Below are positions 1 to 64,000 of a stretch of 64,000 nt of DNA, one piece after another. Position numbers and translations under genes: made by a program. The stretch lies in the NCBI GenBank assembly GCA_010909165.1, contig MU008225.1, positions 62,001 through 126,000 on the forward strand, given 5' to 3'. The DNA is from Anthoceros angustus. Its lineage: Eukaryota > Plantae > Anthocerotophyta. Numbering within the stretch: the first letter of the stretch is position 1; each line of letters opens with the position of its first letter. The notes below the pieces were generated by a model. The model was not told the origin of the DNA, searched no databases, and saw only the letters and a program-made list of their open reading frames with translations.

Positions 1-1399
1 CCCATGAATCGCCATTTCTTCTCTGCCGTTTTGCTCAAGCTTCTCATGGGATGCATCTCCTTCCTCGCCCTCTGGCGCACCTACCTCCCTAGGGCCTTCT
101 CCTCCTCGGCCCCATGGCGCCTGGCTTGACCTCTAGGCCAGCCACGCCTTGTTCCATCTAGCTTGTTCACGGTGGATGTTGGTCTTTGTGGCCACAACCG
201 CCTTCAACTCTCACAAAACTAGCTTCTCCACCGTCGTCTGCGGGCATCCCATGGGTCGTGGACTGTGCATCATCGCTGGTACACCATCTCCCGACCTTCT
301 AGACTCATGTCTGGCCCTAGATCGCTCTAGCGATCTCCTTACATTGCTGCGGTTTTCGCAGCAATTTCCACAATCGACCGTGAATTGGTCGGCTCTCCTT
401 CTTGCAATTCCCTGCAAGCATATCTTGAGGTGTGATTTCTCCACAATCCTCCTTCATACACATCACCATAGAGCCATCCTCGCTCCTCCTGGCTCTAGCG
501 CAGACTCCTCGGCACACCATTTTTTGTGCCACTTCTCCTTCCTCCAAATTGTGATTTCTTGCAATTTCTCCATCATCCTTGCCACCATCGTGGCCTCCCT
601 AACTCGCTTACCAGCAGACCCAGGGCGTCGTTGCCACGGCATGCTCAACCTCATTCACAAAACCGTTTCCTCCTGTTTGCCAATGCAAGTTTTTCGGCTT
701 GCGGTCTGGCAGCTCCCTTCACCAAGTTCCGATTTCCTCCCCTTCTTGTTGGCCTAGCCTCATGTCCAGGTCAGATCGCGCTCCCATGGCGACCTCCTCG
801 CCTTGCTGCACTTCCATGGTGAATTTTGGTGATTGCCCACAGATCGCCAACTCTCCCCGGTTTACGCTCAAACTTTTCATGAAGCGCATCTCCTCCTTCG
901 CCCTCTGGCGTGTCCACCTCCCTAGGGCCTTCTCCTCCTCGCCTCGCACGGCTTATGACCTCGCCAAGTGGGGCGCCTTTTCTTTTTTGACCGGCGCTCC
1001 CATGTCCGTTTTGCTTCTTTCTTTTGCCAACGGCTGGCCTCCACTTGCAGCCTCCTGACTGCTCACCCTTGAGGAGCATTCCAGCCTCCTCCTCGCCCCT
1101 TGGCGCCCTTTTATCCTCTCGGTTTGGATTGTCTCGCCTTTCACACGCTCCTTCTTGCTCATTTGACCTCCTGGCAGCAAGGCTTGCTGATCAATCCTTA
1201 GGCCGTCTACAACATGCTCACGTCCTCCCCTTCACCCAGGCCGTGGCAACCAACTCCTCGTCGAAATCGGTCATCGTGGCCTCAAGTCGCTCTCCGGTTT
1301 CGATCGAAAAATGAAACTGCATTCTCATGCTCTTCCTGCACCTTCTTAAACTCTACCATCTCCTCTACACTTAGAAATCTTCACCACCTTACCACATTC

Positions 1400-3095
1400 T
1401 AGCTCTAATTTTCTATGACACATGGATCTACATGTGTTCCCTCTAACTCCTTCCTGCTTTCCCCAACTTTTATCAAGAAAGGTCATACCATAGGCCTTGC
1501 TTTTGAAGGCTACATCCTTGGTGGTGGTACTCTCTCCTCTATGTAATCATACAAAGACTCCTCCTCTTCCTTGAGTCCTCAACGGACCAGCGTGTGATGT
1601 GCATAGCTTAAGCCACAAAACCGGTTCAAAGATACAGCTCTCAAATCATCCCAATCCAATGGTGATGCCCATACGTGACTATACCCTGCTGGCCATGACC
1701 TCAAGTACTCTAGGAAAATTTGGAGACAATCCACCGAGACTTCCAAATTCGCATGAGTCACATGTTCAAAGTTTGCACAAAAGCCTCAGCATCTTCACCT
1801 CGTTGCTTCTCCCCAAATCTCCCATATTGCTGGCTGTGGGGTGGTGACTTCCACCACCTCCACTTCCTCCACTCATGGTTGAGGCGTCCACAAAGTGGGC
1901 ACACCTCCCAGACTCCAATATCCGGCGTAAACAAATGCCTGCAAGCGGGATGTACTATACAGACTTGGGCACACAAGCGCCTCAGTCCTCTAACAAGCAA
2001 GGTTGAAAGGGCAGCAAGATGGGTAATTCGATCAAGACCTTGCGAAGCTCACCATTAGATCTGACCCCAACTTCTCCGCCAAATCTCACCCTCTTGCCTT
2101 CCTCCTCCACGACGACCAACTCGAGCTAGAAGAGCTCAACAATCCAAAAAGTCCTCCTCTTGCAAGAGCGGAAGATGTACCTTGAAATTATTAACGGCTC
2201 GGATTCTTGACCCTCACCCTTGATCAACTCCTCGGCAACAACCTCCTTCCTCTCTGTCCGTGAGCACAACCTCCTCTTGCTCTTAGACAACTACCTCTTC
2301 TTCCTCAACGGAACCCTTGAAGATGTTAGCACATGTAGCTTCCTCAAGAGCTCTCTCCTCCGCTTCTTCCTTTGCACATCAGCAACTAAGCTTTCTTCAC
2401 GCACATGATTTCTCCATTCAGTTCACAAATCCCTTGCAGACAAAGGCGGGGTGATCTCCTCTCAACTCCTACACGAAAATTACTTCCTCCCTCCCGACTA
2501 GACTTGCAAGCACGCTCACCCCTCAACACACAACTATCCAAAACAGCAAATCCCTCCTACTCTGTTCCACTCATGTTGCTTGGTCCAGATATGAGCTAGG
2601 CGAACTCACACTCCCTTCCTCTCCAGTAAATTCTCCAACCAAAGTTCTGCGAGAAAGGGTGTCTGCATAAAAGATTGGGCGGTTGTGGGATGGTGTCTCC
2701 CCTAGGTGTGCGTCCCAAGGCGTGAGCTGAGCGTGATTCTATCAAGGCGCTCCAAGATCTTGACCATGCCTGAAATTCTCCACCGCTCACCCCTCCCTTC
2801 TTCACTTCTGTTGGAGTTGAGCTGGATCCACCACTCAAGGTCCAGCGTTGAGAAGGCCCGTGCTGGTAGCTGAACTTGAATCGTGCTCGAAGCGGTGCTT
2901 CCTCCTCGCTTCACACACCAACTCCTCTTCAACCACCTCCTTTGTTTGCCGGTGATTTTGGCGTCCCTTCTCCGAGCGTTGCTGGATCACTTGGCTCCCC
3001 TTGTAGGCAAGGGCAAAACGGCCTCCTCCTCAAGCGCCCTTAGCTCTTCCTCCTCCACAGCGCGTGCAACCACTGCGTTTTCCTCCCTCCATTGA
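1400..3095 (-). pseudogene. gag: Retrotransposon gag-like ORF, frameshifted (copy 1)
   Basis: Fragments QYGRFGEKQRGEDAEAFVQT / DWDDLRAVSLNRFCGLSYAHHTLVR resemble the retrotransposon gag domain. It starts ~340 bp downstream of the PBS. Confidence 0.7.
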
Positions 3096-3432
3096 TTTCT
3101 TCTTGCAGCTCTTAGATCTCTTGCGAACAGGTGGGGTGACCTCCTATGGTTTTCTCCTCTCCCTCCTCCTCTGCTAGACATCTGCAAGCATCCTCATAGC
3201 CTCCAAAACACGGTTGTTAAAGAAAAATCAGCCAACTCCCATCGCCATTCTTGCTGCAGGAACACAAAAATCACACCATTCAGGAGGCGTGGAGCTCCTC
3301 CTTCACAACGCACAAGTTCCAGGACGTGTAGGCTTCTTCCTAGACCCCCGCTCCACCTCCTTACAAGATCTTCTCAGCTCATACTGCAAGCTAGCAACGA
3401 AAATCTCAAAATTTCAACTGTTCAGCAACAAG

Positions 3433-3450
3433 TCCCCGGCAACGGCGCCA
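3433..3450 (-). promoter_or_regulatory. Primer-binding site complementary to the 3' end of tRNA-Asp
   Basis: Plus strand TCCCCGGCAACGGCGCCA, i.e. minus TGGCGCCGTTGCCGGGGA, 4 nt after the LTR end ...CCCACA. This is the PBS type typical of Athila-lineage elements. Confidence 0.9.
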
Positions 3451-4309
3451 AAAATGTGGGAGGAAAACCCCGGGGCACTCCCGAGATTCCCCCTCTAGCG
3501 GCCACACTTATCCCACTGTCGAGACGTTGGGTTTCGTCCCATGAGACTTGGGAGGTCAATCTTGAGAAATCCGTCACTACTGCAGCTACACACTACCTCA
3601 GCCTTCTAAACAAGCAAGGCGCCCTCTCACGCTCCCTCTACAGCAGCCCGCATGCGCCGTAAACTCACCAAACCTCAACCTACAAGCGACACCACAATTG
3701 TTCGTCTTAACGAAGGTGTCTATCACGGGCGCCTGAGGACTGACCCACACCGCAACCGTCCCTACTCCTAAGACACTCTTCTCCACAGGGCGCCCTCTTA
3801 CTTGCAGTTGGGATTCGTCCCTTAGGCTCGCACTGTGGCCTTAGTTTTCCTACACTCTAATCCTCCTCACAACTCTCTCAATCAACAACGCCCTCTTCTT
3901 CTCTACTCATCTACCCTTCCTTCCTCCACAATCTCCTACTCTAACACCAATTGCTGGCTCATTAATTCCAACTCGCCCTTACGGCACATCAGTCCGTCAG
4001 GAAATTAACGAGTTCTTCCTTGGGCGGTTGCTATGTGGTTTGCACGGACGAGAACCTCCAGTCTTTCCTGCAGTCTACCCTCAAGCCGAGAGTTCCTTGA
4101 GCATCGCCACACACTCAAAGCAAAACAATTCACACAACCATTCACAAGGGGAGCCTAGCGGCGCAGAAAGAGCAAGCCCTCCACCCGACCGCCGTTCTCC
4201 CTCTCTACGGACCTGCGTTGGCTTGCGGCGGCACGAAATTCTGCACAAAGTGAAGGACTCGGGAGGATGGGAGCGCAAGACCGATAATTTTACTTCACAA
4301 GCTCCCTCC

Positions 4310-4316
4310 TTTTATA
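4310..4316 (-). promoter_or_regulatory. TATA box, likely the genomic-RNA promoter of the LTR
   Basis: Minus strand CCCTATAAAAGGAGGGAG ~860 bp before the LTR end; conserved in LTR copy 2. Confidence 0.6.
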
Positions 4317-4875
4317 GGGAGGTCCTCACATACAGCCTCCCACAGCGCCCTCCGCACGCCTTACTCCTTATTTTAGTGTATCCTATCGGACTTTAAGTTC
4401 GACATCCAAGCATCTTGGGTAAAATTCTATTCTAGCAAATTCACCTATGTGAGCCTTAATGGCTCCTCCAACATTCCTATCTAGCTAGTCAACACACTCT
4501 CTTTGGTGACAAGCATTAATGCCTCCTCCTCTAAAGAAAAGTCTTCCCAAGTGGCATCTTGCCCCATGTCTTCAAGCTAATTTAAGGACTTCTTATGAAT
4601 CCCTTCCTTATCTTGATGCCTATCTTGAGTTCCTTCCTCCAATAAAATAGCCGGGCTCTCTTAGCCTGGCTCATCCTCGCTTCTCCTCTTCCTCTCACTT
4701 GTGGAGCAAGTGAGCTCCTTCTCCTGCACCCATGTTAGGAGGTTGGTCTTCTCCTTGTGATTCTTGCTCCATTCTGCAAGATCAACCCCTCTTCCTTCTT
4801 TCTGCAAGGGCCAAGGTACTCGCCTCCCTTGCCGTCAAATCCATGCTAGCACCTTTGAATCCGCTTCTTCCGGCC

Positions 4876-4955
4876 CTCCTACCATGGTAGGACCTTCTCC
4901 TACCACGGTGAGTCCCTCCGGTAGGAACTCCTCCTACCATGGTAGGAGTTCCTAC
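4876..4955. repeat. Cluster of ~4 CCTACC(A/G)(C/T)GGTAGG palindromes
   Basis: For example ctcctaccatggtaggag and cctaccatggtagg, read directly. Confidence 0.85.
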
Positions 4956-5011
4956 TGGTCGTTTCTTCCTTACCCCTTCACAGGTGATTCTCTCCACACA
5001 GCTTCTCCGCT

Positions 5012-7532
5012 TCACTCGCTTCTCCAGTGCGAAGTTTCTTCACCCTGCTTGGGACACTCTCCAAGTCTAAGGCTTCGGTTGGACTTGCATGAGGGCCTCC
5101 CTATCATCGTCATGAGGTCCCAACATCCTCCTCCTCGCAACAACTCGTTAGTGGCCTTGAGCACCTTGTTGTGAAGATGGGCTGCAAATCGTTGTTGTGC
5201 CATCTCCAATTCTTAATCCTCAAGCCATACTCCATGCTCACACTTGCTTTTGTAAGCATCTCGCTCCAAGGCCAGCTCACCGGTCTTGACATGGAGAGCC
5301 ACATTCTCCTTTCAGCAAGTCGCAACAACTCGTTAGTGGCCTTGAGCACCTTGTTGTGAAGATGGGGAAATCGTTGTTGTGCCATCTCCAATTCTTTGTA
5401 ATCCTCAAGCCATACTCCATGCTCACACTTGCTTTTGTAAGCATCTCGCTCCAAGGCCAGCTCACGGTCTTGACATGGAGCCACATTCTCCGTCCTCTCA
5501 TTCTGCGGTTGGATCAATCTCTCTTGTAGGGCATAATCAGCCCGAAATCTCCTCCTCACCGCCAACATATGCTGCACCACCGCCTCATGACGGCCTTTCT
5601 CCTTTGCCATTTCTTCCTCCAACTCCCCTATCCTCCTAGGGAGTTGTGCATTCTCCGTTCTTTGGACTTCTCGTTCCATTTCCAATCTTTGGACAAAATG
5701 TGTCCGTTCTTCCAGCTCTTCTTCCTTCAATTCCAGCCTCCGTGGTTTCTCCCAGCTCCTTTTCCATGTCACTAATCTTCACACTGTGGCTATGACCCGC
5801 TCATGCGCCTACTTGCCTTTGTCTTTGCCCTCATTTCTGCGAGATTGCTCGTCTTGACCTTTCCTCCATTAGCAGCACTTGCTTGTCTTGCCTTCTTTTC
5901 CCATGCGCACCATGTGAGCAAGTTGCTCCACCTTCTCCTCTCGAGCTGCCAATTGCTTGGTAAGAGCCTTGTTCTCCGAATATGATTGTTTGCCTCTGCC
6001 TTGTTCTCAAGACTCTTTTCCAAGTGCTCCACTTGAGCTTCCATCCTCATAACATCCTCCTGCCGCTGGGTTTCCGCTCGCCTACCCGCAATTTCCCTTG
6101 CTTGGTAGGTCCTTGTCTTTTCCGCCTCCGTCTTCAAGAATTCAACTCTCCTCTTGGCGGCTCCTATGTCTACCTTGCTGAACATCTCCCCTATGCGCAG
6201 CATCTCCTCCAACATGTCCAAGTCTCCTTTCTTACCTCCGGGAGACTCAAGGCCTTTGCCTTGCTCATGGGATCTTACATCCCTTGCTTCCCTATGATGA
6301 GCTCCCGCTCATCACCGGGCAACTCCTCCCACCGTGACTCCATCCGCTCGCCCACCTAGCAGGGCGGTTGCCTTCTTATCTCCTCTTGGGAGCTTCCAAA
6401 CCGTGACTTCCTTTTCCCTCCTACCGTGGTAGGAGGTGCTCCTAGTGGACTACTTCCCTACCGTGGTAGGACTAATGCCACCGTAGGCCTTGTCATGAGA
6501 GGACGAAGGGGTCCCAAACCACTGTGAACACCTCCCACCCTCGGGGATTCGCCATGGTAGGATCTATCCTACCTTCCATCTCCGCATCCTCCGCGGTCCA
6601 AACTTCAAATCCCCTACAACTTCTCCTTGCAAGTCCTCCGCATCCTCCGGCCTATCTTTGGAGGATTCCTTCCGGCAATAATGTGGTGCCGGCACCTCCT
6701 TTAGCGCAAAGCACCAAGCACTCCTGTCCCTCTCAGGCTGTAAGTACACAATGTTAAAGGGATGCTTGGAATCATCCAACTCCTTACTTGTGAGTAGCCC
6801 TCTACTTCCCACAAATGCACTAGATAAGTGCTAAGATAGCATGGCCTATCTTCATCCAAGCGTTGGGTTTGACAACTTTTCCGGTGGTAGGTGTATGCTT
6901 CATACATGATGAGCCCCAATCCGGCTTCGCTCCTTGAGTGATCTTCCATAGAAAATGGAGGAAGGTAGTGCTGAAATATGACACCCTTGGATTGCTCACC
7001 AAGCCCAAAACAATTCTTGTGAACAATCTCCACTTGGGCTCCAAGATTTGGTCCGCCAACCGTTCTTGGACTTAGCCTTCATGCCCTTGCATAAGTGTAA
7101 GGGCTCCTTGGAAGATCCGCCGTTGATGCACGCTTGCCTCAATCGTTCCTTCCATCAACGTGATTCCGCTATCCTCGCTATCCGCCCGCCATAAGCGTAT
7201 GCTCCTTACTCCAACACCGTGGATCCGTCCGTGCGTTCTATCCGGTGGGCGGCCAATTCCTCCGGCTGCAAATTAGCAAAACACTCTCTATCAATTCAAG
7301 GTTGGTGTAAGACCAATGTCGCCCATACACCCACTCTAGCTGAATATTCTCCTCTGCTGCCCAAGGTCGAAGTCGAAAGGTCTCTAGAGGATAGCTGGCC
7401 TGCATAGCACGTAAATAAGGGCATGTCAAATTTCCACCCTCGGTCGATCCTCCGCCTTAGACCTCTTGCCTCCTGCGCCACCTCCTTGGTGGACGCTCCT
7501 TCCTTAGCTACTACCTCCTTGCCCTTGGTCAT
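5012..7532 (-). CDS. LTR-internal accessory ORF (frameshifted here): N-terminal globular domain plus long C-terminal coiled coil; function unknown
   Basis: Collinear minus-strand fragments MTKGKEVVAKEG..., KNGWRTDQILEPKWRLFTRIVLGLVSNPR, KPDWG, YLSTYLVHLWEVEG, then E/K/R-rich helical ORFs 5790-6221 and 5110-5772. The same fragments recur at 15956-19430 (-), and the N-terminal part at 28830-29780 (+). Confidence 0.65.
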
Positions 7533-8352
7533 GGTAGGCTTGGTCCTAGCCTCCTTGGTTAGTACTTGCATTGTGTGTGTGATGCCTCCTTCCGCACTCT
7601 TCTATCCTTGCCTTGCTCTCCTCCTGATTTGCTCTTGCTCACAGCTCAAAGGTCCTTGCCCTTGCTCTCCTCCTCAGTCCTTACACCTTGGCGTCCTCAA
7701 ACCCCGATTGCAAGAGAAAGCTCACCAAAATTCCCCGGACTCTTACAGCCACGAATTTAGGAGCCCTTCCTGTGGTTTCCTAGCAATCTTGCCACGCTCC
7801 ACCCTCCTAGGCACCCTCACGAGCTTGGCAAGTGTTGGGTTCGCCCCAACCTTCTTCTCCTTCTCTTCTTCCTCTTTCTCTTTTCTTCACCTTGCGCTGG
7901 ACTTCCACCTCCTCGCTGAGCTCACGCCCTTCTTCTTCACCTTGCCACAAGCCACCTGGCCTTGCACCTAGCCTTCCCAAGCACCAACTGCTCATGATTT
8001 GAAAAATTCTCCAAAGTTCCTCAGTCCTTACACTTGTGTCGCCATTTGGGAGCCTTTCCTTCACGGTTTCCTAGCAATCTTGCCACGCTCCACCCTCCTA
8101 GGCACCCTCACGAGCTTGGCAAGTGTTGGGTTCGCCCCAACCTTCTTCTCCCTTCTCTTCTTCTCCTTCTTCCTCTTTCCTCCTCTTGGCCCCTGCTTTT
8201 CTCCTCCTCCGTTGCCCAACTTGCCTCCTTCTCCTCCTCAACACATGGCGTGTACGGGCGCGGCTGTGGGGCCTTGGGCAGCTTGAGGTGTGGCTTCCTT
8301 CCCGTGAGGCCGCCTCCTCAAGTTTCGAGTTGTGGCCTCGAGCACGCACCAC

Positions 8353-8359
8353 TTTTATA
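8353..8359 (-). promoter_or_regulatory. Second TATA box, upstream of the LTR-internal ORF
   Basis: Minus strand GACTTATAAAAGTG following an AT-rich block; conserved at ~20435 (-) and ~28280 (+). Confidence 0.55.
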
Positions 8360-8624
8360 AGTCACCCAAGGGTTAGAAAAGTAACTACCATTCTATCCTG
8401 CCCTTGGATGTGTGCCACGTGGCCCTTTCTCACCGTTGATGTTAGTTTCCTAATTCCTTATACTAAAATACCATTTTCCCTATTTTCTAATTTCTAATTA
8501 CTGAAAATTAGCCTCTAATTTCTTAATTACCTATTTTGGCCTATTTATCTAGTCCACTAAAAGACTCTATATATAGCAAGCCTATCCTGCCTAAAACATA
8601 AGCTACTTCCTTAGCAACCTATCT

Positions 8625-8865
8625 CCCACTGGTAGGACATCCTCCTACCATGGTGGCGTTTTCCCTTTCTCCTACCACGGTAGGAGTTTCTCCTACGGTG
8701 GTAGGATACCTTCCTACCTCCTACCATGGTAGGACATCCTCCTACCACGGTAGGTGATCAAAACACTAGCGGTCATTCTCCCACTGGTAGGATCTCTCCT
8801 ACCCTCGTCTACCATGGTAGGAGTTTCTCCTACGGTGGTAGGACACCTCCTACCACTCATGTAGG
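8625..8865. repeat. Array of ~10 CCTACC(A/G)(C/T)GGTAGG palindromes near the LTR 5' end
   Basis: Repeated cctaccatggtagg / cctaccacggtagg / cctacggtggtagg; the same array occurs at ~20700-20945 and ~27780-28015. Confidence 0.9.
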
Positions 8866-9065
8866 TTACCTTTTCTCCTCACCAGGTCGTTTTGACCCGT
8901 TTCTTTTCCTGCATATCCTCTTGCCTTCCGACATGGTCCTACAACTCCGCTCAAAAGGAGCAAAAATTTCCTTGCATGTCTTCACCAAACCATTTCTAGC
9001 AAAAGAGTGTGGGCTGTTTCAAACGAACTCATTTAAGCTTGTTGCCCAAACTTTTGCGTTCCACA

Positions 9066-9080
9066 TACTCCCCTCCTCAC
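9066..9080 (-). promoter_or_regulatory. Polypurine tract
   Basis: Minus strand GTGAGGAGGGGAGTA immediately before TGTGGAACG. Confidence 0.8.
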
Positions 9081-9109
9081 TGTTTGCGTCCTCAAACCAG
9101 ATAATTTCG

Positions 9110-9800
9110 GTGAAGGTACTTCTTAACCTTCCACCCATTCACTCTAGTTGGCAAATCCCCATCCGGCTGCGTGGTTGCGGATCCATTCTCATACGCCACC
9201 ACCTCATAAGGTCCCATCCATCTCAACCTAAGCTTCCCTGGAAGTCCATATAACGGCTATCATATAGAAGAACCAAATCCCCGCCATGATAGCTTCTTGC
9301 TTCCTCAACTTCCCATCATGCCTATCCTTTCTAAGCTCCCGACCACCGAGTTTCTTCTAAAGCATCTTCCCTCGTTCCTCATGCTCTATGAAAGACTCTA
9401 GTCTAACCCGACTATCCTCTCTGATCATCGCTCATCCTCCATGATTCTATAGGTAGGTACTTCAAATTCAGCATCACGGAGACATGCCATATGTTAAGTA
9501 ATAAGAGGTCTTCTTGGTTGTCACCTTCTCCGCTGTCTAAGCCCATAATGCTCTGCATCTAAGATCTTCTTCACCGTGATTTACTGAATAATGGCCTCCA
9601 ACCTTCCGCATGCAAAGCTTCTTTAAGAAGAAAGCTTCCTTCCCTTCAAACAACGTCGGATCTTCTCATCCAAACCAAGCTTGTATAAGACCCCATCTCT
9701 TAGACAATAAGGCACAGCTCTAGGGAGAAAGACAGCACGCCCTTCCCTAGACAAACTATCCAACATGATTCCGTGCTCCAAGAAATTTCATACCTCACCA
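9110..9800 (-). pseudogene. Ty3/gypsy integrase remnant: zinc-finger HH part fused to the C-terminal GPY region, catalytic core missing
   Basis: Manual translation across frameshifts gives GVLYKLGLDEKIRRCL...ALHAEGGGHYS...KKILDA, directly followed by ALWA*TAEKVTTKKTSYYLTYG...EFEVPTYRI...GDLVLLYDSR...FPGKLRLRWMGPYEV...RVNGWKVKKY. Confidence 0.75.
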
Positions 9801-11689
9801 TTCAATAACATGGACATGGGAGTCCTTCACGTTCTAATCTCCTCCTTCCACGCATACCACGTCGCCTCCTGCTAGCTCGCCCACCAGCAGCCCCGTTGTT
9901 CCATCCACAAATCCAGTTTCTCCCGCTTTGTCCATGCAAGTTTTGAGCTGCACCCCGTTTGCATGCTCCTCCTCCAACAACGTTCGATTTCTTCCATTCC
10001 TGCTGGTCTAGCCTCGTGTCCAGGTCCAGCTCGTGCTCCCATGGCGACCTCCTCGCCTGTTTGCACCCCCATGGCCACCTCATGAGTGATTTCCCATGAA
10101 TCTGCCATTTTCTTCTCCTGCCGTTTTTGCTCAAGCTTCTCATGGATGCATCTCCTTCCTCGCCCTCTGGCGCACCTACCTCCCTAGGGCCTTCTCCTCC
10201 TCGCCCTCTGGCCCCATGGCGCCTGGCGACCTCGCCAAGTGGGGCGCCTTTTCTGCTTGAAACCACGCTCCCATATCCGTGCTTCTTTCTTTGCCAACGG
10301 CTGGCCTCCACTTGCAGCCCTCTGACTGCTCACCCTTGAGGAGCATTCCAGCCTCCTCCTCGCGCCCATACTGGCGCCCTTTTATCCTCTCGGTTCCAGT
10401 TGTCTGCGCGCCTTTCCCGCTAACGCTCCCTTCTTGCTCATTTGACCTCTCTGCTGGCAGCAAGGCTTGCTGATCAATCCTTAGGCCGTCTACAACATGC
10501 TCACGTCCTCCCCTTCAACTCGGCTCACAAAACTAGCTTCTCACGCCTCGATCTGCGCAGCATCGTCGTGGACACATGCATCATCGCGTACACCATCTCC
10601 CGACCTTCTAGACTCATGTCTAGCCCTAGATCGCTCTCAGCGATCTCCTTACATTCTCTTTCCACGGCAACAATTTCGCAATCGACCGTGAATTGGTCGC
10701 CTCCTTCTTGCAATTCCACTGCAAGCATATCTTGAGGTGTGATTTCTCCACAATCCTCCTTCATACACATCACCATAGAGCCATCCTCGCTCCTGGGCTC
10801 TAGCGCACCGCAGCTCCTCGACACCATTTTGTGTGCTTCTCCTTCCTCCAAATCGCATTTCTCCATCATCCTTGCCACCATCGTGGCCTCCTGCTAGCTC
10901 GCTTGCAGACCCGGCGTCGTTGCCACATGACATGCTCAACCTCATTCACAAAACCGTTTTCCCTGTTTTGCCAATCCGCAAGTTTTCCACTTGCGGTCGT
11001 TCAAGCTCCCTTCACCAAGTTCGATTTCCTCCCTTCTTGTTGGCCTAGCCTCATGTCAGGTCAGATCGCGCTCCCATGGCGACCTCCTCTTGCACCCCAT
11101 GGCCACCTCATGAGTGATTTCCCATGAATCGCCATTTCTTCTCCTCCTGCGGTTTCGCTCAAACTTTTCATGAGCGCATCTCCTCCTTCGCCCTCGTGTC
11201 CACCTCCCTAGGGCCTTCTCCTCTCGGCCTCCATGGCGACCTCGCCAAGTGGGGCGCCTTCTCGCTCAAAAAGCTGCTCTCATGTAGTTTTGCTTCTTTC
11301 TTTGCCATCGTGATGGCCTCCACCGCAGCCTCCTGCTCACCCTTGAGGCATTCCAGCCTCCTCCTCCTCGCGCCCATACTGGCGCCCTTTTATCCCTCGG
11401 TTCCAGTTGTCTGTGCAACTTTTCACCTGACGCTCCCTTCTTGCTCATTTGACCTCTGCTGGCAGCAAGGCTTGCTGATCAATCCTTAGGCCGTCTACAA
11501 CATGCTCACGTCCTCCCCTTCACCCGCCGTGGCAACCAACTCCTCGTCGAAAATCGGTCATCTGGCCTCAAGTCGCTCTCCGGTTTCGAAAAATGAAACT
11601 GCATTCTCATGCTCTTCCTGCACCTTCTTAAACTCTACCATCTCCTCTACACTTAGAAATCTTCACCACCTTACCACATTCTAGCTCTA

Positions 11690-13412
11690 ATTTTCTATGG
11701 CACATGGATCTACATGTGTTCCTCTAACTCCTTCCTACTGTTTCCCAACTTTATCAAGAAAGGTCATACCATAGGCCTTGCTTTTGCGGAAGCTACATCC
11801 TTGGTGGCCGTGGTGGTACTCTCTCCTCTATGTAATCATACAAAGACTCCCTCCTCTTCCTTCGCAGAGTCCTCAACCGGACCAACGTGTGATGTGCATA
11901 GCTTAAGCCACAAAACCGGTTCAAAGATACAGCTCTCAAATCATCCCAATCCAACGGTGATGCAGCCCCATACGTGTGACTATACCACTGCTGGGCATGA
12001 CCTCGAAGTACTCTAGGAAAATTTCGGAGACAATCCACGATTGAGGCTTCCAAATTCGCATGAGTCATATGTTCAAAAGTTTGCACAAAAGCCTCAGCAT
12101 CTTCACCTTGTTTCTTCTCCCCAAATCTCCCATATTGCTGGCGGCTGTGGGGTGACTGACTTCCACCACCTCCACTTCCTCCACTCATGGTTGAGGGCGT
12201 CCACAAAACTGTGGGCACACCTCCCAAGACTCCCCTGTCCGAACAAATGTTGCTGCAAGCGGATGTACTATACAGACTTGGGCACACAAGCGCCTCGATC
12301 CTCTTAACAAGCAAGGTTGAAAGGGCAGCAAGATGGGCGTAATTGATCAAGACCTTGAAAGCTCACCATTAGATCTACCCCAACTTCTCCGCCAAATCTC
12401 ACCCTCTTGCCTTCCTCCTCTTGACGACCAACTCGAGCTAGAAGAGCTCAACAATCCACGCCAAAAAGTCCTCCTCTTGCAAGAGCGGAAGATGTACCTT
12501 GAAATTAGGCTCGGATTCTTGACCCTCACCCTTGATCGGCAACTCCTCGGCAACAACCTCCTTCCTCTCGCTGTCCGTGAGCACAACCTCCTCTTGCTCT
12601 TAGACAACTACCTCTTCTTCCTCAACGGAACCCTTGAAGATGTTAGCACATGTAGCTTCCTCAAGAGCTCTCTCCTCCTTCTTCCTTTGCATCAGCAACT
12701 AAGCTTTCTTCACACATGATTTCTCCATTCAGTTCACAAATCCCTTGCAGACAAAGGCGGGGTGATCTCCTCTCAACTCCTACGAAAATTACTTCCTCCC
12801 TCCCCGACTAGACTTCCGCACGCCCACACCTCAACACACAACTATCCAAAACAGCAAATCCCTCCTACTCCTGTTCCACTCATGTTGCTTGGTCCGGATG
12901 AGCTAGGCGAACTCACACTCCCTTCCTCTCCTGCAGTAAATTCTCCAACCAAAGTTCTCTGCAGAAGGGTGTCTGCAAAAGATTGGGGACGGTTGTGGGA
13001 TGGTGTCTCCCTAGGTGTGCGTCCCAAGATGAGCTGAGCGGTGATTCTATCAAGGCGCTCAAGATCTTGAGACCACACGAAATTCCCCGCTCACCCTCCT
13101 TCACTTCTGCTTGGAGTTGAGCTAGATCCACCACTCAAGGTCCAGCGTTGAGAAGGCCCAGTGCTGGTAGCTGAACTTGAATCGTGCTCCAGAAACGGTG
13201 CTTCCTCCTCGCTTTCCTCTTCACATACCAACTCCTCTTCAACCACCTCCTTTGTTTCGCTGTCGGTGATTTCGTCCCTTCTCGAGCGTTTTCTGCTGGA
13301 TCACTTGGCTCCCCCTTGTAGGCAAGGGACAAAACGGCCTCCTCCTCAAGCGCCCTTAGCTCTTCCTCCTCCCGGAGCCGCAACCACCGCTGCGTTTTCC
13401 TCCCTCCATTGA
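11690..13412 (-). pseudogene. gag: Retrotransposon gag-like ORF, frameshifted (copy 2)
   Basis: ORF 11793-12350: EDAEAFVQTFEH...VLRGHAQQWYS...WDDLRAVSLNRF...RESLYDYIEE. Confidence 0.75.
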
Positions 13413-13728
13413 TTTCTTCTTGCAGCTCTTAGATCTCTTGCGAACAGTGGGGTGACCTCCTATGGTTTTCTCCTCTCCCTCCCTCTGCTAGACATCGCAA
13501 GCATCCTCATAGCCTCCAAAACACGGTTGTTAAAGAAAAATCAGCCAACATGCGCCATTCTTGCTGAACACAAAATCACACCATTGGAGGCGTGAGCTCC
13601 TCCTTCACAACGCAGGGTTCCAGGACGTGTAGGCTTCTTCCTAGACCCCGCTCCACCTCCTTACAAGATCTTCTCAGCTCATCTGCAAGCTAGCAACGAA
13701 AATCTCAAAATTTCAATTGTCACCACAA

Positions 13729-13740
13729 GTCCCGGCGCCA
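13729..13740 (-). promoter_or_regulatory. PBS copy 2 (tRNA-Asp type, with a deletion)
   Basis: gtcccggcgcca followed by aaaaTGTGGGAGG, as at 3433-3460. Confidence 0.7.
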
Positions 13741-13744
13741 AAAA

Positions 13745-16700
13745 TGTGGGAGGAAAACCCGGGGCACTCCGAGATTCCCCTCTAGCGGCCACACTTATCC
13801 CATGTCGTCGTTGGGTTTCGTCCCATGAGACTTGGGAACGGTGATCTTGAGAAATCCGTCACTACTGCAGCTACACACTACCTCAGCCTTCTAAACAAGC
13901 AAGGCGCCCTCTCACGCTCCTCTACAGCAGCCGCCGTCGCTTTGCCGTAAACTCACCAAACCTCAACCTACAGCGACACCACACAATTGCGTGTTACGTC
14001 TTAACAAGGTGTCATCACGGGGACCCCGACCCACACCGCAACCGTCCCTACTCCTAAGACACTCTTCTCCACAGGGAGCGCCCTCTTACTTGCAGTTGGG
14101 ATTCGTCCCTTAGGCTCTGCACAGTGGCCTTAGTTTTCCTACACTCTAATCCTCCTCACAACTCTCTCAATCAACAACGCCCTCTTCTTCTCTACTCATC
14201 TACCCTTCCTTCCTCCACAATCTCCTACTCTAACACCAATTTGGCTCATTAATTCCAACTCGCCCTTACGGCACAGCCTGGGTCCGTCAAATTAACGAGT
14301 TCTTCCTTGGGCCGGTTGCTATGTGGTTTGTACCAGACAGCGAGAACCTCCAGGGAGTCTTTCCCTGCAGTCTACCCTCAAGCCGAGAGTTCCTTGAGCA
14401 TCGCCACACACTCAAAGCAAAACAATTCACACAGCAACCATTCACAAGGGGAGCAGCTAGCAGGGGCGCCTGCAAAGAGCAAGCCCTCCACCCAGCACTC
14501 CGACCGCCGCGTTCTCCCTCTCTACCAGACACTGCGTTGGCTTGCAGCCGGCACGAAATTCCTGCACAAAGTGAAGGACTCAGGAGGATGGGAGCGCAAG
14601 ACACGATAATTTTACTTCACAAGCTCCCTCCTTTTATAGGGAGGTCCTCACATACAGCCTCCCCCTGGCGCGCCCTCACAGCCTCCCACAGGCGCCCTCC
14701 GCACGCCTACTCCTAAGACACTCTTCTCCACAGGTGAGCGCCTACTTGCAGTTGGGATTCGTCCCTTAGGCTCACTGTGGCCTCCGCTTTTCCTACACTC
14801 TAATCCTCCTCACAACTCTCTCAATCAACAACGCCCTCTTCTTCTACTCATCTACCCTTCCTTCCTCCACAATCTCCTACTCTAACACCAATTGCTGGCT
14901 CATTAATTCCAACTCGCCCTTACGGCACTGCAGTCCGTCAGGAAATTAACGAGTTCTTCCTTGGGCGGTGTGGTTTGCACGCAGCGAGAACCTCCGAGTC
15001 TTCCAGTCTACCCTCAAGCCGAGAGTTCCTTGAGCATCGCCACACACTCAAAGCAAAACAATTCACAACCATTCACAAGGGGAGCGGTGGGGCACTGCAA
15101 GAGCAAGCCCTCCACCCGACTCCGACCGCGTTCTCCTCTCTACCAGACCTGCGTTGGCTTGCGGCACGAAATTCTGCACAAAGTGAAGGACTCGGGAGGA
15201 TGGGAGCGCAAGACACGATAATTTTACTTCACAAGCTCCCTCCTTTTATAGGGAGGTCCTCACATACCTGCCCACAGGCGCCCTCCGGCACCGCCTTACT
15301 CCTTATTTTAGTGTATCCTATTGTCGACTTTAAGTTCGACATCCAAGCATCTTGGGTAAAATTCTATTCTAGCAAATTCACCTATGTGAGCCTTAATGGC
15401 TCTGTCAACATTCCTATCTAGCTAGTCAACACACTCTCTGACAAGCATTAATGTCCTCCTCTAAAGAAAAGTCTTCCCAAGTGGCATCTTGCCCCATGTC
15501 TTCAAGCTAATTTAAGGACTTCTTATGAATCCCTTCCTTATCTTGATGCCTATCTTGAGTTCCTTCCTCCAATAAAATAGCCGGGCTCTCTTAGCCTTGG
15601 CTCATCCTCGACTTCTCCTCTTCCTCTCACTTGTGGAGCAAGTGAGCTCCTTGCTCCTGCACCCATGTTAGGAGGTTGGTCTTCTCCTTGTGATTCTTGC
15701 TCCATTCTGCAAGATCAACCCCCTCTTCCTTCTTTCCTGCAAGGGCCAAGGTACTCGCCTCCCTTGCCGTCAAATCCATGCTAGCAGCCTTTGAATCCGC
15801 CGCTTCTTCCGGCCCTCCTACCATGGTAGGACCTTCTCCTACCGGTAGGAGTCCCTCTCGGTAGGAACTCCTCCTACCACGGTAGGAGTTCCACTGGGTC
15901 GTTTCTTCTTCCTTACCCCTTCACAGGGTGATTCTCTCCCCTGAAGCTTCCCGCTTCACTTGCTTCTCCAGTGCGAAGTTTCTCCACCCTGCTTGGGACA
16001 CTCTCCAAGTCTAAGGCTTCGGTTGGACTTGCATGAGGGCCTCCCTATCATCGTCATGAGGTCCCAACATCCTCCTTTCAGCAAGTCGCAACAACTCGTT
16101 AGTGGCCTTGAGCACCTTGTTGTGAAGATGGGGCGCAAATCGTTGTTGTGCCATCTCCAATTCTTCGTAATCCTCAAGCCATACTCCATGCTCACACTTG
16201 CTTTTGTAAGCATCTCGCTCAAGGCCAGCTCACCGGTCTTGACATGGAGAGCCACATTCTCCGTCCTCTCATTCTGCTTGGCGGATCAATCTCTCTTGTA
16301 GGGCATAATCAGCCGAAATCTCTCCCTCACCGCCAACATATGCTGCACCACCGCCTCATGGCCTTTCTCCTTTGCCATTTCTTCCTCCAACTCCCCTATC
16401 CTCCTAGGGAGTTGTGCATTCTCCGTTCTTTGGACTTCTCGTTCCATTTCCAATCTTTGGACAAAATGTGTCCGTTCTTCCAGCTCTTCTTCCTTCAATT
16501 CCAGCCTCGTGGATTTCTCCCAGCTCCTTTTCCATGTCACTAATCTTCACTTGTGGCTATGACCCGCTCATGTGCGCCTACTTGCCTTTGTCTTTGCCCT
16601 CATTTCTTTGCAGATTGCTCTCTCTTGTAGGGCATAATCAGCCGAAATCTCTCCCTCACCGCCAACATCTTTACCGCCTCTGACGGCCTTTCTCCTTTGC

Positions 16701-19700
16701 CATTTCTTCCTCCAACTCCCTATCCTCCTAGGGAGTTGTGCATTCTCCGTTCTTTGGACTTCTCGTTCCATTTCCAATCTTTGGACAAAATGTGTCCGTT
16801 CTTCCAGCTCTTCTTCCTTCAATTCCAGCCTCGTGGATTTCTCCCAGCTCCTTTTCCATGTCACTAATCACGCTGTGTGTGACCCGCTCATGTGCGCCTA
16901 CTTGCCTTTGTCTTTGCCCTCATTTCTTTGCAGATTGCTCTCGTCTTGACCTTTCCTCCATTAGCAGCACTTGCTTGTCTTGCCTTCTTTTCCCATGCGC
17001 ACCATGTGAGCAAGTTGCTCCACCTTCTCCTCTCGAGCTGCCAATTGCTTGGTAAGAGCCTTGTTCTCCGAATATGATTGTTTGCCTCTAGCCTTGTTTC
17101 AAGACTCTTTTCCAAGTGCTCCACTTGAGCTTCCATCCTCATAACATCCTCCACTGGGTTTCCGCTCGCCTACCCGCAATTTCCCTTGCTTGGTAGGTCC
17201 TTGTCTTCTCCGCCTCCGTCTTCAAGAATTCAACTCTCCTCTTGGCGGCTCCTATCTACCTTTGAACATCTCCCCTATGCATCCTCCAACATGTCTAAGT
17301 CTCCTTTCTTACCTCAGGAGACTCAAGGCCTTTGCCTTGCTCATGGGATCTTACATCCCTTGCTTCCCTATGATGAGCTCCCGCTCATCACTTGGTGGGC
17401 AACTCCTCCCACCGTGACTCCATCCGCTCGCCCACCTAGCAGGGCCGGTTGCCTTCTTATCTCCTCTTGGGAGCTTCCAAACCGTGACTTCCTTTTCCCT
17501 CCTACCGTGGTAGGAGGTGCTCCACCAGGACTACTTCCTACCGTGGTAGGACTAATTCACCGTAGGTCTTGTCATGAGAGGACGAAGGGGTCCCAAACCC
17601 GTGGGAACACCTCCCACCCTCGCAGCGGGATTCGCCATGGTAGGATCTATCCTACCTTCCATCTCCGCATCCTCCGGTCCAAACTTCAAATCCCCTACAA
17701 CTTCTCCTTGCAAGTCCTCCTGCATCCTCCGCCCCTATCTTTCGGAGGATTCCTTCCGGCAATAATGTCGGTGGTGCTGCGGCACCTCCTTTAGCGCAAA
17801 GCACCAAGCACTCCTGTCCCTCTCACGGTGTAAGTACACAATGTTAAAGGGATGCTTGGAATCATCCAACTCCTTACTTGTGAGTAGCCCTCTACTTCCC
17901 ACAAATGCACTAGATAAGTGCTAAGATAGCACGGCCTTGACTCCTTCATCGTTGGGTTTCGCTCGCCTACCAATTTCCCTTGCTTGGTAGGTCCTTGTCT
18001 TCTCCCTCCGTCTTCAAGAATTCAACTCTCCTCTTGGCGGCTCCCTGTCTACCTTCTGAACATCTCCCCTATGCGCGCATCTCCTCCAACATGTCCAAGT
18101 CTCCTTTCTTACCTCCGGAGACTCAAGGCCTTTGCCTTGCTCATGGGATCTTACATCCCTTGCTTCCCTATGATGAGCTCCCGCTCATCACTTGGTGGGC
18201 AACTCCTCCCACCGTGACTCCATCCTCGCCCACCTAGCAGGGCCGGTTGCCTTCTTATCTCCCGGCTTGGGAGCTTCCAAACCGTGACTTCCTTTTCCCT
18301 CCTACCGTGGTAGGAGGTGCTCCCAGGACTACTACCGTGGTAGGACTAATTCTGCCCGTGGGCCTTGTCATGAGAGGGAAGGGGTCCCAAACCGTGGGAA
18401 CACCTCCCACCCCCCCGAGATTCCTGCCATGGTAGGATCTATCCTACCTTCCATCTCCGCATCCTCCGGTCCAAACTTCAAATCCCCTACAACTTCTCCT
18501 TGCAAGTCCTCCTGCATCCTCGGCCTATCTTTGGAGGATTCCTTCCGGCAATAATGTCCGGTGGTGCTGGCACCTCAAGCTACAAAGCACCAAGCACTCC
18601 TGTCCCTCTGGTCAGTACACAATGTTAAAGGGATGCTTGGAATCATCCAACTCCTTACTTGTGAGTAGCCCTCTACTTCCCACAAATGCACTAGATAAGT
18701 GCTAAGATAGCCATGGTGGGGCATCTTCATCCGGCGTTGGGTTTTGACAACTTCTCCGGTGGTAGGTGTATGCTTCATACATGATGAGCCCCAATCCGGC
18801 TTCGCTCCTTGAGTGATCTTCCATAGAAAATGGAGGAAGGTAGTGCTGAAATATGACACCCTTGGATTGCTCACCAAGCCCAAAACAATTCTTGTGAACA
18901 ATCTCCACTTGGGCTCCAAGATTTGGTCCGTCCGCCAACCGTTCTTGGACTTAGCCTTCATGCCCCTTGCATAAGTGTAAGGGCTCCCTTGGGAAGATCC
19001 GCCGTTGATGCACGCTTGCCTCCTCGTTCCTTCCATCAACGTGATTCCGCTATCCTCGCTATCCGCCGCCATATACAGCGTATGCTCCTTACTCCAACAC
19101 CGTGGATCCGTCCGTGCGTTCTATCCGGTAAGGCGGCCAATTCCTCTCCGTCACGTAAATTAGCAAAACACTCCTCTATCAATTCAAGGTTGGTGTAAGA
19201 CCAATGCCCATACACCCACTCTAATGAATATTCTCCTCTGCCCAAGGTCGAAAGTCGAAAGGTCTCTAGAGGATAGCTGGCTGCATAGCACGTAAATAAG
19301 GCATGTCAAATTTCCACCCTCGGTCTGATCCTCGCCTTAGACCTCTTGCGCTCCTGCGCCACCTCCTTGGTGGACGCTCCTTCCTTAGCTACTACCTCCT
19401 TGCCCTTGGTCATGGTAGGCTTGGTCATGGCCTCCTTGGTTAGTACTTGCGAAATTGAAGAAAAGTGATGCCTCTCAGCAATTCCTGCGGCTCCGACTTC
19501 TATCCTTGCAAGCGTTTCTCCTCCTCGGTGATTTGCTCTTGCTCACAGCTCAAAGGTCCTTGCCCTTGCTCTCCTCCTGCAGTCCTTACACCTTGGTCTA
19601 AATTGCAAGAGAAAGCTCACCAAAATTCCCCGGACTCTCTACAGCAAAGGAGCCCTTCCTTAGCTACTACCTCCTTGCCCTTGCTCTCCTCCTAGGCACC

Positions 19701-21146
19701 CTCATGAGCTTGATTTGCTCTTCTCCCTCTCTTCTTCCTCAATTCCTCCTTCTTTCTCTTGGGCGCTGGACTTCCACCTCCTGCAGACGCCCTTCTTCTT
19801 CACCTTGCCACAAGCCACCTGGCCTTGCACCTAGCCTTCAAGCACCAAGCAAAGATTTGACCTCCTTCCTTAGCTACTACCTCCTTGCCCTTGGCTTGGT
19901 CATGGCCTCCTTGGTTAGTGCACACGATTGAAGAAAAGTGATGCCTCTCACACATTCCTGCAGACCGACTTCTATCCTTGCAAACGTTTCTCCTCCTCGA
20001 TTTGCTCTTGCTCACAGCTCAAAGGTCCTTGCCCTTGCTCTCCTCCTGCAGTCCTTACACCTTGGCGTCCCCGAAACCCGATTTCTCCTGAGAAAGCTCA
20101 CCAAAATTCCCCGGACTCTTACACACACAGCAATTTAGGAGCCCTTCCTTCACGGTTTCCTAGCAATCTTGCCACGCCCACCCTCCTACCCTCACGAGCT
20201 TGGCAAGTGTTGGGTTGCCCCAACCTTCTTCTTCTTCCTCTTCTTCCTCAATTCCTCCTTCTTCCTCTCTTGGCGTCCTGCTGCCTTTTCTCCTCCGTTG
20301 CCCAACTTGCCTCCTCTCAGCTCGTGCGGTACGGGCGTTGCTGTATGGGGGCCTTAAGCTTGAGGTGTGGCGCCTTCTGCCGTGGAGGCCTCCTCAAGTT
20401 TCGAGTTGTGGCCTCCTGCAGCACTGCAGCCACTTTTATAAGTCACCCAAGGGTTAGAAAAGTAACTACCATTCTATCCTGCCCTTGGATGTGTGCCACG
20501 TGGCCCCTTTCTCACCATTGATGTTAGTTTCCTAATTCCTTATACTAAAATACCATTTCCCTATTTTCTAATTTCTAATTACTGAAAATTAGCCTCTAAT
20601 TTCTTAATTACCTATTTTGGCCTATTTATCTAGTCCACTAAAAGACTCTATATAGCAAGCCTATCCTGCCTAAAACATAAGCTACTTTCCTTAGCAACCT
20701 ATCTCCCACCGTGGTAGGACATCCTCCTACCATGGTAGGCGTTTTCCCTTTCTCCTACCACGGTAGGAGTTACTCCCACGGTAGGATACCTTCCTACCCT
20801 CTCCTACCATGGTAGGAGCTATTCCTACAGGTAGGTGATCAAAACACTAGCAGGGTTTCTCCTGGTGGTAGGATCTCTCCTACCCTCGTCTACCATGGTA
20901 GGAGTTTCTCCTACGGTAGGACACCTCCTACCACTCATGTAGGTTACCTTTTCTCCTCACCAGAGGTCGTTTTGACCCGTTTCTTTTCCTGCATATCCTC
21001 TTTGCCTTCCCGACATGGTCCTACAACTCCCGCTCAAAAGGAGCAAAAATTTCCTTGCATGTCTTCACCAAACCATTTCTAGCAAAGAGTGTGGGCTGTT
21101 TCAAAAGCGAACTCATTTAAGCTTGTTGCCCAAACTTTATGCTCCA
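13745..21146 (-). repeat. Giant LTR copy 2 (~7.4 kb including several local duplications)
   Basis: Collinear with 3455-9065, with extra duplicated blocks at ~14700-15290, 16620-16930, 17955-18710 and 19660-20110. Confidence 0.8.
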
Positions 21147-21148
21147 TG

Positions 21149-21800
21149 CTGTGGAATTGTTTTGCTTTGAGTGTGGCGATGCTCAAGGAACTTGGCTTGA
21201 GGGTAGACTCGGAAAGACTGGAGGTTCTGCAACCTGCACAAACCACATAGCAACCGGCCCAAGGAAGAACTCATTGATTTTTGGGACGACCTCTGTGCGC
21301 CAGCTATAGAGGAATTAATGAGCCAAACGGTGTTAGAGTAGAGATCGTGGAAAAAGATTAGATGAGTAGAGAAGAGGAGAGCGATGAGAAGGTTGTGAAG
21401 AAGATTAGAGTGTAGGAAAAGTGGAAGGCCAAAGAGCCCACGGACTAATCCCAAATCAGAGTAAGAGGGCCTTGTGGAGAAGTCGGTCTTAGAGGGACAA
21501 AATCTGTGTCGTGGGGTCCGGGCGCCGTGCACTTCCTGCTAAGGCATGACCCGTGAATTGTGTTGTGTCGAAGGTCCAGGAATTAGCATTCCCGAGCGGT
21601 GGTGCAGATGCTGTATGGGGAAGAGAGTAGTGGGCGCCTTGCTTGTTGAGGAGGCTGAGGTAGTGTGTAGATGTAGGCAATAATTGATCTCCTAAGATTC
21701 GACCGTTCACACAAGTCTCATGGAACGAAACCCAACGTATGAAACGCAGGACAAGTGTGCCACTAGAGGTGAATCTTGAAGCCCTGGATTTTCCTCCACA
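21149..21800 (+). repeat. 3' part of an older, diverged sister LTR in the opposite orientation
   Basis: Diverged reverse complement of ~3455-4135. It ends TTTTCCTCCACA with no PBS following. Confidence 0.75.
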
Positions 21801-22454
21801 AGCATCTTGTAGTACAATAATAGGGACTCTTGCAGTACTCTCTTCCCTGTGGATTCCTCCAGGGATCAAAAGCATCATTCACTTTAAAAACATGCACACT
21901 GACAACAATTCACAAAAACTCTGAATTCCAACTCACATGGTTAGGCAATAACCAAATCATGAACACTAGGGAGCCTACATCTTTTTTACCTCAGCTACAT
22001 GTGCCTCTATTTGATAATCCCTAGGCCGACGGCATGCACATGTCCTTTTTTCTACCAACTTGAGAGCATTGCCAAGAGGGGCTATTGTATAAGCAAAAGT
22101 AATAGGAGCCGACATATTTTTTATCCCAGCTACAAGTGCCCTTGTTTGATAACACCTAGGCCGACTGCATGCACATGCCCTTTCCTACTGACTTGAGCTC
22201 ATTGCGAAAAGAGGCTTTTTTACAAGTGTGGAGGTACTTCGCAACGGCCAATGAAAGCGGGCACTAATCCTCGCAGGTAGTATGGGGTCTGGGTTCCAAG
22301 GGAATGACCTTCCGCTTTTACTATTTTCCTCCCGATGCCTAACTTGCTCCCGCCATTCGATCGGAAACTCTTCAAGCAATCCCATGTCATGGGAGGGAGA
22401 GGGGACGGGGAGGGGGACGTGGGGAGGATGGTTCATGAAGTCACAACCTCTCGC

Positions 22455-22891
22455 GGATACTACTAGGGTGAGCGCCGAATACCCAAGCGTAGCACGAGAC
22501 GGCACTCAAGGTATCAATCTACCCTTCCAACAAACCGGACCGAGTACGTACTACCCTTCGTACCATCAGCGCAAGATAACAATCCGGAGCCAATGTACCA
22601 GATTGCCTACTTTGTAATCAGAGAATCATAGTCAGGTAGCAAAACATAGCAAATGGGATAGTAGAAAGCTGCAAAAAGAGTTGTATGCATTGATTATAAT
22701 AGAAAGTACAAAGCCTTTATATAGGCTAGGTGGTTATAACCATAAGGTGGTTGTAACCATAAGTAGTTCTAACCTCTAAGTGGTTGTAACAACTAACTAC
22801 TAAATAAACTACCTAAAGCCCTAAGAACTAAATTAATTAATAGTCTTAGGTGCCCTAGTGAAGAGTGCCCTAAATAGGTCATATTTCATCA
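22455..22891 (-). repeat. Probable ~440 bp LTR of a different family (possibly the 3' LTR of the copia element)
   Basis: Minus strand GAGTGGGAG (PPT-like) then TGATGAAAT..., with internal CCTATATAAAGG and short repeats. The far boundary is approximate. Confidence 0.5.
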
Positions 22892-24779
22892 CTCCCACTC
22901 ACTATGAACTAGGTGTGAAGAAATAGCTTCAAAATGAGACTAAAAGGCTAGTTAGCTCCCACTAACTTGAAAGCTATCCGCTAACTAAGAAAACAATTAA
23001 AAACTGGCTTAAGTTACATTTAAGCAGAATTTAATGTAATCAAAATTAATTACCAAAACTTAATTAGAAATGGTAAATTCCTAAACAAGGTAAAAGATAA
23101 AAGTAAAACTTAAACTAGGTTAATCTTAGTAAAACCATAGGTAAAAGTTAAAAAAACTTAAAGAGGTAAAATGAAACCCATTAATGAGCGCCCGGCCATA
23201 TGATGCTGATGCCATGGGGGGGCACCAATGTACCCTCATACGGTTTTATTCCTCCTCCTCCTCCTCCTCGCTCCCGCCTCCCCGCTCATGAAGCAAGAGC
23301 GGCAGGCATGGCGCGGGCGCGGCCGGGGGGCGCGGCTCAGCGCCCAGTGGGCGCGCGCGCCCGCCACACATGTACTCGATCCGTGCGGCGCCGAGGCCTG
23401 AAGAATGGGTGCCTGCAGCGGGAAAAGAAATTGGGAGGGGCCCCCTGGGAGGATCGCGCCTCGAGAGCAGACCCCCAGGGTGATCCTCACCCGCCTCTAA
23501 ATGGATTCCAACCTTGTTGAGAGCCCACCACGTTTCGTGGTAGGAAGTCTGCAGCTCGTAGATGTTGAAGTCACGGGAGAGGTGGAATTTGCCTCGCAGC
23601 CAAGATCGCCAATTGATGTGTGAGTGCTGCCATATGCGGGAGTACTCACCCAAGCCGGGAAATTAGAAAGATGCCTCTTGTCTCTTGTCTCAATGTCTCA
23701 AAAGTGCTGCCAATCCCAAGCCAACATGCTCCAATCGCAAGATGTCGTCACCAGCTTGTGTGATGAGAGATCGTCGAGGAAGATTCAAAGGTTCTGTGGA
23801 GAAGAAATCAGAGATTGTTCTCTCCGATTCAAGTGCCTGGAAGAATCTTCATTGAAGGGCTTCCGCCGATGGAGAGGCTGAAATCTCAAGTAAGATGTGT
23901 GTAGCAAGGCATTCCTCCGTGAAGGGAGGCACCTTGGAGGGATGCCCCCTTTTTGTAAGGGAGAGGCAGTTGTAAGCCCGCTTTGTGGGCATCTTCAAAT
24001 GACCATTTTCCAGTTCAAAAATATTAATTGTGATGAATTTTCTGATACTATTTTCGCAGATTTATGTATGGAAAATTATGGGAAAAAGGAAAATGAAATG
24101 AAAATGAAGAAAATGAGAAAATGAAAAGGTAGACATGCTTTTGTGATTCTAAAAGGTGTTCTAACTTATTTTCTCTTGCTAAAACTTGCCCATTTTAGGT
24201 TTCTTTCCGCCCAAGACATATAGGATAACATAGGGTTCTCGAAGCCCGCATATATCCCAAGGGTGATGATGTGAAGCTCATCTATATAATCACTAATATG
24301 AAAGGGAGAGCGGGCCGACGTACACCATGCTCCTATGTTTGCCGTGAAACTAAGATACATGATAAAGGTTATGTATGCTTGTGAAGAATTTCCGCATATG
24401 ATCCATGTCTATCGAGTATTCGAGGTTAAGAAAATATGGAAAAGTTTTAATTAGCAAAATATTATTTAATATTTTAATATTATTTTCTAGACCTCAACTA
24501 TGTATGAAGGAGAGGACGAGATAAGGCCTATGTTGAGATTGAGGATGATTGTTCAAGACTTAGAATAGAATATTGGACTAGTTTTTAAGGTTATCTCAAG
24601 TAGACCAATTTAGTGCTAGGATGAACTATAGGTCGGAGGCTTAGACATGTGTCCAATATACCTAAACATTTCATATGTTTTGTGCGCTCAATGCCTAGTG
24701 ACTTTGTTAATAAATCATTATCTAAAGTTTGAACATAACTAATATCTATAGTTTTATCCTCTATTTTCTCTCAATGATA

Positions 24780-27577
24780 TTCGACAAGAATATGTTTAGT
24801 TCTAGAGGCAGGTTCCTTGACAAGGCTATAGCTCCGACTATCACTCAACAACAAGGTGGGCTTTTCCCTTGTGATGAAGTTCACTCAAGGTTAGCCTAGT
24901 CCATACTATGTCTTTAGCAACCGAGGTTAGTACTCTATACTCGACTCGGTCGGACAAGGCTATGGTTTGTTTCTTACTTGACCAGATATTGGTGCTCCAA
25001 TAGCGTGACGTAACTCGACACGGATCTGCGGTGGTCACCAACAGAAGTCGTTAATGTCAACGCCTTTATGCCGGTGTATACTTGAATGTCAATCCTGCAT
25101 GGTACCCTTGAGGTATCTCGAATATGCGCTTAGTTGACATCCGGTTCACGCCTGTGGTTCTCTGTGAATTGTGAACAGGAGCGACTTGAAAGATATATCC
25201 GGTCGAGTGAAGTTGGATATATAAGTGTGCCAACAAGATGTCGATATGGGACCGACACATTTCCAACTTATCTTGTCCGTCTTTGGACTCATATCCATGG
25301 TAAGCGACCCCGCTAGCAAAAGGTGGTGTTTCATCTTCAAGTCCAAACTTGGTTAAACTCTTTAATGTACTTGGTTTGAACAATACTGAGTCTTGTTTGC
25401 TCGATCTCTAATAATGTTGACACCAAGTGCATATGTCATTTCTCCTAAATCGACATTTCATAAAAGTCTTGAGCCGACTTTTGATCTCGGCTAGGAGAGT
25501 AAGAGAGTTTGTGGCCATGAATACGCCGACGAGAGCAATAAAAGGTATCATTGCCGATATTAGGATATACATGCATCGGCATCACTTGCAAGCCTCTTTG
25601 ATGAGTTTCACATGTATGTCCATATTCCAATTTTACCGATTGCTTGAGACCATACAAGCCTTTAATTAGTCTACCCAATCTTCCTTGCCTTTAACCTCAT
25701 AACCTTCGGGCTGTTTCATGTAGATTTCTTCTTGAAGACCATAGAGATATGTCGTCTTCACATCCATCATATGAAGCTCAAGATCCTGATGGGCTGTTAA
25801 GGCGAAGATTATTCTAAGGGAAGCAAACTTTATCTGGAGCGAATGTGGCCCATGGGAGGTAATCTAAACCCGGTATGGGTGAATCTCGCCACAAGGCGTG
25901 CTTTGTATCTCTCAATGGAACCATCTCCTTTTCTCTTAATTTTGAATACCCATTTGCTGGTGACTATCTTCCTACCCTTAGGTGGCTTAACCAATTCCCA
26001 TGTAGAGTTACTAATGAGAGAGTTATATTCAATCTACCTACCTTCCATAAGGCTTTTCGTGAGAAGAGAAAGCTTGTTTTAAGGTAAGAGGTTCTTCCGG
26101 ATCTATGGTTGCCTTGTATACTTGTGAGTAAAGTGATACAGGGGAATAGGATCATCAAAACAGCTAGATATCCTAAAGGAGGTTCCTTCCATCCCGCGGT
26201 CCGGGATTGCGTGATTTCTTAAGTTGTACCTTTGTGTAGGTTCGGTGCATCTTCCATCGGAGCAGAACATCAATAGGATCATGGTGCTCCATGTCATTCA
26301 CGGAGGGTCATCATGCTCTTCATCAAAGAGTGTCAACTGCCTCGACTTGAATGTTGTCGCCATCCGGTGGTGTTTCATGTGGAATAGATGCTAACCTCCT
26401 CCTCCCGCAAGAGGTTCAACCACGGAACACGAGAGCGTGAACTGGAAATTGAGTGATATAATGTATCATCAAATGAGGAGGTATCCGAGGGCTCTTGAAG
26501 AGACGCCCTCGGCGGATGTACCAGCCCCACTGGGGAAAAGAGGTAAGACTCATGAAAAGTAACACTCGCATATATAGCTTCCGTGTGTGGGTTCAAATAG
26601 CTTGTAACCTTTGATGCCTTCTGTAGCCAATAATAGATATTTGGCAGCTTTTGGATCTAACTTGCGTTGTACTTTAGGGATAAAGACATATGCAGAGATC
26701 CAAAATTCAAGGTGATCTATGGAAGGCTTGTTGCCTGAATGCTTCATATGGAGTCATACCTGAATGAGGAAGTCGGGCGATTCATGAGATAGGTTGTAAG
26801 GAGGGCCTCACCAATAAGCTTTGGATAAGTTAGCTTGTGTTAACAGCAACTGAATCTCTTGGAGGCGGAGATTCTTATTTTTCTGACGCCATTTTGCCGA
26901 GGAGTGTATACTACACTTAATTGTTGAGCTACGCCTTCATCGACAAAATTCAGCAAATCTATGAGATGTAAACTCTCCACCGTTGTCGGAACGTAAGGTC
27001 TTGAGTTGTAGTTTTCCCATGCCATGTAATCCTTGAAAACCGATAAGTTTCACTCTTTTGGGTGAGGATGTAGGAGAGGAAAACGGGAATAGTCACGAAA
27101 GTTAAGAAGTATCTACTACCACCAAGGAGGGTGTAGAGAGGGGTCCACAAATGTCTGTGTACTATCTCTAAAGGTGACTTGGCCCTTGAGGAGATGGATT
27201 TTGAAAGGTTCTGTGACGTTTTGTGAGGACATGTGTTTCGCACCAATCTAAGTTGTGAACCTTGGAGAGACAGGTGTTCTATAGGTTGTCTCTAGACATT
27301 TGGAGTAACTTCGACTATTAGGTGACCTAATCTACAATGCCGAGCATCGTGTGTTGGTTGTGCGAATGTTGGGAGGCTACATTGAAATGTGTGGCTCCTA
27401 CTCGACAATCTATAGAGTCCATCTTCTAAGATGCCGCAGATATTGTGTGTTCTATTCTTGAGGTAGGAAGGAAACATCGGCATATAAAAGGACCTCGATG
27501 TTGTTCTTTGCAAAGACTAGCGCGACACTAGGTTTTGCACATGGCGTGAACATGGAGGACTTGGTGAAGATGAAGAG
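24780..27577 (-). mobile_element. Degenerate Ty1/copia pol (integrase-RT-RNase H order)
   Basis: Fragments HCRLGHL, RAKSPLEIVH, GGSRYFLTF, YTPRQNGV, RKLDPKA, SKWVFKIKRKGDGSIERYKARLVAR, GLYGLKQS, WSSKKQ...EYRVLTSVAKDIVW; many frameshifts. Confidence 0.9.
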
Positions 27578-29783
27578 TGTGGAACGAAAAGTTTGGGCAA
27601 CAAGCTTAAATGAGTTTGCTTTGAAACAGCCCACACTCTTTGCTAGAAATGGTTTGGTGAAGACATGCAAGGAAATTTTTGCTCCTTTTGAGCGGAGTTG
27701 TAGGACCATGCTGGGAAGGCGAGAGGATATGCAGGAAAAGAAACGGGTCAAAACGACCCGGTGAGGAGAAAAGGTAACCCACATGAGTGGTAGGAGGTGT
27801 CCTACCACCGTAGGAGAAACTCCTACCATGGTAGAGGGTAGGAGAGATCCTACCACCGTAGGAGATGACCGCTAGTGTTTTGATCACCTACCAGTGTAGG
27901 AATAGCTCCTACCATGGTAGGAGAGGGTAGGAAGGTATCCCACAGAGAAACTCCTACCGTGGTAGGAGAAAGGAAAACGCCACCATGGTAGGAGGTGTCC
28001 TACCACGGTAGGAGATAGGTTTCTAAGGAAGTAGCTTATGTTTTAGGCAGTGATAGGCTTGCTATATATAGAGTCTTTTAGTGGACTAGATAAATAGGCC
28101 AAAATAGGTAATTAAGAAATTAGAGGCTAATTTTCAGAATTAGAAATTAGAAAATAGGGAAAATGGTATTTTAGTATAAGGAATTAGGAAACTAACATCA
28201 ACGGTGAGAAAGGGGCCACGTGGCACACATCCAAGGGCAGGATAGAATGGTAGTTACTTTTCTAACCCTTGGGTGACTTATAAAAGTGCAGTGCCCGCAG
28301 GAGGCCACAACTAAACTTGAGGAGACTACCACAGCAGAAGGCGCCACCACACCTCAAGCTTCCCAAGGCCCCCATACAGCAACGCTACCGCACACGCACT
28401 GTGCTGAGGAGGAGAAGGAGGGCGCAAGCTCAAGGAGGCGAACCGCCAGCGCCCAAGAGAGGAAGAAGGAGGAAAAGAGGAAGAAGAGAAGGGAGAAGAA
28501 GGTTGAACCCAACACTTGCCAAGCTCGTGAGGGTGCCTAGGAGGGTGGAGCGTGGCAAGATTGCTAGGAAACCGTGCAGAAGGGCTCCTAAATTGCGGTG
28601 TGTAAGAGTCCGGGGGGAATTTTGTTGAGCTTTCTGCAGGAGAAATCGGGTCGGGGACGCCAAGGTGTAAGGACTGCAGGAGGAGAGCAAGGGCAAGGAC
28701 CTTTGAGCTGTGAGCAAGAGCAAATCCGAGGAGGAGAAACGCTTGCAAGGATAAGAAGTCAGGAGCCGCAGGAATTGCGTGAGAGGCATCACTTTTCTTC
28801 AATTTCTGCAAGTACTAACCAAGGAGGCCATGACCAAGCCTACCATGACCAAGGGCAAGGAGGTAGTAGCTAAGGAAGGAGCGCCCACCAAGGAGGTGTG
28901 CAGGAGCGCAAGAGGTCTAAGGTGAGGATCGACCTGAGGGTGGAAATTTGACATGCCCTTATTTACGTGCTATGCAGGCCAGCTATCCTCTAGAGACCTT
29001 TCGCACCTTGGGCAGCAGAGAGAGAGAATATTCAGCTAGAGTGTGTATGGGCGACATTGGTCTTACACCAACCTTGAATTGATAGAAGAGTGTTTTGCTA
29101 ATTTGCAGCGGAGAAGAGGAATTGGCCGCCTTACCGGATAGAAACGACGGACGGATCCACGGTGTTGGACCGTAAGGAGCATACGCTGTATATGGCAGCC
29201 GGATAGCGAGGATAGCGGAATCACGCTTGATGGAAGGAACGAGTGGAGGCAAGCGCATCAACGGCGGATCTTCCCAAGGGAGCCCTTACTTATGCAAGGG
29301 GCATGAAGGCTAAGTCCAAGAACGGGTTGATTTGACCAAATCTTGGAGCCCAAGTGGAGATTGTTCACAAGAATTGTTTTGGGCTTGGTGAGCAATCCAA
29401 GGGTGTCATATTTCAAAGACTACCTTCCTCCATTTTCTATGGAAGATCACTCAAGGAGGCCGGATTGGGGCTCATCATGTATGAAGCATACACCTACCAC
29501 CGGAAAAGTTGTCAAACCCAACGCGGATGAAGATGCCCAAGGTTGCTATCTTAGCACTTATCTAGTGCATTTGTGGGAAGTAGAGGGCTACTCACAAGTA
29601 AGGAGTTGGATGATTCCAAGCATCCCTTTAACATTGTGTACTTACACCTGTGAGAGGGACAGGAGTGCTTGGTGCTTGCGCTAAAGGAGGTGCCGCAGAC
29701 ACCCGACATTATTGCCGGAAGGAATCCAAAGATAGGCCGAGTGGAGGACTTGCAAGGAGAAGTTGTAGGGGATTTGAAGTTTG
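27578..29783 (+). repeat. Giant LTR copy 3 (5' 2.2 kb only), inserted into the copia element
   Basis: Begins TGTGGAACG directly against copia sequence. It is the reverse complement of ~6600-9065 and includes the palindrome array, TATA and ORF start (ATG ~28830). Confidence 0.85.
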
Positions 29784-29791
29784 CCGAGGGC

Positions 29792-31940
29792 GAGTACATT
29801 GTTTAGTGCATACATATCATTTGTTCGAAGGCCAAGGAGAAGTAGGATTATACATAGACCTAAAGTTCCTAGCATCGGGTGTGAGGTGCCACGTGATTCA
29901 ACCTGTTTCCTTGGTCTTGGACAGACGGTACCCCTGAACATGTCTATATATATATGTGGGTGAGAGGTAGCATGTGATTCAACCTGTTTCCTTGGTCTTC
30001 GACAGACGGTACCCCTGAACATGTCTATATATGTGGCCTGCCTACCCATTCATTCTTGGATTGTAGATGTTTGTCCATGGAAAAGGCATCCATACTTGTC
30101 CTGAGCTTGTCTTCTTCTCTCTTGTGACCTTTGGGATCCAGTGGAGGCGTTAGGCAACCAACTTGATCAGTGGCGCCTCGGTCAAATACCTTGCTTTCAC
30201 TGTTTCCTTGGTCTTGACATAAGGGACCATTGTACATGTGTTCATATAACGCGAATATGCACCCTCGCATTATTGTCATTATCAATCGAGGAGGCCGAGG
30301 CAAGCCCTGCAGCGTCATCTTCGTTTCGAACTGCAAGTGCATTGTGTTATATTGCAGGTCGTTCTCGTCCAATTGCACATTCAACCTCGTGCTGCATGGT
30401 GTGGGCAACGTCTAGGCAGCGTGGCATACCGCCTCCAGCTGCCATGCCTCCATTCTGCGTCTCTCCATCAACTACACCTGGTTCCCATAAAGTGTCTAGC
30501 GCATAGGAGGAAGTGTCGCATGCCACTGTAGGAACAAACATCGCGGCCAGCGTTGATTGCTTGGTCACCAATGGAGTGTTCAATGCACGGTGCGAGGCTG
30601 TCGAGTATATGGGGTATGTATATCACCAATACAAATCCTTGACCATGTTCCTGGTTCTGTGGTCTCATACCACATGGTCTACCACCGCAATTGCCATTTT
30701 CGTAGCGTGCATTTCACCAATGTAAGGCATTTAAGNNNNNNNNNNNNNNNNNNNNNNNNNNNNNNNNNNNNNNNNNNNNNNNNNNNNNNNNNNNNNNNNN
30801 NNNNNNNNNNNNNNNNNNNNNNNNNNNNNNNNNNNNNNNNNNNNNNNNNNNNNNNNNNNNNNNNNNNNNNNNNNNNNNNNNNNNNNNNNNNNNNNNNNNN
30901 NNNNNNNNNNNNNNNNNNNNNNNNNNNNNNNNNNNNNNNNNNNNNNNNNNNNNNNNNNNNNNNNNNNNNNNNNNNGAGTACGTTGTTTAGTGCATACATA
31001 TCATTTGTTCGAAGGCCAAGGAAAAGTAGGATTATACATAGACCTAAAGTTCCTAGCATCGGGTGTGAGGTGCCACGTGATTCAACCTGTTTCCTTGGTC
31101 TTCGACAGACGGTACCCCTGAACATGTCTATATATATGTGGGTGAGAGCTGGCACGTGATTCAACCTGTTTCCTTGGTCTTCGACAGACGGTACCCCTGA
31201 ACATGTCTATATATGTGGCCTGCCTACCCATTCATTCTTGGATTGTAGATGTTTGTCTGCATGGAAAGGCATCCATACTTCGTCCCTGCAGCTTGTCTTC
31301 TTTCTCTCTTGTGACCTTTGGGATCCAGTGGGAGCGTTAGGCAACCAACTTGATCAGTGGCAGCCTCGGTCAAATACCTTGCTTTCACCTGTTTCCTTGG
31401 TCTTCGACATAAGGGACCATTGTACATGTGTTCATATAACGAATATGCACCCTCCTGCATTATTGTCATTATCAATCGAGGAGGGAGCTGCCGGAGGCAA
31501 GCCCTGCAGCGTCATCTTCGTTTCGAACTGCAAGTGCATTGTGTTATATTGCAGGTCGTTCTCGTCCAATTGCACATTCAACCTCGTGCTGCATGGTGTG
31601 GGCAACGTCTAGGCAGCGTGGCATACCGCCTCCAGCTGCCATGCCTCCATTCTGCGTCTCTCCATCAACTACACCTGGTTCCCATAAAGTGTCTAGCGAT
31701 AGGAGGAAGTGTCGCATGCCATCAGGGAACAAACATCGCTGGCTGGCGTTGATTGCTTGGTCGCAATGGAGTGTTCAATGCACGGTGCGAGGCTGTCGAG
31801 TATATGGGGTATGTATATCACCAATACAAATCCTTGACCATGTTCCTGTGGTTGCGACAGGTCTCATACCACATGGTCTACCACCTGCAATTGCCATTTT
31901 TCGCAGGTTATGCATTTCACCAATGTAAGGCATTTTAAGC
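29792..31940. repeat. ~950 bp segment duplicated on both sides of the N gap (29792-30735 and 30976-31940), with internal ~70 bp repeats
   Basis: Both copies start gagtac(a/g)ttgtttagtgcatac and end caatgtaaggcattt; internal repeat gtgattcaacctgtttccttggtcttcgacagacggtacccctgaacatgtc. Confidence 0.85.
30736..30975. other. Assembly gap (240 N)
   Basis: Run of N. Confidence 1.
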
Positions 31941-32190
31941 AGTTCGCGAAATTTAGCCGTTTTAGGCATTTTCGCACTGTTCCGCACGGTATAGATTGTA
32001 GGTATTTCTGGCATTTTAGGCATTGTTGGTTTAGGGTCGACATTTTCGGCTTTTTCTGTTTGTTGGGTGGGGTGGGTTGGGCTGGTTGGTGCGGGTTGGG
32101 GCGGGTTGACCATTGGTAGAAAGTATTTGGCAGGAGCTGCGCGTGGATAGCTTGGTGCTTTTTTGTGTGAGTGTGACCGAGAGTCCTGGA

Positions 32191-32310
32191 CGAGTGTGTG
32201 AACAGGGTTAACGCTTCCCTTTTCCCGAGTGTGTGAACAGGGTTAACGCTTCCCTTTTCCCGAGTGTGTGAACAGGGATAACGCTTCCCTTCTCCCGAAT
32301 GTGTGAACAG
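32191..32310. repeat. 35-bp tandem repeat, ~3.5 copies
   Basis: cgagtgtgtgaacagggttaacgcttcccttttcc repeated head to tail. Confidence 0.9.
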
Positions 32311-32513
32311 GTGAACAACGTTGAGCCCTGAACCCTGAAAGTTGTGGGTTGCATGCCTACAAGCCACCGACATAATTGATGATCCTGCTCAGGTTTGATG
32401 ACGGTGATAGCTGAGTAATATACGTGACACAACAAAGGGCCTCAAGACTCTTCGCCATGGCGCGCAGCCTGTGGTTATCCCTGTCATTCATAGACGTCCA
32501 GATACCGAAAGTG

Positions 32514-32565
32514 ATCTCTTTCCTAGGCCTGTGGGCTCCTAAGCCCACAGGCCTAGGAAAGAGAT
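32514..32565. repeat. Perfect 24-bp inverted repeat with a 4-nt loop
   Basis: atctctttcctaggcctgtgggct-ccta-agcccacaggcctaggaaagagat. Confidence 0.95.
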
Positions 32566-32569
32566 AATA

Positions 32570-33098
32570 CAGTCGGCCCCCCCTAATTGGGAATTCTATA
32601 AATGGGATTCCTCTCTAAATGGGACCTCCCATCCTACTCCCTTTAGTTTACAATGTAATAAATGGGACTTTTCCTTAAATGATAATTGGGACCTTTTGAA
32701 ACATACATTCATGTTAGTTTCACCTCCCTAAATGGGTATTCTAATTTTTTTACTAAAAAAATTTAAAAAAAGAAAGAAAAAAGAATCCATTATTTGAGAG
32801 CACAATAGACTTTTAGGTGTGATTGAAGACTCTTAAGCTAAGCTTTTCTTTTATGATAGATAGAGGTTTTTGATCTTGCTTAGAGAGTGCTAGCTTTCAA
32901 ACAACTATATAAAGAACTGGTAAAGTTATTTTAGTGAAACCTATCAATCAAAATTTAAATTTTCTTTTTGGGTTTTTGATTTTTTAAAGTTTATAATATT
33001 TTTATTATTTTTAAATAGGGAAAATACAATCGGGACACTTCCCTTAATGGGACCTCTAAAGGCACTCCGAACCAGTCCCAATTAGGGGGGGTGGACTG
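32570..33098. mobile_element. Tc1/mariner-pogo type MITE
   Basis: TA-CAGTCGGCCCCCCCTAATTGGGA ... TCCCAATTAGGGGGGGTGGACTG-TA terminal inverted repeats, TA target duplication, AT-rich interior. Confidence 0.85.
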
Positions 33099-34103
33099 TA
33101 TGTGATAATTTCCCTAGCCTGTCTCCGTGCGAGACTGTGAGCAGTAGATGTCCTCCACAGCAGTTGTGTGGGGTCATCCGCTCTACCCAGACTCGTCTGC
33201 AGTCTGCACTTGTGGCGGCACTCGGACTCCAAGTTAAGTTCGCTGGGCACCAGCGAGAACACGAATGTAGATTTAGTTCTCTTGCTCGCCACAGGACGGC
33301 CTGACGGATTGGTTCCTCTGTTGCATGATGGGAACGGAACACGGTTTTAGGGACAACAGTCATGCTGCCGACAGCACATGTGGAGGTGAGGATCTGGGGA
33401 GGATGCGATTGCAGCTGATTTTCGCCACCGGCATCATTTCATGATCGTGTCTGTGTGGATAAAGTGACACCCACGATACATAATATAATGCAAGGAACGG
33501 AGAGAAAAGCAGATGCAGATGGCCCCACAACCATAGGCGAGAAATGAACACACTCCGCCATGTCGCGCACGCGCAGTGCCGAAAAAGAGAAGGAGCATTC
33601 TAGGTGCATATTTACCACAACTTTTATGGCTGTTTGTGTGATTCTAACATTGCCAAGTGAGTGCCAGACTTTGTTTGTGTTTTGGATTGTCAGAGGCCCT
33701 GATAAAGGAGAAGAGGTGTCCGTCAAAGCTGGTCTCCGCAGTGGAATGTGTTTCTCGCGCTCCATGAGTTCCATTTTGGATTGGTTGGGTTGGGTTCTGC
33801 AATCCAACCACCTACACATATATTATTATTATTCACGCTATATTTATTGCGGTTGCCCGGCTCCGGCAACTTTTGCACCCACAAGTCGACGGCAGCGTTT
33901 TTAAAGTGGTACGGGAGTCCTGGACCTTTGCAATCAAAGCGGCGGGGCCCGGGCTGCCCAGCTGGAGCAATGCGCAATTCAAATGCATGCACGGGTATGA
34001 GCTATATAAACAAGCCTGAGAGCCCAAACTTGCATCATTTCTCCCAGCAGCGTGTGCACCGTTCTAGATTCGGCGACTGAAGTTCCCAGAGCTGCATCCG
34101 GAG

Positions 34104-34686
34104 ATGGCAAGACCAAGGTCAGCAGCTGCAGTTGCAGCTGGCTCCAGGCCCAGGGCCTACCACGGCTTGATGGTGCTGCTCCTGGCGGCCCTGCTGCTGA
34201 TTTCCTGCTTCGCTCAGCCGGCCTTGGCAGCTGGTGATGTCACAGCGAGCGTCAAAATCTTCGGACCGGGCCGTAAGCTCGGTCAGTCTCCTAATGCTGT
34301 GCCTACCGCCATCTCTTTTTCACTGCAGGTGCAAATACATCTGCCTTTTTGCGTAATTGACCTCAGTCTGCATGCTGTACATGTGTAGGTGGGCTTGCGG
34401 ATATCGGCAGAGATGCCCTTGACACGGTCGACAAAGTCGTGCACGGTGAGTACTCGGCGCAAGATTCTTCAGGGAACCTTTTTCGATTTGCAGATTGTGA
34501 AATGGGAGTTTGTTTTGTGCTGGTGCCGGTGCTGGTGCTGGTCCCGCTATTGGCCTTGTCAAAAATGGCTCACTGCATGCAGCTCTGTATGTTGATCTGC
34601 TGCATTTGTGTTGATCGCCGTTTATTCATACGTGTGCAGACACTCAAGGTGGTGTGGAGACCCTTGTCGACGGAACCGGAGTGTGA
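34104..34686 (+). CDS. Small secreted protein / peptide precursor, 93 aa, 3 exons (34104-34281, 34389-34445, 34640-34686)
   Basis: TATATAAA at ~34003, hydrophobic signal LMVLLLAALLLISCFAQPALA, and two phase-1 GT-AG introns that keep frame. The product ends GRKL-GGLADIGRDALDTVDKVVHDTQGGVETLVDGTGV*. Confidence 0.7.
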
Positions 34687-37331
34687 ACTGGCGTAATGTG
34701 TGATAGTGTCCTAGCCTGTGTGTCAGTGTGAGATTGTGTGGAGTAGATGTAGGTCTTGAGCGATAATATTGTGCCCGGCATCTCTACACATGTACCCAGA
34801 CTCTCTACTTATGTCGCCACCTGAATCACTGGGCACCAGCAACACTATCAATTAATATGTTTTATATCTCTTACGCAATTCTGGACTCACTCGCCGATTT
34901 TGTTACATCATCTGAGCCTGAGTTAAGTTGCAGCTCTGCCCCCGGAGTCTTTGCTACCAGCCTTGCACGGATTTGCCATACCTTGGAATTCTTACTTACC
35001 TGCGTCGTAAACTGCTAACGAATTCATGTTCACACGCTCCAATATTCCATGTGATCCTGCAAATAATGACATTCTCCAAAAACATAACTGTGTTGCAACC
35101 AAACACCATCCAGCATATCCTCGGTGACTCCCTGAGCCATCGGAACTGACCACGCAATCAGCCTTGGTAGCCTGGTGGCCACCATCGTCTAATTAGAACA
35201 AAAACCCAAGGTGGCAGGAGAAAGGATTCAACTCTCCTCCACAGTTGGGTTTCTCCGACTTACCAGCAACGGGGTTTAGCTTGTGGACTTGCGGAAGTCC
35301 CTTCGCACCTGTTTGCCGAACACTTAGTATTTGTGGAAGATAATCCCAGTTTCTTTTCCTCCGCGTGATCTGGTAAGAGGTTTTGGCGTCTCAAATCTTT
35401 CACAAGATAGCTGATGAATGATGGTGAAATGATTCAGCTTGTGATATAACATTCACAGGACCACCTGGCTTTCCACTCCGAAATTGCAATAACTGACTGA
35501 ACATAATCAACGTTGGCATACTCATCAAACAAGTGATCAATCCTTTTAATATTTTCTGCTAACCCCTTTCTCATAGGTTGCTGGAACACAGCGTTAGTGG
35601 ATGGGAACATCTGAAGATTTGCCCCTGGTTACAGCAAAGCAGGGATTGGAGGCAGAACAGTCAGACAAGAGTTTAGATACGTTAACATTTTCGAAGACAC
35701 GGACGAGGAGTCGAGGACATGTTGAGTTGACAGATGCAGTAGATTATCCCATACCGCTAGTACAGCTAGGTTTGCTAAGGCTGTGAAGAGGATTTTCTCA
35801 GTACACATGTTACCTGATTGTCTAGCGAGCACCTGCGGAAAATAAATTATTGTTTAAATAAATCGTTTGATTGTTTGCGGACATAAATGAAGTTGTCGTT
35901 GCGGGTTATTGTTGGCAGCGGAGGGATACGGCGCCGGGATGGCGACCCGACGACCCCTCCGGCTGTCAGCCTAGCAACTCTCCTATCCATTTTGCATAAC
36001 CGTGGATGGCGTAGTAGTTTAATTTTTCTCTGAATTTCAAAACAATTTCCCGACTCTGCAACAGGGACATCGAGATGAGTTGAGAACTAGAGTATGTAGG
36101 TAATGGTACTCCTCGCTGGATGGGATAGGAGGCCGGCCGGCAGCAGAGTCCGACAGGATAATTTTCTAAGCAAGAATTGCACTTACTCACGCACGTTTAG
36201 ATGGGTGGGCATAGCCACTCGTGTCTCCTTCTTGGTAGTACCACAAGCAACATGCGTGGAAAGACGGCAGCCATCTCCCAATCCGCCCCGCCAAGCTTTT
36301 GTGCAAAGGTACTTCCAGCCCCCAAGTGAGGCTGGAGGCTGAGACTAGGCCAACACATTCAACAACCGTGTCCTAGGAGCAAGCTCACCAACGGCAGGAA
36401 TGACACTCCGAAACTGCGGAAATGAACCACGACCATATGTGGAGGGCCTTTGTGAGTGCACCTGGCTCAGGTGCCACCCATCTAAAGATCACCACAGGCA
36501 TACAAGCCATTGCTTTCTGTCCATATTTACAGCAGGCACGCTCCCAATGCGTCCCACCAAGAATTAGGACAATGACAACAGACTCAGCATCCACCACGCA
36601 AGGCGCCACAAACGGCAGCAACAATGGCCACAACAAGCCGTCACACGTCACATGAGCAAACGGAATGTTGAAGGCGCTCCTCCAAGTTTAGCTCCGCAGA
36701 ACTAGGTGTACACATAGCACAAATGCTAAAGATTTCCATGACCCAACCTCATGGCGAGACCACCAAAGTAGAGTAGAGTATCCATCAGTACGTGCAACTG
36801 CCGATCAACATCCATCAGGCGACCTCATACAACCAAGGAATGGACCAATAACAGTAGACATCTTACAGAAGCACACGACACATCCACGTTTGAGCCCAGA
36901 ATCCCAAGCTAGCACACTCATTGAAGTTGCAACCGCGGACCACTGCGCATCACCTAGAATTTGCGCTAGAAAATCATAAATCAAGAAAAAAACCAACAGA
37001 TAAAACACCTGTGAAAAGGGCCCAGAGATATCCGTCTGATTAAGCTAGCAAAATTTGTAGAGGCACAGGCCCACAACGGGACATGCGAACATCTAAACCA
37101 CTACGAAAAGATTTGTCTTCTCGTAGCAAACCTCTGACGAACTCCCCATCCTCCCGTAAGGATGGGACCACAGGAATCCCTTGGAGCTCCTCCAATCCAT
37201 GATAACACGGCTCTCATGTTACGCCGTCAAAGTCCTGCGAATACGGCAGAGAGACCCCCTCATGAAGCTGGAGCACAGAACCCTAAAGCAAAACCTAATT
37301 GAACAACAGAACAGCGACAACATACTTCCAT

Positions 37332-37767
37332 CTACTTCTCCGATGAGTTGGGGCCGCGCTTCTTGCCAAAGCCGATAACTGCAACAAGCAAACCGGGGCA
37401 CCGTAAAATCAGCTCTTCGCCAAACGACACCACAGCTGATCAAGGCCATGTCCAGCTCATAATAGCCGCGACACCATTCTACTCCGCAGCGCAAACCCTG
37501 TTGTGACCCCATCCACTCACCAGCTGTGACAAACCGCCGGTTGTACTGCATTCTTTTATGTGCCCTCCCCTTGGGCTTCTTTTTCTTGTCCTGCTTCGCC
37601 ACCTTCGGTGTCTGACCTCGCACCTTCCCGGCACGGGCCAACGATCCGTGAACCTTACCTGCACACCAAACACTACCGTCAGCAAAAACCACACAAGGCG
37701 GCACAGGCACGGGATTTCCTGTCACGAATAAAGAGTCCAGAACGCCAAGGGAAGGGAACGCACTCAT
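37332..37767 (-). CDS. RPS30: 40S ribosomal protein S30 (eS30), 3 exons (37764-37767, 37521-37658, 37332-37378)
   Basis: [60 protein letters not shown]. Confidence 0.97.
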
Positions 37768-38212
37768 AGCTACCGCCTGCAGATGCGATTTCCGGGAGAA
37801 GCAGCGCGAGCTCTAGGGACAGACAGTGCAAGAATAACGGAAGGAGTGAAAGACTGTCCAAAGAGGCCACCGCCGACTCATACAGACCAAACCTAAGCCC
37901 TGGACCAAGGAGTTCATAAGTAGGTACCGACCTAGATAGGTAAAATACTAAGTATATAAACTAAACGGACATTTGTTGTGTTATTATTTTTAGGTGAATC
38001 GGTAGAAAATTATTTTTATTTATTTTAAATATGATAAATGATCTATATTTAGAAAATAAAAAATAATATTATACTCACTCTACGCTCGAGGTGTTAAGAC
38101 TCAGGGGTCCCTTTTTCCTCTACCTCAATAGCAAACTCAAGAGTTTCTAATATTAGTCTTTGATCCTTAGTTTAGCTTAATTCGATATATATTTATTTAA
38201 CATTCCTGATTA

Positions 38213-38562
38213 CCGTACCGGAGGGGTGGTTCAACAGGATAATGCAGAAATAATCATTTTTTGAAAAAAATAAGGTTCAACATACATATTTATATTTTTC
38301 AAAATTTCAATATTTACAAAAAATAATTTTTATTAAATTTCAATATTTATTAAAATACATAGGTATATATATATAACTAATGGATATGTATAGACCTCCC
38401 CTAAACAGGCCCTAAGTTTCCACAAAAACCCTAATTTCCTTGTTTTCGGCATCATAAACTCATAAATTTTTACCTATTCAACATTTTAAGTATAATAATT
38501 TCTGGATTTTCAAATTTTGCTAATTTTAATTAATTAACGCCGAATCACCCCTTGGAGTACGG
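38213..38562. mobile_element. MITE with CCGTA termini and TA target duplication (mariner/pogo type)
   Basis: TA-CCGTACCGGAGGGGTGGTTC ... GAATCACCCCTTGGAGTACGG-TA imperfect TIRs; very AT-rich interior. Confidence 0.7.
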
Positions 38563-38642
38563 TACATATAAGTTTGAGAGTTTCAAGCATTCACATTATG
38601 GAACTTAGTTAAGTGCCAAGGTCTATTTAGTTAGGTGCCGAT

Positions 38643-41600
38643 ATGCAAAGCGCTTCTCCAACCTACTCATACGCTCGCATGTTGCAGGGGCGAGTGCGAG
38701 GCCAAGGGCGACAACGATGGACAGGGACTGGTGACACTCTACCATGTAAGGATGATTTGCAGCCATCAGCCTCGCCCCCATATTATGAGCCGTCGGGCAA
38801 GATGGAGAAGGTGACAGTCATGGTTACTACTCTGGATTATGCGCTTCAACAAAGGGTGACTGTCATGGACAGAACTTCAATTGAGTTCGAGGTTGGGAAA
38901 CAGATAGAAGGTAGGCCAACCATCTTGGATACCACGCCCATCCTTCGGATTGGCAAGGAGGAAGAAGATGCCACGAGACAACGGCAATGGTTTCTTGATG
39001 GGTCTGTTGTGCAGGAAGGGGATGATCAATTTGAAAGAAGCAGGAACGAGGATGCGGGTGCAGATGATCACAACGCAAGCTTCTAGTCCAAGCCTTTATC
39101 AAAGTCTTTGATTGAGCCAAGCCCAATGAAGCGTAGGCAGTATCCGAGCCAAAAAATGAGAGGGACTATGAAGTTGTATTGCATTGAGCAAATACAGAAC
39201 GCATGGTCTTCACATTGCTGTGGCAACGGATGTTTGCTGAAATTGGGAAAGAAGAATATAGAGAGCCTGAGACACTACTTCTTGGGAATGCCACGAGAGC
39301 AACATGAACTAAATTTGGAAGGATTGCTTGAGGTAGAACAAGTGAACTCCACTCGCAGTAAGGTGCTCAATTTCTTTTTGGGAGACGTCAGGACCCAATG
39401 TTGGGATCGAAGTTTTCGAAAAGTGTTCTGTATTGGATGGCGAAGATATCAGCATCTGAAAGACAGAGTCCTCAGGAACACACCTTGGTCATAGGAGTTT
39501 CAAGGACGCCCAAAGGGAGATCATGTTCTAGAATGCATTGCTTGGATGAAATAGTTTTTCAAGCTTACAGCTGAACGAATTCCCAATGTTCCCATTTTCA
39601 ACTTGCTTGATTCATACACCAAAGGAGAGATTTCCAAGACTATAAACGCGAGGTTTTAAGAGCTGATTTGATTAACGTCTCTCACTCTCACTTCTGTGCT
39701 TTGTGAAAGAAACATTTCCCAAAGTCAAGATACTAAAGTGTAGCCGTTTTGTCTTCTATTTGGCTTCTATGACTTGAGTGCACGCACTCCAGTGGACGGG
39801 GCTGGAGTGTGCGCATTTATGCGCGCATTTGTGCAGCTAACGTTCTATTTGCGCCCACGGATGTCCAAACTTCTTTTTGGCAAATTCTGCATGGTGCATA
39901 TTAACATGAACCTGACGGCAGTCTTGCCAATGTGCATTTGTGGTGATAGAGGTCCATGAGCAGCACCTCCGTGCACATCGATTGGCGATCAAGCAGGAGC
40001 GGCTCAAACTTGCAAAACACCATTTGAAGTGTAAGGGACAACCTAGCAAATACATCGGCATTGCGATAGACGGAATGGATCAAAGCAAGACGGAGCTATC
40101 ACATTTTACTGGCCCCCCGAAGAATTTTGCAGATGGGCTTATTCGTGTTCATGTAGTGGGTTGTTTGTTGTACAACAACATTATGAGGACCAAGGTATTT
40201 GTCAACTTCTCGAATATTCGAAACAATGCCAATTTAACTATATATATCATCCAGGATATTATTCTCAACTATGACAAAGTTCTACCGAAGACGTTTTACT
40301 TGCAACTTGACAACATGGTCAGAGAAAACAAAAATATGTTGTTGTTTGCATACTTAAGTATGCTTGTCAAGAAGCGGGTCTTCGATAAAATGAAAGTTGG
40401 ATTTCTTCTTGTCGCGCATACGCATGATACAGTTGATCAAATGTTCTCATGCTTTTCTAAAAGTCTCAAGCACAAAAAGGCAATGTCACTAGAAACCCTT
40501 ATGACTTTGATTGAATAGGAGTATACACCTAATCCAGAAGTAAAAATGGTTTCTGAGGTGGCCGATTTCAGGAGCATTGTTTGGCCCAATGGGATGGGTA
40601 AAAGGGGGGCACAAGATGCCGCATTTTGGATTTTGCACAATCATAGTTATCAACATCAATTCAAAATTTCTAGAGAAGGAAGAGCTGGCGGAGCAACGGT
40701 AATAGTTCTTCGCGGAAAACCACATTCTACTAACTCACATTGGGAACCTTTGGAGGGTTTGGAGTTCCTTCGTAGGATACCTAAAACAGAAATACTGGGA
40801 GCGCCTTTATGTCCTCTTCAAGTACATGGGAAACTTCCGGATGCAGACCCTCATAAAGCAAACCTGTTCCACCATACTTTGTCCTCGACAGAAAGGTACT
40901 TTTGCATCGGCTCTTCGAGAGCTTTCGTAATGGGAGTGGTACAACAATGAGCAGATTGAGCAAAACCCAAACCCCATCGCTGTTCCAGATGTCTTCGTTC
41001 TTCCTGCTCCAGTTTCACGAAACCTTGAACCTCGTCACATGTATCTCGGGAATTATAGGCCACCGGGTGCCAGAGTCGTAGGGTTGGCGAGATTTGATGG
41101 AGATGTGTCCGAGAACAGACGAGGCCATATGATTGCAGTTCCATGTGAGACAGATGATCAAAATAGGCCTTTTTGGATCGCTGAAGTCTAGGACTTGGAT
41201 TTACATGCGACGAGCCTTACCTAGTTGTCCAATGGTGGATGATAGAGAATAGCAATGCGTTCAAAGGAAGGTACCTACCAGAGGAGATATTGGCTCCAAG
41301 CAACAGTGATAGAGAGGGATTGCGGGAACGGAGGAAGCAACCGAAGCATCTGGATCATCTATTGATATATAAGACATTGATTTTAGCATACGGGTTCTCT
41401 TTTGCAAGGGATAACACTCTACAAATGCGAACGCAAGAGCTCATCAAGAGAAAGTTGTTTGATATTCAACATCTACTAGGAGTGCAAGAAGATCATACAA
41501 ATGAGGAGATAAGTGCAAACCACCCATCAGAAGAAGAATTCGGAATGGACCAAAATGTTGTTTCGGATCAAAACCCCGAAATTAAGAAGGGAGTAGAAGT

Positions 41601-41775
41601 GCAAGCAGGCGCCGATGATGATGTGCAACCGACTTGCAATTCTGCTCCAATCACGACAAGGACCCGTGGCAGAGGCAATGGAATGGCGAGTGCTATTGGT
41701 GCTTTTGAAGGCATGTTTGAGGATAACCTGGTACCAAGTCACCACCGAAAGTGGTGGAAACATCTTAAAGGATAA
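38643..41775 (+). mobile_element. Degenerate DNA transposase, Sola-like
   Basis: IAIDGMDQSKT...FYLQLDNMVRENKN...FLLVAHTHDTVDQMFS (DDD-type core), an upstream Cys-rich segment (HCCGNGCL) and a downstream RPFWIAEV...VVQWW segment. In-frame stops are present; TIRs were not found. Confidence 0.7.
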
Positions 41776-43282
41776 AAAGTAGATAGGGTGTTCTTCGTTA
41801 CATTAGGGCATAGGATATATCTATGAGAGCGGTCTAGGTGAATTCGTGCCGTTGTCTGCAACTTGTGTTTTCAACGGGAGTTTTGGCACATCCGAAGACC
41901 TATGAAAGTCCATGTTTTCCCATTAAAATATCTTTTCCCCTGATCTTTCTCCATAGTGCGTGCACAAGTTTGCGTAGAGCCTTGTAGCGTGCGCGCAAGT
42001 GCGCGCCTAGGTCCTCCTGGAATACAAAATCATGGAGGACCACACAAAATTAGGGAACCACAGACATGCGGAAATAATGGAACAAAGAGGTCACTGACCC
42101 TTCATCATGCCTACTAAATTGCCATGAACAAAATTTAAGAAGTGGCTAGCTTGGTGTAAATGACCTGACATGAAGTGGCACCGCAGTTGTGAATGCCAGA
42201 AACCGATGAATGAACACCCTTCAAAAACAATAAAAACTAAACCAATTTGAATTTTCGGCGGAAAAGGGTTGGGATTTTTACCAAAACCCCTTTTGGCAAG
42301 AGAAACCCCTTTCTACCCAGACGCGGTTTAACCACATCGTCCATATATCCTCGAATCGTACACTTTAGTATCTACTATTTTATGGAAACTGTGTTACCAA
42401 ATCCTAGTTCTTAACGAAGGCCTACTCCACAATGAACATCATTTCAACAATGTTCAAGCGGCGATTGAAATAAAAGTTACATGCGAGTTAACGAGACCAA
42501 ACACAACAACAAAAAAACAATAACCTTTGAGGGAAGTAAATGTAAGTAATCATACACATACAACAATTAGAGAATACGGTATAGCCTCCGGGGTATTAAG
42601 CATACATGGATTATAAGGTGATTGCGAAGATGATAATTTTTGTTTTTCAGACGTGATCCCAGAAATTAATCATACAACTTTGAGAGGATAGATCATAATT
42701 TAGGCAGTTTACAGGCCTTGAGACTCAGGTGCTCAACATTTTCTAGATGGAGGGAGCATAGTTCTGATTTTGGGTGCCTAGCATGGTCTAGTTGGATGGA
42801 ACATGGTTTTGATTTTGTTTGCTTGTGCAATCCTTTTGTTTTTTGCGTTGTAAGGACCGGTATATCTTTCTATATGAGTCTCGACGACATGCCAAGTTGA
42901 AACGTTGGCCATGACCCTCGACTGGCTTAACAAAAGAAAATATTGTAGAGGAAAACCTCTAACAGTTTTTGTTATTTAGCTATCATCAACTTACACTAAG
43001 ATAAATCATCAAATTACACTATGTGTGGCCATTCTGGGCTAAATAGTCTTTTCAGCTTCCAATTCATTGGAATAATTATATGGAACTATAAACACCTATC
43101 TAATTTTTACTCTTAACTTATCTTCAACTTACTTCGAACTTATCACCTAATACGTAAGGGATCGATGTTGCTCCACTTTCTTTTGAACTACCTCAGTGAA
43201 AATAGAGCAAGATATGTTCAAGGTAGCCTCGTAAGACAGTTTTATAATAGACGACCCCGTAAGGCTTCTTACGGCAGGGGTG

Positions 43283-43899
43283 CATAACACCCCATCCCAG
43301 TAGTGATGGGACCGTGGAGTTCCAATGGACCCACATGTAGAGGTCCCTTATAGACGCCCCACTATTTCGTCCCTATGAACAAATTAGGCGGCGCTTGTTT
43401 TCGCGCCAATGTAGCTATCTATCCACTTAGTAACAAAGCTGGCTTGAGTGCTTTGCAAGAAAGCTCCATGCAGAGGCATGTTTAGAAGAGCAGCTTACTA
43501 AGAGCATGTTAAGCATGCAGCCCTAGAAAGTGTATGGTAGTAAATAATAGCTTAAAGCTTAAGTAAGTAGTCACTAAGATTGTAGCCAGGGCTTGTGTAT
43601 AAAAGGAGACCTAACCCTGGGCTAAAGATAGTTCAGCCTTGAGAGTTTGTTGCTTGGGCTGTGCCTTGAGAGCACTTGTTGCTAGGGTTGTAAGCACCTA
43701 AGGGGAGTGCTGTGAAGGAGCTTTGTGGAGGAGGTCAAGTGAAGGGAGAACTAAGCTCCTAGCTTAGGCAAAGATGGGGAGTTCTCTCTAGCCCTCAAAG
43801 ATGGGGAGTTCTCTCTAGTGCTGTGTTTGGTGCTGATTTATTACTCTAGTTTTGCTTCTAACTACGTGATTTTCCCCACCCCGTTCAGGGGGTGTTACT
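43283..43899 (+). repeat. Probable solo LTR (Ty3/gypsy-like, decayed termini)
   Basis: TAACACCCC ... GGGGTGTTAC inverted ends and TATAAAAGGAG at ~43598. Confidence 0.6.
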
Positions 43900-43955
43900 T
43901 ATTTGGTGAATATGCTACCAGAAAAATAATCGTTGAAAAACAACTAGCGAGAAAA

Positions 43956-46232
43956 TTAGGTAGTGAATCCGTTGCCTTTGCCTTCCAATCGATAAATATG
44001 ATGATGGGTAGATTTAGGTGGCGATGGGCATATCCAAGATCCGCGTGCCTTTACGTCGAACGTATGTGGGAACGGCAAGCATGAGGGCGTGGGTGTAATA
44101 GCAACGGCTTGCCCAGGACTTAGACGATCGTCGACGGTTTGGCAAGCAAGCTTCTTATTCCCGACCAAGAAACTATGCACCAGCCCGTCCATGTCCGTCC
44201 AACAGCTCTGGCCTGGTTGCTTCCGTGCTTTGATTCTCTTTCTCATAGCGTGCATCTCCTGAGCCTGCTCCCACATCCGGGCACCGGTGTAAATGCTCGA
44301 CATCAAGAGATATGTTGCGGCATCCCTCTCATCTAGCTTCACTGCTTCATCGAAGGCACGGCGTCCTACATCCACATTACTCCACTTTCGACAGGCACTC
44401 ATGAGAGTGTGAAAAATTGAAGTATTAAGCTCTCCAGACATTCTGCGTATTAGTGCTAGAGCCTCGTCCAGTTGTCCTGAACGGCCCAGAAGATCCACCA
44501 TGCAGGTGTGGTGGTCAGCTGTGGGCGTGATGCCATACAGCCTGCTCATAGCCTCAAAGTACTCCTGCCCCTTGTCCACTAGACCCGTATGACTGCACAC
44601 TGTTAGGACACTAAGGAATACGACACCATCTGGCTGTATACCATCCTCTCCCATTTTGAGAAGCAAGTCGAAGACCTTTTTGCTGTCACCTTGGCGAGTG
44701 TATCCTGCAATCAGAGCATTCCACACGACAATGTCTCGTTCGGGCAGCGCCTCGAACACTTGCTGCGCTTCAAGCATGCTACCACATTTTCCGTACATGT
44801 TTATCAAACTACCAGCTACAAGCACATCATCTTGAAGGCCTTGTTCTTTGATCTGTATGTGAAGCTCCCTTCCGAGATGCAAAGCTGCCACACTTGCACA
44901 TGCCTGGAGGAGGCACACAAATGTCACTGCATTGGGTGCAACCACGCCTTCTTCTTGCATAGCCCTGTAAAGACCAAGGGCGTCCTGTCCCATGCCCTGC
45001 TGGGAATATCCTGCTATCATGGCACTCCATGTCACCACATTCTTTCTTTCAAGTCCGTCAAACACACCCTGGGCATCCTCCAGGCTGCCACACTTTGCAT
45101 ACATGTTAACCAGGCCGTTGGCTACAAACACATCACCCTGAAGCCCTCGTCGTGTAATTTGCCTGTGCAGTTGCCTCCCAGTCTCCAAACCTGAGGTTCC
45201 CGCACTAGCACAAGCCTGCAGGAGGCACACAAACGTCACAGAATCAGGTGCAGCCATGCCATCGTCTAACATTTCCCTGTACAGACCAAGTGCTTCCTCC
45301 CCCATGCTCTGCTGGGAATAACCTGCTATCATGGCATTCCATGTCACCACATTCTTCTCCCGAAGCCCGTCAAACACTCTTTGAGCGTCTTCCAAGCTGC
45401 CGCACTTGGCATACATGTCCACCAAGCCACTACAGACGAACACATCAGGCTCCACCCCACTAGCCAAGACATCAGCATGCACCTGCAGCCCAGATTCCAA
45501 GTCCTTTCCCCTCGCACAAGCCTGAAGAGCAGCCACAAACACATGACCATCCGCCTTCACACCGGACCCTCGCATCTCGTGATACAGCTGTACGGCCCGC
45601 TCATCTTCCCCCTGCCTAACGTGTGCAGAAATGACAGAAGACCACATGAAAGCATCTGGCTCTGCACCCATCCTAAACACGTCCATAGCTTCCTGCAGCC
45701 TGCCATGAGAAGCATACATCCGCAGAATGTGGTTGCACAAGAACGCGTCCGACTCATACCCCTTCTTCACAGCGAGGGCATGCACACGGCGACCCAAAGC
45801 CAAATCCTTCTTCACCACACACTCTTTCAGAACCGCATACACAAGAGCTTTGGAGACACGACACCCCCTGTAGCCCAGGACTCCCAGAGCTGTGACAGCC
45901 TCCGTCAGCTGCCCCTGCTCACATAGCTTGGTCACGCTTTCAGCCGTCACCCGCCTTTCGTATCCTGCAGGTTTTGCACTGCCACTGCCACTGCCAATGC
46001 CACTGCGACTTCCTGCTTCTGCCAGCTGCCCATCAACCCCGCCTGCCCTTCGTGCAGAGGTGCTGCACCTCCCGCCTTCCTTGTCCGTCAAGGCCTGATC
46101 CCTTGAGCTCAAGTGAACGGGAGCCTTCCCGGTCACCTCATCAACAATAATCTGTCTGGTGCAGTAAACCCATCCCCGAGTGCGATCCTGTTGCCCTTTG
46201 CTCGACGCAATTGCAACGTTCCAAGCAACCAT
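43956..46232 (-). CDS. PLS-class pentatricopeptide repeat protein with E domains and a truncated DYW-type start (organellar RNA editing factor family), intronless
   Basis: 758-aa ORF with repeated LVDMYAKCGSLEDAQRVFD / NVVTWNAMIAGY / PDSVTFVCLLQACA, TCMVDLLGRSG, and KQPGQSCWTDMDGLVHSFLVG. Confidence 0.95.
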   Translation of the reverse strand: MVAWNVAIASSKGQQDRTRGWVYCTRQIIVDEVTGKAPVHLSSRDQALTDKEGGRCSTSARRAGGVDGQLAEAGSRSGIGSGSGSAKPAGYERRVTAESVTKLCEQGQLTEAVTALGVLGYRGCRVSKALVYAVLKECVVKKDLALGRRVHALAVKKGYESDAFLCNHILRMYASHGRLQEAMDVFRMGAEPDAFMWSSVISAHVRQGEDERAVQLYHEMRGSGVKADGHVFVAALQACARGKDLESGLQVHADVLASGVEPDVFVCSGLVDMYAKCGSLEDAQRVFDGLREKNVVTWNAMIAGYSQQSMGEEALGLYREMLDDGMAAPDSVTFVCLLQACASAGTSGLETGRQLHRQITRRGLQGDVFVANGLVNMYAKCGSLEDAQGVFDGLERKNVVTWSAMIAGYSQQGMGQDALGLYRAMQEEGVVAPNAVTFVCLLQACASVAALHLGRELHIQIKEQGLQDDVLVAGSLINMYGKCGSMLEAQQVFEALPERDIVVWNALIAGYTRQGDSKKVFDLLLKMGEDGIQPDGVVFLSVLTVCSHTGLVDKGQEYFEAMSRLYGITPTADHHTCMVDLLGRSGQLDEALALIRRMSGELNTSIFHTLMSACRKWSNVDVGRRAFDEAVKLDERDAATYLLMSSIYTGARMWEQAQEMHAMRKRIKARKQPGQSCWTDMDGLVHSFLVGNKKLACQTVDDRLSPGQAVAITPTPSCLPFPHTFDVKARGSWICPSPPKSTHHHIYRLEGKGNGFTT

Positions 46233-46778
46233 CGCTCGCAGGAGCAGGAGTAGGCGCAGAAAAACACACGATCATTTCTCCCAACGAGCACTTGCATCAC
46301 ATGAAAGCCAGGTTTCGATCCTGGGAGCTGTGGACCACGGGGCCGGTTGTCTTCCGCGGCGCCAGTTCGATGCTCTTCGCCGTAGGCCCACTGTGTTTCA
46401 GAATGTTCGTAGAGCGACAGCTCGGCGTGAAAGTAAAATTTCAAAATGAAAGTTAAGTATCCAGTTAGTAACTAAGTTTAATAGTACATATACAGGTATT
46501 AGGTGCTTAAGTACAGATAAGATTGCCAGCATCTCGATTGTCGACTGCTGACGCACGTGACTCTCTGCTCGAGCCTGACAGAACTGTCCACGGTCAACCC
46601 GGGATTCTCCCGTGTCGCATCTCTGACGCAGCAGTGCACTCGAGGAATGCGTTAATCTCTCGAACTTGTTGCCAGGAATCGAAGCTCCCATCACATTTGG
46701 CTTCTGAATTGTGCGTGACTAGCATCGTGGTAGCGCTGGTTCCGGTGAGAAATCAAGATTGCGATTTGAGACGTGGCG

Positions 46779-48950
46779 ATGGCGTTCCCTGATTCGGTGC
46801 CCGAGCTGCTGGATGCTTCATCTGCAACAGTTTTCACGGTTTTGTCCCTGGGTGTGGCAACGTTAATGTTGGTGGTGCTGTTAGCCATTGGGCGGCAGGG
46901 GAAGAAGCCGCCGCTTCCTCCAGGCCCTTTCAATTGGCCTGTTGTGGGCAGCTTGTTTCTCGTAGGCCCGGAGCCTCATGTGTCCATGGCCAGGCTGGCT
47001 GAACGGTACGGCCCACTTGTGTACATGAGGCTGGGATCGCGGTCCACGTTGGTGGTCTCCAATGCAGAGGTGTGAGGGACTCCGAGGAGAATTACATACA
47101 CCAGCTAGTTCATGTTGGATCAACTTGAAGAAGTTCACGTTGCACTGTAAGCTAATGCTTGTGGCTGTGTTGCAGATGGCAAGGGAAATCTACCTGGTGC
47201 ACGATGCTGAGTTCGGGTCCCGTCCACCCATGATCGCTGGAGAGTATTTGAACTTTGATAACAACGGGTTGAGCTTCTCCCCCACTTCGGAACAATTGAA
47301 GCTGAGGCGGAAGATTATCAACACTGAGCTCCTGAGTGCGCACCGGATCAAGGATTTTCGAGATGTTCGGGAAGAGGAAGCGGCTGCAGTGGTGAATAAA
47401 GTGTGGGTATTGGATGGCTCGGGTGAGCCTCCCTCTCACCACCATGGCATTGTGGAATCGCCATGCTGGTCTTGTTGAATTCATGTCTAGGCTCGTTTCC
47501 GGCATTTTTCTGTGACGCCCTGTGGCATTCTAGGGAGAGGCTGAGCCTTGTGCGTTGGTCAGGGAAAACAGTGGATGTGCTGGAACTCACGATTGGACAC
47601 ACCACCAACAGTATGTTTCGGATGGTGTTCGGCAAGCAGTTTGATGGATCCGGGGAAGTGCTGCAGTTCTTCAAGGAGCTTGAGAGTCACCTTGTGGATG
47701 TCGTGGGGAGGTTCAACATTGGAGAGTACATACCCTGGCTGCGGTGCGAGCCTTGTCCTGTCCAGTTTTGAATTCCTTCCATGTCTATGTCCATGTCCGT
47801 GACCTGAGGTTGCAACTGTGTGACATGGTTTGGAACAACAGGTGGTTGGATTTGCAAGGCTTGGAGAAGGAATTCAAGAAACTCGGTGAAAGCCGGAAGC
47901 AGGTAATGCAGCCGATTGTTGAGGGGCACAAAAGAAGGCGTCAGGAAGGGTCGAGTTACGAGAAGTGCTTCCTGGATGTGTTGATGTCCCTGGAAGGCGA
48001 GAAGAGGTTCTCAGAGGCTGCCAGTTTGGCGGTGTGTGCGGTAAGCATCCGAGGACACCTACAAGCACAGGCCATGGCTACTGTTCTGGAGATGTCTGCT
48101 TGTCGGCAGCCTTACCACTGTCTGGTCTTGGATACGCTTGGACAGGATCTCACTGGTGCTGGGACACACACAACGGCCACTGTAGCGGAATGGTGCCTGG
48201 CGTACCTAATCCGCTACCCCCACGTCCAGGCCAAAGCTCACGAGGAACTGGACAGAGTGGTAGGCAAAGCAAGACGTGTGGAAGAGTCTGACCTCCCAAA
48301 GCTGCCCTATATAGAGGTGGGACGATGCGCTGCTCCACGCTGCAATCTGTCTTTCGCTTCAGACCTGAAGGAGTCGGGGTTTCTCACAATCGTGTTGGTG
48401 CAGGCAATTGTGAAAGAGAGCCAAAGAATGCGGCCTGCAACACTATTAGGTGTTCCTCACTACAACAGCAAGGAAGTAGTGGTTGCCGGCTACAGAGTAC
48501 CCGCCAACACTCAAGTCTTCATCAACCAGTGGACGCTCATGTACGACGAATCTACGTGGGAGAATCCCTCTGAGTTCAGGCCAGAAAGGTTTTTTGAACA
48601 AGACATCAGGCCATTCGGACAGGACTTCCGCTACCTTCCCTTTGGGACTGGACGACGAGGGTAGGTGCCCCGTCTTTTCCACGCAAGCATAGTCGATGAC
48701 CAGATTTCAAGAGCATGTCTGAGTATGAAAATTGGGCTGCAGCTGTCCTGGAATACACCTCGCCATGACTACTCTCCCCCTCAGCCTGGCGACCATGCTG
48801 CATGCCTTCGAATGGGGGCTTCCTCCTGGACAGGCCATCGAAGACATGGACTTCTCTCAAGCTTTTGGATTGGTTGCCCCAATGAAAAAACCGCTTATCG
48901 CAGTGGCCACTCCAAGACTCCCAGTGAACGTGTACAAGACCCATCTGTAG
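46779..48950 (+). CDS. Cytochrome P450, clan 71 (A-type), multi-exon
   Basis: Membrane anchor plus PLPPGP, I-helix AGTHTT, KESQR (ExxR), FRPERF, and PFGTGRRGCPG (split by an intron). Stop at 48950. Confidence 0.95.
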
Positions 48951-49299
48951 TAGCGGGGGCTAATAATCCCTTGTATCCCCAGCTACTACCGGTAATCCCA
49001 ATGCATAGGTGAACCTATGTAGCTACTCGAGGTACCTAGACTATGGAAATACGCTCTAAGTCCGTGTTGTGGACACATCAACCTGTCCATAACACGGATT
49101 CAGGTAGATGGAGAGTCTACTGAGCTCTCACTCAACTATGTAGGTCATACAAGCTATCATTCCTTTGGATAGTAGACCCTACGAGGTTACTGGCCGAAGG
49201 ACTGAATAGGACTTGATGCCGTGAAAGGCAAATGGTGGGTGCGAAAGTCAGGACTATTTCAGAAGAACACTACCTATGGAAACAGGGTCTGCAGTTCTT

Positions 49300-52502
<3,203 letters not shown>

Positions 52503-52897
52503 TCAAATCTAAACCATATGTACTGCCCACTATTCCTTCATTCCAATGAACGAGTAATGTATGCCGCCCAGAACTGCTTGATCATTCCCCTCTACGTCCC
52601 TCTGCGCAATCCAATGTGGATAAAAGCGTTCAGCGTGTATCACCTGCGTCGCCAATTGATTCGGGTGCTAACGAATTCTCTCCTGGCTGGCGGCGTCTTT
52701 GTGTCAGCCTGTTCCGCAGTGGCTCTCCTTGGTTGCCGCATCCTCAAGGAACCCCGTTTTCTACTGTCGCTGGTAAAGGCCAACCTGAAGAACTGGATTG
52801 GGTGGAGCAGGCTTGCAGGTCCCGCGCCGCCTTTGAAGAGAGGATGTTTTGCTGGATGTCACTGACGCACGTCAGGGGCTGATAGGATTGTTCCGTC

Positions 52898-54292
52898 ATG
52901 GGGATGAGGCATCGTCTGCTGCTACCTGCACGCAGTAGATCGGTTTCATCCATGGCACTCTCACGGCATGGGGGGCAGCTTGTCTACCCACAAATTTCCC
53001 GGGTTCCTTGCTGCGCGCTCTCCTCAGCTTCGACTCCCCAACCTGTGTCTAGAATCGCCTGGCGAGGCTCCCTTGTCTTCAGGCTGGTGGCGCTGTCGAG
53101 GAATTTCGCAGGGAGAGCCTCTAATAGAGCTAGGTCTACGCAAATGCGGCTGTCACAAGTGCCTCTAGGAGTAGGAGAAGTAGCGCTGATCGGTGAAGAA
53201 AGCCTGGGGCTGAAGGAGAAAGCAGAGCTCGTTGCCCAGCAGCTGGAGACTTCCGGGGAAAGCAAATCTGAGGAAAGCAAGTCCGGAGAGGGTGATGACG
53301 ACGCAGTTGTTTTTGCCAGAGATAAGGACCTGAAGCGCGGCCTGCGCAGGCTCGCTGGCAGCAACATCTTCGTAGGCTCCAGCCTCCGGAGCCTGCGCAT
53401 CAAGAATGCGGAGTTCATCAAGAGCAGCCCCAAAGTTTCTGAATGCCCCAGAGAGGGTCTTCCGGAGTTTGCAGTTGTCGGGAGGTCCAACGTGGGCAAG
53501 TCTTCTCTCATCAACACCATGGTGAATCGCAAAGAGCTTGCTCAGACCTCGAAAAGGCCTGGTATCCTCCATTCCTTGCAGGGTTCAGGGTTTAAGCAGT
53601 TGGTTGCAAATGCATATGCATCCATACATGCGAATGAATCCAGATAGCTCATACCCGACATTGTTGCAGGGAAAACGCAGCTCATCAATCACTTCAAGAT
53701 AGACAACCGCTGGTACTTGGTGGATCTTCCAGGCTATGGGTAATTCACTGCACGGCAACCCAACCAGTGGCTGTTGCTCGCTGTGTTCTCGTTGCTCAAT
53801 CCTTTTGTTTGCTGATAGGTTTGCCAAGGCTCCAACAGCTGTCCGGACTGACTGGAGTGCCTTCACCAAGGACTATTTTTTGAACCGGCAGAATCTGGTA
53901 GCCGTGTTTCTTCTCATCGATGCTAGCATTCCCCCGCAGAAAATCGACCTGGACTGTGCCAACTGGCTGGGGAGAAACAATGTAATGTGCTGTTTCGAGC
54001 GGACATTGTTGGGATGGAATTGTGAGTTCCTAATCGAAGTTGAGGGATAAATTTTGTGTCCCTCTGTGTGATGCAGATTCCAATGACCGTGGTGTTCACC
54101 AAGTGTGATAGGAAGAAGAAGAACAAGAATGGGGGCAGAAAGCCTGAAGAGAACATTCTCGACTTCGAAACGAGGTTAAAAGAGTCCTTCGCTGAGCTCC
54201 CTCCATGGGTGATGACCAGCTCTGCTACTGGGCAAGGCAAAGACGAACTCTTGACTCACATAGGAAACCTGTTGCAATATTGGAAAAGCTGA
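52898..54292 (+). CDS. EngB/YihA/YsxC-family GTPase, organelle-targeted, multi-exon
   Basis: G1 [42 protein letters not shown]. The start could also be the next ATG(s). Confidence 0.93.
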
Positions 54293-54751
54293 GGCGAACA
54301 TGTGTACCTATACAGGCACGAATCATGCTGCTGGAAGTGCTAGGCGCCGCTCGTGAATTGGAAACTTGTGTACCATGTGTATCTCAATTAACAAAACGCG
54401 ATACATCGTTACGATTTGGCTACAAGATGATAAGGCGTACCACAAGGAATGACTGCAAAGCGGAGCAGACCACCTACACAGGGTGCAAGATGTCCCTCGC
54501 GTAAATAATGCTCTCACCAGTCAGTCCTATCGCCCTCAGGTCCAGTACCTGCTTCAACACAAGCAAGCTATGTGCTTTCCTGAAAGCTGATGCGACGATC
54601 AGAGGATTCGATATGAACCTCAACTACGCCCGATTAAATACGTCTAGTGATGCTGAGTTGACGAGATAGGGCTCGATGACTACCAGACAAGCACACAAAG
54701 TATAAATATCTAGAGTGTACCTATTCACATTGTGTCGATGCCAAGCAGGGT

Positions 54752-55799
54752 TCAGGAAGCTGGCACTTCATCCTCATGGTACAGGTACAGGCCAAGACCA
54801 AATCGAGCACATGCTCGACGGAAGGCCATCCCTTCTGCTTTTTGCACAGGATCACCATACTCGACATCATCCAGTGACGCCGTCCCCGTGGATTCACGCC
54901 AAGCCTGTGCAGAATCAAAACATGTGAGGCCATACAGTTGCACCTTGACGATTCAAGTAAGAAAATTTTCACACAATTAACAAGAGGACAAATTACCTCC
55001 CCATCAGTTCCACGAAGAGTTATGCGGTACACAACAGATACTGACTTGCCATCTGGAGAAAGCAGTACGTTCCGCACCTCTCCACTCCAGCCTGCCACAC
55101 ATTTGCCATACAGATGAAGCTGTGTAACTAGCAGAACGAAAGCTAAGGTGCTGTAGAGCATGCAATACTCATCCTAGACCATCTAGCAAACTGAAGCCAA
55201 AGAAACGTGAGTGAATGATGCAGTGCATCGGCTATAATATGTACCAACAGATTTTCCACTGAAGTTGGAGGAAGAAAATCAACCTGGCGCATAGAAACTA
55301 AGCATACGATTCGCATGGTACCTGCACAACCGTGACACCCAGTAAGAATTCCCAGTCCAAACAGCCAGAGAAAACGTTGAAACCTAATTTCTCGTCTCCC
55401 GTGTGAGGCCTAAATCAAACCTGCATACCAGGGAATGTACTTGAGCTCGTGGCCGTCCTCATCCACCTTGACTTTGAGCACCTTGTCAGGTACTCTCTTG
55501 TTCATGTCTCTGAGGATCTCAGCCAGAGGCCGTGTGATGAAGGAGCTCTGCGGTTGTGCATCAATGGGGACGGCGTAGTGGCCGAACGCCTGGCCAATCT
55601 TGGAAGCCGCATCCTTGGTGGCCTTGACCGACAGGTGCCTAGCCTGCTCCTGGAAGGAAGCCCGGGTGAACATAGTCCTAGGCACCGCAGTGCCCCACAG
55701 ACTGCACGACAGACCCCCGGTGCCGCTAGAAGAGGGAGGCAGGGGCTTCACCCCCGCGCTCACCACAGACACAGGAGAGACGAGCCCCAACGCCTCCAT
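54752..55799 (-). CDS. Plant RAD52-like / ODB organellar DNA-binding protein, 4 exons
   Basis: ITRPLAEILRDMNKRVPD, YIPWYHANRMLSFYAPGWSGEVR, GDPVQKAEGMAFRRACARFGLGLYLYHED; resembles the RAD52-2 type. Confidence 0.93.
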
Positions 55800-56246
55800 C
55801 GGTTTCGTGTGCTTTCGAATGCGTGGCTACAGGGTGGAGCAATTTGTCACCCGAGTGTCGGACAGGCCTCAGAATCGTGTGCAAGCCAATTCATGCCGAT
55901 TGGCAGCGCAAGTGCAAGAAGCCCGGCAGATCTAGAGAGAGACGATTGCTTTTAGATTGACTGTGCTTGTTCGCACACTTGCCACGCCAATTCCGTAGTA
56001 TTCACTAATTGCTCGTATTTGCATCAAACAAATGCGGCAATGAACAATTCGAGCTACGTGTTGTCACCAATCGCATCTCATTTTCGAGTTACGTATGTTC
56101 ATGGCAAGCCGTACAGACGCCGCTAAGACCAATATGAGCTGGGAGCTAAAATAAATGAAATATACTGAATTGGTGATGACGAATACGAGCGGGCCCGATC
56201 CGGCCAAGCCACAATACATACTCTGCGAATGTATCTGAATCACGGC

Positions 56247-59200
56247 TTACTTTAAGTCAGTGGGAGCTCGTCTGTCTGGATCTGCGGGAGCGCTTGGGAA
56301 GATGAAAAGCTGGCTGCTGAGAGAAGAAGTGTGGAAAGTGGAGGAGAACCGGGAGGAAGTAAGTTTCACTTGGGGAAGCTGGTGCATACCTGAAGCAATG
56401 GGGACAAACCTATATGACAGGAGGTACGTGGAAAGGGGAAGAACAGAGAGCGAGTCAGTGTGAGGACCAGAGAATATGAAGCTCTGTGCATCTGTGACGG
56501 AGAAGCCAATGCCCTGAAGGGCAGTTGTCTGATTTTGGATTTTCAGGGACAAGGTGAATGGGACACCTAGCAGGGCGAAGGGAGGGCAATCCAAGGAGAC
56601 GAGCAGGGGGGGAGATTCCACAAGGACGGGGGCTAGCTGAACACTCTTTGCAACTGGTTTTGGGACAGGCTCCAAGGCTCCCGAGCTCACTGGCTCCCTT
56701 TTCCAGGTCACTACAATCTTGCCAGGATGGAGTCCTGGAGAGCACTCAAGTGGATGTACCCAGAAGAGTTGCGTGTACGTCTCCCCAGAATGTAGGAGCA
56801 CACCAGAAGAGGCATCCTCAGACGACCCTTCTCCAGGTTCTGATGCGGATTGATTTGATGATCTTGACTTCCTAACCAGGCAACATCTGGAGTCCCTCTC
56901 TTCCACCTCTATCGACAGCAGCCTTACTGGAAATGAACCTGAACTTTCGGCAGTTACCACCAAGATACTCCTCTCCTTCCAGGGGAGAGAGACTCTGGAT
57001 GTACTGCTTACATCATCTTGCAAGCCCTGGGGCATCAATGCATCACGCCTAAATGCACCCACATATCGGTAGCTGATTGACAAGGGGTCCTCACAAATGA
57101 TAGATAACGTCCTGTTCAATCTGATAGTTTGAGATGTCCCCTCAGCTGCATCTGACGCCTGTGCCTGATATTTTAAGGACACGTTCAACCCAAGATTTCT
57201 GGCCTCAAGGGACCTCAGCAATAGAACCGTTGACCATGATGCATTCACTTGAACAGGAGGAACAGTCAGAGACCCAGGGAAATTTTCAATCTTCCCAATC
57301 TTCTCAGCAGCACCCAAGGATTGGCTGTCATGACTTTCCCTTGACGATGAAGCAGGATCATGTTCAATCAGAACCTCAGCCGGAACAACACTCTGGTTAG
57401 AGGCGTCAGGTGATAGCCTTGTATTTCCAGACGATGGCAATGTAGTAAGGTAGACCTCCAACGCTCCAGAGAAGATAGCATGCCCTGTTGATTTGAGGCT
57501 GACATGAACAGGAAACTCCTCTCGGACCATAGAGGGACCCGAGGAAACACCGAAGTCCATCTGTACTAGAGGTTCAGGTTCCTCAACCTGGATAACCTTC
57601 TGCCCAAAAAATGCCAAAGTACTGTCCTTGATAGGCAAAACTTCCACTCCAGGCTCATAAATCCAAAGAGGCACTTCCTCCCTACTAGCAGCACTCTCCA
57701 CCTGGCACCGGATGCGTGCATGTGGTCCGACATAAGCAATAACTGCCAACAATTCAAGCTTGCCGCTTGTACCTGAAAACAAAGCATTCCAACCAAAAAT
57801 AAGTTTCTGCGGTAAATGGAGAATGTGAAGACAACGTGATACAAACTACTAAACCAGCCCACTTGGCATGAGAATGAACCACACTTACTTGGAGAGACAG
57901 AGACTACAAGTCTTTTCCACTTGTTTGGCTCCAATGCTAGATTGTACACTTCCTCCTTAAACACATCTTGAACCTGCACCTCTGAATTCCCAGAAATCCC
58001 AGATGCTGGACTGGAACTGGCCGAAGTCCGAAGAACAAAATTACACTCTGATTGATTAAATTGCACCTCCAGCCTCTCCACTTCAACCACCAGGGGCAGG
58101 TGGGTAAGCAAACAAAGTGTAAACTGTGTTGATTTTCCTGGTTTCACGCTTGACTCCTGAAATGCTGCACAAGCAGAGAGAACAGCTCTCAATGGGCTCA
58201 CCAAATCAATTTCAAGATTGACAGGCTTAGACTGATTCACAGCCAATCCGCTCTCTCCATCCCGAGCTGGGAGAACTGAGCTTTCCCCCCCCAAGAGACT
58301 AAAAACTTGTTTGTGAATTTGCACCCGCTGAAGATCAGTAAGTGGCCCTGCTGGGCCAACCTGGGGCCCAGATACAATCCTATGGCCTTCACCGGGTGAG
58401 CTCTTCGGAATCGGCAAGGATGCCAACTCAAGTGCATATTCCACATACTCCTTCAGCAAGCCAAGTTGGCGTGCACACTCTTGCAAGTACCCCAGGCTTG
58501 CCCCAAGAAGAGCAACCCAAGCCTCCTTTCGATACATTCCTGCCACACTATTGAAAAGTCTTATGGCATTTTCGTGATCTCTGGCATTAAAGTACTCTCT
58601 GCCCATCTCACTCCCAAGCTGATAGATCATCCTACTCGCTTGGATCAGCTTGTACTGCTCATGAGCTTTGGTGAGAAGGTCAATTGCTGCATGAGTGTGG
58701 GCAAATTTCTTCTCCACTGCTACTGCATGCCTCATGAACTCAGCTCCTGTAGGTCTGCACCACAAAGATATGACATACATGAAATAAGACCTAAAGACTC
58801 AGCCTTCACATTAAGCTGCTAGAACAGTTCAAGCCACAAGACCTATGTTTCACCACATTCTCACATTTGAGTGTCAAGAGTGTTGCCACGTCGCAGAAGA
58901 CGAGGAGCCTGTCCAACATAGAGAGGAGTGCCTATATCTTCTCGTGGACCTGCTAAGTAGTCCACAGCATTTGCCTCATCGAATGCCTCAAAAGTTGCAA
59001 TAATGGAGTCAAAACTCCGTTTTCTTTGTGACATGTAGGCTGCTGCCAGCTGTACCATGAAAGTCAGAAAACGTTGAGACCAGTGAGTTGTCAGAGCCTC
59101 AATATATAGCGAATGCGAGTCCACAAAAGTCGATCAACCATAAAAACACCGAGGGCATGAACAGACAAGTATAGATACCTGGTAGTAGTAGCCAGCTTGT

Positions 59201-61068
59201 AACTCACGCTCTGTAATAGGCGGCCCAGGTACTGTTGTGTTAGGAGCAGCTGCAGGACCAGCTGTGGAAAAGCTGTTCAGCAAAAGTTCTGCAAATACAA
59301 GGTACTGCTTGCTAACCCATGCCCAGTGCAAAAAAGCACCTTCGGGAGGTCCTACTAAGCGCTTGTACCAGGTCATATGCTGCTTAAACCACTTCACAGC
59401 CTCAGTCTCTTTGCCACTATGCAACAGTAAAGTAGAAACTTTGAAGTGGAGTTGCTCGGCAACAGCCTTCAACTCAACAATCCTTTGAACAGGCTGCAGC
59501 TCCATGGGCGTGGTTACCACCTGGGATCAAAATCCAGGATAAATTCTAGAATAAGTTGCTTGCAGACACGCAGCTGAAAATGGTCAGCACCCAATAACAA
59601 CTAGTTCACTGTGGATGAAACAAACAACAACTCAATGAAAACGCCAGCATTGACCAGTCACGTGCCAGAACTATGACAAATGATCTTGCTTGGCTACAAT
59701 TCCTAGTGTACATGAGGCCACATGGTAACCGTTTTCTTGTTCTGAAAAAATGAGGACTGCAAATTTGCCTGCTCACAGGGGGACTAAAGAACAGACCATA
59801 GATTCTTAACCTTAAATGATAGAGAAGCAGCACCTCCTGCAGGAGACTGTAGGCAGTTTCGTAGAACTTAAGGGCTGCCACCCAATCCCTCCTAAACTCA
59901 GCATATACAGCCACCTGATTGGGATATGCACTGTGAGGACATCGGAGAGAGAGAGCAAGACATTGAAAGTCATCATACTGTATCTCAAGAGACATCTCCT
60001 GTGCCTAGCAAACGCATCATTTATACCTTAAAGTTATAGCGTACACTGAGTTCCATAGAGCTGTAGGTCTTCTTTTCAATCCGCAATTTAACTCGTCGAC
60101 CTTCATCTCTATAGTAGCTTGACGCAAGTTCAGCCAACACGCTACCCAATCTGAAAGTTGTCACAAGAAGGGGCAACAAAATGAGACAGTAGATCCCACA
60201 GGGACAAACCACAGCAAGAAGCCCGAACATGCGTATAAGACCTGCCCAGTGACCGCTTGAGTTCATTGGGATCGTGACTGATGAAGGTGAGACAGTTCTT
60301 TGCATCCACTTCTGCTCTCTTCCTGAAAGCAGTCAACCGGTCCTCATTCACCTCACCTGCATAGGATAGGCCATTGCTGCAACAAGCATAAGCCCTCATG
60401 TTCACGCTAATCAAACTGCGAGGTTGAAAATGCTTTCAACGGAATTCACGAACCTTGATTCAAGTTGGGCTGAACAATTACCGCCAGCAGCTTGATATTC
60501 CTCCCTCGTATGACATTCCTGGAGATGGATGGACAACAGGACTTAGATGCGGCAGACTGTCAATAGCCCAGCAGCCTGCTGAACTCCTAGGACACATCAC
60601 TTATAGGATCTACACAAAAAAAAAGAGGCAGCGACCAGGAATTCTCTGCTGCACACCAGAGACTCGTTCCCTGGATAGGAATGAGCTCGTTCAACGAAAT
60701 GACCTGCCTGGTCTAGACACATACTTGATGCTGTCAAGGCTCGTGCAGACTTGCAGCCACTGAGTCGGATCTCCATACACGTGTTCGCGATCGAACAACG
60801 CTGCCAACACGGCTGGAGTTCTCGTCCGGTGTTTGAGCAACCAATCAGCTTTCAGAATTCCCACGGGTGGTGGCAGCCTGGCATCGACGGATTTCCTCTC
60901 CTTTCCTCCGATGAGGGACACCTTGGAGAACTCCGGAATTGCCAAGGTGTTGATGGGCGGCTGCTCCGTGTGCAGAAACAAGGAAATCGTGGAGTGCAGC
61001 TCAGGCACGCCAACCAGTGCTACTAGCGCCACAGGAGGCGTTCGCAGCTCGTCCGGGAACTCCTCCAT
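56247..61068 (-). CDS. TRAPPC11: Trafficking protein particle complex subunit 11, multi-exon
   Basis: MEEFPDELRTPPVALVAL, GILKADWLLKHRTR, KVAVYAEFRRDW, ELKAVAEQLHFK, WVSKQYLVFAELL, C-terminal FIFSGPH...SGMHQLP. Confidence 0.93.
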
Positions 61069-61163
61069 CGCGAATCCAACACTGCGCTCTGAGGAGTCCG
61101 ACACTTCTGAGCAACCGCACTTTAACCTGATGCTGTTGGGACCCCAAAAGCTCGCTCTCTCCT

Positions 61164-61171
61164 TAGGGTTT
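61164..61171 (-). promoter_or_regulatory. Telo-box (AAACCCTA) in the short divergent TRAPPC11/NDPK1 intergenic region
   Basis: tagggttt on the plus strand between the two start codons. Confidence 0.45.
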
Positions 61172-61315
61172 GTCCAAAACATGGAAATTTTGCAACACTA
61201 CTTCAAACAGTCTCTGACCTAAGCAGCTGCATCTCATTCTTGCAGCTTGCGGCAGTCCAATCCTCCCCCTCCCTGTCGTGCACGCCATTGCGTTCTTCTC
61301 TTCCCGGCAGGCACG

Positions 61316-62202
61316 ATGGTGGAATACACGTTCATCATGATCAAGCCCGATGGTGTGCAAAGAGGCCTGGTAGGCTGTCAGTGCAAGCCCCTGATCTTTG
61401 TTGTCTTCGGGCTGTTTCTGTTCACTGCTGCTTCCTCCTCACTCCGAAGATCTGCATGGATCTGGAACATTGAGTTTCCCTTGGATGTGGGAAGCTCGAT
61501 GTCCCCTTAGATGTAGGAAGCTCAATGTTCCCTTGGGTGTAGAAAGCTCTAATTTCTATACCTTGATGTCCTGAAGCTTTTTCTATGCTGCTCTTGTTAC
61601 GTACTGCAGGTCGGCGAGATCATCGCCAGATTCGAGAAGAAAGGCTTTTCTCTGAAAGGTGTGGCCTCTGCTGACAGTTTCAGGCACTGAAGCTGCTCAA
61701 ACAAGGTGATTGCATGTTGACATGGCTTACTAGAGGTGCTAACAGTCCGATTCGTGTTCGCAGCCTTGAAGTTGGTGAAAGTTGAGCGAGCTTTCGCCGA
61801 GAAGCATTATGCTGACTTGTCTGCCAAGCCTTTCTTCAAGGGTCTCGTGGACTACATCATCTCTGGTGTGGTGGTGGCCATGGTCTGGGAAGGCAAGGGC
61901 GTTGTTGCCACTGGCCGTAAGATCATCGGAGCTACTAACCCTGCGGAGTCCGCTCCTGGTACAATCCGAGGCGACTTCGCCATCGACATCGGAAGGTGAG
62001 CGATCAACTTTATTTTGTTGCATTTGTGGCAGCTGGATCATTTTCTCTTCAGTCCAACGAGACTCAGATTTCTCCACCTCCCCGCAGAAACGTGATCCAT
62101 GGCAGCGACGCCGTCGAGAGCGCCAAGAAGGAAATCGCCTTGTGGTTCCCTGATGGAGTGACAGAATGGCAGAGCGCATTGCACCCTTGGATCTACGAGT
62201 AG
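61316..62202 (+). CDS. NDPK1: Nucleoside diphosphate kinase 1 (cytosolic type), 4 coding exons
   Basis: [14 protein letters not shown]|[13 protein letters not shown]...[14 protein letters not shown]|NVIHGSD...HPWIYE*. Confidence 0.96.
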
Positions 62203-62895
62203 ATTAGGTAGCTGCAATACTTTTACTCTACTACAGTCGTGATCCTCCTGCCTGGTCGACTGGCTGACGGTCGTGAGATCTCTTCTGTACCGGGAAAATG
62301 CAGTTTTGCTTGGTGCACATCCCACCTTTTGGGTACGAGGATTGCCTTGAGTTCAAGTGACAGAAATTCCAAATCACTGTCCATCATTTCCTATTTCCTT
62401 CATTTCCTTCCATCCCTCAAATTTGTATTACCCACTATTCCCGTATTACCAACCTGAACTTCCTTGACAGGCAGTCGAAATTTTTTTGGGGCAGGACTGT
62501 AGGAGTGGAGACTGGCGAGGGTATGTGTGTCATGCGGTAAAGCATAACTGACGTATTATTTGATGTAGGACAATGCATCAACCGGATTTGAAGACATGAC
62601 GTGATAGCACGCATGGCGAAAGTTTTATGCAGTGACGAGTGGATAACTGACTGCGGAATTTATTGTGGTGGATATTATTCTGACAGGTTTTCCAGTCCGT
62701 TCGTTTTCAGGCCCGATGACCTTGTCTGCTTCTATCCAGGCATCTATGGCAGCTCCACGCGTGCTCAACGTCCCGGCAGCTCCAACATTCTGCTAAAGTT
62801 GGTGAGACACGCTGTGTGGTGTGGTGAAGAATTGTGTCGGCGAGCCCATAGCGAGAAATGTGGGCGCGTTCTAGTTCACTTGAATGTAGCATTCC

Positions 62896-64000
62896 ATGCA
62901 GGCACTGAGATTGTTCAGCCTTGGTGTGGCGAGGGACATCAGAGGCCTGGGAGCTGCAGCGGTGTCGCGAGAGGAGGGGGAAGCTATGGCGGGGTACGGG
63001 CGGCAGCTTGCGACGGAGGTGCACAATGCCGGGGGGAAGTTGAGGGTGGTGAGCACGAAGCCGATGCCGGGGAGCCGGTGGATTCGGGAGCTGGTGAATG
63101 CGGGATGTCGGGTGGAGGTTTGCACGGAGGACAAGACGATTCTGAGCGTGGAGGACGTGCTGCAGCTGATAGGCACGAAGTGTGACGGCGTGATCGGGCA
63201 ATTGACGGAGGACTGGGGGGAGACGCTCTTCTCCGCGCTGAGGAGGGCTGGAGGCCACGCCTTCAGCAACATGGCGGTCGGATACAACAATGTGGATGTG
63301 GAGGCTGCAACCAGGAACGGGATCTCGGTGGGCAACACCCCGGGCGTGCTGACCGAGACGACGGCGGAGCTGGCGGCAGCGCTCACTCTGGCCGCGGCCC
63401 GGAGGGTGGTGGCGGCAGACAGCTTCATGCGCGCGGGGAAGTACAAGGGATGGCTGCCATCGCTCTTCGTCGGCAACCTGCTCAAGGGCCAGACTGTGGG
63501 GATCATCGGGGCCGGGAGGATCGGGACCGCGTATGCCAGGATGATGGTGGAGGGATTCAAGATGAACGTGGTCTACTACGACCTCTACCAGTCCACCCGG
63601 CTAGAGAACTTCGTGACAGCCTACGGGAGCTTCCTCAAGAGCCAGGGGGAGGAGGCCGTGACATGGAAGCGCGCCAGCAATGTGGAGCAGGTGCTGCAGG
63701 AGGCGGACGTGGTGAGCCTGCACCCGGTGCTGGACAAGTCAACCTACCACCTCATCAACAAGCAGCGGCTGAGCCTGATGAAGAAGGAGGCGGTGCTGGT
63801 GAACGCCAGCCGGGGGCCCGTGATAGACGAGGCGGCTCTGGTGGAGCACCTGAAGGCTAACCCCATGTTCCGTGTGGGGCTGGACGTGTTTGAAGACGAG
63901 CCGCTGATGAAGCCGGGGCTGGCGGAGCTGGAGAACGCCGTGGTGGTGCCGCATATTGCTTCTGCGTCGAAGTGGACCAGGGAAGGCATGGCCACTCTCG
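62896..64000 (+). CDS. HPR: Hydroxypyruvate reductase / glycerate dehydrogenase (HPR1 type), intronless in the visible part, 3' end beyond the window
   Basis: Manual translation: RVVSTKPMPG, FSNMAVGYNNVDV, GNTPGVLTETTAELA, VGIIGAGRIG, NASRGPVIDE, GLDVFEDEP, PHIASASKWTREGMATL. It is absent from the ORF track because it has no stop in the window. In-frame ATGs at 62896 and 62986. Confidence 0.96.
   Translation, partial: MQALRLFSLGVARDIRGLGAAAVSREEGEAMAGYGRQLATEVHNAGGKLRVVSTKPMPGSRWIRELVNAGCRVEVCTEDKTILSVEDVLQLIGTKCDGVIGQLTEDWGETLFSALRRAGGHAFSNMAVGYNNVDVEAATRNGISVGNTPGVLTETTAELAAALTLAAARRVVAADSFMRAGKYKGWLPSLFVGNLLKGQTVGIIGAGRIGTAYARMMVEGFKMNVVYYDLYQSTRLENFVTAYGSFLKSQGEEAVTWKRASNVEQVLQEADVVSLHPVLDKSTYHLINKQRLSLMKKEAVLVNASRGPVIDEAALVEHLKANPMFRVGLDVFEDEPLMKPGLAELENAVVVPHIASASKWTREGMATL

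What the first reader, a model, noticed from the sequence alone, without database searches (positions are those of the whole stretch)
3455..9065. Retrotransposon with ~5.6 kb LTRs that carry a whole gene cassette inside the LTR
Seen: the segment has a PPT on one side, a tRNA-Asp PBS on the other, and TGTGG...CCACA ends. Its 5' end abuts unrelated DNA at two other places (27578, ~21146), so it behaves as an LTR rather than internal sequence. Inside are TATA (8353), an ~2.5 kb ORF, then a second TATA (4310). Established: Athila/Tat/Ogre extra ORFs lie between the LTRs, whereas U3-encoded genes are known from retroviruses (MMTV sag; HIV nef overlaps U3). Inference: every insertion carries two copies of the gene and even solo LTRs would remain expression units. 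This is the best candidate here for an undescribed system.
Basis: partly seen in the sequence, partly recalled or inferred. Interest (0 to 1): 0.85.

Follow-up and report, generated by a model that had tools for sequence, protein, structure and literature searches.

The report
Gene inside giant plant retrotransposon LTR
A plant jumping gene has unusually long (5.6 kb) terminal repeats that likely carry their own protein-coding gene and clusters of a palindromic DNA word, so each new copy would duplicate this extra gene, a layout known from a mouse retrovirus but not found in the plant papers searched.

Summary
The 5.6-kb segment behaves as the LTR of a young, non-autonomous Athila/Tat-type gypsy element in an LTR-internal-LTR-internal array. 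Its 5' end meets unrelated DNA at two other places, and the integrase tail ends 27 nt before it, at the purine tract, leaving no room for an internal extra ORF. Both TATA boxes are there. No intact 2.5-kb ORF exists in this error-ridden assembly (longest open frame 222 codons). A codon model still scores 8250-4950 as coding on the element strand (z 5.8, gag region 5.7, flanks about 0 or below), mostly from a coiled-coil half; copy C gives no signal. Copies differ by 16 substitutions against 186 indels, so the breaks look like sequencing errors. No homolog was found. New here: a 16-bp palindrome occurs 26 times, only inside the LTR copies, clustered upstream of both TATA boxes. Best reading: an Athila-like extra gene moved into U3 by an upstream shift of the purine tract, perhaps a VANC-like regulator of its own LTR (untested). 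TSDs, solo LTRs, expression and dN/dS could not be tested. The scan noted LTR-borne genes before, in fungal-type gypsy elements of other genomes.

The parts
3455..9065 (-). LTR copy A, 5611 nt, TGTGG...CCACA; serves as 3' LTR of the upstream internal region and 5' LTR of the next
9066..9080 (-). polypurine tract abutting the LTR start
3433..3450 (-). primer binding site, 4 nt after the LTR end (tRNA-Asp type; assignment recalled)
   Evidence: position as in PMC1142308
8670..8843 (.). cluster of the 16-bp palindrome TCCTAC-N4-GTAGGA (5 copies at <=1 mismatch, 6 at <=2), 310-485 nt upstream of the first TATA
8353..8359 (-). first TATA box, present in copies A, B and C; putative promoter of the U3 gene
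4950..8250 (-). likely protein-coding region inside U3, broken here by many 1-2 nt indels; ends not defined; basic low-complexity start, globular-looking core (about 7550-6560), linker, long coiled coil (about 6250-5100)
6419..6471 (.). two palindrome copies in the linker of the coding region
4877..4947 (.). two palindrome copies 560-630 nt upstream of the second TATA
4310..4316 (-). second TATA box; putative promoter of the genomic RNA, followed by about 830 nt of R/U5
9066..13744 (-). internal region, 4679 nt: gag, repeated segments and integrase remnants; no protease, RT or RNase H recognised
9092..9256 (-). integrase C-terminal SH3-like tail; its stop codon ends at 9092, 27 nt from the LTR start
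   Evidence: Atlas first hits 0.95; SH3_Tf2-1 cluster 0.93, 189 of 256 features shared
11793..12362 (-). gag fragment
   Evidence: Retrotrans_gag E 1.4e-4, 22.5 bits, below the 24.1 cut-off
13745..21146 (-). LTR copy B, about 7.4 kb with internal duplications; 5' end abuts an older relative in opposite orientation
1..3454 (-). second internal region, running off the window
27578..29783 (+). LTR copy C, first 2.2 kb only; 5' end abuts unrelated DNA read by eye as a copia-type pol
21150..21800 (+). older relative D, 72% identical to the R/U5 part only; ends CCACA against unrelated DNA

Best explanation
This is a gag-carrying gypsy retrotransposon with no recognisable reverse transcriptase, whose 5.6-kb terminal repeat behaves as one LTR and likely contains an extra protein gene, predicted to make a coiled-coil nuclear protein that would bind the palindromes in its own LTR and keep it transcribed. 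Shown: the repeat's ends and junctions; integrase tail, then purine tract, then repeat; two TATA boxes; palindromes confined to the repeat. From established retro-element biology: plus-strand synthesis starts at the purine tract, so everything 3' of it is copied into both LTRs; an element lacking RT must borrow it from an autonomous partner. Inferred origin: Athila/Tat elements often carry an extra ORF between pol and the 3' LTR. Adopting a new purine tract and end right behind integrase would turn that whole zone into U3. Inferred function, about 0.3 on its own: an oligomeric DNA-binding trans-activator or anti-silencing factor working like VANC on arrays of a short motif. The confidence given is for the anatomy (real LTR with a real gene inside).
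For: Boundary: unrelated flanks at 27578 and about 21146, inverted termini, PBS after both A and B. Integrase SH3-like tail stops 27 nt before the repeat. Summed contig depth in DNA run X1 averages 1570 over nine LTR bins (4447-8892) against 530 for the two internal copies added together (14 bins), ratio 3.0; the tool warns that depth is no copy number, so this is weak. One 4405-nt contig of run X3 bridges about 4280-8884 in one piece. Gene: codon model trained on three host frames gives z 5.8 on the element strand against 1.2 on the other for 8250-4950, z 3.0 in copy B, and 5.7 and 3.7 for the two gag-bearing internal regions; non-coding LTR flanks give -2.2 to 0.1 in A. Breaks look like errors: 16 isolated substitutions (15 transitions) against 186 indels, 132 of them 1-2 nt, with a similar spectrum in an assembly duplicate (21 of 22 indels 1-2 nt); several window indels are contradicted by contigs of all three runs. 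The 222-codon frame folds as one long helix, pLDDT 82-98 over residues 11-80. Palindrome: 26 copies in 15.2 kb of LTR, 0 in the other 48.8 kb, shuffle mean 0.01. Precedent for motif arrays bound by a TE's own protein: VANC21 (PMC5735166).
Against: No intact ORF in any copy. The coding signal comes mostly from the coiled-coil half (z 5.5); the core scores 2.3 in A, 0.9 in B and shows nothing in C, and one stretch chosen as non-coding control scored 3.0. The test is weak at this error rate: the integrase remnant itself scored 0.4. No homolog or family was found by any search. Purine tracts before TGT are common here, including one before a TGTGG at 5485. At the 5' junction the DNA run showed no unrelated flanks, and depth stayed high through the purine tract. 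Nothing tests DNA binding. Four of the nine palindromes in A lie inside or at the end of the coding region, unlike VANC targets, which are mainly non-coding.
Confidence: 0.58

Rival explanations
1. The LTR and its gene are real, but the protein is not a regulator of its own LTR. It is a structural or targeting accessory (particle chaperone, chromatin tether for integration), and the palindromes are bound by a host transcription factor.
For: Athila-domain and ATLANTYS accessory proteins are coiled-coil proteins with other predicted roles (PMC13547354). LTRs often carry host factor sites upstream of the start (same paper). No DNA-binding fold was recognised.
Against: The palindrome is absent from 48.8 kb of other DNA in the window and sits in dense clusters, as VANC targets do. 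This rival shares the anatomy of the best explanation and differs only in function.
Confidence: 0.28
2. The 5.6-kb LTR is real but holds no working gene. The coding signal is a relic of a captured or engulfed coiled-coil segment inside an expanded non-coding U3, as in the long LTRs of Ogre or Diaspora.
For: No intact frame, no homolog, and weak or absent codon signal in the core. Long LTRs without a reported ORF are known: Diaspora 2524 bp, Ogre over 5000 bp.
Against: Strand-specific coding signal over 3.3 kb equal to that of gag; error-type indel spectrum in near-identical copies; a TATA box kept in all three copies just upstream.
Confidence: 0.2
3. [quoted passage not shown]
For: The assembly is noisy, with internal duplications in B and an artefactual duplicate beside the N gap. 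Relative D matches only the last 650 nt and itself starts TGTGG. A purine run precedes a TGTGG at 5485. Depth is high on the purine tract.
Against: Two separate places have unrelated DNA at the 9065-equivalent base, one of them in opposite orientation and 6 kb from the array. The PPT sits right there, behind the integrase stop. D has no TATA box and no matching flanks, so it fits a truncated LTR better. Depth does not step down across U3 to the internal level.
Confidence: 0.17

Closest known systems
Athila/Tat (OTA) gypsy elements with extra ORFs (PMC6317226; PMC7264820)
   Same: tRNA-Asp-type PBS a few nt after the LTR (72% of Athila, 37% of TatII), very long LTRs up to about 5 kb, a sense extra ORF 3' of pol, coiled-coil/SMC-like extra proteins
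   Different: The extra gene lies 3' of the purine tract, inside the repeat; the review places such ORFs in the internal region. No match to Athila ORF-1, plant mobile domain or Transposase_28 in Pfam scans of the broken frames.
Diaspora of soybean (PMC1142308)
   Same: Athila lineage, tRNA-Asp PBS, pol stop close to the PPT (128 bp), unusually long LTR (2524 bp), no ORF between pol and PPT
   Different: No long ORF was reported in its other frames; it is autonomous; the LTR here is twice as long and scores as coding.
MMTV sag (PMC12789967)
   Same: A whole ORF inside U3, with further promoters in U3 upstream of the main one
   Different: Sag is a membrane superantigen of an animal retrovirus; no sequence relation is claimed, and the protein here looks like a soluble coiled-coil protein several times longer.
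VANC anti-silencing proteins of VANDAL transposons (PMC5735166)
   Same: Proposed mode of action only: a TE-encoded accessory protein and dense arrays of a short element-specific motif near promoters
   Different: VANC belongs to dicot Mutator-like DNA transposons and binds a non-palindromic 9-mer; no homology or binding was shown here.
Retand TRP28 and Retrosat2 ORF0 (PMC11963269; PMC3485330)
   Same: Lineage-specific accessory ORFs of unknown function, some predicted to bind DNA or with Smc-like domains; Retrosat2 has LTRs over 3.2 kb
   Different: TRP28 ORFs are antisense in the pol-3'LTR zone with LTRs of 315-1194 bp; ORF0 lies upstream of gag-pol.

Membership tests
LTR of an LTR retrotransposon | TG...CA ends with short inverted repeat | tested here: met
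   TGTGG...CCACA
LTR of an LTR retrotransposon | PPT directly before and PBS directly after the repeat | tested here: met
   purine tracts are common on this strand
LTR of an LTR retrotransposon | Same end abuts unrelated DNA at independent insertions | tested here: met
   2 of 2 other 5' ends in the window; the genome-wide check with contigs was inconclusive
LTR of an LTR retrotransposon | 4-6 bp target-site duplication around a full element or solo LTR | not testable with these tools
   No copy has both flanks in the window and no genome is held
Ty3/gypsy superfamily | gag, with integrase last in pol and ending in an SH3-like tail | tested here: met
   Retrotrans_gag just under cut-off; SH3_Tf2-1 look-alike at the 3' end; Pfam itself gave no hit on the 54-aa tail
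Athila clade | RT-RH-INT phylogeny, no additional RNase H | not testable with these tools
   RT and RH were not recognised in this element and no autonomous partner was found
Athila clade | tRNA-Asp PBS | tested here: inconclusive
   PBS present; tRNA identity recalled, no tRNA gene in the window; also common in TatII
Athila clade | Extra ORF between pol and the PPT | tested here: not met
   Integrase stop lies 27 nt from the LTR start
Tat clade | Additional RNase H domain | not testable with these tools
   That part of pol is missing from this element
Protein-coding gene in U3 | Continuous open frame | tested here: inconclusive
   Longest frame 222 codons; breaks have an error-type spectrum
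Protein-coding gene in U3 | Strand-specific codon structure | tested here: met
   z 5.8 in A and 3.0 in B, none in the part held by C
Protein-coding gene in U3 | Purifying selection | tested here: inconclusive
   Only 16 substitutions; 6, 3 and 6 at codon positions 1, 2 and 3 among the 15 confidently placed
VANC / plant mobile domain / Athila ORF-1 / Transposase_28 proteins | Sequence or fold match to the family | tested here: inconclusive
   No Pfam hit to these families at E up to 1; single-sequence model of the core too poor to search, mean pLDDT 46.8
VANC-like anti-silencing system | Protein binds the element's motif array and lifts silencing | not testable with these tools
   Motif arrays are present; binding needs an experiment

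The most novel reading that the evidence does not exclude
The LTR is a self-contained regulatory cassette: it encodes a new family of DNA-binding proteins together with that protein's own palindromic binding arrays, so every insertion and every solo LTR is a self-activating, anti-silencing unit. This would be a retrotransposon counterpart of VANC that survives the recombination which normally kills LTR elements.
Probability: 0.22. Interest if true: 0.82.

Novelty: new variant of a known kind. Interest (0 to 1): 0.55.

Why it matters
LTRs are treated as non-coding, and recombination to solo LTRs is the host's main way of removing these elements. A gene inside U3 would be doubled at each insertion and would survive that removal, so the host could not delete it this way. 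If the protein binds the LTR palindromes, it gives a compact, testable case of sequence-specific counter-silencing by a plant retrotransposon and bears on the open question of what Athila/Tat extra ORFs do. It also warns that TE pipelines which mask LTRs or cap their length will miss such genes.

Tried and rejected
No genome is held for this window, so copies, solo LTRs and TSDs could not be collected. Homolog searches for U3 frames found nothing: 319 and 688 candidates, none at E<=0.001, longer proteins only. The HMMER search of 1.84 billion representatives gave 3 hits, all unrelated tandem-repeat proteins, which I rejected. The ESM Atlas best score was 0.81 with low recognition; PDB sequences gave 0; Pfam gave only weak coiled-coil-type or chance hits at E 0.06-0.9. 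Contig collections gave no relatives; 116 metagenome loci from a 16-nt pattern had 0 blastn, tblastx or tblastn hits to the element. Both single-sequence folds were unsuitable for a fold search, so none was run. Lag autocorrelation was too weak to be useful: z 2.0 for the U3 region, 2.1-2.2 for host genes. The bacterial promoter scan is not applicable. Expression: no RNA holder is listed. Run X3 is only guessed to be RNA; its contigs cover about 4280-9368 and not gag or U5. If it were RNA, cover upstream of the first TATA would point to read-through rather than a start there, but contigs cannot show starts, so I draw nothing from it. The host was not identified; the nearest TRAPPC11 relatives are 56% and 32-42% identical. 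That the core resembles the helical accessory domains of other plant elements is recalled and supported by no call.

Full report
Setting. The window is plant DNA: it holds a PPR gene with an E motif, a P450 and a TRAPPC11-like gene. It is a noisy long-read assembly, and repeat copies differ by 3-11% gap letters. No genome is held. The best public DNA holder has 98 million letters of contigs. A small-genome, gene-dense non-seed plant is my inference; I did not identify the species.

Layout. On the minus strand the first 21 kb read: LTR B (about 21146-13745), internal region (13744-9066), LTR A (9065-3455), second internal region (3454-1). A third copy C (27578-29783, plus strand) holds the first 2.2 kb of the repeat, and an older relative D (21150-21800) matches the last 650 nt at 72%. 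The internal region has a gag fragment (Retrotrans_gag, 22.5 bits against a cut-off of 24.1). I recognised no protease, RT or RNase H in its translations, so the element is non-autonomous as assembled. The last frame before the repeat (9256-9092) looks like the SH3-type integrase tail (Atlas first hits 0.95; SH3_Tf2-1 cluster 0.93), although Pfam and PDB gave no hit on these 54 residues.

Is the 5.6 kb the LTR? For: it starts TGTGG and ends CCACA; a purine tract precedes it; a PBS follows both A and B; and both other 5' ends in the window meet unrelated DNA. The integrase stop lies 27 nt from the start of the repeat, so no extra ORF fits between pol and the purine tract. In DNA run X1 the summed contig depth over nine LTR bins averages 1570, against 530 for both internal copies added (14 bins; bins that straddle a boundary or are shared with copy B were left out), a ratio of 3.0. 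The tool warns that such depth is no copy number. One contig of run X3 bridges about 4280-8884 in one piece; it lacks the 182-nt duplication and a 290-nt segment of copy A, and suggests a true length near 5.5 kb (inference). Against: 25 purine-tract-plus-TGT sites occur in 21.2 kb of this strand, one before a TGTGG at 5485. Laying contigs on the 5' junction showed no unrelated flanks and high depth through the purine tract; junction contigs may be too short to be laid, so this is inconclusive. No TSD could be checked. I put the LTR reading at about 0.8.

Is there a gene in it? Not as an intact frame: the longest are 222, 172 and 125 codons. A codon model trained on three host frames, allowing frame switches and compared with shuffles, gives z 5.8 for 8250-4950 on the element strand and 1.2 on the other. 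Copy B gives 3.0, the two gag-bearing internal regions 5.7 and 3.7, and the LTR flanks of A -2.2 to 0.1. Results against: most of the signal is in the coiled-coil half (z 5.5); the core scores 2.3 in A, 0.9 in B and nothing in C; 1 of 3 presumed non-coding controls scored 3.0; the integrase remnant scored 0.4, so the test lacks power on short pieces. In that region the copies differ by 16 isolated substitutions (15 transitions) and 186 indels, 132 of them 1-2 nt; an assembly duplicate shows the same kind of spectrum. Contigs of all three runs contradict several window indels. The copies are therefore young, the breaks are most likely sequencing errors, and dN/dS cannot be measured. The 222-codon frame folds as one long confident helix followed by low-confidence parts; the core piece gave no usable model. 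No homolog was found in any search, but the queries were partly off-frame fragments, so this is weak. I put a real gene at about 0.75.

A de novo word search found the palindrome TCCTAC-N4-GTAGGA: 26 copies at up to one mismatch, 9 in A, 11 in B, 6 in C, none in the other 48.8 kb, shuffle mean 0.01 and maximum 1 in 200. In A, five lie 310-485 nt upstream of the first TATA, two in the linker of the coding region and two 560-630 nt upstream of the second TATA. Both TATA boxes are kept in the copies that cover them.

How it most likely works. Minus-strand synthesis would be primed at the PBS and plus-strand synthesis at the purine tract behind integrase, so all 5.6 kb are regenerated at both ends; enzymes must come from an autonomous partner (established biology). 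The simplest origin is an upstream shift of the purine tract and end in an Athila/Tat-type ancestor, which turned the usual pol-to-LTR extra-ORF zone into U3 (inference). The second TATA would drive the genomic RNA. The gene could be read from the first TATA in any LTR copy, or by read-through into the 3' LTR as for MMTV sag. For function I commit to a coiled-coil DNA-binding regulator acting on the palindrome arrays, by analogy with VANC21, which binds dense arrays of a short motif in its own element (PMC5735166). This step has no direct support (about 0.3). Rivals are a structural or targeting role with host factors on the palindromes, a relic in a non-coding U3, and a shorter true LTR.

Comparison with what is known. 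tRNA-Asp priming is typical of Athila (72%) and TatII (37%) (PMC6317226 supplement), and OTA elements have LTRs up to about 5 kb. The review of additional ORFs places them in the internal region (PMC7264820). Diaspora shares the pol-PPT-long LTR layout without a reported extra ORF (PMC1142308). MMTV U3 holds the whole sag ORF (PMC12789967). It works like an Athila/Tat extra-ORF element, but clade membership cannot be tested without RT, and the usual position of the extra ORF is not met. Nine paper searches showed no listing that describes a plant LTR carrying a whole gene; the library lacks most subscription papers, and I did not see Steinbauerova et al. 2011. The per-element file of PMC6317226 was too large to read and may bear on this, since TatII has near-equal shares of 5' and 3' forward extra ORFs. 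What I read: PMC3485330, PMC13468544, PMC13547354, PMC12859917, PMC11963269 and PMC12789967 as passages; PMC6317226 as passages plus two supplementary files; PMC10508981 and PMC7264820 as parts 1-2 of 3; PMC5735166 as abstract and section 8; PMC1142308 as passages and section 9. The scan's own unchecked notes report LTR-borne genes in fungal-type gypsy elements of other genomes; look-ups for this genome, this sequence and a plant Athila/Tat case returned nothing. Those notes lowered my sense of uniqueness and are not evidence.

Verdict. This is a new variant of a known kind: a plant gypsy element with a probable accessory gene inside a very long LTR and LTR-specific palindrome arrays. Interest 0.55, held down by the missing TSD, intact frame, homolog and expression evidence.

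Noticed in passing
window 1-21146: Tandem array LTR-internal-LTR-internal sharing the middle LTR; copy B has several internal duplications. It could be a real tandem element or read-tiling error.
   Followed up: partly
window 21150-21800: Older relative of the R/U5 part that happens to start TGTGG and end CCACA; either a truncated LTR interrupted by copy B or a short-LTR sister family.
   Followed up: partly
window 9092-9800: The integrase head and tail appear fused, with the catalytic middle missing (motifs recalled; only the tail was confirmed). A contig of run X3 leaves the window sequence at 9368, hinting at other internal variants.
   Followed up: partly
window 9902-11522: About 615-nt segment repeated within the internal region after gag, 79-81% alike.
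   Followed up: no
window 29792-31935: 940-nt duplicate on both sides of a 240-N gap, a scaffolding artefact; used as error control.
   Followed up: yes
window 25400-27577: Sequence read by eye as a copia-type pol on the minus strand, interrupted by LTR copy C; its other half was not found in 29700-37000.
   Followed up: partly
window 37219-58798: Gene-dense host region: ribosomal S30, DUF7869, PPR protein with E motif, cytochrome P450, a GTPase and a TRAPPC11-like gene in two long frames.
   Followed up: no
PMC6317226 supplementary file MOESM5: TatII elements (37% tRNA-Asp PBS) have forward extra ORFs 5' of pol in 23% and 3' in 26%, near-equal shares that an LTR-borne ORF would produce. The per-element file was too large to read.
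   Followed up: no
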